Positions 1 to 64,000 of a DNA stretch of 64,000 bases are shown here, one piece after another. The position numbers and the translations under genes were made by a program. Numbering within the stretch: the first letter of the stretch is position 1; each line of letters opens with the position of its first letter. The notes under the pieces were generated by a model. The model had not been told where the DNA came from, made no database searches, and worked only from the letters and a program-made list of their open reading frames with translations. The DNA comes from a virus. The stretch spans positions 32,001 to 96,000 of IMG/VR virus record IMGVR_UViG_3300025030_000051. One strand, given 5' to 3'.

Positions 1-1430
1 ATATATGGAGATTCATTTTCATTTAATTTAAAATATAATTTAGCATATTCTTCCATAACTATAGGAGCATATGGTCTGAACCACTCTCTATTCTTTATTT
101 CTTTATTTAAATAATCAACTGTTTCTTTCTTTATAGGAGAAGCTAAAATACTTCTATTTCCTAATGCTCTTGGTCCAATTTCTGCTTTACCTTTTGACCA
201 GCCAACTATAGCGCCATTATTTAATAATTTTGCAACTTCTTTGAATATATTTTCTGGAATTGTATAATTTATTTTGTATAGATCGAATATTTTATTTGAA
301 ATATTTACATTTATGTCGTAACCATGATAGGCATTTTTAAATATTGTTTTTTTAGATGATTTTAATATATTATGTTTTGTATATAATGCTGCTCCTAAAG
401 CATTTCCACCATCGTGAGATGCTGGATTTATGTATATATTTTTAAATTTAGTATTCTCAATAATTTTATTATTCACCACACTATTTAAAAAAGATCCGCC
501 TCCAACACAAATATTTTCTAATTTAGTCTCATTATATAAATCATTAGTTAATGAAATTATAACTTCCTCAAAGAAATATTGTAAACTTGCTGCTATATCA
601 TAATGTATTTCATTTATTTTTTCATCTTTATTTCTAAACTTAGTATTAAATAATTCAGAATATGTTTTTTCATTTTTAAAAGATGGTGGACCTCCGTTTA
701 CATTAAATATTAAATAATTTTCATTGAAGCTAAAACTAAACGGTGATGATTTTTTATATATCTTTTTAAAAGAATTTAAAAACTTAGGCTTGCCAAATGA
801 TGCTAATGCCATTACTTTACCCTCTGGGTTTGGACCGAAAAATCCCAAAGAATTACAGAATAAAGTATACATGAATCCTAAGCTATCAGGATATGTTATG
901 AAATTAATTCTGGTTATTTTATTTGACGAACCCTTGCTAAAAGTCATAGATTCAAATTCACCCAATCCATCAGATGTAAATATCGCAGCTTCATTAAAAT
1001 TAGAACAATAAAATGCTAATGCAGAATGAGTATCATGATGGTTTACATTAAAAACATACGCATTTGGAAATATTTGTTTTATAAGTTTTTTTATTATAGA
1101 CAAATTATAAGAGACATTAAAACAAGATTCTTTTACTGATAAGAATGTATGTTTTCCTTGTTTTTCATAATAATTAAAAAAGTCCCAATATTCAGATAAT
1201 ACAAGACTGTCATCATTTCCTATAGAAACATATTCTATATCACTTAAGTTAACATTAAGATTATTTTTAATGTAATCAATAGATGCTATTGGAAAACAAT
1301 CAGTGTGTTTCTCACCGTTGAATCTTTCTTCTTCTCCGACAAAAATTATTCCATCTTTGTTTGAATCAATTAGTGCAACAGAAGAATTGTGCAGACCTTT
1401 GCCACCCTTAATTCCTAAGATTAGTGCCAC
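1..1430 (-). CDS. Carbamoyltransferase (NodU/CmcH/TobZ family), 3' end runs off the window
   Basis: Absent from the ORF track; manual translation from GTG at 1430 gives MALILGIKGGKGLHNSSVALID...GEEERFNGEKH, later GGGSFLNSVVN and GPRALGNRSILA...KNREWFRPYAP, typical motifs of this family. Confidence 0.92.
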   Translation of the reverse strand, partial: MALILGIKGGKGLHNSSVALIDSNKDGIIFVGEEERFNGEKHTDCFPIASIDYIKNNLNVNLSDIEYVSIGNDDSLVLSEYWDFFNYYEKQGKHTFLSVKESCFNVSYNLSIIKKLIKQIFPNAYVFNVNHHDTHSALAFYCSNFNEAAIFTSDGLGEFESMTFSKGSSNKITRINFITYPDSLGFMYTLFCNSLGFFGPNPEGKVMALASFGKPKFLNSFKKIYKKSSPFSFSFNENYLIFNVNGGPPSFKNEKTYSELFNTKFRNKDEKINEIHYDIAASLQYFFEEVIISLTNDLYNETKLENICVGGGSFLNSVVNNKIIENTKFKNIYINPASHDGGNALGAALYTKHNILKSSKKTIFKNAYHGYDINVNISNKIFDLYKINYTIPENIFKEVAKLLNNGAIVGWSKGKAEIGPRALGNRSILASPIKKETVDYLNKEIKNREWFRPYAPIVMEEYAKLYFKLNENESPY

Positions 1431-1431
1431 T

Positions 1432-1695
1432 TTATAGTTTTTCTCTATTATTATAATCTAGAAATTTTCTTTTATATATTGTTTTACCACCATCTGGTGA
1501 TTCAAATATATTTTCTTTTCCAATTACTATAGGATTTTGCTTATTAAGAATTATTACACAAAGATTTTCTAATTTATATTGTTTCACAAATTCATTATAA
1601 ACTTCAAAGAAATTTTCACTTCTTGTTATCAATGAAAATGGCATTGGTTCATCTGATTCTGTTAATTGTTTTATATCCCAAAGTTCATATATCAT
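1432..1695 (-). CDS. Hypothetical protein
   Basis: ORF tightly coupled to its neighbours. Confidence 0.55.
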   Translation of the reverse strand: MIYELWDIKQLTESDEPMPFSLITRSENFFEVYNEFVKQYKLENLCVIILNKQNPIVIGKENIFESPDGGKTIYKRKFLDYNNREKL

Positions 1696-1696
1696 G

Positions 1697-2152
1697 CTAA
1701 TCCCACCATCCTTTTAAATCACTTTTTAATATATCAAATAACTCGTTCCATTCTTTTTCTTCTAATTTATAAGAATTTTTAAATATTTTATTTTCATCAT
1801 AATCTTTAAATCCAAGTTGTTTTTTTCTCACCATCTCATATAATTCTTTATTTGGTAACTTTACAAAATTTATTTTATAAGCCTTGCAGTTATAGCCGCA
1901 TCTTTCGGAATAATCATCTTTTAAAAAATTATCTAATAATTCTATTACTTTCTCCATTCTTTCTACTTTTTGAAGTCTTGTTTTATCGATTTCTATCCCA
2001 TATTTTTCTATATATTCTTTCAATAACTTTAATTGAAATTGAAACATTTCTAATAAATAATTAAAGTCCCAAGGTCGCATTCTTGAAACTATTCTAAAAT
2101 ATTTGAAAAAATTTTCTATTGACCATTTTAATTTATAGTATAAATCTGACAT
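1697..2152 (-). CDS. Hypothetical phage protein
   Basis: 151-aa ORF ending GWWD, a C-terminus common in phage hypothetical proteins. Confidence 0.65.
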   Translation of the reverse strand: MSDLYYKLKWSIENFFKYFRIVSRMRPWDFNYLLEMFQFQLKLLKEYIEKYGIEIDKTRLQKVERMEKVIELLDNFLKDDYSERCGYNCKAYKINFVKLPNKELYEMVRKKQLGFKDYDENKIFKNSYKLEEKEWNELFDILKSDLKGWWD

Positions 2153-2156
2153 TGTA

Positions 2157-2900
2157 TTAATTTATTTTTTCTAAAATTAAATCATTTTTATAGAATGCAT
2201 TTATTCTTACAAATTCACAATTTAAATATTCTATAATTTCTTGTTCTCTTTCAATATCTCTTTCTTTTAATTCACCATTTAACTTATAATGCCTTCTTTC
2301 ATAAAATTCTATCACTATGTTTTTCTTTTTATCATAACCGTCTACCCAATAACCAAGCTCTTTAATACGAAATTCTCCGCCATTCATTGCGTGTTGAAAA
2401 TTATAATTATAAAACTTATTAATCCAATAAATTACGTCACACGCAATAATATTAAAACCTGGATGTATTTGTCCGCCATTAAATTTAATTTCTTCAATTC
2501 TTTTTATCATAGTTAATCTATGCTTTCTTTTAGTTTCTCTAGTTCTTTTAGTTCCAGAAGATGGGCTTCCATTTTTTAAATATAAATCAGATATGTGTTT
2601 TCTATATTTTAATGTGTGCTTGTGACCCTTAAATCTACCACGTCTATTTAATTCTTTAAATCTATCACCATATAATTTATCTTTATAAGATTTTAATTTT
2701 TTATCAGCCTCTTCTTTTCCGTATTTTTCTAACCATATATTGTAATGATTTTTTCCATACATACCATTATTTTCTTTTGAAGTATTACAAAATCTACACA
2801 ATGTATTATTTTTTATACCTCTTTTCAAATTATATTCATTTTTATAAAAAATTTCTTTATTACATTTTGGACAATTTCTTTTAAACTGACTTTTTTTCAT
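2157..2900 (-). CDS. Putative homing endonuclease (Vsr/DUF559-like nuclease domain, CxxC module, NUMOD3-like segments)
   Basis: CPKC..CRFC; C-terminal HAMNGGE..GYWVDGYD..IVIEFYERRH; paralog of 3763-4755 and 14910-15806. Confidence 0.8.
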   Translation of the reverse strand: MKKSQFKRNCPKCNKEIFYKNEYNLKRGIKNNTLCRFCNTSKENNGMYGKNHYNIWLEKYGKEEADKKLKSYKDKLYGDRFKELNRRGRFKGHKHTLKYRKHISDLYLKNGSPSSGTKRTRETKRKHRLTMIKRIEEIKFNGGQIHPGFNIIACDVIYWINKFYNYNFQHAMNGGEFRIKELGYWVDGYDKKKNIVIEFYERRHYKLNGELKERDIEREQEIIEYLNCEFVRINAFYKNDLILEKIN

Positions 2901-3769
2901 TCAATTATATTTTTTTCATTTAAAATTTTTGAATATATATTATCAGCTATAAAATCCTCATATCTTTTATATTTCTGACATCTATTAAAGTTCTCTTTTA
3001 TAAATGGCATCATAATCTCATAATTATTTGGTTCAGATATAGTTTCAAATATTCCTGCTAAATCTTCCAATTTTTCAAATTGCAAGATTCCTTTTTCGTC
3101 AAAATAATTTCCAATATTTTTACACCCCCAATAAATCGGTACTGTTCCTGTCGCAAAACAATCTAGTAATTTTTCCGTATAATAGTATTTAGCTCTTGAA
3201 TTTTCTATAGTTATAGAATACTGATAATCCTTAAGCCCTTCTTCTTTAAATTTAATGGGATTTACTGAACCATCACCATATAAATCTAAATTTTCTATGT
3301 TCATATCAGCAACCCGATGTCTTAGTATATGGCCTTCTGTCCAATTCTTAAAAGAATATATCATTGAGATTAATTTTGTCTTATCGTGTATTTTTATTTC
3401 ATCATCACTAACCCATATACCATTATCTGGAGTAAAAATACATTTTTCTGGATAAGTGTCTAAAAGTTTTTCATCATACGTCATTATATAATCAAATTTA
3501 CTTATATGCTTTTTTTCTAAATTATTTAATCTTTGATTTTGTAAATCACTTATAGCCCTTGGGTCATGAATCCAAGCTAATTTTATTTTACTGTGAACTT
3601 GATCTATGATTTCTTCTTGGTCTAGATCAAAGCAGCGATCTATGAATACTGAAATTCCGTAATATACAAAATGGCCTGTGGTATATTTTATTTTAGTAGG
3701 TATTTTATTTGGTTCAAAACTTAAAACTCTACTCATATTTTTATCTGTTATTATATTTATTTCTAACAT
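2897..3769 (-). CDS. Glycosyltransferase family 10 (fucosyltransferase-like)
   Basis: YQYSITIENS..YYTEKLLDCFATGTVPIYWG is the GT10 signature. Confidence 0.88.
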   Translation of the reverse strand: MLEINIITDKNMSRVLSFEPNKIPTKIKYTTGHFVYYGISVFIDRCFDLDQEEIIDQVHSKIKLAWIHDPRAISDLQNQRLNNLEKKHISKFDYIMTYDEKLLDTYPEKCIFTPDNGIWVSDDEIKIHDKTKLISMIYSFKNWTEGHILRHRVADMNIENLDLYGDGSVNPIKFKEEGLKDYQYSITIENSRAKYYYTEKLLDCFATGTVPIYWGCKNIGNYFDEKGILQFEKLEDLAGIFETISEPNNYEIMMPFIKENFNRCQKYKRYEDFIADNIYSKILNEKNIIE

Positions 3770-4755
3770 AATTTTACTCTAATAAATTCATATCCTAAAT
3801 TTTCTAAATTTTTTTGTCTCTTAATGTCATTTTGTTTTAAATTTCCGTTATTATCAAAATGATGTCTTTCATCTACTTCTATAATTAATTTTCTTTCTTC
3901 ATCTATACCATCTGGAAAATATCTACCAACTCTAATTTCTCCACCATTTAATGCATGTCGAAAATTTAAATCATAATACATATTAAACCAATCTATTATT
4001 TCACAAGCAATTATACTATAAGATGGCCAAGAAAAATTATTGTTTTTTATTTTCTTTTCAATAATACTAATTCTTTGTTTTTCAATAGATTCTTCATTTC
4101 TAACCTTTCCTATTTGTTTAAATTTAATTTTATTTCTAGTTTCTATAGGAGTAACATACCCAAATTTTACACAACTTTGACATATTGAATCATTTTTTAT
4201 TGCATTTACATAACTTCCTTTATTTTTATAATAAATTATGTGATGACATTTAGGATTATTTAATGGATTAGAACATATTCTTTCATATTTTTCTTTACGT
4301 ATGATTTTTATTGAAGCACAACTTAAACATAAACGATTATTTTTTATAGAATTTTTATAAGCTTTATAACTCCTATATTTCATTACTTTTAAGCAATCAG
4401 AATTATTTAATGGATTTATACAAATTTTTTCATAAATTTTTTTAGAAGTTGTATATAAACCAGATTTATAATTTGAATTATTTTCACCAGATTTAGAACA
4501 ACTTTTACATTTTCTATTATTCTTTAAAGCAGTCAAATATGAAAATTTAGATTTATATTTAATTTCTTTTTTACATTTAGGGCAAATTCTTTTATTAGAT
4601 TCAATAAAATATTTTATATGATTGCACTTTAAACAAGTAGCATTATTCTTTATAGCTCTACAATAAGACTTTTTATTTTTATAATAAATAATCTTATTAC
4701 ATTTAGAATTATTTTTTGGATTTGGACATTTTCTTTGATACAATTTTTCTTTCAA
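3763..4755 (-). CDS. Putative homing endonuclease with four Cys-rich repeats and Vsr/DUF559-like domain
   Basis: Four C-x-C...IYYKNK.SY..AIKN..CxxC-type modules; HALNGGE..YFPDG..IIEVDERHH. Confidence 0.8.
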   Translation of the reverse strand: MKEKLYQRKCPNPKNNSKCNKIIYYKNKKSYCRAIKNNATCLKCNHIKYFIESNKRICPKCKKEIKYKSKFSYLTALKNNRKCKSCSKSGENNSNYKSGLYTTSKKIYEKICINPLNNSDCLKVMKYRSYKAYKNSIKNNRLCLSCASIKIIRKEKYERICSNPLNNPKCHHIIYYKNKGSYVNAIKNDSICQSCVKFGYVTPIETRNKIKFKQIGKVRNEESIEKQRISIIEKKIKNNNFSWPSYSIIACEIIDWFNMYYDLNFRHALNGGEIRVGRYFPDGIDEERKLIIEVDERHHFDNNGNLKQNDIKRQKNLENLGYEFIRVKLC

Positions 4756-4793
4756 TGCTCTTTTTAATGTTTTGTCTAAGAAAATTTCTTTTA

Positions 4794-5012
4794 CTATTTC
4801 AACATATTTAAATTTAAGTCATAGTCTGACAGCTTATCTTGAATAATCTCTAAAAATTTTTTTGATGTTAGATTATTTTCATATTTTAAATCTTGTCTTA
4901 CTTCTTGTTCTATATCACACAAACAAAAATACAAATCAATTGCTTTAACATACACTTTATATTTTTCTTCTTCATCTGACTCATTTAAATCAAATTCTAA
5001 TATTGCTTTCAT
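4794..5012 (-). CDS. Hypothetical phage protein
   Basis: MKAILEFDL N-terminus; small phage ORF. Confidence 0.55.
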   Translation of the reverse strand: MKAILEFDLNESDEEEKYKVYVKAIDLYFCLCDIEQEVRQDLKYENNLTSKKFLEIIQDKLSDYDLNLNMLK

Positions 5013-5069
5013 ATAAACACTCTTTTATTTTTATTAAAATTTTTTCAGAATTAATTTACAATATTCATA

Positions 5070-5789
5070 TCACATTTCAATCCTTTCTCCATGCCCCCAA
5101 AATTTTGAATAACCAAATTTCATATTTTTATCTCTTGAAAACTTATGAAGAAAACAAATTCCATCATAAAAATGTATTGAAAATAAATCTTTTTCAAATT
5201 CGTCAAATATTGTCTTATTTTTATCAGTATAACAGTGTAGTTTATCTGCCATAGATTTCAAATATTCCATTGCTGAAAATGAATTATCACCATGAATTAT
5301 ATTTGTATTATTTCCATATGTATCTTTGTCTCTGTCAGAATCCCAATTTTTATCATAACAGCAAAATGTATCTTCTACAATGTATACTCCATTGTTTGAA
5401 AGAAGTGGAAACAAAGTTTTTAATGACGTAATTATTTGATGATTCTCATGTCCAGAATCATCTATACATATATCTATAGGTCCATATTTTTCATTTATCT
5501 TTATAAGAAAATTTATGTCACATTGGTCTCCAATTTCTACAAAAACATTTTTTGATTTATCTTCAAATTGTTTACAATATGGATCGATATCCACTGACAC
5601 TATATTTTTTGCATTTTTAAAATATTCTCTTAAAGTATATGTAAAACCAGCATTGTAACAACCTAATTCCAATATATTTATATTTTCATTTTTTAAAAAT
5701 GAAAGTTCACTATCATATATCTGCCAAAAGTGTGTTTCTTTTATTGCTGCACCCTGAATTCTATTATTAAATGCTTCTATAAAATTCAT
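5070..5789 (-). CDS. Class I SAM-dependent methyltransferase (sugar O-methyltransferase-like)
   Basis: ILELGC..VSVDID..IGDQ..DICIDDSGH..GVYIVED. Confidence 0.88.
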   Translation of the reverse strand: MNFIEAFNNRIQGAAIKETHFWQIYDSELSFLKNENINILELGCYNAGFTYTLREYFKNAKNIVSVDIDPYCKQFEDKSKNVFVEIGDQCDINFLIKINEKYGPIDICIDDSGHENHQIITSLKTLFPLLSNNGVYIVEDTFCCYDKNWDSDRDKDTYGNNTNIIHGDNSFSAMEYLKSMADKLHCYTDKNKTIFDEFEKDLFSIHFYDGICFLHKFSRDKNMKFGYSKFWGHGERIEM

Positions 5790-6328
5790 TTTAAATTCTA
5801 AAATTAACCATTTTTATATTCATAAAATTCTATAGAATGAAATATTATATAAAAAATGTTTTGATAAAAATTAAAGTCAAAATCGTTATCTCTATATTGT
5901 TTAAAAATTTCAATAATACAACCGTGTATCTTAATACTAGTATCCATTTTTGCTACAGATAAGTACATACTTTATTCAGGAAAAAATTGAGATGATACTA
6001 CCCATCTAAGTGATGTAACTTCATCAATTTTAGTTTTATTTTCAATAATTCTTATTGTTTTATAAAAAAAATTATTTTTTATTTTATTTTTTACAGATTC
6101 CATTTCATGATTCATGCAAAACATTATTTGATTAATTATTTGGTTCATTATTTTCTTTTATACTTTTTTCTATTTTCAAATTTCTTTTTAATCTTCTTTT
6201 TTCTATTCTCCCAATATTGTGTCTCAAAAACAGGAGTTCTATTGATTATTTCAGTTTGAGTTCTCATTCTTCTTGCTAATCTTTGTTTTTGTCTATGATT
6301 CATAATCTTTCATTCTCAATTTATTACA

Positions 6329-6913
6329 TTATTTTTTGTTTGAGACTTCTACTTTCTGTCTGTTAGATATTTGCTTAGCGGTAATATTAGATTTATGACC
6401 TTCTATTTTAGAAGATACTATTACAGTTCTTAATATTTTTTGAGAAGTAGATTTTGTTTTTTGCATAAATGGTATAGACTTTTCTTCTATTAACTCCTTA
6501 TCTCTTAACTGTCCCAGATAAGGACCTTGTTTGCATTCATAAACTACACTATTATCTTCTTCTACAGTATAATTGTGTCCACCAAAATACGTAATTGAAA
6601 CATCACCTTCGTTCAATATTATATCTTCTAAAAAAGATTTGTCTAAGTCGTAAAATGATACCTTAATTCTGCCTTTAATAACAGCCCAACATTCCTGCGT
6701 AGTAGTTATCTTCCTTATCTGTCTGTTATGTTGATGTGCTTTAAACTTATGTCCCTTCTTAGGCAAATAAAGATAAGCAACTTGTAAAAATTCTGATTCT
6801 GGACTAAGATCAAATCTCTTAATTTCTCCATTAAAATCAAACGGGTTAAAAAATACTGAATGAAGTAATTTATCTTTTTCTATTTTTGAATATACTTTAT
6901 GTAAATTTTTCAT
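6329..6913 (-). CDS. Cupin-fold protein (WbuC/sugar isomerase-like)
   Basis: AHQH..TQE..GGHNY..YECKQGPY metal-binding cupin motifs. Confidence 0.75.
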   Translation of the reverse strand: MKNLHKVYSKIEKDKLLHSVFFNPFDFNGEIKRFDLSPESEFLQVAYLYLPKKGHKFKAHQHNRQIRKITTTQECWAVIKGRIKVSFYDLDKSFLEDIILNEGDVSITYFGGHNYTVEEDNSVVYECKQGPYLGQLRDKELIEEKSIPFMQKTKSTSQKILRTVIVSSKIEGHKSNITAKQISNRQKVEVSNKK

Positions 6914-6950
6914 TTTGAATCTTTTCTTTTATGTTTAATTGTTTCATAAT

Positions 6951-7160
6951 TTAATCTTTTTCTAGTTTCTTAATAAGTTTCCTTAAGGCTTTATATTGTC
7001 CCCATGTTAATTGAAAATTAAAATTACCAAAAGAATTTATTGTAACATCAAACCCTTCTCCATTATACCATTCTGTTATTTCAATAAAATCATCTTCTTT
7101 AGATAAATAGTCAAATTCTTTTAATTCAGTAAAAATTGCATTTCTAGTATATTTTTTCAT
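6951..7160 (-). CDS. Hypothetical phage protein
   Basis: Small ORF with EWYNGEGFDV motif. Confidence 0.55.
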   Translation of the reverse strand: MKKYTRNAIFTELKEFDYLSKEDDFIEITEWYNGEGFDVTINSFGNFNFQLTWGQYKALRKLIKKLEKD

Positions 7161-7161
7161 T

Positions 7162-7506
7162 TTAATTTCTATAATCTAATTTTACTATTTTTCCATTATA
7201 TTTGTCATAGTTATCAAATTTATCGTCACCACCAAATTCTTCAAACAATTATAAATTAATTTTTTTATATTGCTCTTCAGTCAGCGCTTCTGCTTTTTTC
7301 ATTATCAAAATTAAACCACTTCTAATACTAAATATTACTGGACATAAAAGTTCTTTTCTTTGATAAGTTTTCCAAATTTCTCTTTCATTTATATTTGCAA
7401 TTAATTCTTGTAAAAAATATTTCCATTCATATTTAAAAGTTGGTATTTTTATTACGAAATTTTGGAATATAAAAACTCTTCTTAAAATGCCAGAATCAGT
7501 TTTCAT
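7162..7506 (-). pseudogene. Kinase-like phage protein with an internal TAA (7249-7251)
   Basis: Frame continues past the stop as LFEEFGGDDKFDNYDKYNGKIVKLDYRN; VIKIP..ANINE and a degenerate N-Y-G/D-Y-G region resemble small phage kinase-fold proteins. Confidence 0.55.
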
Positions 7507-7900
7507 TTATTTTTTAGAAATGAATTCAAAAAAGTAAAAAATCTCTTAATTTTAATTTGAAACTTTAATAATAAAATTAAAAAATTTATATATTGTTTTA
7601 TAAACCAAAATATAGTACTATTTAAATATAGTAAGTCAAATAATAATATTTTTTCTTTAATTTTTTTCAATTGACATAGAATCATTTTTTAAAAAATATT
7701 TTATAGTAAATTCATTTTTATCAACATTTTGTCTAACAAAATTAAATACATTATTCATTATTTTATAAACGTTAATCACTTTGAAAAAATAGAAAAAATT
7801 CCAAATAAGACCAAACATTTCACCATTATCTATATAAATAATATTTCTTTTTTTACCAATTTTTTCTATTCTAACATAAAATAGAATAAATTCTACTTTT

Positions 7901-8854
7901 TTAAAAAATTTCATTTTTAATCTCATAATTTTCTTTTAATAATTTATTTACATCAATTTGTTTATAATCTTCATCAATTTCTGACATTATTCTATTCCAC
8001 TGATGAAAGCACGTATTTTGATTCCATAACTTTCTTTTACCATTTTCTTTAATTTTGTTGTATTCCTTTTGATTATTGTCTAAATACTTCATTTTTTCTA
8101 TTGCTTCATCTATTGAATTAAATACAACAATATCATTTTCTATGTCGTAATATTGTTCCATATCTGGAAATGGTTCTGTAACTAAAACACACCAGTTTGG
8201 AATTTCAACAACCCTTCCTTTTAATTCTTTCCCAGTATTTAATGAATTGTTTGTAAAACATAAAGAATATTTTGAGTTAGCCCAAATATTTTTAGTTTCA
8301 TCATATGTATTAGTTCTCTTATTATATACATCAATTCCTTTGTTATTAAATTCACTTATTAACTGTTGTCTATTTCCATGCATTCCACCAGTGTGAGAAA
8401 TATTGTAATAAAACTTTGTTGGATTTTCTATTTTCGACATCATTGTTGGATTAAATGCCCATCTCATTTTGTGAAAATTTTTGGCTTGCAATCCATCTGA
8501 AATGTAGTTACTTAATTCACCTTCAAATGTTATTACTCCATCAACGAAGCTAATCCAAAATTTTGAAAAATTAGCATATCGCCATCGATCATCCGACTGA
8601 AGAACGTAAATCTTTGAAAATTCTCTTAATCTAATTAATTCTGTGTGAAGTTTATCATATGCTAAGACGACAACATAATCTGGTTTATTATCTTTAACTA
8701 ATAAATATAAATCTTCAATATTATATTCAGAATAATCGTAATAATAAGTTTCATATCCAAGTTGCTCTGTAATATTATAGAACCAAACTATACCTGGGCT
8801 TATATCTGTTTTAGTTGAATTATACTGATTCATTACCAATAAAATCTTTTTCAA
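7901..8854 (-). CDS. Glycosyltransferase (CgeB/Glyco_trans_1_2-like)
   Basis: SKYSLCF..KGRVVEIP..VLVTE..YY..DIVVF..EAIEK C-terminal GT-B pattern. Confidence 0.82.
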   Translation of the reverse strand: MKKILLVMNQYNSTKTDISPGIVWFYNITEQLGYETYYYDYSEYNIEDLYLLVKDNKPDYVVVLAYDKLHTELIRLREFSKIYVLQSDDRWRYANFSKFWISFVDGVITFEGELSNYISDGLQAKNFHKMRWAFNPTMMSKIENPTKFYYNISHTGGMHGNRQQLISEFNNKGIDVYNKRTNTYDETKNIWANSKYSLCFTNNSLNTGKELKGRVVEIPNWCVLVTEPFPDMEQYYDIENDIVVFNSIDEAIEKMKYLDNNQKEYNKIKENGKRKLWNQNTCFHQWNRIMSEIDEDYKQIDVNKLLKENYEIKNEIF

Positions 8855-9164
8855 TTAATTTCTATTGTTTAATTTAACATAAAATTAGATTCATATAAAT
8901 GCATTATTTCCCAATAAATAATATTTGTTAATCCCCATCCATTTAAAAGTCCACAAGATTTTTCTTTTTATGAATTTCAACATATAAACTTGTAGATATT
9001 TTATCACTTATATTATATTTTGTAGCCATGATGATTTATTAATATAGAAAATTTCACAGAATGACAACTCATCCATTTATAAAAATCTTTTAATTTAAGC
9101 TTCTTTTTACTTTTTATTTTTTCTTTTTTAATCAAAATATGTTGTTTTTTAACTTCTTCTTTTT

Positions 9165-9404
9165 TCATCCTATAAATCTTGAACTTTCTTTTTTGAAATT
9201 GATAAACTTAAATTTTTCATCTACACAGCTTTCACATACTTGTGCTGTCCAAGTCTCTAAATCATATTTACTACCAAAACCCCAACTGTTTGATAAAGTC
9301 ATATATTCAAAATTATTCTTATTCCAGCAACTGTTGTCACAAGAATCACATATAACGTCTTCTACCTGTAATTCTATTTTTTGAATCTGCTTATATTTTA
9401 TCAT
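9165..9404 (-). CDS. Small Zn-finger hypothetical protein
   Basis: CDSC...WGFGSKYD...CESC. Confidence 0.65.
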   Translation of the reverse strand: MIKYKQIQKIELQVEDVICDSCDNSCWNKNNFEYMTLSNSWGFGSKYDLETWTAQVCESCVDEKFKFINFKKESSRFIG

Positions 9405-9578
9405 TTAATATTGTTTCATAAATAGAAAACCAAATATTATTAAAAATAGGTATGAAATCTTTTACCTTCCAATATATTGTTTTATTTTTAAAAATATTAT
9501 CTTCACATATTACTTTTTTAAAAGATTCCTATCTCATGTATTTCAGAAAATAAATAAAAAATATTAAAGAATATTCGA

Positions 9579-10487
9579 TTATTCATTTGGTTCATATTTC
9601 ATGAATCTATATTTTATATTCCTGCAAAACCACTTATTAAATCTGTCATACTTATAATTTTTTACTACTTCATCATATTTTTCTACATAATCATTTATCA
9701 GTAATTCTTTAAAGAAACTTGCTTGTTCTGGATTAAAATTATAAATGACCTTTATATTTCCCCAAATTTTACTTTCTTTAAATTTTAATTGCATGAACCC
9801 ATTGTTTATTAATAAATTATACAAAGAGCTTTCTGTAAAATAAGTTAGATGTTCTGGAGTAAATACTGACTTTATTCTATATTTTGCATTAAAAAATGAT
9901 GGAACTTCTATATATAATATTCCATCTTTAGAAATTAACTTAGATATTTTATTTAATACTTTTACTGGATTTATAAAATGTTCTAATGTATGTGACATTA
10001 TAATAAAATCAAATTTACTATCTGTTTTTAAATCTTCATTTTCAAAATCTAATTTTTGTATATCTATATTTTCTTTAATAACATTTGATATTTTATTTTC
10101 TAATGTTATACCAATACAACTATTAATTTCTTTTTTATATTTTAATTGAACATTTATTGCCATTAATACACCACCTTTACCTGCTCCAATATCTAAAATA
10201 TTAATATTGTCAAACCATTCTAAATAAGAATTACAAAAATTTAGTATGTATTTAGCCCTTCTGACCGAATGTTCTTTATAGTCCTTTGGATAGCTACACG
10301 GTAAATTGCGATAATGACTTTCATTGTAAATTGGATTTGAGTATACCGTTCCGCAATTATAACAGATAACTACTTCGTACAATATGAAATTTTTTATGAA
10401 CAAACTGAAACTTTTAAAATATAATTTATCACACACAGGACAGTTTCTGTACCTTGCCTGTTTTAAAAAATCAATATTAAATATCAT
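9579..10487 (-). CDS. Class I SAM methyltransferase with N-terminal Zn ribbon
   Basis: CPVC..CYNC; ILDIGAGKG; FDFIIMSHTLEH; LYIEVP. Confidence 0.9.
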   Translation of the reverse strand: MIFNIDFLKQARYRNCPVCDKLYFKSFSLFIKNFILYEVVICYNCGTVYSNPIYNESHYRNLPCSYPKDYKEHSVRRAKYILNFCNSYLEWFDNINILDIGAGKGGVLMAINVQLKYKKEINSCIGITLENKISNVIKENIDIQKLDFENEDLKTDSKFDFIIMSHTLEHFINPVKVLNKISKLISKDGILYIEVPSFFNAKYRIKSVFTPEHLTYFTESSLYNLLINNGFMQLKFKESKIWGNIKVIYNFNPEQASFFKELLINDYVEKYDEVVKNYKYDRFNKWFCRNIKYRFMKYEPNE

Positions 10488-11669
10488 TTATATAGTTGAA
10501 TTAAAGACTTTTAAAATTTCTTCAAGTGAATCAATAACATAATCCTGTTCTTCTTTTGTTATTTCAGCGAAAAATGGCAACCATAAACCCGATGAACTAA
10601 ATTTATCTGTATTAGGTAAATTTGAACCATTATATTTTCCACAAAATACAGGTTCGAGATGTGTGCTGCCAATATCCCATTTGCATCCGATACCTTCGTT
10701 TTTTAATAGTCTTAAAACATCATTCCTTAAATACTGCTGTCTATCTAAAAGTATGTGATAGTTTTGCCAATTATATCTCGTACAATAATCAGGGACTTGG
10801 TTTCCTATAAAAATACCACCATATCTCAAGTTTAAATCTTTTATTTTCTCATTATAATATTTAGCAGCTTTTGTTCTTAATTCTATCTCTTCATCAATAT
10901 ATTGTAAGTGAGCTAAACCTACTGCAGCATTAATATCTGACATCTTATAGTTCCCACCCAACTTATCGAATGATTCTATTAACACCTTATTAGAATTATC
11001 TCTAGCATATGGGAGATTATTTGTGCCAAATGCCCTATATGATCTTAACCATTCTTCAGTTTCTTTATCTCTAACAACAATCATACCACCCTCTCCAGTT
11101 GTCAGAACTTTTCTTGCTTGAAAAGAATATGTGACAATGTTATCTGAAATACCAATCTTTTTATTCTTATATTCCGAACCAATTGCACATGCACCATCTT
11201 CGATAATTGGAATATCGTATTTTTTACCCAATTCATTTATCTTATCGATATCACAGGGTATTCCCATTTGGTGAACTATTATTATTGCTTTTGTCTTATT
11301 AGTAATTCTTTCTTCGATATCTTTGGTATAAGGCACACCAAAAGAATTAATATCACACCAAACAAGGGTCGCTCCGACTCTTGGAACTGAGAATGATGAT
11401 GCGACCCAGCTCCAACTTGGAGCTATTATTTCATCATCTTCATTAAAAAATTTTCCCCCATTTATATATAAAAGAGATACTTCAATAGCAACTGTCCCAT
11501 TAGAAACGGCAATATAATACCCTCCTTTATCATTATTATATTCTTTAATGGCATTTTCAAAAATAGAAATGGTTGGTCCATTTGATATCCACTTAGAATC
11601 AAGCACTTTTTCAATTTCTTTTAATATTATTTCTTTTTTTAAAAATGGACGCCCTAAAGTAATTTTCAT
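10488..11669 (-). CDS. DegT/DnrJ/EryC1/StrS family sugar aminotransferase
   Basis: SNGT; IIEDGACAIG; SFQARKVLTTGEGGM (PLP lysine); GGNYKMSD. Confidence 0.95.
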   Translation of the reverse strand: MKITLGRPFLKKEIILKEIEKVLDSKWISNGPTISIFENAIKEYNNDKGGYYIAVSNGTVAIEVSLLYINGGKFFNEDDEIIAPSWSWVASSFSVPRVGATLVWCDINSFGVPYTKDIEERITNKTKAIIIVHQMGIPCDIDKINELGKKYDIPIIEDGACAIGSEYKNKKIGISDNIVTYSFQARKVLTTGEGGMIVVRDKETEEWLRSYRAFGTNNLPYARDNSNKVLIESFDKLGGNYKMSDINAAVGLAHLQYIDEEIELRTKAAKYYNEKIKDLNLRYGGIFIGNQVPDYCTRYNWQNYHILLDRQQYLRNDVLRLLKNEGIGCKWDIGSTHLEPVFCGKYNGSNLPNTDKFSSSGLWLPFFAEITKEEQDYVIDSLEEILKVFNSTI

Positions 11670-11671
11670 TT

Positions 11672-12094
11672 TTATTCTAACTTTTGTTTATTATTTTTAA
11701 TATCATATTCATCCATACATTTTACACAAAGATTTTTTATCCATCCCTTTGTAGATTTAATATTTTCAAGTGAACCACACTTTTCACATATATCTTCTGA
11801 TAAATGTTCTGCAAAACTTATAAACCCATCTATATATTCATTTCCACCATTGACATAAAATCTCAATCCACCAAACTTCTCTTTTACTTGAACTGCAACA
11901 ACTTGTTGTATTTTAAGATGAGGGTTTGCATCAATGTATCCTTGTATGTAATTACACAATCTGTCTATTAACCAAAACCATCCATCTCCACATTCAAACC
12001 CCCAGCACATTGCTGTTGATTTCATATCAGAATATCTATCTTTAAAAATATTAGGATATTTTTTTACTAATTGTTCATCCAATTCATTATTCAT
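11672..12094 (-). CDS. Conserved phage hypothetical protein
   Basis: GDGWF..QVKEKFGGLRFY..CEKCG..GWIKNLC. Confidence 0.75.
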   Translation of the reverse strand: MNNELDEQLVKKYPNIFKDRYSDMKSTAMCWGFECGDGWFWLIDRLCNYIQGYIDANPHLKIQQVVAVQVKEKFGGLRFYVNGGNEYIDGFISFAEHLSEDICEKCGSLENIKSTKGWIKNLCVKCMDEYDIKNNKQKLE

Positions 12095-12342
12095 AATATT
12101 TACTTTTTATTTATTAAATTCCAGAATAGGTATCTTATAAACCTATATTGTATATTCATTGGTTTTATTTAAAGTTTCTTCATATCTACTTCTATTAATA
12201 AATATACTATTATTTTCATATAATATTGTGCTTTAATTTATTTAGATAATTTACAATTTTCATTATGAAACCTAATTATATTAGTTTTACTATATTCTTT
12301 TCCGCAATAAATATATTTTTCTGTTGGTTGTTTCTTTGTAAA

Positions 12343-13272
12343 TTATTTTTTAATTTTTTTTATCATATTCCAAATATCTTCTATAGAAATATTTATTTTT
12401 TTATTATTAATAAAATTGTCTAATTCTAATTCAAGATTAGTTTTTGATTTATCTATATATATATTATTATTTAAACATTCTATAAGCTCATATCCTATAT
12501 TACCATACTTATCTATCTTATTATTATTTTCATTATAATGAGAGGCATTAAAAAATAATTTATCACCATCCCAAAAAAATGATCCTCTTGATCCAGTTAT
12601 ATTAATAATTCTTGTTTTTTGACAATATATCCATGATGAAAACATTTCAATTATAGCATTTTTATATTTACATAAAACAAAAATACTATCACTTTTTATT
12701 GGAAATTTAAAATTATTTAATATTTTACTGTATAAAATTTCAATATTGTTTCCAAAAATATATAAAAGTATAGAAATATCATGTATAAGATAATCTTCAA
12801 TTATTGAAACATCATCTCTTATACGCGGACCCATGGATGTTCTTTGAATTTTTATAGTTAATATATCTCCTATAATATCAATATTATTTTTTATATATTT
12901 TACAGTAGGATCTATTAACCACACAAATCCATGAAAACAATCTTTCATTTCATAAGCTTCTTCATAACTAATTCCAACTGGCTTTTCTACTAATATATTT
13001 TGATCTTGAATTCCTTGTTCTTTTAATTCATTGTAAATTTGTAAATGAGTTGATGCTGGTGTACATATAATTGCATGAGTATATTCTTTTGGGACATCTT
13101 TTATTTTAGTCCAGAACGGAATATTTTCTTGTTTTTTATTAGGATCTAAATCAACTGTACCATACAAACCGTATTTAGAATCTTTTATAGTTTTAATCCA
13201 ATTTTTTGACCAATATCCACAACCAATAATTATTATTTTAAACATTATAATATAAGACTTCGTTTCTAACAT
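12343..13272 (-). CDS. Gfo/Idh/MocA family oxidoreductase (probable start at the MFKIII Met)
   Basis: IIGCGYW; ICTPASTH; LVEKP; DYLIHD. Confidence 0.9.
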   Translation of the reverse strand: MLETKSYIIMFKIIIIGCGYWSKNWIKTIKDSKYGLYGTVDLDPNKKQENIPFWTKIKDVPKEYTHAIICTPASTHLQIYNELKEQGIQDQNILVEKPVGISYEEAYEMKDCFHGFVWLIDPTVKYIKNNIDIIGDILTIKIQRTSMGPRIRDDVSIIEDYLIHDISILLYIFGNNIEILYSKILNNFKFPIKSDSIFVLCKYKNAIIEMFSSWIYCQKTRIINITGSRGSFFWDGDKLFFNASHYNENNNKIDKYGNIGYELIECLNNNIYIDKSKTNLELELDNFINNKKINISIEDIWNMIKKIKK

Positions 13273-14047
13273 TATTATTTTTTCTATTAGGTGAAATGTT
13301 AATTATATCTTTTGTTTTTACATTTTTAAAATTATTTTCTAATAACCTGTTTGAAATTTCATTTTCTAAATCTGAATAAAATATTTTATTATGTTTGCTT
13401 AGCTTAATTATTTTATCTATGAGTATTTGTTGATCATTATTTTTAAATTCTTGTTTATAAGACACGTCAGTATTTGAATAAGGAGGATCTAAATACATTA
13501 CGCAATCTTTAAAATTATCTATTATTTCTTTATAATCTACATTTTTTATTTGACTTTTACGTAATTTATTTTTTATGATATTATAATCTAATTCTTTAAG
13601 AAAATATAATCTATTACCAAACGATTGATTCATTCCCATTTCAGAAAATCTTAATAAAGAATTTATACAGGAGTTTGCTAAAAAATACAAGAATAGACCT
13701 TTTTCTTTTTTATTAGTAAAGTGTAAATTATCATTATAGCTATTTCTAAAATTGTAATATGATTCTTTATTAGTTTTTATATCACCAAACTTATCATAAA
13801 TGTAATTCTTAACATCAACGAAGTCTTTATATGAAAAATCTAAAACTGATTTCCAAATATAAATAACATTTTCATCAATATCGTTTATTATATACAAATC
13901 AAAGTTATCAACAACATTTACAAATATCGCTCCTGAACCAATGAATGGTTCAACATAGATTTTTTTATCAGTGTCTTTTATTAATTCATTAAAAATATTA
14001 ACAATATGTAACTTAGAACCCCTATACTTAAAAAATCTAACTTTCAT
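13238..14047 (-). CDS. dam: Dam-like (D12 class) DNA adenine methyltransferase
   Basis: KYRGSK; YVEPFIGSGA; NDID; YLDPPY. Confidence 0.88.
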   Translation of the reverse strand: MKVRFFKYRGSKLHIVNIFNELIKDTDKKIYVEPFIGSGAIFVNVVDNFDLYIINDIDENVIYIWKSVLDFSYKDFVDVKNYIYDKFGDIKTNKESYYNFRNSYNDNLHFTNKKEKGLFLYFLANSCINSLLRFSEMGMNQSFGNRLYFLKELDYNIIKNKLRKSQIKNVDYKEIIDNFKDCVMYLDPPYSNTDVSYKQEFKNNDQQILIDKIIKLSKHNKIFYSDLENEISNRLLENNFKNVKTKDIINISPNRKNNNVRNEVLYYNV

Positions 14048-14270
14048 TACTCTTATCGTAATAATCTACACAGTTATCAGTATTATCCGCATATATAACC
14101 TTAAGCTCGTTATTCACAGTTCTTAATATAGTAATCAGTGAACATCCCTCACACAATACGTGATGAGCCCAACCAGGTTCTAATTTATAAAATTCTTCAA
14201 ATACATCAATTTCTGGTTTAGCGTTTCCACCAAAAATTCTTTCTGAACAGTAGTTACAAAAATCAGCCAT
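14037..14270 (-). CDS. Small Cys-rich phage protein
   Basis: MADFCNYC..LCEGC. Confidence 0.6.
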   Translation of the reverse strand: MADFCNYCSERIFGGNAKPEIDVFEEFYKLEPGWAHHVLCEGCSLITILRTVNNELKVIYADNTDNCVDYYDKSNES

Positions 14271-14430
14271 ACTTTCACCCTTTAATGGAATTTTAGTTTA
14301 TTAAATTCATCACGAAAACTTTCTAAATAATTAGAAACTTGACCATAAATATTGATTCTAAAAAGCACATACATTATAGTATAGTTATTTGCTTGGTAAT
14401 TTATGTTTTCTACATTCATATATTAGTTTA

Positions 14431-14913
14431 TCAACAACAGGTATTAAAATAATTTTTAACATTTTTTATTTTTGCTGGTATCCCATAGGCAATACAATTA
14501 TTTGGAATATTTTTATTTACAAGTGAAAGAGCACCAATTATTACGTTTGAACCAATTGTGACGCCTGGTAAAACAACTGAGTTTGCACCTATTTGTACAT
14601 TGTTTCCTATAACTACTGGAGCTCTCTTTACATGAGTTCCGTTTATTGGATCTTTTTTTAAATTATATTTTCTATAGTCAGAAGAATCATGGGAATAAAT
14701 ATGACAACCAGAACTAATAGTAACATTATCTCCTATTTCAAGTCCAGATGATGCATCTAAAATACAAAAATAACCAAGCCAAAAATTTTTTCCTATCTTT
14801 AAATTTTGTTTTCCTCTGATAATATTAAATTGATTATACTCTATTCCAACTTCATTTTTTAATTCTCGCCACAGAGGATATTGTGATATTAATTCAATTT
14901 CTTTATCGATCAT
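14431..14913 (-). CDS. Hexapeptide-repeat (LbH) acyltransferase
   Basis: IGDNVTIS..IYSHD..VVIGNNVQIGANSVVLPGVTIG..GIPAK. Confidence 0.92.
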   Translation of the reverse strand: MIDKEIELISQYPLWRELKNEVGIEYNQFNIIRGKQNLKIGKNFWLGYFCILDASSGLEIGDNVTISSGCHIYSHDSSDYRKYNLKKDPINGTHVKRAPVVIGNNVQIGANSVVLPGVTIGSNVIIGALSLVNKNIPNNCIAYGIPAKIKNVKNYFNTCC

Positions 14914-15806
14914 ATTATTTTTTCCAGTATAAGATTATTTTTATCAAAAGCATTTATTCTTATAAATTCACATTTCAATAATTTAATAATTTCTTGTTCT
15001 CTTTCTAATTCTTTTTGTTTTAAATTTCCATTTTTGTCATAGTGTCTTTTTTCGTAAAATTCAATTATTATATTTCTTTTAATATCGTATGCATCTAAAA
15101 AATATCCAAGTTTATTTAAATAAACTTCACCGCCATTTAATGCATGCTGAAAATTTAAATCATAATACATATTAATCCAATCTATAATATCACAGACATT
15201 TTTATTATAATTGGGCCAGCCAAAATTTCCATTATTGATTTTTCTATTAATAGTAATTAATTTTTGTTTTTTACAATATTCTTTCCACATTTCTTTTGCT
15301 CTTTCTTTACCATATCTTTTTATCCAAATATCTTTAATAGATTTATTATACATTCCATTATATTTACCTTCTAACAAATATCCTCTCTTATACATTGGAT
15401 TATTTTTGCCAGATGTTCTTTTAGACTGTTTTTGTCTTTCTTCTAAATTTTTCCATCTCTTTATTTGTGATATTTTCATTTTTTCTATAGTTTTTCTAAA
15501 AATTGTTTTACAACGTTGCGAACAACTTCTACATTTTTTATTTTTTCTTAAAGAATTTCTATAACTTTTAATATTATTGTAAATAATTTCTTTACCACAA
15601 GATGGACAAGTTCTTTTAAATATTCTAATTTTTATATATTTATGATTCTTTTCATGATACTCACAACAACTTTTACACAATGTATTTTTCTTTATAGCAT
15701 CATCTAATATTTTTTTATTTTTATAAAAAATTTCTTTTTTACACTTAGGATTATTATTTGAATTTTGACAAATTCTCATCCAATTTTTTTGTTCTTCTTT
15801 TTTCAA
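14910..15806 (-). CDS. Putative homing endonuclease, two Cys-rich repeats plus Vsr/DUF559-like domain
   Basis: HALNGGE..GYFLDAYD..IIEFYEKRH; C-terminus closely similar to 2157-2900. Confidence 0.8.
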   Translation of the reverse strand: MKKEEQKNWMRICQNSNNNPKCKKEIFYKNKKILDDAIKKNTLCKSCCEYHEKNHKYIKIRIFKRTCPSCGKEIIYNNIKSYRNSLRKNKKCRSCSQRCKTIFRKTIEKMKISQIKRWKNLEERQKQSKRTSGKNNPMYKRGYLLEGKYNGMYNKSIKDIWIKRYGKERAKEMWKEYCKKQKLITINRKINNGNFGWPNYNKNVCDIIDWINMYYDLNFQHALNGGEVYLNKLGYFLDAYDIKRNIIIEFYEKRHYDKNGNLKQKELEREQEIIKLLKCEFIRINAFDKNNLILEKII

Positions 15807-15933
15807 TACTTTTCTCCCAATATTCTTTTAATATTTTATCAATGAAAACATTGAGTTTTAATCCATTTGTTTTACAGTATTCTCTATACTTTGAATGAAT
15901 TCCTTCTGTTATTTTAAGACTTTTTGTTTTCAT
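15754..15933 (-). CDS. Small ribbon-helix-helix-like protein upstream of the endonuclease
   Basis: Manual translation MKTKSLKITEGIHSKYREYCKTNGLKLNVFIDKILKEY (59 aa), RHH-like pattern. Confidence 0.55.
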   Translation of the reverse strand: MKTKSLKITEGIHSKYREYCKTNGLKLNVFIDKILKEYWEKSIEKRRTKKLDENLSKFK

Positions 15934-16154
15934 AGTTTTATATAATTAGAAAAAATAAAAAAATATAATTTTTTATAAAATTTTAATTTTATTTTTCATT
16001 TTCATCACCAAACTCGTTTTTCATCTCTTTTAAGTCTATGTCCATTTTCAACAAATTATACCAATACCAAAAATGGTTCCACATATTATCATCTTTAATC
16101 AAGTCTTTTAACTCACAGCATATTTCATAAATTTCTGATAGCAATTCTTTTTCT

Positions 16155-16691
16155 CTAGATTTCATTTGATAACCTATAATTTAACCAAGATTTATTATTA
16201 AAAACTTGCTTACAAGATAAATTTCTTAATATAGACTTATATAATTTTTCACTTGCTTTTTGCTTGTGTAATTTAGGAGCATTTTTAATTATATCAACAT
16301 CATATCCAAGAAATGAATCTGAATATTTAACATAAATTAAACCAACATATTCTGGAATATCTTTTAATAAAATTAAATTTTCCATCGTTACATAATAAAA
16401 ATAATTTGGTTTATCTTTTTTTAAAATCACAGATTTATTTGATAAACTTCTATGTTTATATCTTTTTTTAAAATCATTTTTAAAATCTCTTTTTGATGTT
16501 TTTATTTCATATTCATACATATATTCAGATTTAGTAATACCAAAAACATCTGCTGCTTGTATACCTCTGCCTGAAAATTCATAACATACAACATTATAAT
16601 TTTTTTTAAGTAAATAACGACCTAAAATTTCTCTTATTTCTTTAGAACTACTTATTTCTTTTATCATCATTAGTTTCTTTTTCAATTTCAA
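16155..16691 (-). CDS. MmcB-like PD-(D/E)XK family protein
   Basis: ADVFG..EYEIKTSKRDFKND..PNYFYYV..IPEYVGLIY. Confidence 0.75.
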   Translation of the reverse strand: MKLKKKLMMIKEISSSKEIREILGRYLLKKNYNVVCYEFSGRGIQAADVFGITKSEYMYEYEIKTSKRDFKNDFKKRYKHRSLSNKSVILKKDKPNYFYYVTMENLILLKDIPEYVGLIYVKYSDSFLGYDVDIIKNAPKLHKQKASEKLYKSILRNLSCKQVFNNKSWLNYRLSNEI

Positions 16692-16815
16692 AAAGCAATC
16701 TTAATTTTTCACTTTGAGAATATTCTAATCTTTTCTTTTCAGAATCTAACTTTATATAGTCTTAGAAATTTTAATTTTTCTTTGATTTAACATTTTTTCT
16801 TTCAGTTTGACTATT

Positions 16816-17766
16816 TTATAAATTTTTGATCCACTGCCAGGTCTTTTCCAATCCCTCTTTTAACGAAATTTTATACTCCCATCCAAGTTTCCTTAATTTA
16901 GAAACATCACCGATTCTTTTTAGTTCAATATCTTTTCTCTCTTCATTCAAAATAATTCTATTTAATTTAGTATCAGTTATTTCTTCCATTAGATCTACTA
17001 AATTAGTAAGAGTAATTCCAGTTTGAGTTGAAACATTAAAAATATCATTTTTAGAATTTTTCATCGTTAACAATACTGCATCGACAACATCATCTACGTA
17101 AACTAAGTCTAATACCTTTTCATCTGGATTACCGTATAAAAATATATCTTTTTTACCCTTTTTTATTTGATTGAAAAAATTCCACAAGATTTCCGTATAT
17201 GGTCCCGATGAATCCATTCTAATACCATAAATTGAGAAAAATCTATTTATAACATATTCTAAACCAAATAGTTCATGATAGCTTCTCAGAATATTTTCGC
17301 AATACAGTTTTCCCGACCCATAAATTGTGTGAGGTAAACAATTTATCGACTCCTTAATAGGAAGCTCTTTAGGCTTTTGATAGACACTTGCACTGCTTGC
17401 AAAGAAAAATTTAATATTATACTTACTAACCCAGTCAATCAGTTTTACACCACCATCAGCAATATATTTGTGTCCCTCAAGAGGCTTGTCATTGCATCTA
17501 TTAATACGAGTAGCAGCAAGGTGGAAAACCCACAATACTGTAAATGGATCTACAAAATCTTCAAAATTACATGTTGAAATATCAGTGTGGTGGAATTTCA
17601 ATTTTGGATTAGACAATAAATGTTCTATATTTTTAAGTGAATTAGTTCTAACTAAATTGTCTAATATTATTACATTATAATTTTTATATTCTTCATTATT
17701 TATAATTCTTTCAGCAAGATGAGAGCCTAGAAAGCCTGCGCCACCTGTTATCAAAACACTATTCAT
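16816..17766 (-). CDS. NAD-dependent nucleotide-sugar epimerase/dehydratase
   Basis: TGGAGFLG; HLAA; ASSASVY; YGSGK (YxxxK); RFFSIYG. Confidence 0.93.
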   Translation of the reverse strand: MNSVLITGGAGFLGSHLAERIINNEEYKNYNVIILDNLVRTNSLKNIEHLLSNPKLKFHHTDISTCNFEDFVDPFTVLWVFHLAATRINRCNDKPLEGHKYIADGGVKLIDWVSKYNIKFFFASSASVYQKPKELPIKESINCLPHTIYGSGKLYCENILRSYHELFGLEYVINRFFSIYGIRMDSSGPYTEILWNFFNQIKKGKKDIFLYGNPDEKVLDLVYVDDVVDAVLLTMKNSKNDIFNVSTQTGITLTNLVDLMEEITDTKLNRIILNEERKDIELKRIGDVSKLRKLGWEYKISLKEGLEKTWQWIKNL

Positions 17767-17935
17767 TTAAAAAAACTCCATTTTAAAATAAAATTATTTT
17801 TAATTGGAACATAAATTGTTCTTTGTAATTCATAAAAATCATAATATAAATCTTCATTATATTGTAAAAAATCTTTAGTATTTTTCCAATCAATAAATTG
17901 ATAAATTTTAGAAATTATTTGTACACTTATTGCAT

Positions 17936-18454
17936 TCATTTTAACTCAAATGGAGTATAATTATGAATCTCAACACAAGCATTTATAATATTTCCAATAA
18001 AATTGAAAGCATTCCAATATTTATTATGAGTGTGCCCATGGAGAATCTTTGTAGATCTATAATATAGATGTTTATACTTTGTTAGAAATTCTTTTGGATT
18101 ATGAACACACAACATTCCATTTTCAGACCAATAATCAACTACTTCAGCAAACTTCATTTTTTTCATTCGCGATTTTGACATATCGTTGTCCCCTTTGACC
18201 AAGATAACCTGTCCATTTAACCTTTCAGCAAAAGAAGGAATAAGTTTTTTTGGCCCCATTGCAAAATCACCAAGATGAATCACTATATCATTTTTATCAA
18301 CTACACTGTTCCAATTATTTATCATAGTTTCATTCATTTCTTCAACAGATTGAAAGGGACGATTGCAATATTTAATAATATTTTCGTGATTAAAATGAGT
18401 ATCAGATATAAAAAAAGTTTTTACCATTGTTTTAATTTGAAACTTTATTTTCAT
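17936..18454 (-). CDS. Calcineurin-like metallophosphoesterase
   Basis: SDTHF; HLGDF; HGHTH; the usual GNHD motif appears as GDND. Confidence 0.85.
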   Translation of the reverse strand: MKIKFQIKTMVKTFFISDTHFNHENIIKYCNRPFQSVEEMNETMINNWNSVVDKNDIVIHLGDFAMGPKKLIPSFAERLNGQVILVKGDNDMSKSRMKKMKFAEVVDYWSENGMLCVHNPKEFLTKYKHLYYRSTKILHGHTHNKYWNAFNFIGNIINACVEIHNYTPFELK

Positions 18455-18517
18455 TCAAAATTTATTTTTAAACTAGTAAAGTCATTTGTTTCAACATCAC
18501 AAATAAAATGTAACATT

Positions 18518-18811
18518 TTATATTTTTACCAATTTAAATGCACTGAATTCTTTAAAATCTTCTATTCTTGTCATTATACAGCTTCCACACAATAAATTCT
18601 GACTTTGTCTTATTTTATCCCAAATATCATCTGTAACTGTGATATCTACTTTATATTTTAAACCACAGGACTGACAAGTCCAGCCATAATTTTCGTTTTT
18701 AAAAAAAGTACCACACTCATTGCATAGAATTACTTTTGCTTCTAAAACTTTTTTACTCCAATCATAGTTATAATGAAAGTTATCTATATTATTACAACTT
18801 GGACATTTCAT
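18518..18811 (-). CDS. Zn-finger hypothetical protein
   Basis: Four CxxC motifs. Confidence 0.6.
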   Translation of the reverse strand: MKCPSCNNIDNFHYNYDWSKKVLEAKVILCNECGTFFKNENYGWTCQSCGLKYKVDITVTDDIWDKIRQSQNLLCGSCIMTRIEDFKEFSAFKLVKI

Positions 18812-19618
18812 TTATTTAAACCTTTCATCATTTTTTACTAGTTGTGTATATTTATCTTTAATGCGTTGAATTGCGAATTGTTGGTAACCTGGATTTTGTT
18901 TGGTTCCTCTATTTATTAAACCATTAATTATTTCACTCCCAGCAGAATATTTAGATTGGCGATAGTACCAACAGGGATTTTGTATATATGTTCCCTTATA
19001 TTCATTAAAAAGTATTCTTGACCAAAATTCCATATCTGCAGCGCCTTCATATTCTAAATCAGGTTCTCCTATTAAACTGTGTAATTCTCTTTTATACACG
19101 GTTCCACTTGCCAACATGTTATTGTTTGCTCTTGTAACCTTATTATTAGTTACTCCAAACCATTGTTTAAACTGTTTTAACGATTCTCTATATTCAATAT
19201 AATATTCTGGATGTATTAATATAGATTGCAGGGATAAATCTTCTGAAACTTTAAAACCATTTGCTGTAACAAAATATAAATCTTTTTCTTTTTCAAACCA
19301 ATATTTAACTTGTTCATAAAACATAGAAGTCATTACATCATCTTGACCAGAAATTTGAACATATTCTCCTTCTAAATATGGAATTACACCGACATATGAA
19401 CCAGCACACATTTTATTACCATAATTAATTTTTGAATAAATATATTTAACATCATTTGAAACTTCTTTAATATCATCTTTTATTATCTCATCACCACAAT
19501 CATTAAAAATAATGTACGTAAAATCTATTCCAGATTTTATTAAAGACATTAAATTTAATTTAATGGTTTCTAAAATAAATTCATTTCTTTTATATACACT
19601 TTGTACTATACTTATCAT
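18812..19618 (-). CDS. Glycosyltransferase family 2
   Basis: MISIV; FNDCG; GQDDVM; ADMEFWSR; YYRQ. Confidence 0.85.
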   Translation of the reverse strand: MISIVQSVYKRNEFILETIKLNLMSLIKSGIDFTYIIFNDCGDEIIKDDIKEVSNDVKYIYSKINYGNKMCAGSYVGVIPYLEGEYVQISGQDDVMTSMFYEQVKYWFEKEKDLYFVTANGFKVSEDLSLQSILIHPEYYIEYRESLKQFKQWFGVTNNKVTRANNNMLASGTVYKRELHSLIGEPDLEYEGAADMEFWSRILFNEYKGTYIQNPCWYYRQSKYSAGSEIINGLINRGTKQNPGYQQFAIQRIKDKYTQLVKNDERFK

Positions 19619-19969
19619 GTATTATTGTTGTCATAATTCTTTTTTATTAATTCTATGAGCTTTGGATTTCTATACTCAAAATTATCTGGAATATTTAAAC
19701 AAATTATTTTTTTATTAGTCATTTCAAAAAGAATATTTTTTTGATTTTTATCCATGCATACAACTTCATCTGCCCATTCTAAAACAACATCGTCTATTGG
19801 TATTAAAGCAAACTCTTTAGAAAGTCCAACTGATCTTGTATTATAATTGTATGGTTCTTGTGATAATACAAGTGCTGTTGTTGGTGATCTAAGTAAACCG
19901 GCAGAACAAACACATAATACTTTTTTATATTTTCCTTGATTTATTATTAATATTTGCCATTCTATTCAT
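19615..19969 (-). pseudogene. Low-molecular-weight phosphatase-like protein, frameshifted near the N-terminus
   Basis: Main frame reads KYKKVLCVCSAGLLRSPT..NTRSVG..LEWADEVVCM (CX5R P-loop); the ATG at 19969 (MNRMANINNK) is out of frame, span 355 nt. Confidence 0.75.
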
Positions 19970-19980
19970 TTTGAATTCTG

Positions 19981-20299
19981 TCATAATTCTATAACTCTTT
20001 TACCAATTTGTGCAAAATTACTTTCTGCTTTTTTATTATCTTTTTCTTTTAAAAATTCAATTATTTCAATATTTTTTAACTCCTTCAATTCAGCCTTATC
20101 AAATTCATGTTGTATTTCATTTAATATTTTATTAATATAAAGTGATTGTGAATATAAAAGTTCTTCAGTAATAAAAAAAAGTAAAGATTTTATCATTTTT
20201 TTTAATATAAAATCTATGAACACCATTATCATAGTAACTTTTGACTTTACATTCAAATTTTGTTTCTATTAAATTCTTTAATTCATATAAAATCTGCAT
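19981..20299 (-). pseudogene. Hypothetical protein split by a frameshift in a T8 run (20173-20180)
   Basis: MQILYELK..KIFTFF joins ITEELLYSQ.. if one T is removed. Confidence 0.5.
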
Positions 20300-20777
20300 T
20301 TTTAATATATTCATCAAAATCTTCTTGACTGTAAGTTTCTTTAATATCTTTTTTATATATAATTTTAGCAGGATTACCATAAGCAATTGCATTATTAGGG
20401 ACATCTTTAGTAACAACTGAACCGGCGCCTATTATTGCACTATTACCAATGTTTACAGGCAATAAAGTTACTCCACTTCCAATTCTTACATTATTACCAA
20501 CTTTTGTTTTTCTCAATATCCAATTTTCTTTATTTTCTTTAAATAAATCATTAGTAAATGCACACAAATGTGAAATAAAACAGTCATCACCAATTTCTAC
20601 ACCCTCACAAATGAAAGTATGAGAACTTATTCTTGTTCTGTTTCCTATTTTTACATTTTTCTGAATTTCAACAAAGGGACCTATTAAGCAATTTTCTCCT
20701 ATTTCACAGTCATATAAATTAACTTGATCTAAATTTATTATTTTAGTATTTTTGCCTATTTTACAATTAGTTATCAT
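20283..20777 (-). CDS. Hexapeptide N-acetyltransferase (WbpD/WlbB/WxcM-like)
   Basis: NLYDCEIG..IGPFVEIQKNVKIG..SSHTFICEGV..FTND..GNPAK. Confidence 0.9.
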   Translation of the reverse strand: MITNCKIGKNTKIINLDQVNLYDCEIGENCLIGPFVEIQKNVKIGNRTRISSHTFICEGVEIGDDCFISHLCAFTNDLFKENKENWILRKTKVGNNVRIGSGVTLLPVNIGNSAIIGAGSVVTKDVPNNAIAYGNPAKIIYKKDIKETYSQEDFDEYIKNADFI

Positions 20778-20780
20778 TTT

Positions 20781-21224
20781 TTATTTTCTCTTTAGAGTTA
20801 AACTTTCTGAATCGTATTCAAATTCTTGTGACAATGAAATTGTAGATGATTCTTTTTTCTCTATTTTTTCTATTTGTTTTATATTTTCTTTTCTAATCAT
20901 TTGAAAGTTAGCTTCATAACGTCTTTCGCTTGCAAAATCGAATGTTGATTTAAGATATCTATATGCATCTCTACTTATTTTTCCTTTTAATGGAATGCAA
21001 TAGCCTACACAAGTCTGATAGTGTAATTCACCATCTATGTCTCTTGTCAAATAATACAAATCGTCATCACCAATATTAAATCCCTCTAATATTTCAAGCT
21101 TATCATACAGTGTGTAAACAATAGTATTAAGATATTTCTTAACGAATCTTCTACAAAGCTTAGTGTTTGTTTGACGAAAAACTTTATAGATTAAAAAGTG
21201 TCTTACTATATAATATAGTTTCAT
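20781..21224 (-). CDS. Hypothetical protein
   Basis: ORF coupled to its neighbours. Confidence 0.55.
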   Translation of the reverse strand: MKLYYIVRHFLIYKVFRQTNTKLCRRFVKKYLNTIVYTLYDKLEILEGFNIGDDDLYYLTRDIDGELHYQTCVGYCIPLKGKISRDAYRYLKSTFDFASERRYEANFQMIRKENIKQIEKIEKKESSTISLSQEFEYDSESLTLKRK

Positions 21225-21469
21225 TTCAATATTTTTTTCACTAATTTAACTATTTTAGGATCTTCAAAGTTTTTAATACCATACAATTTTATATTAGATA
21301 ACTTAAGCTTAATATTAGTTTTATCTTTTATTTTTTTTGCTAAATCTATAATATTTTTATTATCTTTTTCCTTCCAGTCAGTTGTAATATCAACACAACT
21401 AGAAAATATTAAAGATTCTAAAATATACTGTAGATCTTCTTCATTTATGTCTATCTTATATGTTTTCAT
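21221..21469 (-). CDS. Hypothetical protein
   Basis: ORF coupled to its neighbours. Confidence 0.55.
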   Translation of the reverse strand: MKTYKIDINEEDLQYILESLIFSSCVDITTDWKEKDNKNIIDLAKKIKDKTNIKLKLSNIKLYGIKNFEDPKIVKLVKKILK

Positions 21470-22436
21470 ATTCTAATATCTCATTAAATTTTTCAATAAA
21501 TTTTTCTTCTGTATATAATTTTTCATAATTATAACGAGTCAATACAGAACACTCGTCATAAAAATCTTTATCATTTACTAATTCATAAGCAACACATCTA
21601 GCTGAATCTAAATCACCCTCTTTTAATGATAAAGAACTGTGGTGTAGTTTTCTTTGAGTATCACAATTTTCATAACCAATACAAGGTAATGATAGAAATG
21701 AACAGTTAAGAGCAAATGTGCCTGCTGCATATACTCTCATCAAATGAATTCCATAAGACATTTTTCTTAAACTCATCATCCAATCATACCAAGGCACGTA
21801 TTGAAGATATTTGATGTCCATAATATTATCTTCACCTAATTTCTTCCTTCCCATTGATGGAGCAAAAATTTGAATGTTCATTTCTTTAGCAATTACATAA
21901 CTGTCTATTCCTGAATACCACTGACAAATCGTACCACCGAGCATCACAGCTTCTTGTCTTGTAAAAATATCATCTGAATTTATTAAATCAGTTATCATTA
22001 AGCTTTGTAGAACATAAACATTTTTTCCAGTTAAACCATAAAAATATGAAACATCACAATCATTATGACAAAATAAGAAATCAGCATCCATTAAAATTTT
22101 TATATATTCAAATTGATGTTGTATTGATGAATCTTGAAAATATTCTTGATTAGCTTCTTGCATAATAGCTATTTTTTTACAGTATTTTCTAATATTTTCA
22201 TTTATGTGTTTTCTTAATATAGGTATTGCATTAAAATTTAATACAAACCATTTTTTTGGAATTATAATTATTCCTAAATCAAAGTTTTCTTGTATTTTTT
22301 CTTCATATAATGGAATGTGTACAGCATTTAAAGCACATATCCATGCACAGTCCGTCCTCATATTGGAAAAATTTCTTGGTATTTTACTATAATAATTACC
22401 TTCGGTAAAAAATGCTATTTTTTTATTTTGTAACAA
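21456..22436 (-). CDS. Putative GT-B glycosyltransferase-like protein
   Basis: HLMRVYAAGTFALNCSFLSLPCIG pattern and location among GT genes. Confidence 0.55.
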   Translation of the reverse strand: MLQNKKIAFFTEGNYYSKIPRNFSNMRTDCAWICALNAVHIPLYEEKIQENFDLGIIIIPKKWFVLNFNAIPILRKHINENIRKYCKKIAIMQEANQEYFQDSSIQHQFEYIKILMDADFLFCHNDCDVSYFYGLTGKNVYVLQSLMITDLINSDDIFTRQEAVMLGGTICQWYSGIDSYVIAKEMNIQIFAPSMGRKKLGEDNIMDIKYLQYVPWYDWMMSLRKMSYGIHLMRVYAAGTFALNCSFLSLPCIGYENCDTQRKLHHSSLSLKEGDLDSARCVAYELVNDKDFYDECSVLTRYNYEKLYTEEKFIEKFNEILEYENI

Positions 22437-22576
22437 AATTTATAATCCTATTTGTGATGAATATTTTTTTAACATCGTACAAATCTATTTTTATTTTTTC
22501 TAAAGAAGATTTGATTAAGTCAAAATTCCATTCGTGACTATAATTATTTTTTATTATAACTTCTATTATTTCTTCT

Positions 22577-23068
22577 TTATTTTTCATTCAATTTTTTTTC
22601 TAAATATTCAAAGGATTTCATAAAAGCTTCTTGTTCTGCCTCGAATCTAGACTTAATATTTTCTCTTTCTATTCCCAAATAACCGCTTTCATTTTGTAAT
22701 TTATAATTCCAAGTATTTAAATATTTTCTTTCTTCGACATCACGAATTAATTCGTAATCTTTATCAATTATTATAAAAATATTATTATCATCAAAGAAAC
22801 TGTAGTTAAAAGCCGAATAAGAAAATTCACACATAGTTTCTTTAGATATATTTACTCCTGTTCTTTTCCACCAATTTAAACAACGTTCAAATGATTTTGG
22901 ATATTTTTGTTTTATTATATCAAAATTTAACTTAATTGTTTTATTTTTCTTTATCTCATTTAATTTTTCTAATGTTGACATTTCAACGTCACTAAGTTCA
23001 CAATCATAATTTTCAAGCAAATCGGCTTTTAACTTATAAAAATCAATGTAATATTGTTTTTCTTTCAT
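22577..23068 (-). CDS. Hypothetical protein
   Basis: 163-aa ORF. Confidence 0.55.
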   Translation of the reverse strand: MKEKQYYIDFYKLKADLLENYDCELSDVEMSTLEKLNEIKKNKTIKLNFDIIKQKYPKSFERCLNWWKRTGVNISKETMCEFSYSAFNYSFFDDNNIFIIIDKDYELIRDVEERKYLNTWNYKLQNESGYLGIERENIKSRFEAEQEAFMKSFEYLEKKLNEK

Positions 23069-23242
23069 ATCATTTTAATATTTAAAATTAAAGAACTAAC
23101 TTTTACATAATTGTTTATTTCTGGTAAAAATATTTCTATACTAGCACCATCAAGAGGCTTTTTAGAAATATAGCAAATATTTTTTTCCTTACAATATTTA
23201 GCTCTTTCAATTATTTCTTTAGCTGTTAATGCTTTTTTCAAG

Positions 23243-23893
23243 TTATCTCACTATTTTTGAATACATTTCATTCTGTTTTATCTGTTTCTCAAGACTTTTT
23301 TCATGATATAAAGCAAATTCTAATTTGAATGGTAAATTAGTTTCAGTTTCATGACCTAATATTATTTCATGTACTGAGCCGTACCAACATATTCTTTTAG
23401 TATTTTTAAAAATTCTGCCTTGTTTGTCTGGCCAATTATTTACTAAATCATTATAACCATCTAATTTTGTCATTCTCCACCCCCATTTTTTAATCCATTC
23501 ACTTGTAATTCCCTTGACAATATTTGTTCTTGGAATCCAGAATAGTTCTATATCTTTATTTGCTTCTAATATTGTCTTTAAATTTTCTAATAAGTAAGAT
23601 GATGGAATTTCGTCACAATCTATTTGAAAAATCCAATCTTTTGTACATTTATTCTTGCCAAAATTTTTAAATGAAGCAAAATCATTATTAAGAGAATAGT
23701 TATAATATAACAATTTTTTTGTATTAAGTAAACCATATTTATATACTTCATCATCTTTTATTTTATCAGACTCTATATCTTGAAGCACAATTATTTCATC
23801 TTCTTCATCTTTTTTAGACAATAGATAAGAAATTAATTTCTTAATTTCTTGTAGTTCATCATGCACTGTAACTAAAAAACTAACTGTCACCAT
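23243..23893 (-). CDS. Glycosyltransferase family 2
   Basis: DFASFKN..WIFQIDCDE (DxD)..PDKQGRIF..VHE. Confidence 0.88.
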   Translation of the reverse strand: MVTVSFLVTVHDELQEIKKLISYLLSKKDEEDEIIVLQDIESDKIKDDEVYKYGLLNTKKLLYYNYSLNNDFASFKNFGKNKCTKDWIFQIDCDEIPSSYLLENLKTILEANKDIELFWIPRTNIVKGITSEWIKKWGWRMTKLDGYNDLVNNWPDKQGRIFKNTKRICWYGSVHEIILGHETETNLPFKLEFALYHEKSLEKQIKQNEMYSKIVR

Positions 23894-24071
23894 CTATATC
23901 TATTAAATTCGTCATTTATTAAATAATTTTTTATTGATATGTTAAAAGTAAAATTAAAATTTCTAAGTGAACCATCACTAAATCCATCAATTTTATTATT
24001 TAAATCGTAAAATATTTTAACCCAAATCTTACTACAGATATTAAAAAAAGTTAAATCAATGTTGTTTTTTT

Positions 24072-24515
24072 TCATTTCACAAAGAAATTATAAGCAACCA
24101 ATCTCAAGCTATGGATGTCTTCATATTTATATGTTCTGTAATGTATGTTTTTATGAGTATCTAAATAATGACGCATTCTTATTCTGTAAAACGACTCTGG
24201 CGTCTGGGATTCAGTAGACAGCTTTCTTAACGCAGGAACAAATTTATCTGGTTCGTCTGTTTCCACTTCTTTTACTTCTTGTATGACAAATTTCCTGAAA
24301 GTATTTACATCTTCTAACGTCATATAGTCTAATACTATTGAATGTAGTAGATTATTAAATCTTGGATTTAATACTATTAATGTTGGATGTTTATTGTTCT
24401 CTGATTTTGGATAGTAAAAAGTTATAATCTGGCCTATTTTTATTGATGCCCTTCTAATAGGAATGTAGCCCGTTATTCTTTTTTCTATGTGTGTTAAAAT
24501 ATAATTACGAGGCAT
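24072..24515 (-). CDS. Conserved phage protein (possibly DNA end-protector-like)
   Basis: GQIITFYY..LDYM..YRTY; only a weak resemblance. Confidence 0.4.
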   Translation of the reverse strand: MPRNYILTHIEKRITGYIPIRRASIKIGQIITFYYPKSENNKHPTLIVLNPRFNNLLHSIVLDYMTLEDVNTFRKFVIQEVKEVETDEPDKFVPALRKLSTESQTPESFYRIRMRHYLDTHKNIHYRTYKYEDIHSLRLVAYNFFVK

Positions 24516-24891
24516 AAATAATTTTTCAAAAGTTATATTTTTTTAATAAATTTAGACTCAATTAATTTTTTAAATAATTTTTTAGCATCTTTAAGTGCTA
24601 ATTTTACATTCCTATGTGGTTGTTTACAAGATATATTTCCTTGAATAATTCCTATCCACTTTTGTTGTTTTGAATAGTCAAAAGTATTTAAGTTAATTGC
24701 TGCATAACCCTTTATAATATTTATCATATCTTCACTTTAAGACTTTTAAATTTGATTTCAAATAATTGTATTGCTCTCCACATTACTATTTCCAAATTTG
24801 TAATTTTTATAGAAGAAAAATCTGTTATTTCTATGTTGAGTAGTTTTTGATAAAGAGTCCACTTAATTTCTTTCATAATGTAAGTTATTAA

Positions 24892-25152
24892 TCAGTCTTT
24901 CATAATCTTTCTGTCTATATAAATAATTAAATCATCTAACTCTTCTTTTCTTTTTACAATCTTATTCTTATAAATTTTTAGTTGTTTTTTATTCATTCTA
25001 TCTATAAACATAAAATTTAATGAATTTTTCTTAAATCTTTTTTGTTTTTTTAATTCTGATTGTTCAAATTCATTCCAAGTATTTTTTAAATTAGAAAAAT
25101 CAAAAATTTTATTTTCAATATTTATATTAGGATCAATAATGCCTTTTTTCAT
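24892..25152 (-). CDS. Hypothetical protein
   Basis: ORF in operon-like packing. Confidence 0.5.
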   Translation of the reverse strand: MKKGIIDPNINIENKIFDFSNLKNTWNEFEQSELKKQKRFKKNSLNFMFIDRMNKKQLKIYKNKIVKRKEELDDLIIYIDRKIMKD

Positions 25153-25156
25153 GTAA

Positions 25157-25612
25157 TTACTCTATTTCCAAATCTTGAGATACATTTCCCATTTTTTTAC
25201 ATGCATCTATAAACCTATACTTATCAAATTTTTCACTTAAGTCAACTGCAAACCTTTGAGTGTATTCATCTCCATAATTGTTTTTTTCACTTTCATTTAT
25301 TTCAATAATAGGGGTGTATACCCATTTCCAGTCTTCCTTTATCCCTTCTGGATAGATAGATCCCCTTGTGCTTATTAACACAATTGGAAACCAGTGCAAC
25401 CCCCTGTCTTCATCATATAAACTCAAATCTAAAATCAACTGTGAAACGTTGTTCATTGATTTAATCAACTCACCAGTCTTAAAATTACTGTTTGTAGTAA
25501 AGCCACATTTTAAGCACAAATATGAATATATGTTATCACCAAGATCTTTTGAAAGTTCTGTTTTAATTACGTTTTTAGTATTACAATTTATACAAATTTC
25601 TTTTTGTTCCAC
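25157..25612 (-). CDS. Zn-binding conserved phage protein
   Basis: CINC..CLKCGFTTNS..WFP. Confidence 0.65.
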   Translation of the reverse strand: MEQKEICINCNTKNVIKTELSKDLGDNIYSYLCLKCGFTTNSNFKTGELIKSMNNVSQLILDLSLYDEDRGLHWFPIVLISTRGSIYPEGIKEDWKWVYTPIIEINESEKNNYGDEYTQRFAVDLSEKFDKYRFIDACKKMGNVSQDLEIE

Positions 25613-25774
25613 TATTCATTCCTATTATAAAATCTTTTTGCTTCATTATAGCCTTCTAAAAGAAAGACAGAAAATGCAGCTATAGATAAACTTGGATAAA
25701 ATAAAAATAAAATGATTATTGATCTATATATTATCAACAAATATTTTTTTATTTTTAAATATATTTTTAATCTT

Positions 25775-26002
25775 TTATCCATGGAGTATCTCTTTATATC
25801 GTTCAAATTGAGATTTAAACAACTCATCTGTATATAATAATTGTTCTCCGTCTTCATCTATTACTATCCAATCGTTTTTATTTGCTTTTACTTCAGTCAG
25901 AGTTTTACCGCCTTCTGTAAGTAAGATAACCTTTCTATCAGAAATAACTTGATTGGCTATTACTAGATTATTACTTAATTTTTTTTTATATTTTTCGTTC
26001 AT
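25775..26002 (-). CDS. Hypothetical protein
   Basis: DWIVIDEDGE..FKSQFE; overlaps the GT4 stop codon. Confidence 0.55.
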   Translation of the reverse strand: MNEKYKKKLSNNLVIANQVISDRKVILLTEGGKTLTEVKANKNDWIVIDEDGEQLLYTDELFKSQFERYKEILHG

Positions 26003-27336
26003 TTATCTTCTCCAATCTTTTTCAATTTAGGCAAAACTGGTAAGGCAATATTTTCATTAGTACGTTTTAATTTTGGTAATGGAGGAAGTACTATATCTTT
26101 AGTTTCTGGAAACTTAGGGACGTTTTCTTCCATTATTTTATCTAATTCTTCTATCATTTTATCGAATGAAAACTTTTCTTTGTTTTGTTGAGCTAACAAC
26201 CTTGCGTTTGGTAAAAATGTTTGATATCTTTTCCAAACGTCTACCATAACTTGAGAGGCAAATGAATAGTTTATATTGAACCAACTAGAGTTTGGTTCAA
26301 TTACTCCATTCCAAACAGCAGAAGGATGAACCTGCTTAATTTCACCAGGTAACAATAATACTAATTCTTTCGGCAAAAAATCAACATGTCCAGACCATCC
26401 ACTGACCATAATAGGCTTTTCGCTTAAACTTGCTTCAAGCAGAGGCCTACCAAAGCCCTCTCCTTTTGTAAAGCTAACGTGTATTTTTATCTTAGAATGA
26501 TTATATAGTCCATTCATATCTTCAGAAGACAGATCGCCAAATAATAAATAAATATTTGGCAAATCACCCTTTATATCCTTTTTTATTGCTTCAATTTTTC
26601 TAATAGTATCAAGTCTGTCAATATAAGAAAATGTATTTCCAGTTTTTAATAATAAAGCAGGTTTATTAGGCTTATTTTTAAACGTTTCTAAAAATGTCTT
26701 AATCAACATTCCCACATCTTTTCTATCAGCTCCAAGTCCTCCTTGTAGCCAATGGCCTACAAATAAGAAAACAAAATCTTCTTTTATTTTATTTAATTCG
26801 TGCCTAATTTTAGTCTGAATATTTTCAGTTTTATAAAAAATAGAAGTATCAACACCCTCAAATAAAACATGAATTGGTTTAGTACAACTCAAATTACCAA
26901 TAACCTGCTTTGTAACATTATCTTGCTGAGTATATTTTGTATTAACAAAAACGTTCTTAGCAAAAATAGAAGGAACAATATTGAAGTTCATTCTGTTCAG
27001 TCCTTCAATCCAAGCTGGGGAACATATTGTCGTCTCAATACCGGCTGTAATGCCTATATTAAACATTGCTATTTGTTGAAACTCATTTGGAACTGATAGT
27101 TGTATAGAAATTTCTGGTTTTTTTGGTAAATTAGGAGTTGGAATTATTTTAGATATAATTTCATCATCAATGCCCTTTTTTAAAGCAGACCTGGGGAGTG
27201 TTCCCCAACGAATAGATAAAATTTTAATATCATATTTATCTATTTTTAAAAGAGAATTAACTATTGATTTAGAATGTTCGCCATAACCTGAACGGGAATC
27301 AACAGGACCAATAAACAATAAAGTTGGTTTACTCAT
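25999..27336 (-). CDS. Glycosyltransferase family 4 (GT-B)
   Basis: SGYGEHS; FLFVGHW..DRKD; KGEGFGRPLLEA..WSGHVDF. Confidence 0.92.
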   Translation of the reverse strand: MSKPTLLFIGPVDSRSGYGEHSKSIVNSLLKIDKYDIKILSIRWGTLPRSALKKGIDDEIISKIIPTPNLPKKPEISIQLSVPNEFQQIAMFNIGITAGIETTICSPAWIEGLNRMNFNIVPSIFAKNVFVNTKYTQQDNVTKQVIGNLSCTKPIHVLFEGVDTSIFYKTENIQTKIRHELNKIKEDFVFLFVGHWLQGGLGADRKDVGMLIKTFLETFKNKPNKPALLLKTGNTFSYIDRLDTIRKIEAIKKDIKGDLPNIYLLFGDLSSEDMNGLYNHSKIKIHVSFTKGEGFGRPLLEASLSEKPIMVSGWSGHVDFLPKELVLLLPGEIKQVHPSAVWNGVIEPNSSWFNINYSFASQVMVDVWKRYQTFLPNARLLAQQNKEKFSFDKMIEELDKIMEENVPKFPETKDIVLPPLPKLKRTNENIALPVLPKLKKIGEDK

Positions 27337-27666
27337 TATTAATTCCAGTCAAGAAAAATTTTTGTCTAATTCGCAAAAAATCACATTTTAAAAATTTTTT
27401 TATTTCATTTTGTCGCCTAACATCTAATATTTTCATTTTAATCTCTAACTAAAATTGACTGTTTTTCATACAATTTTAATAATGTATTGTCAAAAATATT
27501 TCTATTCATTAGACTCCATTATTTATCATATACTGCATTATAAATGAATATATTCTATTCTTAAAAATAATACTTTTATATTCTTCAAGAAATAATTTAG
27601 CAATAAAATTTAATTTAAAAGAAATGTTTTCATTTATACTATTTAATAATTGTTTTCTTAGTAACA

Positions 27667-29145
27667 TCATATATGTATCAACTCATATCTTTCTCTCGGT
27701 TTAAATTCTTCAAAGCACCTTTCCATATCCTGAATAAATCTTCTGCACATTTCAGATGCCTCCATACCTACTTCTTTTTTGAGCATAAATTCCCTTCCCA
27801 ATAAACCGTATTCCTTTCTCTTTTCATATCCTAAATTATACAGATATAATAGTCCTTCAGCTGCATCTTCCCATTTTGCCCTATCGTCAAAAATATATGG
27901 AGTTGGTGGTGAACCAACTAAACCCCTTGCTGCTGGGAATAATGGAAAAGCCCACTTACCACATTTTTTGAATCTACCATCATGATTACTACCCCATTTC
28001 TTGTCAAACTTAATTGGATTCCCTTCATCATCTACAAATCCCATCTGATCTTGAAGTCCACCAGTAACTGTTGCTAAAATAGGAGTTCCACTCATTAATG
28101 ATTCCGCTGTTGCTAGACCAAACCCTTCAGCACTTGCTAAGTTTATCGTAACATCAGAAATGTTATATAAATAGTTCAATTGAAACGATGGTAATCTTGC
28201 ATCATAATAAATAATATCATAATCCTTACACAATTCATTACCGACCTCTGGTAAATCTGTTCCGTTAGGATCAACTAATTGAGTATGCATTATCAACACG
28301 CATTTTTTTGCATTTTCTTTTGATAATTGATCACAAAACAATTTAAATGCCAAAATTACATCACCTGGAGATTTTCTTTTAATATTTCTATTATTATATA
28401 AAATTATAAAATTATAATCTTTATCACCAAAAATATCTTTCCTATATTTAATCATCCCTTCGTAATCATTCTTTAATTCCTTAACTCCATTGTTATCAAA
28501 TTCACGAACAATTCCTTGCTCTAATTCTGTAATTGGAAAATGGTTTTTTGAATTAATACCGTGTGGGATATAAGTAATTATTCTTTTGTCTGAACCTAAA
28601 ACATTATTAACAATATTTTCAGTCTGTTTACTGATACACATTAATAGATCACATCCCTGATAATAGGAACGATTATAAGTTGGATTGGGAACGTTATCCC
28701 AAACTGTATAAAAAAACAATGGTATTTTTTGTCTTATTTCGTGTTCCATATTAAACATCCAAATAAACTGTCGCGGATCTGTATACATCATTACTGCATC
28801 AATATTTAATTCTTCAATTAACGAACGAATTAAATCTGGATCTCCATAACCATCATTTGGTTGAATGACAACCTTTGCATCTGTTATTCCTAATGTAGCA
28901 TTTACATCTTGAGAAACATCTATACGTTTACCTTTATCTGGATGATTTATGGCAGCGCCAATTTGAAAAAAATTAAACCTATGAGCTGTACCCATTACAA
29001 TTTCTTTTGATACTACACCTACACCTGATGATAATCTTAGCTATAGGTCATCTGATAATAGAAGAATATTTTTACGATCTTTTTGTTGAACGTATTCATA
29101 TTCATTTATTATCAAACGACCTATAGTACCTCCATTCTCTATCAT
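27667..29145 (-). CDS. Glycosyltransferase family 4; true start at 29145 with an in-frame TAG at codon 35 (29041-29043), candidate recoding site
   Basis: GGAG RBS, then MIENGGTIGRLIINEYEYVQQKDRKNILLLSDDL*LRLSSGVGVVSKEIVM, in frame with track ORF 27667-28995 (RNIKRK, EGFGLATAES, TGGLQDQM). Confidence 0.85.
29041..29126 (-). promoter_or_regulatory. 86-nt mRNA stem-loop ending exactly on the in-frame UAG
   Basis: Arms CUAUAGGUCGUUUGAUAAUA... and ...UAUUAUCAGAUGACCUAUAG; 31 of 36 positions paired (29 WC, 2 G-U), 14-nt loop. Confidence 0.85.
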
Positions 29146-29293
29146 TTTTTACTCCAATATAAATTGTTATAAACACTTTTTTGATTATCAAAAATCATCG
29201 AATAGTTATAACCATTATTTATTACACCTTATTTTTTAAGTAATAAATTTTTTTCATTTTTATTAAAAGTCCACATTGATTTGACTTCTACAA

Positions 29294-29494
29294 TTAAATC
29301 ATATTATTTAATGCATCATCTATCAGTTTTTCCAACATATCATCATAAGTAAAAAAAATATCATGTGGTCCAGTTCCATGTAAGTTAGATATTAATTGAC
29401 AAAGTCTGATATCATATTGTTTTTCATATAATTTTAAAAGTTTTTCAATTAAACGTTTTTTATCTTCTGGATCTCTATAATTTATATATTTCAT
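29294..29494 (-). CDS. Hypothetical protein (duplicated at 33955-34147)
   Basis: DIRLCQLISNL..DIFFTYDD. Confidence 0.65.
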   Translation of the reverse strand: MKYINYRDPEDKKRLIEKLLKLYEKQYDIRLCQLISNLHGTGPHDIFFTYDDMLEKLIDDALNNMI

Positions 29495-29676
29495 AATAAA
29501 CTTCCGCTTATTTGTAAATAATTTATTTTATTAACAATTTTATCCCTAAATTGAGATTCACTTAGAAAAAATTTTATACAAGTATCAACAAAATTTGTCA
29601 AATTAATCTTATTATTAAAACAATCAACTTTAAATTCTTTGTATTGACTTTCTTCTAAATTTATAGATGTAAGCAA
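29491..29676 (-). CDS. Small RHH-like conserved phage protein
   Basis: LTSINLEESQYKEFKVDC pattern. Confidence 0.5.
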   Translation of the reverse strand: MLTSINLEESQYKEFKVDCFNNKINLTNFVDTCIKFFLSESQFRDKIVNKINYLQISGSLL

Positions 29677-29913
29677 AATAGACCCATTATTTCTTTAATG
29701 AATTAAGAAGTTCTTTTTTAACATATATGACTATAGAAGAATAAATATTTCCCCCAAGCCCAAGCGCATAATCAAAACCTTCAATTTCAGAACAAAGATT
29801 GAAAATTTTCTTGTAAATGTACCAGGTAATTTGTTTTTTATTCACTTATGATATAAATATAATGAAAATTTCATTTAATTTTTTGTTACTCAATTTTTCA
29901 ACTTTGACACTTT

Positions 29914-30303
29914 TTAACATATAATAATTTCTTTATTCAACTTATTAGCCATTTCTATTAAAATATGTTTCTTGTCTTCATTGTTTTCTATAAAGAATAC
30001 TATCTTCTCACAGTACTTTATATAGTTGTTATAAGTAGCGAATATATGTTTTTTACTGAATTTTTTACCAAATTTATATCTTTCTTCGGCACAATAACTG
30101 TTCCAGTGTTTATAATATGGAATAAATTCTTTATAATTTAATTCAAAATTCAAAGAAAATTTTTTGACAAACTTATCTGTTCCGTTTTCATTATCTAAAC
30201 CTACTATTTCAGTTTCTGGATGTTCCTTTTTTATCTTCCACAATAGATCCTGTATCTTTAGCTTTTGAGTGAAAAATTTGCTTCCTGTAATTCCTATTTT
30301 CAT
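29914..30303 (-). CDS. SLOG family (DUF2493/YspA-like) protein
   Basis: KIGITGS..GTDKFVKKF. Confidence 0.7.
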   Translation of the reverse strand: MKIGITGSKFFTQKLKIQDLLWKIKKEHPETEIVGLDNENGTDKFVKKFSLNFELNYKEFIPYYKHWNSYCAEERYKFGKKFSKKHIFATYNNYIKYCEKIVFFIENNEDKKHILIEMANKLNKEIIIC

Positions 30304-30661
30304 CCTTTTCCAAGCTTGATTTAATTAAATTGTAAAATTGAAATACTGAATTAATAAATGAATTTGAGTCATCATAATATATTTTAAACCTGCACGGATT
30401 ATTATAATTCTTTATCGATATGTCAGCAAAAAAATGGATGTTTAATAATGGCTTATCGTGTAAGGTTATATTTCTTTTTTTACACATGTTTAAAATTTCT
30501 TCAATTTTAACCTTATCTTTTATATCATGCCATAAAAAGAATTCTAATACAATATTCTTATGCAAATTTGAAAAATACTCTATGGAATTAAAAAAAGTGT
30601 CTAAATCAGGCAGTGTATATTCTGACAACTGTATTCTAACATTAAAATGGTTTTTTTTCAA
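30209..30661 (-). CDS. Hypothetical protein
   Basis: ORF. Confidence 0.5.
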   Translation of the reverse strand: MKKNHFNVRIQLSEYTLPDLDTFFNSIEYFSNLHKNIVLEFFLWHDIKDKVKIEEILNMCKKRNITLHDKPLLNIHFFADISIKNYNNPCRFKIYYDDSNSFINSVFQFYNLIKSSLEKDENRNYRKQIFHSKAKDTGSIVEDKKGTSRN

Positions 30662-30818
30662 AATTATTTAAAAAATCTTTTAATTATTAATTCAACTAAT
30701 TCTAATTTTTGTTTTGTTATTAACATAATTGTACTATTTTTAGCACTTTCTTTCACATCAAAGAATTTTTTGTTTAAATGTTCAAGCGCTTTGTTTAATA
30801 TTATTCTATCTTTTTTAA

Positions 30819-31685
30819 TCATATTTCATTCATACCAACACTACACAAATCTTTTTTATTTTTAAATGGACAATAAAAACAATTACGTTTTGATGGATTA
30901 GCTTTATAATCAAAATTTAAGTTATAGTTTCCATTACTATCAAACACGTTATCAACAAAATCAATTAATTCTTTACCAACTTTATTTATTATTCTATCTC
31001 CAGATGGTGGCACAAATCTTTGAACCCTTTTAACTTCATAATCTTGACTTTTGAAAATTTTCTGCTTGAATATCAAAAATTCAACTTTTATTTTGTCTAA
31101 ATCAATATTATTTTGCTCAGCATAGAATTTCTTATATAGTTGCAATTGGGCTCTTTTCATCAAGTCTTTCTTGGCATTTTCTTTCCAGCCTCTATAAGAT
31201 TTCTTAAAATCGTATAAAACATAAGTATTAGAATCAATATGCTTTACAGCACAATCTATTCTTCCTATAAAATTTATATTTGATTTTATTGGTATAGATA
31301 TTTCTATTTCACAACCCAAGAACTCATAGCCCTTTTTTAAGAAATAATCACTTCTTTTTTTCTTAAACCATTCTAAAATTTTAATTCCATCTTTATAGAA
31401 TTCCATCATCTGATCTTTTGATGTAAAATCACCGTACTCAGAATATTGATTAAATATCTCTGACATTTTGTTTAATAAAATTTCGTTAAGATTTAGCTCG
31501 TTAGCAGTCTTTTCACTTTTTTCATAAAAATCAATTAAATATGTTTGTAGTGTATCATTTAATGCTGAGCCAAACAGTGAATGAATATTTACATCTTTTA
31601 CTTTATGTCTATCTATATATAATAACTTCCACTGTAATTGACAGTTTGTAAATACACTAAACTGTGAAAATGAAACGTGCTTCAT
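30819..31685 (-). CDS. PD-(D/E)XK nuclease (RecB/Cas4-like exonuclease)
   Basis: SFSQ..C; FIGRID; YDFK; QLQLY; CFYCPF..C. Confidence 0.88.
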   Translation of the reverse strand: MKHVSFSQFSVFTNCQLQWKLLYIDRHKVKDVNIHSLFGSALNDTLQTYLIDFYEKSEKTANELNLNEILLNKMSEIFNQYSEYGDFTSKDQMMEFYKDGIKILEWFKKKRSDYFLKKGYEFLGCEIEISIPIKSNINFIGRIDCAVKHIDSNTYVLYDFKKSYRGWKENAKKDLMKRAQLQLYKKFYAEQNNIDLDKIKVEFLIFKQKIFKSQDYEVKRVQRFVPPSGDRIINKVGKELIDFVDNVFDSNGNYNLNFDYKANPSKRNCFYCPFKNKKDLCSVGMNEI

Positions 31686-31969
31686 TGTATTAATGCCCCA
31701 TTAAAAAATATTCATTTCTAGTTATATATCTGATTTATATATTGTCATAATTTACTGTTAACATATAAAATTAAATCTTCTAAATCTTCTTTTCTTTCAA
31801 CTATCTTTTTTCTATATGATTTTAATTCTTTTTTACTCATATTGTCTATAAAATTAAAGTTTGTCTAATAGATTTGTTCCATAACAATTCCAATTTTCTT
31901 TAGAACAGTCTTCTTTTAATTTTTCTATTCTTTTTAAACTTATTAGTTTTTTTCCATTAAAACTTCAAC

Positions 31970-32182
31970 TTAAATATCTTCTTCTTTATAAATTACAAGT
32001 TCGTTCCCATATAAAATTGTAGGAATAGAAGATAATATTTTTTCATTAAGTGTCGGATGTAATTTATCAATATAATCTTTTAATCCTTCCATAGAATTTA
32101 TAGCCTCTAATTCTTTTATAAGTTGCATTTTATTTAATACTTTATTTTTAATAATTAAATCTAAATCTTTCATTTTGCCCAC
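31970..32182 (-). CDS. Hypothetical protein
   Basis: MGKMKDL start; coupled ORF. Confidence 0.5.
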   Translation of the reverse strand: MGKMKDLDLIIKNKVLNKMQLIKELEAINSMEGLKDYIDKLHPTLNEKILSSIPTILYGNELVIYKEEDI

Positions 32183-32562
32183 TTTCCTTTTAATACAATC
32201 AAAGCTATTTTACCGTAAACAGAAATATCAGTAAAAGAATCTTCTACAGATTCGTTTTTTGGAGCCTCTTTTTTCAATATTAAATTAATCAACCTGCTCA
32301 TTTTATCGTTCATCCTTGTAATCAATCCTGTCATTGCTAATTTCAAGTCCTGTTCTGATTCTAAAGCTGTATTCATTGCAATGTTAGTTGGGCCATAATC
32401 ATACTGTTTCTTTAAAAAAGTTATATATTGCTGTGCGCACAATTCCTTAAATTTTTCTGTCATTTCTGGATATTTTTCTTCCATTTCTTTTATCAATTCA
32501 AAAGCTGAGTGATCTATATTCTGTAATTCTATAGAAGGCTCTTGTTTTTTATCTGAATTCAT
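32170..32562 (-). CDS. Nucleotide modification-associated domain 1 (DUF1599/Nmad1)
   Basis: KKQYDYG..RMNDKMSRL..ESVEDSFTDISVY. Confidence 0.85.
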   Translation of the reverse strand: MNSDKKQEPSIELQNIDHSAFELIKEMEEKYPEMTEKFKELCAQQYITFLKKQYDYGPTNIAMNTALESEQDLKLAMTGLITRMNDKMSRLINLILKKEAPKNESVEDSFTDISVYGKIALIVLKGKWAK

Positions 32563-32862
32563 CTATTTCCTTATTTTTAAGTTTTTAAAAGTTTCATTAA
32601 TTCTTAAATTATTTTCTATAGTTTGTTTTAAAGTATTTAATTCATTTGGTATGCATCTAAATCTAAACTCCCATAATACTTCTTTATTTGTTTCTTTATT
32701 GTAGTTAAAACTTGTGAATGTCATATTAAAATATTTGAATCTTTCATTTCTTATAATAGAAACTTCATCTAAAATATCAATAGAGACTTTGTTAATCAAA
32801 AAATTATTAATTTCGTTAATAATTGCACGATTAAAAAAACCTAAAAGAAATATTTGGTTCAT
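32563..32862 (-). CDS. Hypothetical protein
   Basis: ORF. Confidence 0.5.
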   Translation of the reverse strand: MNQIFLLGFFNRAIINEINNFLINKVSIDILDEVSIIRNERFKYFNMTFTSFNYNKETNKEVLWEFRFRCIPNELNTLKQTIENNLRINETFKNLKIRK

Positions 32863-33945
32863 TTAATTTAATATTGTCCCATCAATAACTATTTGCTTGC
32901 ATGATGAGCTATATTTAAATAATTCATAATACTTTATTAGATCTTCCTTTTTGGTAATTCCCCATAAAATAAAAGACTTTCTCTCTAAATCAACTTTAAT
33001 GTGGTATACAAAATCACATTCAATATTATTAAATATAAATTTTTTAAATTCATCAAAATCTTCTTCTGAAATTTTAGATTTTTCTTTTAAATATTTTTCC
33101 CATTTATTATAATCTTTAGAATATTTATCAAATCCCGGATATATAAAAAATGAGTACATCTCATAAGATTTTACTTGTAATTTTTCTCCATTTGGAGTAA
33201 TTGAATCAATTTTTCCATAATAATCTTGATAAGCTGATGCCCTTTTTGAATTAGTGTAATTCCTAACTAATAGTTCAGCAATTCTAGATTTTAACAATAT
33301 ATTATAATCAACTTTATTATTTTTAATCAAACTAGATTTCGTATCATTTTCAATTTCTAATATTGCATCATCAATTAGTTTTTTATCAAATTCACCAGTT
33401 TTTGGCATAGTTCTTATTTTTTTACCTACAATTTTATCCATTGTATTTAATACTTCAAGCATATCTTTATCTAAATTTTTATTTAAATCTTCATGTAACT
33501 TTTCAAACTTAATATTATTATTTTTAATAAAAGTCTCTATTGTTTCGCCCATAATAAATTTATCATAATCATCTTTATAAATTATTCTTATTATACCCGC
33601 TTGTAAAATATTTTTAAGACAATTTTGACAGGGTTTCATTGTTGAATATAAAGTTGCACCATTTACATTAATATAATTTTTTGCAGCAAAATCAATCACG
33701 TTTAGTTCACCGTGTATTTCATTAACTGAACTCCATTTATGATGTTCTTCTCTATTTAAATTACGACTATCAAATTTTTCATTACAATGTAACGTATTCG
33801 ATAACGTCCCATTAAATCCTGTAGATATTATTCTTCCACTGTCAACTATTACACAACCAACGTTGTATAAAGCACAAGTAGACAATTTAGAAAATTCTTC
33901 TGCTATATTCATAAATAATTTATCATATGTTTGCTGTGTTGGCAT
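32863..33945 (-). CDS. dCMP deaminase fused to a C-terminal domain of unknown function
   Basis: VGCVIV..STGFNG; HGELN; PCQNC Zn motifs in the first ~150 aa; ~200 aa extra. Confidence 0.88.
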   Translation of the reverse strand: MPTQQTYDKLFMNIAEEFSKLSTCALYNVGCVIVDSGRIISTGFNGTLSNTLHCNEKFDSRNLNREEHHKWSSVNEIHGELNVIDFAAKNYINVNGATLYSTMKPCQNCLKNILQAGIIRIIYKDDYDKFIMGETIETFIKNNNIKFEKLHEDLNKNLDKDMLEVLNTMDKIVGKKIRTMPKTGEFDKKLIDDAILEIENDTKSSLIKNNKVDYNILLKSRIAELLVRNYTNSKRASAYQDYYGKIDSITPNGEKLQVKSYEMYSFFIYPGFDKYSKDYNKWEKYLKEKSKISEEDFDEFKKFIFNNIECDFVYHIKVDLERKSFILWGITKKEDLIKYYELFKYSSSCKQIVIDGTILN

Positions 33946-33954
33946 TTTTATTTT

Positions 33955-34147
33955 CTATACATTTAATTCTTCGTCTATCAGTTTTTCCAGCATATCATCA
34001 TAAGTGAAAAAAATATCATGAGGTCCGGCCCCGTGTAAATTAAATATTAATTGACAAAGCCTAATATCACATTGTTTTTCATATAATTTTAAAAGTTTTT
34101 CAATTAAACGTTTTTTTATCTTCTGGTTTTCTATTTATGTATTTCAT
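33955..34147 (-). pseudogene. Frameshifted duplicate of 29294-29494
   Basis: Near-identical DNA; A7 instead of A6 after GAT gives an early TGA. Confidence 0.8.
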
Positions 34148-34839
34148 CTTATGTTATTGTCTATTTCATATTTAGATTTTGGAATTTTTATTTTTAACTG
34201 TTTTTCCAATTCTGTTACATTAGTACAGCTTTCGTTAAAAGTAGAATAATTCGTACCAGATTTTTGTCTATTACAAGAAGAAAACAGACACCCGAAAAGA
34301 TTAGACAAATAATCTGCAGAACTATAATCACAATACTCTAATTTATCACATCCAGGTAAAAATTCTTCAGCTTCTTTTATTCCTTCTTTTATCATCATAT
34401 CTCTAAGTAACCAGTGCACCCCAGTGATAAATTCTTCTTCACAGAATTTTAGTCTTCTTGACATTTGACCTCTTAGTGAAGTCAAATCTTGCTTCACCCA
34501 ATATGAACAATTTCTTGACATTAAATTATATGTTGTTTGAATTTTAATTTCATCATTTCTAATTTTTTCTAATTTTTCTAATGTTTGAAATGTTTTATCT
34601 CTAAATTCTTCATTGTCATTCAATAAATTATAAACGTGTGTATAAACAATATACTCAGGGCTTTTTGAAACTTTATAATTAGAAAATTTTACACCAATTC
34701 TAGCTCTTGAATGTTGATCCCAAGAGCATATAGGAATATTAGAAACTGAATATAGTATTGTTGGTGCATTCCATTCGTGGATATCAACAATTAAATTTTC
34801 AACGCCCTTCATTATTTTAATATTATTTTTTACTATCAT
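34144..34839 (-). CDS. Divergent ThyX-fold protein
   Basis: DQHSRARIG (where ThyX has HQxxRHR); LRGQMSRRLKFCEE; Cys-rich C-terminus. Confidence 0.6.
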   Translation of the reverse strand: MIVKNNIKIMKGVENLIVDIHEWNAPTILYSVSNIPICSWDQHSRARIGVKFSNYKVSKSPEYIVYTHVYNLLNDNEEFRDKTFQTLEKLEKIRNDEIKIQTTYNLMSRNCSYWVKQDLTSLRGQMSRRLKFCEEEFITGVHWLLRDMMIKEGIKEAEEFLPGCDKLEYCDYSSADYLSNLFGCLFSSCNRQKSGTNYSTFNESCTNVTELEKQLKIKIPKSKYEIDNNIR

Positions 34840-35643
34840 TTAGTTTTCCTTAAAATAATTTTTGTCAATATTTTCTAATTCATCGTATTTTAATTTTGAA
34901 ATTCTAAAAAGTATGTCTTTTTTATTCATATAAACAGAATAAGAAGCATATAAAGCTATTAAAGGAAATTTATTATGTATATGTGCTACAATATATTTAT
35001 ATAATTCTCTCAAACTATTTGAGTGATCATTGTCTTCAAACTTCATATTAGATAATGACAATAAATTTTGTCCAAAAAAATAAGAATGTGAATAATTTTG
35101 TGGTAAAAATGATCTTGCACTTTGCCAACTTCCCTTACCTTTGTTGAGTATAAATTCATATAAATCTTTTAACTCATTAAATGTATTTTTTTCATATTCT
35201 GAAATTTCTTTGTGATTTTGAAATACAAAATCAGCATCTCTTTTATCATTATCTCTACAGCCTATTGACATAAAGGATGCAAATGGAGCATTTAGTGTAT
35301 GAAAATCAAATAACCATCGAGGAACACCTTTTACTCTAAAAATAAAATTGACCATTTCTCTTGCCTGTGGCAAGGTGTTGTTTGTCAAAACTGCTTTTAC
35401 CACTTCCAGTTTTGATTCAGGATTTGTTGATACCCATTTGTTTTTATATTCATTATTTCCCCAAGTTGCAGTACTTGTTAAAAACATTGCCTTATAAGGA
35501 TTTTTATTATGATCGACCAATTCAATTTCTAAAGAATCTTGTAGACTTAAAAATTTATTTTGTCTATTTGGATTTTCAGAAGGATGAGTTCCTGTTGATT
35601 TTCTTAAATCTTCTATTTTATTTATTTTTTCTTTTTCTGGCAT
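34840..35643 (-). CDS. Divergent ThyX-fold protein
   Basis: EMVNFIFRVKGVPRWLFD; SWQSARSFLPQ..GQNLLSL; no RHR motif. Confidence 0.65.
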   Translation of the reverse strand: MPEKEKINKIEDLRKSTGTHPSENPNRQNKFLSLQDSLEIELVDHNKNPYKAMFLTSTATWGNNEYKNKWVSTNPESKLEVVKAVLTNNTLPQAREMVNFIFRVKGVPRWLFDFHTLNAPFASFMSIGCRDNDKRDADFVFQNHKEISEYEKNTFNELKDLYEFILNKGKGSWQSARSFLPQNYSHSYFFGQNLLSLSNMKFEDNDHSNSLRELYKYIVAHIHNKFPLIALYASYSVYMNKKDILFRISKLKYDELENIDKNYFKEN

Positions 35644-36203
35644 GGTAAATCTTTATGTTGTTTTCTTTTAAAAATTTAGATATTAAATAATAAGACAATA
35701 ATGTTTTATATTGTATTTCTTTTATTGTAAATTTTTCTATTAAATATAAATTTATTATAATTTTTCCTATTTCTATTGGCATCAAAAATTTTAAGGCTTC
35801 ACTAATTTTTTTAGCTTTTTCTTTTGATCTTGACTCATTTTTATTTTAGATTCAATTTTATGTTTTTTACCAAGCATTCCCTTGCCTTTGGCTATTTTCT
35901 TTATAATATTTTCTCTGTCAGGATGGTTACTAATAACATCACCACCAAATGCTGTTTTAGAAATATTATACCAATATTTCTATCATAAGCTTTTAATTCT
36001 TTAATCCAATAAGTTTCTCTCTCATTAGCATTTTCTTTAGAGCATTCTTCAATAACTTCTTTTTTAAAATTTTCAATACCATATTTTTTAATAGCTCTTT
36101 TTATAAGCTTTCCAGAACCTAAATAATAATTACGGTTTTTAGAATCTTGACCAATGTAAATTTTATTATTAATCAAATTAATTGTTTTATAAATAATACC
36201 CAT
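35620..36203 (-). pseudogene. GIY-YIG homing endonuclease with NUMOD3, two frameshifts (3' end approximate)
   Basis: GIIYK..IYIGQ..YLGSG..ERETYWI; continues in another frame as YNISKTAFGGD..GKKHKIESKIKMS, with a second shift near 35810. Confidence 0.8.
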
Positions 36204-36211
36204 TTTCTTTC

Positions 36212-36313
36212 TTAATTAATAACCAAAATAACCGCGTCATAACTTTTTTCAACATTTTTAAACGGAAGAGTTCCCATTGCTTCTCTTAAGTTATCTATTT
36301 CATTTTTATTCAT
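36212..36313 (-). pseudogene. 33-aa ORF resembling the N-terminus of the ThyX-fold gene at 34840-35643
   Basis: EIDNLREAMGTLP versus KIEDLRKSTGTHP. Confidence 0.5.
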
Positions 36314-36320
36314 TATATTC

Positions 36321-39300
36321 CTAATTTATTTTTTGAATTTCATAATTTTTCATTTTTGTAAAACCATACTCGTTTTTATATACTACTATTACAATAAAAT
36401 CTCCTGCTTCTATTTGAATTATATCTTTAGAATCAAATGTAGTTATATAAATTTGTTCATATTCATCTTCAATAATAATTCTATAATACTCTCTTCCTGT
36501 TTTTTTAGATTTTTTACTCTCAATTTCTGTAATTATTCCACAAGTAATAAATGAACCATTTACAGAATTCTTTAAATCAGTGGGACTTTTAAAATCAGCT
36601 ATTTCAAGTCCCTCAAAAAATGAATTTTTTAATATATTAAATTTTTTATTAAAAGGATGAACTGAAAAATAAAATTCAAAATATTTTTTTTCAAATTGTA
36701 ATTTTTCTTTTTCATTCCAGTCTTGAATATCTTTATTTTCTTCTAATAATGCATCAATTTTAGTTTTAATATTACTAGATTTTATTTTTTTTACTTCATT
36801 TATAATAAATTCTAGTAACTTTGAATTACTATATATATTTTCAAAAAATTGTAATCTACAAAGAGGTTCATAACTTCTTTTAGAAATTTTATTTTCATTA
36901 ATTAATTTACAAATTTCATATATATTGTTTGGATTAAAACTATTTATACTTTCTATATCTTTGGATGAAATTCCTTTTACTATATTAAGACCAAAAGTTA
37001 TAATTTTATTGTCATAATCAACAGCAAAGTTATTAGAAGTATATCCACACTTAAAATTACTTATAGTAACACCTTGTTCTTTTGCTTGTTTCATAAACCA
37101 ACTTAACTCTTTTTTCTCACATTTATTAAATAGTGAAGAAAAATATTCTAAGGGGTAATGAACCTTTAAATACATAGCAATATAAGCATTTATAGAATAT
37201 GCTAGCGAATGAGACTTAACAAAAGAATATTGCGAATATTTAATTAATGTATTAAAAAGTTCATTAGCGTTTTTTTCACTTATTCCATTTAATATAGCAG
37301 ATTTTTTAAATTTAGAAATTTTTTCATTAAATTCAGTTGTATAATCTTTTTTAGAATCTTGTTTTGCCAAAGTTTTTAATAATTTTCTTATACTATCAGA
37401 TTCTGTTAAAGTAAAGTTACCTAATTTTTGTAAAATAAGCATTATCTGTTCTTGAAAAATTATTAATCCATAAGTACTGATAAGATTTTCCCAAATAATG
37501 GGATGTATTTTATTATATTTTTCTTTTGCCTTTTCAGTATTATTTTTATTATAAAAGTATTCATCAACAATACCTGCACTTATAGGTCCTGGTCTCCATA
37601 AAGCATTTAAACTTGTTAAATCTTCTATATTTTCCGGTTGCATTTTTATCATCAAATTTATCATTGAATCAGATCCAAATTGAAATATATCTCTAGTATT
37701 TCCTTTTTTAAATTCATCATATACTTTTGCATCATTAAAGTCAGAAGTTAATATTTCAGTTTCCATATGTTTCGTATTATGCTTTTTTTCAATAAGATTA
37801 AAAGTATTATTTATAACAGAAGCAGTTGTAAGTCCCAAAATATCAAGTTTCATATATCCTAATTCAGCAATTCCACGTTCATCAACAGAATCTTGAATAC
37901 CTGTTATAATTTCACCCCCTATTATCTGTAAGGGTAAATCAGAATCAACTAATTTTTTATCTGAAATAATAATACCGCTTGCATGTTTTCCAAGCTGTCT
38001 TGCTAAACCTTCAAATTTACTACCTATTTTAACAAATAATTCATAATTATCATCTATAAATTTTACCGTTTTATAATCTTTTAACTTCTCAAGAATTTTT
38101 CTTGCATTTTTTATTTCTTTTTCAATAGTAGAATTAATTATATTATCATTAAAAATTTTTGTTAGTTTATTAGTAGCATCAAAATTTAATTCAAAAATTC
38201 TACTTAAATCTTTTACTATTGTTTTAGAAGCAAATCTACTAAAATTACCCACGTGACAAACTTTGTTAACACCGTATTTATCTTTTAAATAACCTTCAAT
38301 TTGTTTTTGATGTTCAGAATCAAAATCAATGTCTATATCAGGAGGATCTTTTCTGGCACTATTAGCAAATCTTTCAAAAATTAAATTATATTTTAAAGGA
38401 TCTATTTTTGTTAAATCTGTTAACCATAAACATACACTACTGGGCGCTGAACCCCTACCAGCACCAGTAAATCCTTCAGTTTTTTCAACAAAGTTTTTAA
38501 TAATATCTTCAATAATTAAAAAATAGTCATTAAAACCTTTTTCTTTAAATAAAGAAAACTCATATTTTGCTTGATTTAAATATTTTTCATGTAAATCATA
38601 TTTTATTAAACCATTTTTAATTTTATTAATATAACCTTGTTTTATTTTTTCTAAAAAAAGTTCATCAGCTTCATTTTTAGTAGAACAAAATTTAGGATAA
38701 TTGTTTTTATACAATTCAATATCAAAATTTTCAACTTTATCAGCTATTTCATTAGTATTTTTTAATGATTCAAACAAAATATCTTGTAATTTAACAGGTT
38801 CTTTAATTATTAAATTATTAATTTCTTCTTCAGTTTTAAAATATAGTTCTCTAGCTTCATAAAACCAATCGTCTAAGGTCATCGATTTAATTGTTTTCTT
38901 TTGCTTAATACAATATAGTAAATATTGAATATAATAATCACTTTTGTCTAAATAATGAACGTCTAAACCAAAAACTGGTTTTATATTTAATTCTTTACAA
39001 AATTCAAGATTAACTAAATTAACTTTTCTTTGTATTTCTATACTGTTTAGTTGAAATTCTATATAAAAATTATCTTTAAATTTATTTTTATATTTCTTAT
39101 ATAATTCTCTTACTTCATTTATTTTACCTAAAACTATTTTTTTATTAAAAATACTTCCTAAACAAGCTGTAGTAATAATATTATTGTCATCTAAAAATTC
39201 AAAAACCATGTCTTGACTTAATAATGGCTTTCTGTAAAAATTAAAAAACCCTCTATTAGAAAGATGAATACAATTTTGTAGTCCTTTATAATTTTTTGCT

Positions 39301-39611
39301 AAAATAATTAAATGAGAGTTTTTTTCATTTTTTTCATCTCCAATATCTTCAGCAGATTTTTTATTAAGTTCAAGAAATCTTTCTTTGTCTTGATAATACA
39401 AATCATTAATATAAATCTCACAGCCCATTATAGGTTTTATTTTATTTTCTTTACATGATTTATAAAACTTTAAAAAAGACATCATATTACCATGCTCAGT
39501 TAAAGAAATAGCTTCACATCCAATTTTTTTAGCTTTTTCAACTATATCATCTATTCTAGCTACTGCATCACCTAAAGAAAATGTACTATGAACGTGAATT
39601 GGTGTGTACAT
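36321..39611 (-). CDS. dnaE: DNA polymerase III alpha subunit (family C)
   Basis: PHP domain HVHSTFSLGD, TEHG; GRGSA; FERF..PDIDIDFD; KLDILGL; FVKSHSLAY..YLKVHYP. Confidence 0.96.
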   Translation of the reverse strand: MYTPIHVHSTFSLGDAVARIDDIVEKAKKIGCEAISLTEHGNMMSFLKFYKSCKENKIKPIMGCEIYINDLYYQDKERFLELNKKSAEDIGDEKNEKNSHLIILAKNYKGLQNCIHLSNRGFFNFYRKPLLSQDMVFEFLDDNNIITTACLGSIFNKKIVLGKINEVRELYKKYKNKFKDNFYIEFQLNSIEIQRKVNLVNLEFCKELNIKPVFGLDVHYLDKSDYYIQYLLYCIKQKKTIKSMTLDDWFYEARELYFKTEEEINNLIIKEPVKLQDILFESLKNTNEIADKVENFDIELYKNNYPKFCSTKNEADELFLEKIKQGYINKIKNGLIKYDLHEKYLNQAKYEFSLFKEKGFNDYFLIIEDIIKNFVEKTEGFTGAGRGSAPSSVCLWLTDLTKIDPLKYNLIFERFANSARKDPPDIDIDFDSEHQKQIEGYLKDKYGVNKVCHVGNFSRFASKTIVKDLSRIFELNFDATNKLTKIFNDNIINSTIEKEIKNARKILEKLKDYKTVKFIDDNYELFVKIGSKFEGLARQLGKHASGIIISDKKLVDSDLPLQIIGGEIITGIQDSVDERGIAELGYMKLDILGLTTASVINNTFNLIEKKHNTKHMETEILTSDFNDAKVYDEFKKGNTRDIFQFGSDSMINLMIKMQPENIEDLTSLNALWRPGPISAGIVDEYFYNKNNTEKAKEKYNKIHPIIWENLISTYGLIIFQEQIMLILQKLGNFTLTESDSIRKLLKTLAKQDSKKDYTTEFNEKISKFKKSAILNGISEKNANELFNTLIKYSQYSFVKSHSLAYSINAYIAMYLKVHYPLEYFSSLFNKCEKKELSWFMKQAKEQGVTISNFKCGYTSNNFAVDYDNKIITFGLNIVKGISSKDIESINSFNPNNIYEICKLINENKISKRSYEPLCRLQFFENIYSNSKLLEFIINEVKKIKSSNIKTKIDALLEENKDIQDWNEKEKLQFEKKYFEFYFSVHPFNKKFNILKNSFFEGLEIADFKSPTDLKNSVNGSFITCGIITEIESKKSKKTGREYYRIIIEDEYEQIYITTFDSKDIIQIEAGDFIVIVVYKNEYGFTKMKNYEIQKIN

Positions 39612-40182
39612 TTATAATCTCATGTAATAAATTCATAATTTCTTTTTTATAATCTTTTATCTTACTTTTATTATATGAATAATAATAACTAGGATGCTTT
39701 AATTTAAAAATTTTATTAAAATAATTTGTATTTTCTAATATTATTTTTAAATTATTATATACTGAATTTCCAAGAGCTACTATATACTCTGGTTTTACAA
39801 TTTCTAACTCATTATAAAAAATATAACTACAATCAATAACATTTTTTTTACTAATTTTATTATTAATAGTAGAACATTTAACTAAATTAGTTATATAAAA
39901 GTATTCTAAAACTTTAAATTCTCTAAAAATATCCAAAAAGTTTTGACTTGAACTTTTTTGTTTTTCGTGTCCTAAAAATATAAAATAGTTTTCTATAATT
40001 CTTTTTGAAGAAGGATTTTGTCCTACAAGCATTATTTTACTATTTTTTCCAAAAGATGGTAAAAGTTTTCCTGGATCAAAAGCTTTTACAGAATTTACTT
40101 TAAGTTCATGTAGTTCACACTTTTGGCAACAAATAATTTTTTTAGCTAAATCTTTATCTATCCTATCTAAATTTAAATTCAC
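39586..40182 (-). CDS. Uracil-DNA glycosylase superfamily (family 4-like)
   Basis: CQKCEL; VGQNP; ITNLVKC; IVALG; HPSY. Confidence 0.88.
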   Translation of the reverse strand: MNLNLDRIDKDLAKKIICCQKCELHELKVNSVKAFDPGKLLPSFGKNSKIMLVGQNPSSKRIIENYFIFLGHEKQKSSSQNFLDIFREFKVLEYFYITNLVKCSTINNKISKKNVIDCSYIFYNELEIVKPEYIVALGNSVYNNLKIILENTNYFNKIFKLKHPSYYYSYNKSKIKDYKKEIMNLLHEIINVHTNSRS

Positions 40183-40727
40183 AGCAATTTATGATAACTT
40201 ACAGTATTTATAAAAATAGTACCTAATTTTAAAATCTCAGTATTTCTACTTAATTTATTATAAACATATATGTAAATTTTAATTAAATTACATATATCAT
40301 TTTTAAATTTACTATCTATTTCGCTTCTTATAATAATATGCATATCAAGTAAATTTTTATTAACTATAAAACTAACCATAGAAATACAGGCAGCCATATT
40401 TTCATCAAAATAATCTTTTGGTCTAATAACTACTTTTCGAGTAAATATATCGTCTTTAGCGTATCTATTGTATAATTTATTAAATATATCACATATTTCA
40501 TCAAATTCAAGCGCATCATAAGAATGCGGTGATATTATTTTATTTTCTATTATATAATTAAAAATATTATTTTCTAATTCTTCAATAGTACATTTTAAAT
40601 ATATTTTATAATTTAAATTATAAATTTCTTTATACTTCTTATTATCTCTAATAACAAAATTATTATTACTTTTTAATTTTTTATTCAATTCTAAATATTT
40701 TGTTTCTATTTGATAATCTACTTTCAT
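40179..40727 (-). CDS. Divergent thymidylate-synthase-like protein
   Basis: TRKVVI..ACISMVSF..LDMHIIIRSE..ND..SYH roughly follows the ThyA PC..Q/RSxD/SxH layout. Confidence 0.5.
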   Translation of the reverse strand: MKVDYQIETKYLELNKKLKSNNNFVIRDNKKYKEIYNLNYKIYLKCTIEELENNIFNYIIENKIISPHSYDALEFDEICDIFNKLYNRYAKDDIFTRKVVIRPKDYFDENMAACISMVSFIVNKNLLDMHIIIRSEIDSKFKNDICNLIKIYIYVYNKLSRNTEILKLGTIFINTVSYHKLL

Positions 40728-41157
40728 TTTGAGTATTTTTTATAATTTTTTTTGCTATTATTTTTTGATTTAAATTTGAAGTATCTATTTCGATATAATT
40801 ATTAAAATTAAGTATTTTTTTATTAAAAGCTTTATTTATAAAATTATTATATTCTCTTAAATGAACTTTAATATTCATATATTTTTCATTAGTATTAACG
40901 TGTCTTTGTTTTAATATAGATTCATCAGCATAAAAATAAATAAAATATGAATTATAATAATTTAAAAAAACTTTTAATAAATTCCAAAAATATTTATTAT
41001 TAACATTCCTTTTAAATATTTTAGCATAAACAAGAACAGAAAGAGGTGTTCTATCTGTCATATAATATGAACCACTACTTTGTTTAACTATTTCTTTAAA
41101 AGTTGAAGTTTTACCTGAACGATCAACTCCCTCTAATAATAAAAATACATTATTCAT
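40681..41157 (-). CDS. dNMP/thymidylate kinase-like protein
   Basis: LEGVDRSGKTS; DRTPLS..VYA; IDTS. Confidence 0.85.
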   Translation of the reverse strand: MNNVFLLLEGVDRSGKTSTFKEIVKQSSGSYYMTDRTPLSVLVYAKIFKRNVNNKYFWNLLKVFLNYYNSYFIYFYADESILKQRHVNTNEKYMNIKVHLREYNNFINKAFNKKILNFNNYIEIDTSNLNQKIIAKKIIKNTQNESRLSNRNKIFRIE

Positions 41158-41236
41158 TTACAAAAATTGTTTAATTTTTTCAAAAGAAATGATATTTTTA
41201 TAAAATTAATACACTTACTTATCATAGATTTTTTAC

Positions 41237-42355
41237 TCAATAATTTGATTTTTCATAATTAAAAATATCTTTGAATTTCTCTTTATAAAAATTAAGATCT
41301 GTAGCCATTTTAATATAATCTTTATTTTCTTTAATTTCTTTAAGTGCTACTTCATAATTAATTGATTTAATTTTATCAGGAACTTCATTCAATTTTACAA
41401 CATATTTTCTAAATACTTTTAATAATTCTGGATAATGTTGTAATCCTCTTTCTAAATTAGCTTCATTGTGAATTAATGAAATTGTATCAGATGCTAATGC
41501 TTCAAAGAATCGTATATTAGAAAAATGATTAGAATCATAAGATGGAATAATCATTGTAAACCTTGATTTTCCAACTTCTGTATTATACTTATAAATGTTT
41601 ACAAGTGTATTAATATCTGCAAATTTATCCTTTAAGTAAATATTATTTGAAAGTCTTAAATCTTCTAAATTTTGCTTGAGTTTAATAATCTGTGATGTAA
41701 TATATGTTCTTTTTTTTGTTAGTATTGTACAGCCAAAAGTAAAATCAATATTTTTAAAAGATGGATTAATATTATTATAAAAAAATCCGTATTCTACAAA
41801 TGGCACCCATCTCATATTTTCTGGTGGGGGACAATCAAAAAAGTACCATCTATTTTTAATAAAATCAGGCTCTTGTGGATCTGTAATCATTTGAAATGAT
41901 TCAATACCTTTTACTTCTTGAATATAATATGCAAATAATGCTCTATTAAGATAACTAAAATTTATATTAAAATTTGTTTTATAAAAATCACTATGTAATG
42001 AATTTTCATAATCTTGTTTAATAGGATCATTAATGCCCCTTCTATAATTTTTCATAACTCCTAAATAAACTATTAGATGCTTATCAATTTTATATTTACT
42101 TAAAATTTTATCTATAAATGCATATGATTTTTTCCAAGATTTTTCTGTAAAATAATCATCTTGCGCATCAATAATAGTAATATTAGGAATATCATATAAT
42201 GCAAAAAATTTCTTATCTATAGTTTTTCTTTCCTTGTATGGATTAATAAAATAATAATGATTTTTAGTATCTAAAAAAAGAAATTTAAAATAGTTATTAT
42301 ATTTAGCACTTTCATATCTAGATATCATTTTTAAAAAACTCAATAAAATATTCAT
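41237..42355 (-). CDS. GT-B glycosyltransferase resembling T4 DNA beta-glucosyltransferase
   Basis: ITDP; SRFTMIIPSYD..FSNIRFFEALASDTISLI aligns by eye with the BGT C-terminal TLRVWETMASDAVMLI region (recalled). Confidence 0.6.
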   Translation of the reverse strand: MNILLSFLKMISRYESAKYNNYFKFLFLDTKNHYYFINPYKERKTIDKKFFALYDIPNITIIDAQDDYFTEKSWKKSYAFIDKILSKYKIDKHLIVYLGVMKNYRRGINDPIKQDYENSLHSDFYKTNFNINFSYLNRALFAYYIQEVKGIESFQMITDPQEPDFIKNRWYFFDCPPPENMRWVPFVEYGFFYNNINPSFKNIDFTFGCTILTKKRTYITSQIIKLKQNLEDLRLSNNIYLKDKFADINTLVNIYKYNTEVGKSRFTMIIPSYDSNHFSNIRFFEALASDTISLIHNEANLERGLQHYPELLKVFRKYVVKLNEVPDKIKSINYEVALKEIKENKDYIKMATDLNFYKEKFKDIFNYEKSNY

Positions 42356-42387
42356 ATTTGTTTAATTTACTTTATTGATTAACTTTT

Positions 42388-43383
42388 TCATAAACTTTTA
42401 TAAATATTTATTATTGAATTATAAGTTTTTAAAATACCAAGTCTGTCGTTATAAGCTTCATTTGGAAGTTTATAATCAAAAAATTTATAAAAATTTTCAG
42501 ATATACCATTGTGATTTTTTAAATAATCTAAATCTTTATTTATTTTTATATGTTTATTTATAAGTTCGTCAAACGTAATACCTGTTAATTCACAAATAAT
42601 ATTTAAATAATGCTTAAAAGGCATCGGTTTATTTCTACTAATTATAAAATCTTTTCCAGATAAGTTATCAAAATTATTTAATATAAAATAAAACATTTTG
42701 GCAAAATATTCACTTCTCATATAGTCTTTAAAAATTTCAGGATCTAAAAATACTGAGAGTTGTTTATTAGTTTTGTTTATTTTATTTAAATAAATTCTTT
42801 CTAATATTTTTCTTATCATAGATGAATTATCATATGGAGCATCACCATAAATAAATACAGGCTTTATTGTTAAAAATTTTTGTTTTTTAAGCGATTGTTT
42901 TATAGCAAGTTCAGCACTATATTTTGTTAAACCATATATAGTTTTTGGATTTATTGTAGCAGTTTCATTAAATTTTCCATTATTTTTCATATATTCATCT
43001 GGATCAAATATAGCTGTTGTTGAAAAATTTATAATTTTACATTTTTTTTTAAGAGCTATATCTATTAAATACTGTGTTCCTAAAACGTTAGACTTAACAG
43101 CATCATAAAAATATTTTTCACACTTATCAGTATTTACATAAGCAGCTGTATGAATTATTATAGAATTTTCATCTAAACTGTTTTGTATATAATTTAAATT
43201 TTTTTTACTGGTAATATCAATTTCAGAATCTTTAATTTGCTTGTTTTTTAAATAATGAAAAACATTAGTATAAGTCGCATACAACTTATTATATATAATT
43301 TCATATTTATTGTAATCTAAAATATCTATAATAGATTTAGCTAACATACCTGTATGACCAGTTATAAACAATTTAGTTTTCAT
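42388..43383 (-). CDS. NAD-dependent nucleotide-sugar epimerase/reductase (RmlD-like)
   Basis: TGHTGMLA; HTAAYVNTD; FSTTAIF; YGLTK. Confidence 0.85.
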   Translation of the reverse strand: MKTKLFITGHTGMLAKSIIDILDYNKYEIIYNKLYATYTNVFHYLKNKQIKDSEIDITSKKNLNYIQNSLDENSIIIHTAAYVNTDKCEKYFYDAVKSNVLGTQYLIDIALKKKCKIINFSTTAIFDPDEYMKNNGKFNETATINPKTIYGLTKYSAELAIKQSLKKQKFLTIKPVFIYGDAPYDNSSMIRKILERIYLNKINKTNKQLSVFLDPEIFKDYMRSEYFAKMFYFILNNFDNLSGKDFIISRNKPMPFKHYLNIICELTGITFDELINKHIKINKDLDYLKNHNGISENFYKFFDYKLPNEAYNDRLGILKTYNSIINIYKSL

Positions 43384-44347
43384 TTAATAATTTTATAAAG
43401 TTTTTATGTTCCTTAAATGAAATTATCCTATTATCTAACTTTTTTATTATTTCTTCATAAGACAGATCACATATAAATTTATTATATTTAAAAAATACAG
43501 TAAATCCATTTTTAGCTAAAATATTACAATTATCTATATCATCATCAAACACAAATTTTTTGTCATTATTATTAAAATTTTTAATAATATATTTTTCTTT
43601 TTGTTCCTCCCAAATTATTGCATCATATTTAAATTTATTATTTTTAAGCCATTCTAGTGTATCTGAATAAATTCTAGATATTTTTTTATATGGTCTTGCT
43701 GTTATCAAAATAATAAAATAATTTCTTTTACTTAATTCATCTAACAACTCTTTAGAATCATCTATAATAGCCATTTTTCTTTTAATGCCAGATAAGCGAT
43801 ACAATGTTTTTAATTCATATAATTGTAATTTAGGAATTATTTTTTCTAATTCTTCTAAATTTTTAATATTTTTATTTAATTTTTCATTAACAAAATCTAT
43901 AAAACATTTTGGCCAATTTGCAATAACCCCATCAATATCAATAAATGCAATATTTTTATCTTTTTTATTTTTTATATTATTTAACATAATATTTTGATCA
44001 AACTTATCGTTTACAACATTAGATTTATCTATAAATTTATTATAAATTTGTTCATAAGTAAAACCATTTATTATAAGAGTTTCTAATAAATATTTTAATG
44101 TATCTATTCCTTCTTCTAATAAATTATCTTTAACGTCATCACCGTCTTTGTCGACGTGTGATTTCCAATCAACCTCATCTAATAATTCACTTGCTTCTTT
44201 TATCGTGGCTAAAATAAATTCTTTATTCCACTTTATTGTTAATTCTTTATCTTCAATTATTTTACTATAATCAATATTATATTTTACTTTAAAAAATTTT
44301 TCAGTAAATTTTTTTTGAATATTATAAATTTCTTCTAATCTATCCAT
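43373..44347 (-). CDS. MazG/dimeric dUTPase-dCTPase domain fused to a HAD nucleotidase
   Basis: EASELLDEVDWKSH..EEGID; FIDIDGV..ITARP..FDDD. Confidence 0.85.
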   Translation of the reverse strand: MDRLEEIYNIQKKFTEKFFKVKYNIDYSKIIEDKELTIKWNKEFILATIKEASELLDEVDWKSHVDKDGDDVKDNLLEEGIDTLKYLLETLIINGFTYEQIYNKFIDKSNVVNDKFDQNIMLNNIKNKKDKNIAFIDIDGVIANWPKCFIDFVNEKLNKNIKNLEELEKIIPKLQLYELKTLYRLSGIKRKMAIIDDSKELLDELSKRNYFIILITARPYKKISRIYSDTLEWLKNNKFKYDAIIWEEQKEKYIIKNFNNNDKKFVFDDDIDNCNILAKNGFTVFFKYNKFICDLSYEEIIKKLDNRIISFKEHKNFIKLLNEN

Positions 44348-45247
44348 TTATTTTTCAAATCTTTCAATTATTTGTTCCATTTTTATTTTGTGTGACCATT
44401 GTGCATAACGACCAATATGAATTATATTATTTCCAGTTTTATTTATGTTATCATAAGAAAATTTAATTTGAGCAAATGGAAGTGTAATTTTATCTAAAAC
44501 CTTATATTCATCCATTAAAATATCTGTTTTTCCTTTCACTTCAAAAACCACATAATCTTCAAATAAATTACAACGATGCCATTGAGTAGAAGCTATTGAA
44601 TAGAAATATTCTAATTGTAAACTATTTTTTATGTTTTTTAAATAATTGTTATATTCACATTTAAAAAATGTTGTATTGAATGCTGTAAAATCATGATTAT
44701 TTATATTAATTTTGGATAATTTTTGAAACATATTTATAGGAAGAGTATTGATTAAAAAATCATATTTTTTTTCTTGTGATGATACTAAATATAAAATATT
44801 TTTCTCAATATCAATTTTTTTTACTTTATCTATAATAATTCTTTCAAAAACTAATTCTTCTAATCTTTTAAGAATTAAATTATAGTCAATATCAAAAACA
44901 GTAAGTTTATTTTTACCAGAAGATAGTACTGATGGGTGTATTTCATTCTTATTTAATTCTCTAGTTTTTAAAGCATATTTTTTCTTAAAATTACCATCAA
45001 TATAATCTTTTATTGAACTATCTTCGTACATATAACCAATTTTAACTTCTCTAATTTTTATGTCTTCTAATATAATTTTATTAAAAAAAGATTTTGTATG
45101 TTTATTTACTTCAAGTAAACGAGGTCCTAGTTGAAATTTATTAAGATTTTGCCATCCACCAATACGATCAGTAATGAGTTCATATTTTTTATTATAAAAT
45201 GCTGAAACTAATCCAGCAACACCCCCTCCAATAACAAATAATTTAAT
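44348..45247 (-). CDS. FAD-dependent oxidoreductase, UDP-galactopyranose mutase-like; probable ATT start
   Basis: Frame open upstream of the track ATG: GGAG-N6-ATT KLFVIGGGVAGL..IGG..GPRLL; C-terminal INTLP and IGRYAQW. Confidence 0.75.
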   Translation of the reverse strand: MKLFVIGGGVAGLVSAFYNKKYELITDRIGGWQNLNKFQLGPRLLEVNKHTKSFFNKIILEDIKIREVKIGYMYEDSSIKDYIDGNFKKKYALKTRELNKNEIHPSVLSSGKNKLTVFDIDYNLILKRLEELVFERIIIDKVKKIDIEKNILYLVSSQEKKYDFLINTLPINMFQKLSKININNHDFTAFNTTFFKCEYNNYLKNIKNSLQLEYFYSIASTQWHRCNLFEDYVVFEVKGKTDILMDEYKVLDKITLPFAQIKFSYDNINKTGNNIIHIGRYAQWSHKIKMEQIIERFEK

Positions 45248-45249
45248 AT

Positions 45250-45483
45250 TTATCTCCCATTCGAGAATTGCTTGTTAGCTTTATGAATATTAAAATCAAA
45301 AATAATTAATTTATTCCAATATTTCAAATCATTTATCATCTTAATTCTTATAGGCTGCCAAATAAATCTCCAAAAATCATCAGTGATATAAGAAATTTTC
45401 TCCTGTCTTCCCAATTCCAAGAATCCAATACATGGTTGACACGTATATATTATATTAAAAATCTCTTTTGATATTTCAATCAT
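45250..45483 (-). CDS. Hypothetical protein
   Basis: ORF. Confidence 0.45.
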   Translation of the reverse strand: MIEISKEIFNIIYTCQPCIGFLELGRQEKISYITDDFWRFIWQPIRIKMINDLKYWNKLIIFDFNIHKANKQFSNGR

Positions 45484-45618
45484 TTTTTTAAAATTTCACT
45501 AAAATATTAAAATCTTTTGCGAACAAACATTATCAACCAATCTATAAATTGTATTCCATAAGCTCCTTTAATTTTTATTTTTTCATTGTATAACACTTAT
45601 AATTAAATAACATTCCTA

Positions 45619-46071
45619 TTATTTTGAAACTACTATGATTCTTTCATCTATTAAAATATTTTCTATAACTAATCTAACATCATTCCAGCTTAGTTTTCCG
45701 TTGCCGCATCCTGGTCTTGGAAAATATACCTTTGAAATATTTTTTGTATAATATGAATTATTTAAATACACTATTAACTGCCTTGCTGACCTTTCAATTA
45801 ATTTTATATCTGAATTTTCTGTCCATATATGCTTTGTTGGAAAAGTAAACATTCTGTATCTATCTAACATATATACATTGTTGCCAAAGTTTTTTAATAA
45901 GTGTCCTAATTCTTTTGGCAATAAAAAGAATTTTTCTTTGGCTTGAAGTGCGATTCCCCTACCCATTACTGCTTCTTTATTCTTCTTAACAAATCCATTA
46001 GTAGTAATACAGATATAAGATTCTTTGTCTGAATTATAGAGATCCCAGATATTAGCTTTTATTTCTTTCAT
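45619..46071 (-). CDS. Macro domain (ADP-ribose-binding) protein
   Basis: ITTNG..VMGRGIA..FPTK..PRPGCGNGKLSW. Confidence 0.85.
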   Translation of the reverse strand: MKEIKANIWDLYNSDKESYICITTNGFVKKNKEAVMGRGIALQAKEKFFLLPKELGHLLKNFGNNVYMLDRYRMFTFPTKHIWTENSDIKLIERSARQLIVYLNNSYYTKNISKVYFPRPGCGNGKLSWNDVRLVIENILIDERIIVVSK

Positions 46072-46267
46072 TTTCTTTTTTGACTGATGAATAACCGTCT
46101 TTCGACCACGAATCCCCTCTAAACTCTATAGTTGGCAGAAATATAACTGTTTCCATTTTATCATTACACTGAGGACAGATTCTTCTTGAACTGTTAAATT
46201 CTTCTAATGTTAGTCTTATATCTTTTTCAATTAACTTGCAATTTTTGCACTTGAAGTCGTATAACAT
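46052..46267 (-). CDS. FmdB-family zinc ribbon protein
   Basis: YDFKCKNC..CPQC..FRGDSW. Confidence 0.75.
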   Translation of the reverse strand: MLYDFKCKNCKLIEKDIRLTLEEFNSSRRICPQCNDKMETVIFLPTIEFRGDSWSKDGYSSVKKENERNKS

Positions 46268-46302
46268 TTATTTATCTTAAATATAATTTAAAATTCAATT
46301 AA

Positions 46303-47856
46303 TTAAACAAAAATTAATGCTTGCTGGTACCATAGTGGAAATAATTTTCTATTATTTTTATAGAAAAAAATAAAACTACTATCTAATATATATGTTTTGC
46401 ACCAGTCATTTTCATTTCTTATAGATCTACCACTGCTTTGAATTATTGTTTTTGCTGTCTCTAAAAGATACCAATCTTTAACTCTTTTCTTTTTTTCTAC
46501 AATAAAATTATCACCAAGATTTGGAAATGGTGTTTTAACTATAATTTGAAATCTTGACAGATCGTCGTATAAGTCAATACCTTCTGTCATTGATGGAGAA
46601 ATTAAAATTGTTGGTTTATCACTTTTTAAATGTAACTCATACATTTCCATTCTATTGCTAGAATCGTGAGAAATAAATCTATTTGTCTTTACATTTTTTA
46701 CAATATAATCAGCTATTTTATATGATGTACAATGTATCAATCCTTTGTCTAATCTGTGTTCTGCAATTAATTTAGTTATTGCATTAGCTATTTTTGGTAA
46801 ATTATTATCAATATCCCTATAATTTAAAGATCCAACATTTACTGAAAATACAGTTCTGTTTTCTTTTTTAAATGGTGAATCTAATGATAAGAATTCAGTT
46901 TCTTCTACTGATATTCCTATATTTCTACAATATATTTCTTTATCTAATATAGTTCCACTCATTAATAATATTTTTTCACCTACACAAAATAGTTGTTTAT
47001 GAGAATATTTAGAAGAAAATAACGGTTTTAATGAAAGTTCATCTTCTTCTTTATTTACACTCAATATCCATTCATCTTTATTAAATCTTGATACACATCT
47101 GTCTAATTGTTTAATATACCTTTCAATATTATTTAATTGTTTTAATAAATTTTTATTTTTTATTAACTGATCTTGACTTAAGTTTTTAATTTTTTGGTCT
47201 AAATAATCTTTTATTTTAACAAGATTTATTATTAAATATTCTTTTATCCAAGAAAAAATTTCATCAATAGAGTGAATTTTATTTTTTGGCCATTCTAAAT
47301 TGTAATTTTCTATATTATATTTATTTATGTTTATGGAGATAAAATCTGAAATTGCAGCATCAATTGTGTGTGCCTCATCCACAACTAATAATTTTCTTTG
47401 CTTAATTTCATCTGAATATTCTATATGATTTAAGAAAAAAGCAACATTAGTTAAAGATATTTTATTACTTAAAAAATTTCTTTTATCTTGTTGATAAATA
47501 CATTGACAATATTTATTTTTAAAAACTTTATTTATTAATGATCCAAGTTGACATGAAACATATTTTCCAGGACATTCATAATGTTCTTTAGACCATATTG
47601 AAGATATAAAAGAAAAATCATTTTGATATTGTTTTTGTAAAATTCTTTGAGGAGTTATAACCCATGCTTCATTTAAATATCTTGCAACTGTAATTGCAAT
47701 AGCAGATTTGCCAGATCCGGGACTACCCTCAAGCAAAGCAAATCTTTTGTTTTTATTTATAAAAATATTTAAAATAAAATTAATAGCTTCTTCTTGTTGT
47801 GACCGTACCTTTTCAAAAGGAAAAAATTGCAACCAGTTTTTCTTAGTTATCATCAT
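46303..47856 (-). CDS. DinG/Rad3-like SF2 helicase
   Basis: GSPGSGKS; DEAH; MSGT; EGIDL..RFQII.K.PFP; QSSGRSIR..D. Confidence 0.9.
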   Translation of the reverse strand: MMITKKNWLQFFPFEKVRSQQEEAINFILNIFINKNKRFALLEGSPGSGKSAIAITVARYLNEAWVITPQRILQKQYQNDFSFISSIWSKEHYECPGKYVSCQLGSLINKVFKNKYCQCIYQQDKRNFLSNKISLTNVAFFLNHIEYSDEIKQRKLLVVDEAHTIDAAISDFISININKYNIENYNLEWPKNKIHSIDEIFSWIKEYLIINLVKIKDYLDQKIKNLSQDQLIKNKNLLKQLNNIERYIKQLDRCVSRFNKDEWILSVNKEEDELSLKPLFSSKYSHKQLFCVGEKILLMSGTILDKEIYCRNIGISVEETEFLSLDSPFKKENRTVFSVNVGSLNYRDIDNNLPKIANAITKLIAEHRLDKGLIHCTSYKIADYIVKNVKTNRFISHDSSNRMEMYELHLKSDKPTILISPSMTEGIDLYDDLSRFQIIVKTPFPNLGDNFIVEKKKRVKDWYLLETAKTIIQSSGRSIRNENDWCKTYILDSSFIFFYKNNRKLFPLWYQQALIFV

Positions 47857-48547
47857 TTAATTTTAATCTATTTTTAGCAATGTTTATCCATGTTTTGTCA
47901 TTATCACATAATAAAAAACGACGATTTAAATTTTGACAAGCTACACCAGTAGTACCACTACCACAAAAATAATCTAATATTAAATCATTTTCATCTGTTC
48001 TATTTTGAATAATATATTCTAATAATTTAATTGGCTTTTGTGTTGGATGACCAACATACTCTTTTGTAGAAAGTTTACCCTTAAAGTATGCTTTTACTCT
48101 TTTTTTAATTTTTATATTCTCATTTAATTGTAATCTTGATTTTTCTGGATTTTCTTTGCTAAAATGTAAAATGAGTTCATGGATATTTCCCATTATATTT
48201 AAATTTCCAGAATTCATATCACCCTTATCCCACACAAAATCTTGGTTATATTTAAATTTATTTTTTATAATATTGAATATCTTAACTAGCGAATCAAATC
48301 TTCCATGTATATAAAAACTCTTGTTTTCTTTTAATATTCTATAAGATGAATCTATTATTTTTACCCAATCTAAATTTTCAATAGAAGAATCATTATTTAT
48401 TTTTGATTTTATGGCTTTTTTATTAAATCCATAATTATAATTTATACCATAGGGCGGATCTATTATTATTAAATCAATAGAATTATCATCTATTAATTTC
48501 ATTATTTCTAAACAATCTCCAAGATATATTTTATTTATTTCTATCAT
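47843..48547 (-). CDS. N4/N6 DNA methyltransferase (beta class)
   Basis: GDCLE; DPPY; HPTQKP; DYFCGSGTTG. Confidence 0.92.
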   Translation of the reverse strand: MIEINKIYLGDCLEIMKLIDDNSIDLIIIDPPYGINYNYGFNKKAIKSKINNDSSIENLDWVKIIDSSYRILKENKSFYIHGRFDSLVKIFNIIKNKFKYNQDFVWDKGDMNSGNLNIMGNIHELILHFSKENPEKSRLQLNENIKIKKRVKAYFKGKLSTKEYVGHPTQKPIKLLEYIIQNRTDENDLILDYFCGSGTTGVACQNLNRRFLLCDNDKTWINIAKNRLKLNDDN

Positions 48548-48946
48548 TTATTCTAAAAACAAATAAATTCCTAAAGCTAATAATGGTAATTTTAAATATT
48601 CAACTTTGTTTAAAATGCTTGATGAGTTGCTACCATTAAAACCTCTTAAATCTAGGGTTAAATCATATAAAATCCAATAAACAATAGCAGACAAGAATGT
48701 TCTTTTAGAAATATCTAATAAACTTTTATCACTTGAAATTGCTATTGATATACCAAGATTTACTGCAGAAATATTTTCTATAAATTTAAATGTGTGCCAC
48801 TGCTTATTTATTTGATAGGCTTTATCAAAATCTAAATTATATAAATTTCTTTCTTCTAGTTTTAATGATTCTGTATAACCACTTGAAATTGGATAAAATA
48901 ACATTGATAACAAATACCATATTAAAGTAATCAAAATAATCCTCAA
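48548..48946 (-). CDS. Hypothetical membrane protein
   Basis: Several hydrophobic segments. Confidence 0.55.
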   Translation of the reverse strand: MRIILITLIWYLLSMLFYPISSGYTESLKLEERNLYNLDFDKAYQINKQWHTFKFIENISAVNLGISIAISSDKSLLDISKRTFLSAIVYWILYDLTLDLRGFNGSNSSSILNKVEYLKLPLLALGIYLFLE

Positions 48947-49001
48947 TAATCAAAAATAATTTTTTCAACTAAAGATTTTTTATTTTTAAATTTAATGATT
49001 T

Positions 49002-49331
49002 TCATCTATTATCTCCACTTCCCTTTAAAACATCTCTATCTTTTCTATCAAATAATTTTTCTATATTTTCGATTGCCACTTCATTTAAATTAAATTCTAA
49101 ATCAGAACATAAATTTGCAATATACCATAAAACATCTCCACATTCTCTTTTTAATTGAATTAATTGTTCTTTCGTTAATTTTCCAGCATCATTATCTCTA
49201 ATCCATTTGCCTATTTTTCCAGCAACTTCTCCTGTTTCTCCAGCTAATCCAAGAGCTGAATATATTATTTTAAATCTTTCGGGATATATTGCAGTTAATC
49301 GAGCACTTTTTTGATATTCATTAAATGTCAT
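49002..49331 (-). CDS. MazG-like nucleotide pyrophosphohydrolase
   Basis: LGLAGETGEV..ECGDVLWY..GSGDNR. Confidence 0.92.
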   Translation of the reverse strand: MTFNEYQKSARLTAIYPERFKIIYSALGLAGETGEVAGKIGKWIRDNDAGKLTKEQLIQLKRECGDVLWYIANLCSDLEFNLNEVAIENIEKLFDRKDRDVLKGSGDNR

Positions 49332-49509
49332 AAATTAAAACTCATTTTTATTAAAAATCATATTTAAAAAATTCTGCCATAACTGCCAATATCGCTTATA
49401 TTTAATTGTATAAAAAAATCTTTTATAATTTAAATACAATCTATACTTCCAATTATATTTTATTTTTTCTAATTCTTCTGGAGTTCTAACCCAGCCAGTA
49501 AAATCAACT

Positions 49510-50079
49510 TCATACATTTAATTTTCTACTATATTTATTCCAAATTGTTAAATCATATTCTGCATACGACATATTTTCTTTTTCAGCTAAAGAAATTATA
49601 ATTTTTTCTAATTCTAAATATTTACTTTTTGATGGTGTATTTTTTGGTACATCATGACCAAGAAATTTTAAGTGTTGTAATATATGAACATCAAGTCCAC
49701 TTAATTTTTGATTTTTTCTACTATGTAATAAAAAGCACCTTGAAGTTTTTAATCCAATTCCTTTAACTGATTCTAATTCTTTTATTGAACATTTTTTTAA
49801 ATCTACATTTTTATTTATTAAATCAATAATATATTTTGATTTATAATTATAACATCCAATACCCGATTCTTTTAATAAAACTTTTATTTGTTCAAGAGAA
49901 TATTTTTTTAAAGAATTAAATGGTCCATTTTTATAACCATCAATTTTATTTAATAATTTATCTAAAGATTTTGCTGTATTTTTAGCATTCTTACCAGCTA
50001 CCAAAATCCAAAATATAATTGTTTCTTCTAATTGAAATTTAGTCTGATTATAATTTGTAATTTCTTGTGGATTAATCAT
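49510..50079 (-). CDS. HhH-GPD/Ogg-like DNA glycosylase
   Basis: LESVKGIGLKTSRCFL..LDVHIL..YLELE..DLTIW. Confidence 0.8.
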   Translation of the reverse strand: MINPQEITNYNQTKFQLEETIIFWILVAGKNAKNTAKSLDKLLNKIDGYKNGPFNSLKKYSLEQIKVLLKESGIGCYNYKSKYIIDLINKNVDLKKCSIKELESVKGIGLKTSRCFLLHSRKNQKLSGLDVHILQHLKFLGHDVPKNTPSKSKYLELEKIIISLAEKENMSYAEYDLTIWNKYSRKLNV

Positions 50080-50428
50080 TATTTTGGTCTATTATTAATT
50101 TTTTAATTATACCACCATGACATTCATTTTCTGAACTGCAAAAACAAACCAAATTAACTCCATTTTCTCTCTCAGCCCAAACTTTAATTCTATTTAATTC
50201 ATTCACAATATTAGTATATTTTATTAAATTTTGTTTATTCTCTAAAATATCATATAACCATTCTTTGTATTTTGAAATAGCCTCTTCTCTTGTTTTTACT
50301 TGAATTAAGACTTTAGTCTTATTTAATTTTAAATGAGTGTATATATTTCCCAATACTGAACCTCTTCCAATATAAATATCATTTATTTGAGGTACATGTT
50401 TATGTTTATTTACTATATTTATTTTCAT
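50072..50428 (-). CDS. DUF4326 domain protein
   Basis: YIGRGSVLGN..LVCFC..CHG. Confidence 0.8.
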   Translation of the reverse strand: MKINIVNKHKHVPQINDIYIGRGSVLGNIYTHLKLNKTKVLIQVKTREEAISKYKEWLYDILENKQNLIKYTNIVNELNRIKVWAERENGVNLVCFCSSENECHGGIIKKLIIDQNND

Positions 50429-50507
50429 TCAGTTATTCAAAAATAATCATTTATATATCTAGAAATTCATTATATGATGTCTGTTTAAATAATTAAATAT
50501 TATATTA

Positions 50508-51530
50508 TTATTTAATAGGACACGCACCAGTTTCACATTCTAAGTCATCCTTTAATTCTGATAAATCAACAGTTTTTTTATAAAGTTTATTAAAATCAAT
50601 TTTGCTAATTAATTCTTCATATTTTTCTTTTGTAATTTCTTCATAAGGTGCTTGTTTAAATCCGTGTTCACTGTGAAGTAAAAAAGAAACTGATTTTATT
50701 GAATTTTTATAATTTTCTTTTAACCACAGTTGTATATTAGTTAGTTCTTCTTTTTTATAATAAACAGTACAACTAACAGCATTATCAGACCAAATTGTCT
50801 GCATTTTTTTTAATAATTCTAACTGTTTAATGGCATCAAAATCTTTTGTTAAAATTGCATTTTTATTAGATTTCATTGGAAATTCTACAATAACAGTATT
50901 TCTATCTAAACTTCCATCTAATTGAGTCACATATTCAGTATTAAGTCCAGCATCTTTACATAAATTTACCAAACTATCGTTTGACGACATTCTTATTCTT
51001 CTAATATAATACTCAGAATATGCTGAGTGTAATCCTGGTGTGGTATTAGGAAGAAGACTTAAAGTACCAGAAGGCTTCAAACATGTTAATCTTATTGATT
51101 CATTCCAATTATTTTCTTTTGAATATTTTTTATCAAATTCTTCTATATAATCTGATATTTCATTAAGCCAATTAAGTTGCTCTTCAGTAGATTCACATAT
51201 TCCAGTTATACCTATTCCAAGACGATTATTTTTATGAACTATTTTATTTGTTTCTTCATGTAAATAATTCATGTTTGCAACATTTTTAGAAAATTTATAT
51301 AATAAAATAACTATTTCTTTTAATTCTTCTTTTAATTTAATTCGAGGGAGAAATATTTCTGTTAAATTGCAACATTCTTTATTGGCAAGAAAAATTTCAA
51401 CACAATTATGCACAAGTATATTATTAGCAAAAAAATTATGATTATTTTCAACACTAATATCATAAACATCTTCATTGGAAATAATTTCTATTTTTTTTAT
51501 TTTAGTTTTAACAATCGTTCTTTTTTCCAT
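50508..51530 (-). CDS. nrdJ: Class II ribonucleotide reductase, C-terminal half with 42-aa split-intein IntC
   Basis: VYDISVENNHNFFANNILVHN|CVEI; CNLTE; KPSGT; terminal CETGACPIK. Confidence 0.93.
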   Translation of the reverse strand: MEKRTIVKTKIKKIEIISNEDVYDISVENNHNFFANNILVHNCVEIFLANKECCNLTEIFLPRIKLKEELKEIVILLYKFSKNVANMNYLHEETNKIVHKNNRLGIGITGICESTEEQLNWLNEISDYIEEFDKKYSKENNWNESIRLTCLKPSGTLSLLPNTTPGLHSAYSEYYIRRIRMSSNDSLVNLCKDAGLNTEYVTQLDGSLDRNTVIVEFPMKSNKNAILTKDFDAIKQLELLKKMQTIWSDNAVSCTVYYKKEELTNIQLWLKENYKNSIKSVSFLLHSEHGFKQAPYEEITKEKYEELISKIDFNKLYKKTVDLSELKDDLECETGACPIK

Positions 51531-51539
51531 TTTTTTAAT

Positions 51540-51914
51540 TCACTTCCATAAGTTGTATTTTCTTCTAAATAATTGTTTATATTTTCTATTAATATAACAT
51601 TTATATTTTTTAATTTTTCTTTTAATAAAATTGTTTTCCAAATCATAATATTCTTTTAAAGATTTTTCAAAAATATTAAATTTAAACTTATTTTCTTCAA
51701 TTAAACATTTAAGTATATAATCATTTTTATATTTTAATCTCCTTTTACTTCCAAGTTTATTTTTATTAAAATATTTTATAAAATTTTCATTATTTTCTAA
51801 ATCATCATATATTTTTGGCAATAAATTATTTTTAATATTATTCATACCAATAACAGGTTTATAAAAAATATTATAGAGGGATATAATATTTTTTTGCAAT
51901 TCTAATATATTCAA
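51540..51914 (-). CDS. Basic ORF between the NrdJ halves (no clear nuclease motif)
   Basis: GGAG RBS, TTG start; lies at the intein break. Confidence 0.5.
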   Translation of the reverse strand: MNILELQKNIISLYNIFYKPVIGMNNIKNNLLPKIYDDLENNENFIKYFNKNKLGSKRRLKYKNDYILKCLIEENKFKFNIFEKSLKEYYDLENNFIKRKIKKYKCYINRKYKQLFRRKYNLWK

Positions 51915-51976
51915 AGTATTCTCCAGATTAAAAACTAATACGGATTTATACCTATAAAATATTAGAAATTAAATTT

Positions 51977-53299
51977 TTAATTATTTTTTATTTGTATAAT
52001 AATATCATTTTCACTCAAATTATTAGCCGCTATCCAGCCTCTGTTTTCTGTATAAACTTTATGATTTGGTGTTAGTTTTAATTCTGTATTATCTTCTAAT
52101 ATTAATTTTATAATATTTACATCTTTTCTTGTCAACTCAATCTGTCTTATATTATTATATTCTAATTTTTTATTATTTTCATTAAAAGTTAATATTTTGG
52201 GTTTATTTTTACATTTAATTAATTTATTTATTTTAATGTCACCAATTTCAGTAGTTATAAAAGTATCACCGGTTACGCAAGGATTTGCCCCATCAATTGA
52301 ATTATCACGCTTTTTTCTTCCAAGCTTACCAACTGCTCTTGCTAATTTTAAATTTACTAAACCATAAGGTTCACCATTACCATTATAACTATTCCAAAAC
52401 TCTGGCATTAATTCGTCGTAATCATCTGCTGCAATACTATTATTTGACATTGCTCTCCAAGATGGTACATTTTCCATATCCCATCTTTTAGCTCTAAGAT
52501 ATAAAATATCATCTGGATCACCTATGGCCAACTCAGCGCTTCTCCTGACATTTCCACTTACAACTATCTGTCCAATAATATTAAAAACATCTAACACATC
52601 AATACTTCTTAATCTTTTGCCTTCTCTATTTTTCAATATCGAACAAATATTTTGAATTCCAATATGTAATTCTTCAGGACCTGAAGAAACTCCACCAAAA
52701 CCTTTTATTAATGCTCCTTTGCTTCTAATTAAATCCAATGAATATGAAAATGATTTTCCGTTATTCATAAAAGCTTCTAAAACTTTTTTTAATAATTCAA
52801 CCCAGCCCTCTCTTTTATCTGGAACTATAAAGTCTGCATCTTTAGTATCTTCTCTATATATATTAATATTTTCTTTTATTTTTGGCAATTGATAAACATC
52901 TTCTTTTCTTACAGAAACTCCAACACCACCTCCAAGCATTAATTCTTCCATACCAAAACAAAAATCTTCTATAGTTGATAATTTTGTAAACCAACAGTTT
53001 AATAAACTATCTCCCATGAATTTATCTACTATTTTAGTTCCAAGTTGCCATAAAGCTCTACCAGATAAGCAACATTTTAAATTAAATATATAATCATATA
53101 ATTTTACTAATTCATCGTCTGAAATTTTAAAATTATATTTTTTAATTGCACTTACGCATCTTTGAATTGTTTCATGCCATTCTTCAGTTATATCTTCATT
53201 TTCTTTTAATCTTGCATAAGTTCTTTTATAAACTATATAACCAAGAATAGATCCTGGCCAGTTTTTATTTTCATATTTTTTATATAGATTATCTATCAA
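51977..53299 (-). CDS. nrdJ: Class II ribonucleotide reductase, N-terminal half with 100-aa split-intein IntN
   Basis: YKRTYAR; SGRALW; LLNCW; GNVRRSA; ANP|CVTGDT...LTPNHKV. Confidence 0.93.
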   Translation of the reverse strand: MIDNLYKKYENKNWPGSILGYIVYKRTYARLKENEDITEEWHETIQRCVSAIKKYNFKISDDELVKLYDYIFNLKCCLSGRALWQLGTKIVDKFMGDSLLNCWFTKLSTIEDFCFGMEELMLGGGVGVSVRKEDVYQLPKIKENINIYREDTKDADFIVPDKREGWVELLKKVLEAFMNNGKSFSYSLDLIRSKGALIKGFGGVSSGPEELHIGIQNICSILKNREGKRLRSIDVLDVFNIIGQIVVSGNVRRSAELAIGDPDDILYLRAKRWDMENVPSWRAMSNNSIAADDYDELMPEFWNSYNGNGEPYGLVNLKLARAVGKLGRKKRDNSIDGANPCVTGDTFITTEIGDIKINKLIKCKNKPKILTFNENNKKLEYNNIRQIELTRKDVNIIKLILEDNTELKLTPNHKVYTENRGWIAANNLSENDIIIQIKNN

Positions 53300-53548
53300 A
53301 TATTTTTTTCAATTAATAAATCAATAAGATTGATTTTTGTGTGAGACACAAGTTTAAAATTTATTTTATTTTATTTCTTGATTTTTAAAATTAAGAAATT
53401 AGTTTAAACTAAATCAAAGCCAGTACAGACAGTTTTTATAAACTGTTAAACAATATTAAATGTTAAAGGATAGAATTTCCCATTCAATACTTTTAATCAA
53501 GCCTTGATATATCTATTTATGTTCTCTTTTGAACTAACTAATACTTGA

Positions 53549-53995
53549 TTAAATATTTAGTGTAATATTAAAATTATTTAAAAATTGATATTCTCTATTT
53601 TTAATACTATATATATAATTATTTATTTCTTTAATTACTTTATTAATATTATTTTCTATTTCTTCATTAGTAAATCTTATTAAAAAATTTTTATAATATT
53701 GTTTTAGTTTTATTTCTCTTAAAGTATCTTTAATTTTTTGTTTATCATTTTCATGATATTTTCCATCAACTTCTATAAATAAATAATTTTTATATTTATC
53801 ATTTTTTATAGGAATTGAAAAATCAGGTATATAAAACTTATTTTTATAAGATCCTCTAGGGATAGCTCTTTGAAAGTAAAAAAATATATTTTCTTTTTCT
53901 AACTTACTTTTTAACAACATTTCAGCATTTGTTGCATTTTTTTTTAATTTTTTAGAAAATTGTAAAGCTCTTTTTTTATTATTATTAAATTTCAT
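53549..53995 (-). CDS. DUF559/Vsr-like endonuclease
   Basis: NATNAE..YIPDF..IEVDGKYH..IRFTNEEI. Confidence 0.85.
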   Translation of the reverse strand: MKFNNNKKRALQFSKKLKKNATNAEMLLKSKLEKENIFFYFQRAIPRGSYKNKFYIPDFSIPIKNDKYKNYLFIEVDGKYHENDKQKIKDTLREIKLKQYYKNFLIRFTNEEIENNINKVIKEINNYIYSIKNREYQFLNNFNITLNI

Positions 53996-54500
53996 TTAAA
54001 TTTTTTATTTCTTTTAATTTGATTATTTAAGTGAAACTGTTCGTTTTCTAATTTATGTATTTTCCCTTTAGAAGGTCTACCAAATTTTTTTGATCTTTTT
54101 TTGGTTAATTTATATCTTTTAAAACTATCATATCCTTTATAATTTTCTGTTTTTTCTTTTGAATCTATTAACAATCTTTTATAATTATTTAAACAATTAT
54201 TTATCGTTTCTATAAAGTATTTTTGTTTACTAAATATATCATTATTTGTAAATCTTAATATATTTTTTATTTTATTACTATATTCAATCATTAATGTTTC
54301 TTCTCTTAATTTATCTTTTTCTTTTTGTTCATTATGATATTCTCCATCTATTTCAATAACAGTCTTAATTTTAGGTATATAAAAATCTACTCTATATAGA
54401 ATAAATATTTTTTGGAAAATAAATTTTATTTTATTATCTTCTAATAATTTTTTTGCTATTAATTCAGCTTTAGTTGGATTTTTAATAGCCTCATTTTTCT
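53992..54500 (-). pseudogene. Second DUF559-like endonuclease with a disrupted 5' end
   Basis: Frame upstream of the track ORF reads NPTKAE..YRVDFY..IEIDGEYH..ILRFTN, preceded by an in-frame TAG and no usable start. Confidence 0.7.
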
Positions 54501-54554
54501 ATAAAATGATAATTTATTTATATTTTTCTTTTATTAATAAATATTATTTAAAAT

Positions 54555-55715
54555 TCAATTTTTATCTTTAAAATATTTTTCTTTTAATAATTTTTTTGTT
54601 AAGCTATTTCCATTCATTTTTTCATTCAGAATTTTACCTTGTAAACTATTACTTTCAAAAATTGATAACTTTCCGTTATTTACGTTAAACTGTGCTGGAA
54701 ATCTAATTTTATCTACTCCGAATCTATTCTTAATAATAAAAATTCTTGCTGTTTTTGATTCACTGTCTATTTCTTTTCTTGATACTGAAAAAATAAAATC
54801 ACCAATCATTATTTTAGAATAATCTTCAGATATTTGTTCTCCAACTATTACATCAGATTCAGCACCTGAACGATTAACTTGAGAAACTGTCCAAACTCCA
54901 GTATTAAAATCACCAGACATTCCTCTTAATTCTTCATAAATATTTCCTATTTCTAATCTTTTATCTTTATAAAATCTTGGTGCCTTTAATAAATCACCAT
55001 AATCAACTATAATTAAATCTGGTTTTAATCCAAGTTGAATAGATCTTTCAATATGTGATGTTAAAGTATTTATTGTTGCTCTTTTTGGAGGATATTCTTT
55101 TACTAATAGTTTTCCTTTTTTTTCATTTAAATTATTTAGAGATTTTTCTATTTCAATTTCATTAAACTTTAATTCAGAAACATAAATATCTGTAAATCTA
55201 GAATAGTATCTTTTAGTTATCATTTCTTTACTTAATTCTAAAGTATAATGAAATACTATTTTTCCTTGTTTTAAAGCTTCAGTTCCTATATTGGCAAGTT
55301 GCCATGAATTATGAGATAGTATTTCATTACTATAATAACAATTAACGTCATCTACTTCTAAATCAAATAATATTTGTTTTTTATGAATTATATATTGTTT
55401 TTTTAATGTAGTTATACCATTTTTAGTTTCAATAATATCATTATTATTTATATTTTTTACATATTTCCACTCATTATTTGCCATTATTCTATGTTTGGTT
55501 GATGTCTTTAGTGTTTTTCCATTACTAAAATAATTAATGACAACAAATTTATTTTTTATTGTGAATAATTTATTTATTTTTTTATATCCAAAGGGTGTTA
55601 AAACATTAATTTTAAATGGTAATATATAATTTATTTCTTCATTGTAATTTAAATTACAATTTTTAAATAAATCTACAATCTTAACAGTTTCAGTTTTTTT
55701 TCTAAAATATATCAT
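54555..55715 (-). CDS. gp41/DnaB-like replicative helicase, C-terminal half with 136-aa IntC
   Basis: TSTKH; FDLEV..YYSNEILSHN|SWQL; YTLEL; IIVDYGDL; VSQVNR; KNRFG. Confidence 0.92.
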   Translation of the reverse strand: MIYFRKKTETVKIVDLFKNCNLNYNEEINYILPFKINVLTPFGYKKINKLFTIKNKFVVINYFSNGKTLKTSTKHRIMANNEWKYVKNINNNDIIETKNGITTLKKQYIIHKKQILFDLEVDDVNCYYSNEILSHNSWQLANIGTEALKQGKIVFHYTLELSKEMITKRYYSRFTDIYVSELKFNEIEIEKSLNNLNEKKGKLLVKEYPPKRATINTLTSHIERSIQLGLKPDLIIVDYGDLLKAPRFYKDKRLEIGNIYEELRGMSGDFNTGVWTVSQVNRSGAESDVIVGEQISEDYSKIMIGDFIFSVSRKEIDSESKTARIFIIKNRFGVDKIRFPAQFNVNNGKLSIFESNSLQGKILNEKMNGNSLTKKLLKEKYFKDKN

Positions 55716-56677
55716 TTTAAAAATTTCTTTATTTTTTTTATTATTTCACTTTTATTGTTATACCAATCATCTTCCCAAACAATCATTATTTTATAATTAT
55801 TATTTTCTAATTTTTTTATTCTTTTTTTATCATGTTCCCATATATCTTTTATTTTTTGTTTTGTCATCTTGTGTTTTTCTTCTCCATTTAAAAAATATTT
55901 AGGATTACAATGCCAAAAATCTCCAAAAAATTCTATTATCTTATTTTTATAAAGTATATCTACAGAATAAGCTCTTTCTTTATAAATTTTTATATCAACA
56001 TTTGCCTTTGCTTTTATATTGAAATTTTCACATATATAATTATATAATTCAGCTTCACCCTTGCTTCTTGATACAATAAAATGTTTTGCCCATTTAGTAG
56101 CTCCAATATCTAATATTGTTTTACTAAGTGTAGAACTTATTTTTAATTTTGATATATCTGAATGGTTGTGATTTAAAAATTTAGATGATTTTTTACTATT
56201 TTTTGATTGAAGTTCACAAATAATGTTTTTTGCTTCTTTTTCAGAATAACCCTTTTTAAGCCAGTGTAGTATACTAAGTATACTTTTTTCTTTTTGAATA
56301 ATTTCAATTTGTTTATTTGCTTCTTTTTCAGAATAACCCTTTTTAAGCCAATATTCTATATACCAGTTGCTATTTTGTTTTTGTGTTAAACTAACCATAT
56401 TAGTGGCTTCTTTTTCAGAATAACCCTTTTTAAGCCAATATTGTGGTTTTCTATTTGTAATAACTTTTGTTTTAAACCACTTTTTAAATTCAGGATCTTT
56501 ATACTTATCTCTTATTTTTTGTTTTGTTTCTTCTGTTAATTTTACTATTATTAATTTTAATTCTTTACCGTATTTTTCTTTATATTCATTTCCCCTCATG
56601 TTGTGTTTAAATTTTAAATGTGGGACTAAATTTTTCATTTTTCTATTACATATTTTACAAATTAATAGTTTTTCTAT
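55712..56677 (-). CDS. Endonuclease between the helicase halves (C2H2 finger, three YWLKKGYSEKEA-type repeats, Vsr-like domain); probable ATA start
   Basis: Frame open upstream of the track ATG (CKICNRKMKNLVPHLKFKH) with GGAG-N7-ATA; SKGE..IIEFFGDFWHCNP..VWEDD. Confidence 0.82.
   Translation of the reverse strand: MEKLLICKICNRKMKNLVPHLKFKHNMRGNEYKEKYGKELKLIIVKLTEETKQKIRDKYKDPEFKKWFKTKVITNRKPQYWLKKGYSEKEATNMVSLTQKQNSNWYIEYWLKKGYSEKEANKQIEIIQKEKSILSILHWLKKGYSEKEAKNIICELQSKNSKKSSKFLNHNHSDISKLKISSTLSKTILDIGATKWAKHFIVSRSKGEAELYNYICENFNIKAKANVDIKIYKERAYSVDILYKNKIIEFFGDFWHCNPKYFLNGEEKHKMTKQKIKDIWEHDKKRIKKLENNNYKIMIVWEDDWYNNKSEIIKKIKKFLK
56232..56437. repeat. Three identical 32-bp units at an 87-bp period (coding repeat)
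   Basis: GCTTCTTTTTCAGAATAACCCTTTTTAAGCCA at 56232, 56319 and 56406. Confidence 0.9.
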
Positions 56678-56723
56678 TTGTTTTCTCCATTTTTTATTAA
56701 AAATATAAAGAAAACAAATTTTT

Positions 56724-57500
56724 TTAATGTTTTTCCTGTACCGGGTGTTTCAATTCATAAGCAAACATTGTTTTTTCATCAATTTTTACTATTTCCCATG
56801 GTTTATACCATTTTATTTCATTATCAATTTCTATTCCTATTTCATTATATTGTATATCTATTTTTGTGTTTTTACCAACACATTTTCCCATTCCGGGTGA
56901 CCCAGCAATTATAAATAATTCACCGGTTTTCGAATCCCCAATACCACCTTCTGTTATTTCATTAATAATATCCCACGGAGTTGCTATAGTATTTCTTTTA
57001 GCTTTTTCAAGCATTTCATTTGGAGATTTTTCTAACAACATTAATCCTATATCTCTATCTTGACCTGCTCTTTCGGCCTCCCTAAATCTTATTTTAACAG
57101 CTTCATAATCTCCTTTTTTAATATCGTCAACAGAATTATAAACAGTTAATTTCCAGTTTTGATTAATACAAAATTCAATAAAGTTATCTTTAATATAAGA
57201 TAAATCTTCAGCAGTTTTAAAGTCGTACGATTCTCTTAATTTTTGTACAATGCTTTCTTTAAAGACATCATTCTTTTCACTTTCAATTTCTGCCTTGAAT
57301 ACTTCTAACGTAGGATTTAATTTGTATTTTTTGTAATATTCTTTGATTTTATTCACAATCCACTGACAAGCTTCAGAATCAAAAAATTCTGGTTTTAATA
57401 TGTCTTCAGTTTTAATTAAAAATTTCAAATCATATATAAGGCAGGTAACAACCTTAGATTGATAAACTTGTCCGAAGCGTGTTAAGTTATCTAATTGCAT
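56724..57500 (-). CDS. gp41/DnaB-like helicase, N-terminal half with 52-aa IntN
   Basis: ILKPEFF; ATPW..ITEGG..GELFIIAGSPGMGK|CVGKNTKIDI. Confidence 0.9.
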   Translation of the reverse strand: MQLDNLTRFGQVYQSKVVTCLIYDLKFLIKTEDILKPEFFDSEACQWIVNKIKEYYKKYKLNPTLEVFKAEIESEKNDVFKESIVQKLRESYDFKTAEDLSYIKDNFIEFCINQNWKLTVYNSVDDIKKGDYEAVKIRFREAERAGQDRDIGLMLLEKSPNEMLEKAKRNTIATPWDIINEITEGGIGDSKTGELFIIAGSPGMGKCVGKNTKIDIQYNEIGIEIDNEIKWYKPWEIVKIDEKTMFAYELKHPVQEKH

Positions 57501-57943
57501 GATTTGACAAAAAGTTTTGACTTTTCAAGTAATGAGAATTTTCTTGAAGGCTGTTTTTTATCTACAATCTTACAACCAAATGGATATTGCGGAAAACAAA
57601 TAGAATTAAATCTATTTTTTCCTTTAAATCTTGGAAACCCTGGTATCTGATGTTGTTTGATTCTTCTAAAGAAATTTTTATAGGCATTATCAACAGTTTT
57701 AAGTACATATTGTAAATTTTGAGCAAATATTTCTTTATATTCAGGATAAAATTCTTTAAACTCTGTAAGTTCTTTAGATTGATCATAATAATTAATAGAT
57801 TTACTGTTTATAGATGATTTATATGAATTTATTCTTTGTTCAAGACAAACGTTATAGAGATTTCTACAAAGTTCAAATTGATTGTTTAAAGTTTTTTGAA
57901 TTGTTTTATTTGGGTAGATTCTATATTTGAAAGATTTTCTCAT
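57491..57943 (-). mobile_element. tnpB: Truncated IS200/IS605 TnpB (N-terminal region only, no RuvC)
   Basis: FKYRIYPN..CRNLYN..LEQR..AYKNFF..GFPRFK. Confidence 0.85.
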
Positions 57944-57992
57944 TGCTTAATTATAAAATTTTGAATTTTAATAAACTTTCTATTCGAAAAAT

Positions 57993-59051
57993 TTAACTCT
58001 CTTTTGCAAATTTATTTAAAATAGAAAAATTTGTTGTAATCCATTCATTAATATTCTTAAAAGAATTCCAAATTTTATCGTGTTTGATCAGTTCATAAAT
58101 ATGTATAAGATTTATTTCTGTAATTTTTTTATTAAATAGTTCAGTAATCTTTAATACGGAAGACTTAGGAATATTGTCATTAGAAAGCTTCATAAGCTTA
58201 TAATTCAAAATATATTGGTTTATATTGTCTGATAGTAATCTGAATGCTCTGGCGTCATCTGTGTGATCGTGGGAGTAATCTAGAACGTTATCTACGGTGT
58301 ATTGTTTGTCTTCATTTAAGAAACTAAAATGCTTGTTTATATTCTTAATTCCTAATCCCTTTATTCCCGGTACATTATCACTTTTGTCACCAACCATAGA
58401 TTTATATAAGGCAAAGTTATTTGGACTAACGTTAAATCTTGTTAATACATTTTCTTTTGTGACAACTTCTTTTTTAATAGGATTCCAAACTTTTACTCTA
58501 TCATCAATTAGCTGATAAAAATCTTTATCTGAAGAGATGATAAATAATTCCTGTAGTTCTTTTTTATTTTTACATATATCTATTAAACAGCTTATTGAAT
58601 CATCAGCTTCAATGCTATCTATACATATAAAAGTTATAGGAAGATTTTTTAAATATTGAACAATACGCAATAATTGATATTGCATTTGTTTTCTTTCTTC
58701 TTCTTCATTTTCCCACTTATAAGCTCTGTTTAATCTTGTACCAGATCCACGGTTTTCTTTATAATCAGGAAATATTTTTTTTCTTCTTTTAGAAGAGTCT
58801 TTACCATCTAAAACAATAAAAATACGAGTGGGTCGTAATGCTCTAATAGAAACCCCCAAAGTATGAAGAAAACCGACTATTCCACCAACATGGCGTCCAT
58901 CTTCATTTGTTGTAGGCATTACAACCCAAATTCGTATGAAATTATTTAAACAGTCAACAATTAAAATTCTAGAATTTAAAGTTAAATCTTTTTCTTCTTT
59001 ATGTTCTTTTTCTATTATTTTAAGAAGTTCTTCAAATTTTTCATTCATCAA
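57993..59051 (-). CDS. 5'-3' exonuclease / flap endonuclease (T4 RNase H / PolI N-terminal-like)
   Basis: IVDCLN; YKENR; EADD; SSDKDFYQL; GDKSDNVPGIKGLG. Confidence 0.93.
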   Translation of the reverse strand: MMNEKFEELLKIIEKEHKEEKDLTLNSRILIVDCLNNFIRIWVVMPTTNEDGRHVGGIVGFLHTLGVSIRALRPTRIFIVLDGKDSSKRRKKIFPDYKENRGSGTRLNRAYKWENEEEERKQMQYQLLRIVQYLKNLPITFICIDSIEADDSISCLIDICKNKKELQELFIISSDKDFYQLIDDRVKVWNPIKKEVVTKENVLTRFNVSPNNFALYKSMVGDKSDNVPGIKGLGIKNINKHFSFLNEDKQYTVDNVLDYSHDHTDDARAFRLLSDNINQYILNYKLMKLSNDNIPKSSVLKITELFNKKITEINLIHIYELIKHDKIWNSFKNINEWITTNFSILNKFAKES

Positions 59052-60355
59052 TCTTCTACTGTTTCGTCAATTTCTATTTTAGATTTATCTATATTTTCAG
59101 AATTTCTGTCTACGTATTTCATAATGATTTTATCTGCAAGATTATCATACAACAGCTGTTTCTTTTGTGGATTATTAATTATTAATTCTTCGAAATTTGG
59201 GTTTTGAAATCTTGTCATTTCTAAATCGTTTTCTATCATATACCACCCTTTTACTTCTTTAAATTTATTATCTTTATTTTCTGACTTAGTTTCATCTTCT
59301 AATTTTTTGGCTTTAATAATAGAACCATATTTTTTTCCTGTTTCAAACCAAGTTGTAGAATTATCTAACCCTCTATCAAAATAAACATCATAATCACAAG
59401 ATCTAAAAGATGGACCTAATTTACTTTTTATAACTTTACAGTTACCTCTAATACCAATTATATCAGTGCCACTTTTTAGTTTGCTTATATTTTTTAATCT
59501 CAATCTTAATGATGCATGAAATTGTATTGCCTTTCCGCCTGATGTTGTATACGGATCTCCAAATGTTACTCCAATATTTGATCTTAATTGATTTGTAAAA
59601 ATTAAAGCTATTTTATGATTAGCTATTACTTTACCAATTTTCCTCATAGCTTGTGATAATATTGTTGCCTTTTGAGTAGCAAACCCTTGTTTATCATATG
59701 TTCCCTCATCTTCAACTTTATTTGTTGCACCCATAATAGAGTCAAGAGCAATGGTAACTAATCTATCACTGTTTGCTTTTCTAACACTCTCAATAATGTT
59801 TTCTATAGTCTGGAATGCGTCTTCTATAACTGGTATTGGAGCATAAATCATTTTACCTAAATCTAATCCTATTGCTTTCATAAATTCTCTATCAGCAGAA
59901 TGTTCAGTATCTATTAATACAGGAACTCCATTCTTTTTTTGAGTTTCTAATAATATATGATGAACTAATAAAGACTTGGCTGTGTTATGATTCAACATTC
60001 CATTTCCAAAATAACATTGATCATCATAATTTTTTTCATCTATTACTATATCTACAATTTTATATTTTCCAATATAATTTACTGCTTTTACTAAATGATA
60101 ATTATCGTCATCACATAATATTTTAGTTTCATTTGGTATCAATTCGAGTGTTTTTACCCACCCAGAATTAGTAAAAAATTGATGTTTTTTTGCTACATTT
60201 TGTTTATAGTTATTTTTTAATATAACTTGCCAAGTATCTAATAATCCTTTTTCAATGTATTTTTTTATATATACGTATTCTCCATTTTTTGATTTAACTT
60301 TTATTTTTTTATTTTCTTCAAGTAATTTTTTTATTTCTTTAATTTCTACTTGCAT
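59048..60355 (-). CDS. uvsX: RecA/UvsX recombinase, C-terminal half with 124-aa IntC
   Basis: YFGNGMLNHN|TAKS; IDTE; ALDS; FTNQLR; TTSGGKAIQFHAS. Confidence 0.92.
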   Translation of the reverse strand: MQVEIKEIKKLLEENKKIKVKSKNGEYVYIKKYIEKGLLDTWQVILKNNYKQNVAKKHQFFTNSGWVKTLELIPNETKILCDDDNYHLVKAVNYIGKYKIVDIVIDEKNYDDQCYFGNGMLNHNTAKSLLVHHILLETQKKNGVPVLIDTEHSADREFMKAIGLDLGKMIYAPIPVIEDAFQTIENIIESVRKANSDRLVTIALDSIMGATNKVEDEGTYDKQGFATQKATILSQAMRKIGKVIANHKIALIFTNQLRSNIGVTFGDPYTTSGGKAIQFHASLRLRLKNISKLKSGTDIIGIRGNCKVIKSKLGPSFRSCDYDVYFDRGLDNSTTWFETGKKYGSIIKAKKLEDETKSENKDNKFKEVKGWYMIENDLEMTRFQNPNFEELIINNPQKKQLLYDNLADKIIMKYVDRNSENIDKSKIEIDETVED

Positions 60356-61560
60356 AATTTTAATAATCTTTCTTTCTGTTTTGAATTTAATATAATTAAA
60401 TTATTTTTTATTAAATTTAGAATTTTATTTTTATTTAAAATATTTTTTATATCATAAGTTTCTTCTGTTATATAATTACATTTTAAATTAAATTTGTTAC
60501 AATATTCTTTTAATGCATAAAATTTAAGTTTATTTAAAGATAAATTGATTAATACTTTGGGTTTGATTTCATATATATTGTTTTCTATAATAATGTCTGG
60601 ATTATATGTTTTTTTTGTGTTTTTATATTTAAAGCTTATTCTATGTTTAGATAATGAAAAATTTATATTATTTTCTATTAGATAAATAAAAATTGATAAT
60701 TCTAAAGAACTTCTAAATAAAATTTTTTTACCATTATTAATTAAATGACCAAATATTCCTCTACCTGATAAATATGATGGAGATCTTCCATACATTGAAG
60801 TTCTTTTTGTTTTTCCATATAATTTTTTAAGATGTATATAGTTATGAAATTGATTTATATTTTTTAATTTTAATTTAATGTCTTTAGCAAAATCATTATT
60901 CTTTAATCCATCTATATATATCCCTTTAGCATCATTACTTAATTCTGGTAAAGCATTTTTTCTATCTAAAGCATTTTGATGTAATCTTTGTGCATTTTTT
61001 TTAAATTGATTTTTAGCTTTTATAGCATTTAATATTTTACCATTATTTTTTGCATTTTCAAAAAAATTATAAAATTTTAAATAATTAGTTATAGGAATTG
61101 GACCAATTTTTGTTATTTTGCATATATCAGTTATAGACTTTCCGTTTTTTATTTCTTCTCTAATCAGTTCTCCAAAATTTTTATTAATATTGTTGAATCT
61201 TTTTATTCTTTTTAATTTTTGATATTTTTTTAATTTTATAGATTTATTTCTTTTGTTTGTACCATTTAATTTGTTCTCTAATTTAAGTTTTGTTTCATCT
61301 TTGGATATTTTAAATCTTTTTTTTAGTGTTTTTTCATATATATTATAAAAATTATATTCTTTGACTGTTTGTAAAATTATTCTTTCATTTTTTATATTAA
61401 AAATTTTTGCTATTTCAAATCTATTTTTTCCTTCTATCAGTAAGTTTTTAATTTTATTCCAATTATCAAATTTAAATTTACAAATATGATAATGCGAATT
61501 ATAATTATTTTTACTAATTATTTTATTACACAATTCACATTTTATATAATTTACTATCAA
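60346..61560 (-). CDS. TnsA-like PD-(D/E)XK endonuclease between the UvsX halves
   Basis: FRSSLEL..YNPDII..YEIKP..ITEE; N-terminal CELC..H..C finger. Confidence 0.8.
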   Translation of the reverse strand: MIVNYIKCELCNKIISKNNYNSHYHICKFKFDNWNKIKNLLIEGKNRFEIAKIFNIKNERIILQTVKEYNFYNIYEKTLKKRFKISKDETKLKLENKLNGTNKRNKSIKLKKYQKLKRIKRFNNINKNFGELIREEIKNGKSITDICKITKIGPIPITNYLKFYNFFENAKNNGKILNAIKAKNQFKKNAQRLHQNALDRKNALPELSNDAKGIYIDGLKNNDFAKDIKLKLKNINQFHNYIHLKKLYGKTKRTSMYGRSPSYLSGRGIFGHLINNGKKILFRSSLELSIFIYLIENNINFSLSKHRISFKYKNTKKTYNPDIIIENNIYEIKPKVLINLSLNKLKFYALKEYCNKFNLKCNYITEETYDIKNILNKNKILNLIKNNLIILNSKQKERLLKLCK

Positions 61561-61616
61561 AAAATTTCTCCATATACTTATTTTTATTATTATATAAATA
61601 TATGGATTTTGAAATT

Positions 61617-61889
61617 TTATTCAATTATTATATCAATAATTGTATCTTCAGAAACACAACTTTCTAGTCCGTTTATTTCTGTAATTCTTCCAACAGGAAT
61701 TCCACCGTTTCTTCTATTTGATATTACCATATCCATGATTGGGTCTCCAATCGAGACCCAATCTGTAATGTCTGATGGATTCCATTCTGGATTATCAAGA
61801 AAATATGCACTAAAAGGACTTTCAGAAGAATTTATAACATTATATACTGAAGAAATTAATTCATCATGAATTTCACTTTTTTTCTTCAT
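61617..61889 (-). CDS. uvsX: RecA/UvsX N-terminal fragment with 13-aa IntN
   Basis: WVSIG..MDMVIS..GGIPVGRITEINGLES|CVSEDTIIDIIIE*. Confidence 0.9.
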   Translation of the reverse strand: MKKKSEIHDELISSVYNVINSSESPFSAYFLDNPEWNPSDITDWVSIGDPIMDMVISNRRNGGIPVGRITEINGLESCVSEDTIIDIIIE

Positions 61890-61891
61890 TT

Positions 61892-62668
61892 TTATTTCTT
61901 AGGAAATAATTTATCAAAAGCTGCAGATGCTTTATCGACATCTTCATTTTTTACTTCTTCTTCATCATTACTATTATTTGAAATTTCTTTTTCTTCCTTA
62001 CTATTTTTGTTCTTTAACCAATTTTCTAGAATATCTTTCAGTTCGTCATATTCCAATTCTTTATAGATATCATTGATATTTTTTTGTTCATCAAGATATT
62101 TTTTAATTAATTCTTCAGAGTCTGAAAGTGGACTGGTATTTCTTTTTGTTCTAATTGAAGTTTTACCAAAATTGTTTCCTGCCTCTTCTGGAGTTTGATA
62201 AGTTATTACTAAATCAGTTCCATTATTTATATCAGAAATATCACCGTAATCTGGATCTGACATAATTTTTAGAATTTCTTCATAAGTAGTTTTACCAAAT
62301 TGCCAAAATCTTATTCCCTCATCTTCCTCACTTCTTACTAAAACTGGAACAAATATTCTCATTTTGGCTCTTAATGTTCTGCTTAGTGCATAATCATTTT
62401 TATCTCCAGTTGCAGCTAGTTTATCAGCAAACTTTTCAAAGGGGTCTGGATTTCCAAAGGACTTTGGGGAAATATAATTTTTATTGTCTATACCATAGTG
62501 GAAAAATAATTCTATAAAAGGATACTCGGCGTGTTTATATGGAACTATTCTTACTGTGTGTTCTCCTGTAGGCTTCCACATCCCAGAAGTTCTCTGAGAT
62601 GAATCTTGTAACCCTTTGAGTGTTTTTCGAACTTTATCTAAAAGTTCTTTGTGAGATCTTGTCTTCAT
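61892..62668 (-). CDS. gp32-like single-stranded DNA-binding protein
   Basis: WKP..VRIVP..FHY..WQFGK..YGDISD..GTD; acidic tail ending FDKLF. Confidence 0.85.
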   Translation of the reverse strand: MKTRSHKELLDKVRKTLKGLQDSSQRTSGMWKPTGEHTVRIVPYKHAEYPFIELFFHYGIDNKNYISPKSFGNPDPFEKFADKLAATGDKNDYALSRTLRAKMRIFVPVLVRSEEDEGIRFWQFGKTTYEEILKIMSDPDYGDISDINNGTDLVITYQTPEEAGNNFGKTSIRTKRNTSPLSDSEELIKKYLDEQKNINDIYKELEYDELKDILENWLKNKNSKEEKEISNNSNDEEEVKNEDVDKASAAFDKLFPKK

Positions 62669-62772
62669 TTTTTATTACTCCCATTATTTAATGTTTAATA
62701 ATTTATTAGTTATCAGTTAATATTTTAATGCATAACCAAATAACCAATTTTTAATAAATATAAAAAAAAATT

Positions 62773-63174
62773 CTACAATTCAACTATTTTAAGTAATTTA
62801 GTATTAATTTTTTTGAATTCATTGTTGTCTATAACTAATATTGAATTTGAATAATTATTCCAGTCAACTAAAAATTTTTTATCTAATATTCCATCGTTAA
62901 GTAGAGTAATAAGATGATTCAAAGCATTTATAGTATAGAGAGTATTGGAAATCTTTTTCCTGTGAACTGAAATTGTATTTATAGGAATAGTTTCAACTTT
63001 GATTTCTTTTGAGCTGTCTATATTATAGCTACAGATTAGTTTATTATTCTCATTAACACTCTGTAAAATAAATATTTTATCAAATAGAATTGTATAAGAA
63101 CTTTTAATAGATTCAACTATTTTATCTAAATTCTTACTGTCTGTAAATGTTATTAGTAATTGAGAAGTAAACAT
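62773..63174 (-). CDS. Conserved phage hypothetical protein
   Basis: SQLLITF..ISVHRKK.SNTLYTINALN. Confidence 0.7.
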   Translation of the reverse strand: MFTSQLLITFTDSKNLDKIVESIKSSYTILFDKIFILQSVNENNKLICSYNIDSSKEIKVETIPINTISVHRKKISNTLYTINALNHLITLLNDGILDKKFLVDWNNYSNSILVIDNNEFKKINTKLLKIVEL

Positions 63175-63388
63175 TTAGTTTTATAATGTCAACATTTATT
63201 AATAATTTTTACGCGATATTTCTTATTATCATATTCAAATTCTTCTATACCTCTATTATTCTTAGCAGAAGCAATTGCTTTACTAAGAATTTTGGCTCCG
63301 CTGTAAGAATTAACTAATTTTTTAGCTACACCTTTTATAGGAGCTGCCATACAATTTCCTTTTTATCATTTTATAATAAATATATAAA

Positions 63389-64000
63389 TTATACAATTTT
63401 TATTAAGTTTTCATAATCTTTTCCATATAATATAGAAACAGGAAATTTATGATCTTGTTCAATTATGTCCTTGATTTTTAAAATAAAATCTTTTCCATCA
63501 TTTAAATTAAAGTCAATAAGTACTGAATCATAAATATATAATACAGTTTTTGATTCATAGTTTTCCATAAATTCGTATAATTTATCGAGCATTATCATAT
63601 TGTTCTCAGTTTCATATGCCTGTAAGTAATAATTAAAGAGTTTATTTGGAGTAATATTTTTAATGTTACTAATTTTCTTTTTGAATAATCTAGTTTCTGT
63701 GTAACTATTTTCTTTATAAAATCTATATAGTTCGGTGATAAATTTTTGTGTCTTATAAAAAAATGGAATACTTAAAAATTCTTCCGGAATATTACCATAA
63801 ATAATTTCAAATAAAAGTTGTTTAGATTGTTTATATTCTTCTTCTGTTAAATCATCTTTATTGAAAAATATTTTGCCTAAAACTTTATAAGGATGTTCTT
63901 TAAATTTTTCACCAATAATATCAGCAATTAAATAGAAATGATATGCGTTATAATCTATTAACAATAAATAACCACTGTCGCTAAATCGACTTATAAAATG
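63389..64000 (-). CDS. Family A DNA polymerase-like protein, C-terminal part (start lies beyond the window)
   Basis: Frame open to the window end; IDYNAYH (motif A-like), KQLLFEIIYG (B-like), NYYLQAYE, LYIYDSVLIDF (C-like). Confidence 0.78.
   Translation of the reverse strand, partial: HFISRFSDSGYLLLIDYNAYHFYLIADIIGEKFKEHPYKVLGKIFFNKDDLTEEEYKQSKQLLFEIIYGNIPEEFLSIPFFYKTQKFITELYRFYKENSYTETRLFKKKISNIKNITPNKLFNYYLQAYETENNMIMLDKLYEFMENYESKTVLYIYDSVLIDFNLNDGKDFILKIKDIIEQDHKFPVSILYGKDYENLIKIV

Follow-up and report, generated by a model that had tools for sequence, protein, structure and literature searches.

Among phages, gene 60 of T4 and its homologs are the only known cases of efficient programmed bypassing; a 50-nt bypass lies there within an element of the homing endonuclease MobA (Manning & Atkins, bioRxiv 10.1101/2022.08.31.505936; Wills et al., bioRxiv 10.1101/2024.12.09.627546). 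The gene 60 cassette was termed unique by the authors of that work, and its 5′ stem-loop has been proposed to favour forward movement. In the synthetic stop-hops of E. coli, matched codons flank a stop codon and 9 nt are used for one amino acid (Weiss et al. 1987, as summarized in PMC5009743). The summary describes these hops as low-efficiency events in artificial constructs, and it stated in 2016 that no natural in-frame stop-hop was known (PMC5009743). The mitochondrial 'byp' inserts of Magnusiomyces capitatus are 27–55 nt long, as outlined in two accounts (bioRxiv 10.1101/2022.08.31.505936; PMC5009743). A short bypass cassette of the kind proposed below has no counterpart in the published literature.

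The DNA analysed here, called the window, is a stretch of 64,000 nt (positions 32,001 to 96,000) of the IMG/VR virus record IMGVR_UViG_3300025030_000051, a metagenome-assembled contig of 112.8 kb that is 63% complete. It contains a glycosyltransferase gene of family GT4 with a break in its reading frame. The arrangement is best explained by a mobile cassette, one member of which is present in the window and has remodelled this phage gene at its 5′ end. The interrupted frame consists of the following elements.

29155-29152, minus strand: putative ribosome-binding site GGAG, a consensus match only, 6 nt upstream of the ATG at 29145
29145-29143, minus strand: ATG start codon of the interrupted frame
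29116-29145, minus strand: cassette-supplied N-terminal extension of 10 codons, MIENGGTIGR
29044-29046, minus strand: proposed take-off codon CUA, the Leu of the DDL motif
29041-29043, minus strand: in-frame UAG stop codon, with which the 6-nt coding gap begins
29038-29040, minus strand: proposed landing codon CUA, the same triplet as the take-off codon
27667-29037, minus strand: GT4/GT-B coding sequence resumed past the landing codon, from Arg AGA (29037-29035) to the stop codon (27667-27669)

A sequence-only reading of the window had described the GGAG, the ATG and 34 sense codons ending in ILLLSDDL at the UAG, followed by a repeated CUA and a frame open into a glycosyltransferase; each of these elements was confirmed on the minus strand. 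An in-frame TTG (29115-29113) aligns with the Met of uninterrupted homologs. From the AGA at 29037, the frame is open to the stop at 27667 and is 58–69% identical to uninterrupted homologs of 480–485 aa carrying PF00534 (Glycos_transf_1), a domain recorded for the 100%-identical protein P0004 and for all listed homologs. For the closest uninterrupted relative, a confident structural model (pLDDT 91) agrees with the two Rossmann-like domains of a GT4/GT-B enzyme. In this model, the interruption falls between strand β1 and helix α1, and the peptide encoded before the stop corresponds to the conserved β1 strand. A truncated product of 442 aa, with its start called after the stop, is recorded on 14 contigs from three sources, and a single-protein scan of viral contigs returned nothing close to the window. 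A second glycosyltransferase gene adjoins at 25999-27336.

Among the approximately 430 homologous loci, an ungapped DD[LIM]R is found in all but the six interrupted lineages, window included, and therefore the window carries a 6-nt insert in an invariant loop. The residues D22, D23, R25, S28, and G29 are invariant among 41 aligned sequences. The homolog N-termini had been given as SDDLRxxSG, which is correct, as the homologs read SDDLR[LM]xSG. At the sequence level, skipping the gap restores DDLR as in the uninterrupted copies.

Alignment of the homologs extended the pattern of a stop between matched codons to five further lineages, which are broken at exactly the same codon boundary as the window. 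The gaps in the six lineages are 6, 6, 6, 6, 13, and 5 nt long, the longest belonging to L067 and the shortest to L079. The stop codon, which may be UAG, UGA, or UAA, directly follows the last sense codon in every lineage. The codon preceding the resumed Arg belongs to the same tRNA box as the take-off codon in all six: the pairs are CUA/CUA in the window, CUG/CUA in two lineages, CUU/CUC in two, and AUU/AUU in a member of the DDI subfamily. Since the 5- and 13-nt gaps shift the frame, only bypass would rescue all six lineages. Three pairs of contigs (L133/L229, L302/L328, and L381/L384) each represent a lineage assembled twice. The interrupted copies are scattered on the tree, where they require six label changes. 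The six lineages are nevertheless not six independent inventions, because the ancestry of the cassette is shared at least in part. The N-terminal extension of the window is homologous to those of L302 and L384, and all three copies have in common the Gly-Arg-Leu codons from which the 5′ arm of the hairpin described below is built. In a mosaic test, the pre-stop segment of the window was no closer to that of L302 (0.70) than to those of uninterrupted relatives (0.59–0.70). The five other natural versions of the break suggest that ribosomes hop over the gap.

The stop codon of the window lies at the foot of a hairpin that is preceded by a Shine-Dalgarno-like sequence.

29041-29126, minus strand: 86-nt hairpin with arms 29126-29088 and 29079-29041
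29128-29133, minus strand: GGAGGU, one base before the stem

The RNA hairpin has a minimum free energy of −41.5 kcal/mol (z = −5.95), and none of 200 shuffled sequences folds as well. Its 20 uninterrupted pairs are followed by runs of 6, 4, and 2, which gives 32 pairs and an 8-nt apical loop. The earlier count of 31 pairs and a 14-nt loop differs slightly, but its unbroken first 20 pairs and its last paired base, the G of the UAG, stand. The 3′ arm encodes NILLLSDDL and the stop, and the 5′ arm falls within the N-terminal extension and the first part of the ancestral coding sequence. A hairpin is present only in interrupted copies, and in all six lineages it ends at the stop or a few bases before it. 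The five interrupted copies then known had the five lowest folding energies among 260 distinct regions (P ~1e-10), and the region of L384, the sixth lineage, folds at −29.5 kcal/mol over a slightly longer stretch. Comparison of the six cassettes also showed covariation, with compensatory, double-sided changes at 12 of 28 stem positions. A search of Rfam gave only sub-threshold matches to generic hairpins (miRNA precursors), and an intrinsic terminator was looked for and not found. Quasi-palindrome template switching was considered as a source of the 6-nt insert and rejected on the reasoning that copying of the 5′ arm would not duplicate the Leu codon.

The stem contains the two G-U pairs from which an RNA-level structure had been deduced. 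The pairs are real, but the argument for an RNA-only structure is weak because the opposite strand folds about as well (−36 kcal/mol, z = −6.4) and the strand bias is mixed, sense-strand folding being favoured in only three of the five tested among the six related cassettes. Folding on both strands leaves room for a DNA-level role of the inverted repeat. The GGAGGU was confirmed just 5′ of the stem (29133-29128), and a GGAG(G) occurs 3–8 nt 5′ of the stem in five of the six cassettes, in differing reading frames. Shine-Dalgarno-like 4-mers are found upstream of 15% of the long ORFs of this genome, compared with a background of 8%. Arguments from Shine-Dalgarno sequences, including any role of the GGAGGU, are uncertain owing to this weak genome-wide usage.

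The DNA upstream of the interrupted frame contains traces of a homing-endonuclease gene.

29142-29312, minus strand: decayed C-terminal remnant of a DUF7487 (PD-(D/E)xK, TnsA-like) homing-endonuclease gene
29294-29494, minus strand: 66-aa ORF, family not assigned, within approximately 380 nt of extra DNA

The DUF7487 profile matches positions 29208-29312 (E = 4.9e-6, profile positions 186–220) with a score of 23 bits, below the cut-off of 27 bits. The frame is not open, and two TAA codons lie inside the match, one of them placed by eye at 29231-29229. To judge by its sequence, the match is a decayed remnant and not a gene. Its final TGA overlaps the new ATG as ATGA, and its translation has the motif EVKSMWT in common with the intact 335-aa gene of L133, which matches DUF7487 at 1e-45 and the PHROG 'homing endonuclease'. 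Remnants are present in the window, L067, and L384. A DUF7487 gene or remnant thus adjoins four of the six interrupted copies, window included, with its stop overlapping the new start codon. The cassettes of L067 and L133 share approximately 190 nt at about 95% identity ending at the gap, whereas their glycosyltransferases are merely 60% identical. In the window, approximately 380 nt of extra DNA separate a conserved small upstream gene (29491-29676) from the ancestral glycosyltransferase start; in the uninterrupted L294 and L290, about 12 nt lie between the end of the small gene and the start of the glycosyltransferase. The 66-aa ORF within the extra DNA has no Pfam or PHROG match and shows no resemblance to the intact endonuclease. 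Probing at the DNA level for the endonuclease motif identified three more DUF7487 genes (L234-L236), which are located in unrelated contexts without the cassette. The endonuclease gene adjoins an altered target and is distributed patchily among relatives, as in a homing cassette. The sequence-only reading had suggested that the element could tune glycosyltransferase output. Instead of a stand-alone regulatory device, it appears to be the joint of a homing-endonuclease cassette, of which the DUF7487 remnant at 29142-29312 is a part.

The resemblance to gene 60 is one of architecture, and the bypass proposed here is deduced from sequence. In both systems, the take-off codon is immediately followed by a stop, a matched landing codon precedes the resume codon, and skipping of the gap restores colinearity with uninterrupted homologs. 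The gap is placed in a highly conserved coding stretch, some 25–45 codons after a new start, and the cassette contributes the N-terminal extension. Depending on the member, the neighbouring homing-endonuclease gene is intact, has decayed, or has been lost, while the gap is kept. Both have a 5′ mRNA stem-loop behind the ribosome, which may have a driving role here, and a Shine-Dalgarno-like element, whose help in landing is uncertain in the case of the GGAG(G). The gap differs in length, 5–13 nt compared with 50 nt, and has no room for a take-off stem-loop, which in bypassing of the gene 60 type includes the take-off codon and forms in the A site. Bypassing of that type also uses a nascent-peptide signal, and the corresponding peptide here is the conserved β1 strand. 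The sole strong structure of the cassettes lies 5′ of the take-off codon, which itself sits in the 3′ arm, made of conserved coding sequence, and has its pairing partner upstream. The endonuclease belongs to DUF7487 (PD-(D/E)xK, TnsA-like), whereas MobA is an HNH-type enzyme, and the host gene encodes a glycosyltransferase instead of a topoisomerase. Furthermore, the cassette is located upstream of the 5′ end of the gene, which is not split in two.

Like the free-standing seg/mob endonucleases of T4, the DUF7487 gene is intergenic and lies beside a very conserved target that is altered in the carrier. The protecting changes in seg/mob carriers are usually silent substitutions, whereas the change observed here is a stop-containing insertion that has to be handled during translation. 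The CUA-UAG-CUA of the window has exactly the form of the synthetic stop-hops, and the relatives with 5- and 13-nt gaps would be frame-independent hops of the same kind. Unlike the synthetic sites, the one described here is natural, recurrent, and equipped with a large hairpin. Unaided stop-hops in E. coli, the subject of the 1987 work of Weiss et al., are reportedly inefficient. The byp inserts, as far as the accounts named above describe them, are likewise short and mobile; they sit in conserved genes, where bypassing by the ribosome makes them tolerable, and their take-off and landing codons need to match in only two of three positions, comparable to CUG/CUA and CUU/CUC here. In the same accounts, they are mitochondrial and not phage-borne, longer, and GC-rich, their slow A-site codon is an unused sense codon, and neither an endonuclease gene nor a 5′ hairpin is described for them.

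Based on these comparisons, a scheme for the cassette and its decoding can be put forward. The cassette begins with the free-standing DUF7487 gene, decayed in the window, followed by a new start codon overlapping the endonuclease stop, a short N-terminal extension, and the first ~23 codons of the gene itself. A short, presumably untranslated gap, with the stop codon first, then separates the invariant DDL from the R of the β1–α1 loop. By analogy with T4 mobA/gene 60, disruption of the endonuclease target site is the most likely origin of the gap, or the reason for its persistence, and the gap may protect the carrier. The full-length enzyme is most likely produced by translational bypass. The ribosome would pause with the stop in its A site, the peptidyl-tRNA-Leu would unpair from CUA, and the mRNA would slide by 6 nt. 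The 5′ arm of the hairpin would already be outside the ribosome at the pause, and zippering of the stem onto the 3′ arm would favour forward movement. The sequences themselves show the make-up of the cassette, its recurrence, the covarying stem, and the link to the endonuclease, whereas the hop, its efficiency, the part played by the hairpin, and an immunity function are deduced from them. A CUA-to-CUA hop with the hairpin behind the ribosome was the proposal of the sequence-only reading, and it emerged as the best-supported one after the comparison added five lineages, two of them out of frame; the support consists of comparative sequence. We consider it moderately probable that the locus is a mobile cassette of an endonuclease, accommodated by a short translational bypass in a manner comparable to mobA/gene 60 of T4. 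We give slightly better than even chances to the fuller proposal of a natural family of 5–13-nt bypass sites, in which a hairpin re-formed at the ribosome exit acts as the motor and which is spread by a carrier-protecting DUF7487 endonuclease.

The alternative that survives best is that the break is an immunity scar: the cassette, or faulty repair of a cut, would have put a stop or frameshift into the target, and the glycosyltransferase would be dead or dying. The hairpin would then serve elsewhere, for example in the control of endonuclease expression or in homing at the DNA level, which is in keeping with the folding of the inverted repeat on both strands. This is the simplest reading of an in-frame stop. 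It is in line with the rarity of interrupted copies (approximately six lineages among about 430 loci) and their scatter on the tree, with the decay of the endonuclease in three of the four lineages having one, and with the presence of the neighbouring second glycosyltransferase gene. However, the frames on both sides of the break are open and conserved in all six lineages, and the take-off and landing codons covary, including the AUU/AUU of the DDI subfamily. The 11 pre-stop codons of the window and L302 differ at 8.0 of 8.2 synonymous sites, which is saturation, without a single amino-acid change. The stem is kept by compensatory changes that track the synonymous changes in the coding arm. 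The dN/dS of interrupted copies, 0.09–0.20 compared with 0.05–0.20 for controls, is far below 1, although the values of the window (0.15–0.20 against its nearest relatives) and L133 are mildly above the controls, as a dying gene might show. The nearest uninterrupted relatives are so distant (dS of ~1 or more) that much of the low dN/dS may reflect the time before the break. The interrupted copies have longer terminal branches, which go with larger dS and not with dN/dS near 1. We consider inactivation of the enzyme unlikely, while granting it an appreciable share of our expectation.

It is improbable that the stop releases a β1 peptide of 26–43 residues and that a second initiation just downstream makes the rest of the enzyme, which would function with or without the peptide. 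A split at the domain linker is tolerated in this family, four lineages have an in-frame ATG (the Met of LRM) two codons past the landing codon, and the GGAG(G) at the foot of the folded hairpin could bring a Shine-Dalgarno sequence near this ATG. However, the Met of LRM occurs in uninterrupted relatives too, and the true splits of the glycosyltransferase family, located at the domain linker, show a clear ribosome-binding site and ATG. Such a signal is absent after the gap in the window and L079; in-frame ATG, GTG, and TTG codons are lacking from the first 16 codons past the stop in the window and from the vicinity of the gap in L079. A product started from the ATG at 28995 would lack β1, the invariant DDxRxxSG loop, and most of α1.

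Read-through of the stop or a reassigned TAG, which would add two residues (DDL-X-L-R) in the in-frame cases, is very improbable. Four of the six gaps are 6 nt long and in frame, and the base after the stop in these four is C, which makes for weak termination in E. coli. Gaps of 5 and 13 nt, however, cannot be read through, the stops include UAG, UGA, and UAA, and no uninterrupted copy among the ~430 loci has extra loop residues. Reassignment of TAG was rejected, as TAG ends 19 of 131 long minus-strand frames and the further TAG junctions that keep the frame coincide with ordinary gene boundaries. A suppressor tRNA was also rejected: tRNA-Met is the only tRNA in the 112.8-kb record, which is 63% complete. 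An assembly or sequencing artefact at the strong hairpin, conceivable in an incomplete metagenome-assembled contig, is scarcely credible, as it would not introduce the remnant of a homologous endonuclease together with an N-terminal extension and a 5′ arm that matches, and as the same architecture occurs in five other lineages, three of them assembled twice, and the truncated product comes from three sources.

If bypass does take place, the solution found by gene 60 would have been invented a second time, independently, and the cassette would represent the first stop-hop known from nature. Its natural variants, with gaps of 5, 6, and 13 nt, three stop codons, four take-off codons, and a covarying hairpin, would offer a minimal system for studying what makes the ribosome let go, slide, and land. 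Gene callers systematically truncate genes of this kind, as in the 442-aa product recorded on 14 contigs. If the proposal is true, invariant coding motifs are open to invasion by selfish endonucleases even when no intron or intein is involved.

The interrupted protein is a GT4-type glycosyltransferase whose nearest isolate homolog belongs to Flavobacterium phage immuto (48% identity); metagenomic relatives of 480-485 residues are 58-69% identical to it. Re-reading of the ORF confirmed the positions, the stop and the matched codons described in the sequence-only reading, with CTA as both the codon preceding the TAG and the codon following it on the minus strand.

29145, minus strand: ATG start codon, with GGAG 6 nt upstream
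29043-29041, minus strand: TAG, after 34 codons
To 27667, minus strand: frame open past the TAG for 457 codons, in the same frame

The 5' ends of the gene were compared across viral and metagenome contigs, at approximately 430 related loci. The DD[LIM]R motif is uninterrupted at all of them except in six lineages, the window included. Residues D22, D23, R25, S28 and G29 are invariant in an alignment of 41 sequences, and a confident predicted structure (pLDDT 91, pTM 0.90) of the closest relative without an interruption places strand beta1 at residues 15-22 and the beginning of helix alpha1 at G29. Since the relatives are gapless at DD[LIM]R and the loop is invariant, the 6-nt insert of the window sits between L24 and R25. 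The window start is extended by about ten codons, and the initial methionine of the relatives aligns with an in-frame TTG at 29115-29113. The arrangement of codon, stop and matching codon recurs at exactly the same codon boundary in five further lineages. In all six, the stop directly follows the last sense codon (take-off codon), and the codon just 5' of the arginine (landing codon) is able to pair with the tRNA of the take-off codon.

Codons at the break in the six interrupted lineages (an equals sign joins two assemblies of one lineage)
Window: take-off CUA, stop UAG, gap 6 nt, landing CUA
L302 = L328: take-off CUG, stop UAG, gap 6 nt, landing CUA
L381 = L384: take-off CUU, stop UAG, gap 6 nt, landing CUC
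L133 = L229: take-off CUU, stop UGA, gap 6 nt, landing CUC
L067: take-off CUG, stop UGA, gap 13 nt, landing CUA
L079: take-off AUU, stop UAA, gap 5 nt, landing AUU

The L079 subfamily has isoleucine at the take-off position, and both its take-off and landing codons are AUU. The gaps of L067 and L079 shift the frame, and rescue by read-through is therefore impossible in these two lineages.

The earlier proposal of a stand-alone device tuning glycosyltransferase output was not borne out. Instead, the gene content around the breaks marks the element as the joint of a cassette built around a selfish endonuclease; this cassette combines a DUF7487 homing-endonuclease gene or its remnant with a new start codon, an N-terminal extension, a hairpin and the gap. 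In L133, the glycosyltransferase is directly preceded by a 335-residue ORF that hits Pfam DUF7487 (1e-45) as well as PHROG families with the annotation homing endonuclease. This ORF carries a PD...EVK motif, shows a weak TnsA-like match, and overlaps the new glycosyltransferase start with its last codons. L067 retains just the 3' end of the DUF7487 gene; it has in common with L133 a block of about 190 nt, about 95% identical, that ends at the gap, whereas the enzymes of the two are only 60% identical. Remnants of the gene are also present in L381/L384 and in the window.

29208-29312, minus strand: DUF7487 remnant, profile match E = 4.9e-6, two internal TAA

The translated window remnant carries the EVKSMWT motif, as in L133, and its TGA overlaps the ATG at 29145. 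In the uninterrupted loci L294 and L290, a conserved small upstream gene stops about 12 nt before the glycosyltransferase start; in the window, this gene and the ancestral start are about 380 nt apart. The six interrupted copies are scattered in a tree of the N-terminal domain, each beside uninterrupted neighbours, a distribution typical of the gain and loss of a mobile element.

Other extra ORFs occur around these genes. The DNA between the small upstream gene and the glycosyltransferase of the window contains a 66-residue ORF (29294-29494, minus strand) that matches nothing in Pfam or PHROG and does not resemble the intact L133 endonuclease. In L329, the closest of the uninterrupted relatives, an additional ORF of about 100 residues separates the glycosyltransferase from the conserved small gene, about 330 nt before the glycosyltransferase start; gap and hairpin are both absent. 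The intergenic site before the glycosyltransferase seems to serve inserted genes in general as a landing pad. On another viral contig (L231:1372-2136), a 254-residue endonuclease-like ORF, in which YGV motifs are repeated and the C-terminus has a nuclease-like motif, is located between two glycosyltransferase-like genes, the downstream one uninterrupted. Two tandem glycosyltransferase genes of the window are separated by about 330 nt (27337-27666) with only small ORFs of 53 and 35 residues; the corresponding genes abut in phage immuto (L001:4377/4380), and the spacer may be another decayed insertion.

A strong hairpin precedes the break of the window.

29126-29041, minus strand: hairpin, MFE -41.5 kcal/mol, z = -5.95
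One base 5' of the stem, minus strand: GGAGGT, from reading of the sequence

The stem has 20 uninterrupted pairs and 12 more beyond, and pairing ends with the G of the UAG. The opposite strand folds nearly as well, so that the window structure by itself is an inverted repeat and not proven RNA. Strand preference is mixed among the related cassettes tested, and the argument for an RNA-level structure previously drawn from the G-U pairs is therefore weak. When the 110 nt preceding the landing codon were folded for 259 distinct regions and the window, the five lowest energies belonged to the five interrupted copies then known (-37.6, -36.3, -32.1, -23.4 and -22.7 kcal/mol; best uninterrupted copy -19.6 kcal/mol), a ranking with a chance probability of about 1e-10. 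For the sixth lineage, L384, which was found later, folding of a slightly longer segment gave -29.5 kcal/mol. With the six stems aligned on the take-off codon, pair-preserving two-sided changes were found at 12 of 28 positions; in some of these pairs, such as that of the third leucine codon in window versus L302, a synonymous change in the coding arm is matched by a change in the extension arm. The end point of the stem varies among the six, from 2 nt ahead of the take-off codon to the final base of the stop codon. Five of the six cassettes conserve GGAG(G) beside the stem as a nucleotide sequence, in differing reading frames. Across the whole viral record, Shine-Dalgarno-like 4-mers precede 15% of long ORFs versus 8% in the background, suggesting a host in which Shine-Dalgarno usage is weak.

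The best-supported explanation of the break is a stop-hop, which we consider reasonably probable. The main rival, a loss-of-function scar, is unlikely. The frames are open on both sides of the break in all six lineages, and in the eleven pre-stop codons of the window and L302, 8.0 of 8.2 synonymous sites differ with zero amino-acid changes. The dN/dS of interrupted copies against their nearest relatives is 0.09-0.20 (controls 0.05-0.20); the window and L133 have somewhat higher values, and dS is near saturation. These values speak against long-standing pseudogenes and are still compatible with recent ones. A second split, at the linker between the two Rossmann domains, occurs in L133 (L225:1040-1200), L302 and L381/L384, and also in uninterrupted L342 and phage Mel-JY01 (L002:2965-4456); a stop, an RBS and an ATG accompany it each time. 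Such splits are repeated in the family irrespective of the N-terminal interruption. They provide a useful internal control, because the window and L079 lack RBS and ATG signals of this kind after the gap. Assembly error is argued against by three interrupted lineages that were each assembled twice, from different samples or contigs, and by protein records from three sources in which the truncated 442-residue product of the window is listed for 14 contigs. A changed meaning of TAG was rejected, as TAG is a normal terminator elsewhere (closing 19 of the 131 long coding-strand frames) and the sole tRNA gene of the 112.8-kb IMG/VR viral contig (24.9% GC, estimated 63% complete) is tRNA-Met. The two other TAGs that separate same-frame ORFs mark ordinary gene boundaries, each having an ATG immediately behind the stop.

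The CUA-to-CUA hop of the sequence-only reading remains the best-supported candidate, on six-lineage recurrence, matched codons and hairpin, without the role of free-standing regulator. In the stop-hop, the ribosome would pause at the stop, the peptidyl-tRNA would let go of the take-off codon, and the mRNA would slide by 5, 6 or 13 nt until the tRNA re-paired with the landing codon. Completion of the stem would require forward movement of the mRNA; the same driving role was proposed for the 5' stem-loop of T4 gene 60 (PMC5009743; bioRxiv 10.1101/2022.08.31.505936). Natural stop-hops were unknown according to a 2016 review (PMC5009743), and the literature searched describes neither bypass in a phage glycosyltransferase nor a short-gap endonuclease cassette. 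Most similar among known systems is the gene 60 bypass of T4, located within the MobA element (bioRxiv 10.1101/2022.08.31.505936; bioRxiv 10.1101/2024.12.09.627546), which has in common with the cassette a take-off codon, a stop, a matched landing codon, an N-terminal extension, a decaying endonuclease and a stem-loop behind the ribosome. However, the gene 60 gap is 50 nt long and holds a take-off stem-loop, unlike the cassette, and the endonuclease family and host gene differ. The window is therefore no member of the gene 60 family, although it appears to work like gene 60. Bypass is the one process that would yield a functional enzyme in all six lineages. If the mobA/gene 60 precedent applies, the carrier is probably protected by the gap against the cassette's own endonuclease.

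Follow-up and report, generated by a model that had tools for sequence, protein, structure and literature searches.

The window analysed here, a 64,000-nucleotide stretch of an uncultured AT-rich phage (IMG/VR record of 112,828 bases, 24% GC), contains a gene region that we read, with about as much confidence as doubt, as a replication-linked module that replaces or decorates cytosine in phage DNA in a T4/RB69-like manner. The best supported part of the region is a trio encoding a glycosyltransferase (GT), a kinase, and a truncated ThyA-fold protein (mini-ThyA), which most likely puts a sugar on modified cytosines in the phage DNA. All genes named in the preliminary description are present as contiguous open reading frames (ORFs) on the minus strand, and one further ORF lies among them:

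32170..32562, minus strand, small protein of 130 aa with weak DUF1599/Nmad1 similarity (Pfam E 0.003, below cut-off)
32863..33945, minus strand, dCMP deaminase (Pfam 7e-19; phrog_174 at 3e-46)
34144..34839, minus strand, second, more divergent ThyX paralog, 231 aa (phmmer 8e-6 to the ThyX-like protein of locus L011)
34840..35643, minus strand, altered ThyX, 267 aa (Pfam Thy1 1.8e-8, 34.9 bits, above the curated cut-off)
35901..36203, minus strand, GIY-YIG homing-endonuclease-like ORF, 100 aa (Pfam GIY-YIG 7e-5)
36321..39611, minus strand, DnaE-type replicative polymerase, 1096 aa (Pfam PHP, DNA_pol3_alpha, and finger domains; phrog_405 at 3e-230)
39586..40182, minus strand, family-4-type uracil-DNA glycosylase (UDG)-fold protein, 198 aa (Pfam UDG 1e-18; NCBIfam type-4 UDG 1e-13)
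40179..40727, minus strand, mini-ThyA, a C-terminally truncated ThyA-fold protein, 182 aa (ESM Atlas model and PDB profile)
40681..41157, minus strand, TMK-like P-loop (d)NMP kinase, 158 aa (Pfam Thymidylate_kin 8e-6; NCBIfam dTMP kinase P-loop 1e-6)
41237..42355, minus strand, GT-B glycosyltransferase of a GT47/exostosin-like family, 372 aa (predicted fold)
42388..43383, minus strand, extended SDR of the NDP-sugar epimerase/reductase class, 331 aa (Pfam RmlD_sub_bind 1e-21, Epimerase 2e-19)
43373..44347, minus strand, two-domain protein joining an all-alpha domain of dUTPase/dCTPase type (MazG-like) to a HAD 5'-nucleotidase of NT5C type, 324 aa (Pfam NT5C 2.5e-7, dUTPase_2 0.011)
44348..45247, minus strand, orphan FAD-binding flavoprotein, 299 aa, ATT start (stop-to-stop frame; GxGxxG at residues 7–12)

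The 372-aa protein is a candidate DNA glycosyltransferase of an uncharacterised family. Its model adopts a GT-B fold (pLDDT 95), and T4 BGT, the DNA arabinosyltransferase of phage HY126, and T4 AGT are among the top structural matches, in agreement with the earlier BGT-like call. The GT-B match scores fall off smoothly, with O-GlcNAc transferase level with T4 BGT, and sequence identity to T4 BGT is 13–15%, without sequence-level membership. We surveyed the family at 25 distinct loci, counting neighbours within 7–10 kb. A TMK-like kinase is found at 14 of these, a ThyA homolog at 11, a bona fide UGM at eight (Pfam check), and DnaE at five; the background rate of UGM matches is 90 in 50,697 phage records. 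In one cultured member, Agathobaculum phage AB434P2, a ThyA-like gene, the GT homolog, and DnaE follow one another in that order. The closest context-bearing relative, L025, has the order dCD, UDG, kinase, GT, UGM, DnaE, and the window carries the flavoprotein and the SDR where L025 has UGM. No locus combines a UGM with the orphan flavoprotein. The nearest homologs of the GT (L003, L023, and L024; 42–48% identity) lie in unrelated neighbourhoods of lysis and signalling genes, surroundings that count against the favoured reading.

Mini-ThyA stops short of the C-terminal segment of ThyA. The ThyA-like call holds at the level of fold and through sensitive methods only: single-sequence searches gave zero Pfam and zero PDB matches, and a word search of 5.8 billion proteins retrieved the protein itself alone, whereas its ESM Atlas model (pTM 0.78) matches ThyA clusters at TM 0.75, and nearly all PDB matches of a three-sequence profile are thymidylate synthases (best E 0.028). 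This high divergence counts against the favoured reading. In the alignment, Cys114 occupies the C146 position, Arg134-Ser135 positions 166–167, and Asp144 position 177, so that the catalytic Cys and the Arg-Ser pair are conserved, as is an Asp at the N177 position; position 143 is Met, and position 169 is either Glu or a gap. Homologs in L011 and L013 (the latter at E 2e-7) carry L143D/E, D169N, and N177D, the signature of 5-hydroxy-dCMP synthases (PMC13326640). The window protein lacks the D169N part of this signature, and judged by these columns it fits neither the hydroxylase nor the classical hydroxymethylase signature cleanly. Because of the Asp at the N177 position, dCMP is the predicted substrate, and we predict a dCMP C5-modifying enzyme. 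The earlier description left the base as hmU- or hmC/hydroxy-type; the active-site columns favour cytosine over uracil. As in the comparison of T4 gp42 with ThyA, the missing C-terminal segment would make reductive methyl transfer unlikely. The 3' end of the kinase gene shares 47 nt with the mini-ThyA gene, and viral kinase–ThyA fusion clusters are present in the ESM Atlas. The earlier dNMP kinase call is confirmed, the protein being TMK-like with a Pfam score of 26.1 bits, slightly below the cut-off.

The neighbouring genes largely agree with their first assignments. The dCMP deaminase domain covers residues 1–160 and is followed by a C-terminal extension of ~200 aa, in which no match to ThyA or other local HMMs was detected. 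The DnaE identity is confirmed by the Pfam family scan. The UDG-fold protein has Cys residues positioned as for an Fe–S cluster and GQNPS in place of GEAPG, which we take to be a divergent motif A; its gene adjoins the kinase in L011, L013, and L025. The proposed Nmad1/DUF1599 protein is present as an ORF with a weak family identity, and it matches phrog_1485 (3e-16), a family without assigned function. The GIY-YIG ORF, absent from the preliminary gene list, is inserted between the DnaE and ThyX genes, with copies in L011 and L013 occupying other positions, and lies outside the modification pathway.

Elsewhere in the window, glycan-synthesis genes fill ~29 kb (1–29000), on which the preliminary description was silent. 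This island holds at least seven further GT-family genes besides the 372-aa GT, for which a non-DNA acceptor is therefore possible. The GT genes of the window include two GT4, two GT2, one GT10-like, and one Glyco_trans_1_2, and its sugar genes also include a 4,6-dehydratase, a DegT aminotransferase, a GFO/IDH/MocA oxidoreductase, and a carbamoyltransferase. Two DNA methyltransferase genes are encoded as well.

The flavoprotein was confirmed to start at the ATT codon at 45247, as homologs of 291–318 aa align from the first residue. It belongs to a phage-only family of the amine-oxidase/UGM-type superfamily; its ESM Atlas matches are viral clusters of ~300 aa and then amine-oxidase families, and the best PDB profile matches are eukaryotic UGMs at E ~0.09. 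The GLF family gave no match to it at E≤10, and hhalign against phage UGMs aligned the N-terminal motif alone (probability 7%); it is not a member of the GLF family. Of the earlier "UGM-like" label, the FAD-binding GxGxxG motif stands and the identity as a UGM is not demonstrable. As in UGM (Glf, PF03275), an N-terminal FAD motif is followed by an invariant Arg in the middle of the protein and then by a C-terminal motif, GR-x-A-x-aromatic, but the flavoprotein is ~70–80 residues shorter than bacterial UGMs and always adjoins the nucleotide-hydrolase fusion, not a GT. Its gene immediately precedes that of the HAD fusion, in the window as well as in all four related loci. The fusion had been described correctly, the best PDB profile matches of its N-terminal domain being dimeric dUTPases (E 0.005). 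The SDR was also rightly placed among NDP-sugar epimerases/reductases: rmlD is its best NCBIfam match, far under the cut-off, CapD and RmlD lead its PDB profile (4e-15), and it is kept in L010, L011, and L013. The partnership of the flavoprotein with an RmlD-like SDR resembles that of Fcf2 with Fcf1, the pair behind dTDP-fucofuranose.

From the observed folds, family links, and gene neighbourhoods we infer the chemical steps, the substrates, the sugar, and the completeness of replacement in the favoured cytosine reading. The dUTPase/dCTPase-like domain of the fusion and the dCMP deaminase would shape the pyrimidine pool. The Cys of mini-ThyA would attack C6 of dCMP, installing a C5 hydroxymethyl or hydroxyl; the TMK-like kinase would phosphorylate the modified dNMP, host NDP kinase would yield the triphosphate, and the phage DnaE would incorporate it. 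The 372-aa GT would then move a sugar from an NDP-sugar to the new hydroxyl in DNA. The donor is probably tailored by the SDR and the orphan flavoprotein, a route that could give hexofuranose or 6-deoxy-hexofuranose and replace the true UGM of the sister clusters. The furanose proposed earlier gains indirect support from the UGM-bearing GT loci, whereas the window flavoprotein is no demonstrable UGM.

The earlier proposal, nucleotide-level modification of a pyrimidine followed by its glycosylation in DNA, remains the best reading, and the composition of the trio matches RB69, DLP3, and Rhizobium phage RL38J1, whose clusters for glycosylated 5-hydroxycytosine have been studied experimentally (Lee, Weigele, Peters et al., NAR 2026, PMC13326640). 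In these phages a TMK-like kinase, a GT-B GT, and a ThyA homolog are likewise adjacent, and a dCTPase-type pyrophosphatase is present. Their sugars sit on the cytosine C5 oxygen in furanose form, as Araf or, via a phage UGM in RL38J1, as Galf, and kinase–GT–ThyA clusters with UGM are already described (PMC13326640). Their ThyA homologs share D169N and N177D with those of L011 and L013; in contrast, the window enzyme has 182 aa, no C-terminal segment, and no Asn at 169, with Glu or a gap in its place. The window GT comes from another family (GT47/exostosin-like), and tblastn found no Pootjesviridae or Straboviridae homolog of it. The window also differs in having no UGM, arabinose-5-phosphate isomerase, or sugar nucleotidyltransferase and in adjoining a DnaE-type polymerase. 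The window also departs from T4 (gp42, gp1, gp56, Cd, BGT): its kinase resembles TMK rather than gp1, its dTMP synthase is of the ThyX type, a HAD nucleotidase is joined to its pyrophosphatase, and its genes are clustered instead of scattered. Uncharacterised clusters of uncultured phages (L005–L007, L027–L035) combine a kinase, a dCMP-hydroxymethylase-like ThyA, UGM, a 385-aa protein, and a GT. They share with the window the GT family (25–32% identity), the kinase type, and Asp at 177, but their ThyA homologs are ~290 aa with D169 kept (RSND) and L143D, and they have a bona fide GLF-family UGM without the orphan flavoprotein or the SDR.

That the whole region forms one single pathway, as first proposed, is doubtful, since L013, where no GT was seen (contig 15% complete), keeps the altered ThyX together with the flavoprotein, SDR, and HAD fusion, and since these have remote counterparts in Pbunavirus. 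As a less likely alternative to the favoured reading, two pathways may coexist, the trio acting on cytosine while the ThyX pair, flavoprotein, HAD fusion, and SDR would build a sugar-like thymidine substituent of the Pbunavirus type without a GT. The adjacency of flavoprotein and fusion, with which the SDR and a ThyX-like gene co-travel, would suit this. Of the two ThyX-fold proteins described earlier, the 267-aa one is secure by its Thy1 match; the 231-aa one shows a weak paralog signal alone and no Pfam match. In the alignment, the RHR motif is replaced in the former, and an HSRAR-type motif is retained in the latter. Canonical ThyA or ThyX is found in L012 (a contig that stops before the DnaE region) and in L013, where a 64% identical homolog of the altered ThyX lies beside DnaE and the canonical ThyX elsewhere, suggesting that the altered ThyX is not simply a dTMP synthase. 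It is, however, the sole Thy1 match and thymidylate-synthase candidate in the 112-kb record, and with its 231-aa paralog it may simply make dTMP. Pbunavirus PB1 likewise has ThyX gp61 and a ~330-aa GxGxxG flavoprotein, gp68, near a DnaE-type polymerase; gp61 matches the ThyX-like profile at 92% (hhalign), and gp68, the sole remote flavoprotein relative found in cultured phages, matches the flavoprotein profile at 55–57% probability (E 1e-4, 209 columns). In Pbunavirus F8 and 14-1 about a quarter of thymidines are replaced, in a TG motif, by modifications whose masses agree with either an erythrose/threose-alcohol or an aldopentose derivative; which genes are responsible is not known (PMC12191111). 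The link from the window to PB1 is remote: tblastn of the flavoprotein and the 267-aa ThyX against 50,697 phage records found nothing, and no counterpart of the HAD fusion, SDR, mini-ThyA, or GT was detected in PB1. An NT5C-type dTMP/dUMP nucleotidase with a dUTPase-like domain would suit thymidine exclusion.

NT5C-family enzymes prefer dUMP/dTMP, and this preference, together with the dUTPase matches, the dUMP supply by the dCMP deaminase, and the annotation of the AB434P2 ThyA-like gene as a deoxyuridylate hydroxymethyltransferase, would also fit an SPO1-like replacement of thymine. In that case 5-hydroxymethyl-dUMP would be the product of mini-ThyA, dTTP/dUTP and dTMP would be broken down by the fusion, and hmU would be the base that receives the sugar from the GT. 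We regard this as very improbable, because Asp at the N177 position marks dCMP enzymes and is shared by mini-ThyA, its homologs in L011 and L013, the enzyme of AB434P2, and every ThyA homolog linked to a UGM; replacing T in a 76% A+T genome that keeps a ThyX-type gene also seems costly. Somewhat less improbable, yet still unlikely, is a set of housekeeping nucleotide genes beside a GT from the glycan arsenal, acting on capsid/tail proteins or the host surface, with virion DNA only methylated. Large phages whose DNA is unmodified commonly encode a dCMP deaminase, ThyX, a kinase, a dUTPase-like enzyme, and UDG, and the many GT and sugar genes, the two methyltransferases, and the lysis and signalling surroundings of the closest GT homologs agree with such a set. 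The repeated linkage of the GT family to ThyA, kinase, UGM, and DnaE is nonetheless hard to square with a surface-glycan enzyme, and a second, truncated ThyA-fold gene overlapping the kinase gene would have no housekeeping rationale.

Cytosines oxygenated at C5 and bearing furanosyl sugars were described in 2026 (PMC13326640), and it is possible that this phage produces an undescribed base. The region is a new variation on the scheme of T4, which RB69-type phages have also been known to follow since 2026.

The source record spans 112,828 bases, with an estimated completeness of 63% and a G+C content of 24%. The minus strand holds every sizeable ORF of the window, and transcription accordingly proceeds towards lower coordinates. 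In this direction, the region previously proposed to encode a DNA sugar-hypermodification pathway is organized as follows:

45247-44348, minus strand: flavoprotein, the first gene of the region in the direction of transcription
44347-43373, minus strand: fusion of a dUTPase-like domain with an NT5C HAD domain, directly after the flavoprotein gene
43383-42388, minus strand: SDR of the NDP-sugar class
42355-41237, minus strand: glycosyltransferase (GT) of 372 aa, predicted GT-B fold
41157-40681, minus strand: TMK-like kinase
40727-40179, minus strand: ThyA-fold protein of 182 aa (mini-ThyA), after the kinase gene
40182-39586, minus strand: family-4-type UDG
39611-36321, minus strand: DnaE, after the UDG gene
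35901-36203, minus strand: GIY-YIG ORF, between the DnaE and ThyX genes
35643-34840, minus strand: ThyX of 267 aa (ThyX267), with a Thy1 match
between ThyX267 and the dCMP deaminase, minus strand: 231-aa ThyX paralog, without a Pfam match
33945-32863, minus strand: dCMP deaminase, followed by a 99-aa ORF and then a 130-aa ORF

The GT, the TMK-like kinase and the ThyA-fold enzyme located by DnaE are best read as a putative DNA cytosine-glycosylation module, in which every chemical step is predicted. The same trio composes the studied clusters of the phages RB69, DLP3 and RL38J1. The window differs from these known systems in its minimal ThyA fold, in its GT, which belongs to an uncharacterised GT47-like family of candidate DNA glycosyltransferases, and in having no recognisable UDP-galactopyranose mutase (UGM). 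C5-oxygenated cytosine bearing furanosyl sugars was already described in 2026, along with a phage UGM (PMC13326640).

Searches of Pfam, PHROGs and NCBIfam bear out seven assignments of the preliminary description, namely the deaminase, one ThyX, DnaE, UDG, the TMK-like kinase, the NDP-sugar SDR (best matches RmlD and CapD) and the NT5C HAD domain, whereas the Nmad1/DUF1599 call is weak (Pfam E 0.003). At its N-terminus, the fusion carries a domain of the all-alpha dUTPase type (Pfam E 0.011), whose family profile matches dimeric dUTPases in the PDB (E 0.005). The C-terminal extension of the dCMP deaminase was considered as a fused ThyA domain and rejected, as it does not match the local ThyA HMM. 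Megablast found no match for the region among 50,697 phage records, and a DnaE pattern search of IMG/VR found no relatives.

The UDG-fold protein (39586-40182) matches Pfam UDG (1e-18) and the NCBIfam type-4 UDG (1e-13, far below the equivalog cut-off), and its four Cys are placed as for a family-4 Fe–S cluster. One of its motifs reads GQNPS at the position of the family-4 consensus GEAPG, and because of this replacement its glycosylase activity may be altered or absent. GIY-YIG homing-endonuclease genes occupy different positions within the same replication module across related phages (L011:9366-9998; L013:15467-16231 and 20386-20924).

The GT was modeled from a 73-sequence alignment with high confidence (pLDDT 95.1, pTM 0.91); an earlier AF2 model based on five close homologs (pLDDT 52) was not used. 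The predicted structure has the two-Rossmann GT-B fold and is close to the solved DNA glycosyltransferases T4 BGT (GT63), T4 AGT and HY126. In a search of 48,161 chains, independent of Foldseek, O-GlcNAc transferase (15.9) ties with BGT (15.8), and AGT (14.6) and HY126 (14.5) are placed fifth and sixth. The model thus resembles BGT as closely as a GT-B fold can, but this ranking alone does not set the GT apart from other GT-B enzymes. HY126 is listed among the phages with arabinosylated 5-hydroxycytosine (PMC13326640), and we infer that its glycosyltransferase (9iqz), whose PDB title reads only "phage HY126 glycosyltransferase", is a DNA arabinosyltransferase. The earlier BGT-like designation stands for the fold but not for the sequence, which does not place the GT in the families of phage DNA glycosyltransferases; identity to BGT is 13-15%. 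Pfam at E<=10 yields a weak Glyco_trans_1_2 match (E 0.029) only, profiles of the GT match nothing in the PDB by sequence, and a pattern search of IMG/VR with the single GT returned no relatives. An exhaustive HMMER search collected 357 relatives, and members of the family match Exostosin_GT47 (40 of 73) or Glyco_trans_1_2 (18 of 73).

The function of this family was approached through its gene neighbourhoods. Seven viral and 24 metagenome loci were found, every ORF was scanned with locally built HMMs, and the GTs were clustered at 90% identity into 25 distinct loci, with neighbours counted within 7-10 kb. A TMK-like kinase is present near the GT in 14 of the 25 loci, a ThyA homolog in 11, UGM in eight and DnaE in five; at least one of these four accompanies the GT in 16. 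Pfam confirms the ThyA neighbours (1e-22) and the UGM neighbours (GLF, 4e-51 and 5e-70). Typical gene orders are kinase, ThyA, UGM, 385-aa protein and GT; ThyA, kinase, UGM and GT; or GT directly followed by UGM, and for comparison UGM matches occur in only 90 of 50,697 phage records. This association makes sugar transfer to a modified base in DNA a candidate function of the family. Of the relatives with such neighbours, the one nearest to the GT of the window (L025, 37% identity) is found with deaminase, UDG, kinase, UGM and DnaE, in the order deaminase, UDG, kinase, GT, UGM, DnaE. None of kinase, ThyA, UGM or DnaE neighbours the GT in the three closest clusters (L003/L004, L023 and L024, 42-48% identity). 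A conserved neighbourhood shared with the 46%-identical L003 homolog was rejected, as its neighbours are PAP2, an endolysin and a histidine kinase. The only cultured carriers found are the Agathobaculum phages AB434P2 and AB434P3 and a Pseudoalteromonas phage; AB434P2 shows the order ThyA-like gene (annotated as deoxyuridylate hydroxymethyltransferase), GT homolog and DnaE.

One cluster recurs in uncultured phages (L005:7400-14827; L006:6148-14035; L007; L027-L035). Genes for a TMK-like kinase, a dCMP-hydroxymethylase-like ThyA of ~290 aa (L143D, D169, N177D) and a bona fide UGM are joined there by those for the GT and for a 385-aa protein with weak similarity to it; a methyltransferase and a RimK-like ATP-grasp enzyme often come next. 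Judged from their gene content, these clusters are predicted to produce galactofuranosylated 5-hydroxymethylcytosine, to which an amino acid may be attached.

The ThyA-like call for the 182-aa protein is upheld at the level of the fold. ESM Atlas holds the exact sequence, and its model (pTM 0.78) aligns with thymidylate-synthase clusters at a TM of 0.75 over 166 of 182 residues; the structural matches include viral kinase-ThyA and deaminase-ThyA fusion clusters. The Pfam HMM PF00303 matches neither mini-ThyA nor anything else in the 112-kb record, a word search of 5.8 billion proteins with mini-ThyA alone finds only itself, and tblastn against cultured phages gives no match. Two homologs were identified in syntenic loci (L011:14769-15335, 188 aa; L013:14909-15424, 171 aa, E 2e-7), and the profile of the three sequences has 49 PDB matches (best E 0.028), nearly all of them to thymidylate synthases and in the correct register. 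All three proteins stop just past the conserved His and lack the C-terminal segment of ThyA. Given how T4 gp42 differs from ThyA, this absence presumably makes reductive methyl transfer unlikely.

In ThyA-family enzymes, the catalytic residue is C146, and N177D is the mark of dCMP enzymes; hydroxymethyl or hydroxyl products are accompanied by an acidic residue at 143, and flavin-dependent 5-hydroxy-dCMP synthases are recognised by D169N (PMC13326640). In an alignment of low identity, mini-ThyA has Cys114 at position 146, Arg134-Ser135 at R166-S167 and Asp144 at position 177, and its Arg-Ser pair lies at the ThyA spacing of exactly 20 residues past the Cys. The loop that follows this pair lacks one residue compared with that of the relatives, and the window protein has Glu or a gap at 169 rather than the Asn of RB69 gp48, which is present in the L011 (RSQN) and L013 (RSMN) homologs. 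Similarly, the acidic residue at 143 typical of gp42 and MilA is found as Asp or Glu in the relatives and the UGM-linked homologs; the window protein has Met three residues before the Cys, where the loop placement is uncertain.

Residues at the diagnostic ThyA positions
UGM-linked ~290-aa homologs and AB434P2: 143 Asp, 146 Cys, 169 Asp, 177 Asp; dCMP-hydroxymethylase-like
L011 and L013 mini-ThyA: 143 Asp/Glu, 146 Cys, 169 Asn, 177 Asp; hydroxylase signature
Window mini-ThyA: 143 Met, 146 Cys, 169 Glu or gap, 177 Asp; unassigned, fitting neither signature cleanly

These residues suggest that cytosine is the likely substrate, with a hydroxymethyl or hydroxyl product. The modified pyrimidine had been proposed to be of either the hmU or the hmC/hydroxy type; Asp at position 177 agrees with the latter, and because of it hmU was dropped as the leading reading. 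In L013, the mini-ThyA gene adjoins a SAM methyltransferase gene with no GT in view, and an O-methylated product could be formed there.

Two ThyX-fold proteins had also been described. ThyX267 matches Thy1 (PF02511) with 34.9 bits against a cut-off of 24.8, but it and its L013 homolog lack Arg-His-Arg at the RHR...S...R motif; a string of the HSRAR type is retained in the 231-aa paralog, which has no Pfam match. Motif loss is thus complementary between the copies of this tandem pair (34144-35643), and the two might form a hetero-oligomer. The 112-kb record contains no other detected thymidylate synthase, and tblastn of ThyX267 against cultured phages gives no match.

The flavoprotein was listed as a 227-aa ORF without a dinucleotide-binding motif. 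Upstream, the open frame extends past a GxGxxG motif as far as an ATT codon at 45247, preceded at six bases by a GGGAG box. Fourteen homologs of 291-318 aa align from the first residue of the ATT-start protein, so this start is right and the 227-aa call is truncated. Public gene calls (protein P0166, 227 aa) start 72 codons late at an internal ATG and lose the FAD-binding motif. The FAD-binding Rossmann motif GxGxxG, at residues 7-12, is invariant in the 14 homologs, and the family is phage-only. Of the "UGM-like" description, the FAD-binding motif is sustained but membership of the GLF family is not: the GLF HMM (PF03275) has no match at E<=10 in the whole 112-kb record, and hhalign of the family alignment against phage UGMs gives a probability of 7% over 29 N-terminal columns covering only the FAD motif. 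The top PDB matches of the flavoprotein profile are eukaryotic UGMs (E 0.09), and the flavoprotein has, in the same order as UGMs, an FAD motif, an invariant mid-protein Arg and a C-terminal GR-x-A-x-aromatic motif. No match was found by tblastn against cultured phages.

The NTP_transferase HMM detects no sugar nucleotidyltransferase in the 112-kb record, and host NDP-sugars would therefore serve as starting material. UGM and the orphan flavoprotein occur together in none of the 25 GT-family loci; this complementary distribution suggests that the flavoprotein and the SDR may replace UGM. Tentatively, and with the odds against it, the ~300-aa flavoprotein family may be a new kind of mutase that interconverts pyranose and furanose NDP-sugars, or may assist the minimal ThyA-fold enzyme as a new flavin partner. 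If so, its combined action with the RmlD-like SDR and the GT47-like DNA glycosyltransferase would give a base not described before, in which 5-hydroxy- or 5-hydroxymethyl-cytosine carries a hexofuranosyl or 6-deoxy-hexofuranosyl group in ether linkage.

The search with the flavoprotein family identified four IMG/VR loci (L010-L013). The HAD-fusion gene directly follows the flavoprotein gene in all four, and as far as the contigs extend, each also has the kinase, UDG, SDR, DnaE and altered ThyX. L011, a 207-kb genome (91% complete), also has a GT-family gene and mini-ThyA; L013 (15% complete) has mini-ThyA and the SAM methyltransferase. A canonical ThyA (1e-82) or ThyX (1e-36) is found in L012 and L013; in the latter it occurs besides the altered ThyX located by DnaE.

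This cassette may not belong to the cytosine pathway. In the Pbunaviruses F8 and 14-1, about a quarter of thymidines, in a TG motif, are hypermodified, with sugar-alcohol-like or aldopentose-like masses and no genes assigned (PMC12191111). The Pbunavirus PB1 encodes a ThyX (gp61) that matches the ThyX-like profile (hhalign 92%) and a 333-aa GxGxxG protein (gp68) that matches the flavoprotein profile (55-57%, E 1e-4, 209 columns), but hhalign found no PB1 counterpart of the fusion, SDR, kinase or mini-ThyA. The link is remote but real enough to sustain a reading with two pathways, in which mini-ThyA, kinase and GT would form the cytosine module and the orphan cassette would act on thymidine.

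Downstream of the region lies a glycan-synthesis island of ~29 kb, which also contains SAM methyltransferases:

1-29000, minus strand: glycan-synthesis island
3-1430, minus strand: carbamoyltransferase
2897-3769, minus strand: GT10-like gene
7901-8854, minus strand: Glyco_trans_1_2 gene
10488-11669, minus strand: DegT aminotransferase
12343-13272, minus strand: GFO/IDH/MocA oxidoreductase
16816-17766, minus strand: NDP-sugar 4,6-dehydratase
18812-19618 and 23243-23893, minus strand: two GT2 genes
25999-27336 and 27667-28995, minus strand: two GT4 genes

Possible acceptors of its products are DNA, virion proteins or the host surface, and the island might extend or decorate the sugar of the proposed base by amination, methylation or carbamoylation. 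On the other side of the region, a macro-domain protein of 150 aa is encoded (45619-46071, minus strand; NCBIfam 3e-15; phrog_335). Its closest match is the domain of the antitoxin DarG that acts as a DNA ADP-ribosyl glycohydrolase, and its gene is kept upstream of the flavoprotein gene in L010, L012 and L013. The protein may be a counter-defence by which DNA ADP-ribosylation of the DarT type is opposed.

Whether phage DNA is open to restriction enzymes, CRISPR nucleases and sequencing chemistries depends on its hypermodification. The minimal ThyA folds (171-188 aa), some with the 5-hydroxy-dCMP synthase signature, bear on the folate-to-flavin switch in that enzyme family. The set of flavoprotein, HAD fusion, SDR and altered ThyX is widespread and may be connected with the modified thymidine of therapeutic Pbunaviruses. 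Moreover, the GT47-like family, with its 357 detectable relatives, represents candidate DNA glycosyltransferases; from its neighbourhoods, many uncultured phages are predicted to contain galactofuranosylated cytosine derivatives, and since AB434P2 and AB434P3 are cultured, this prediction is open to mass spectrometry.
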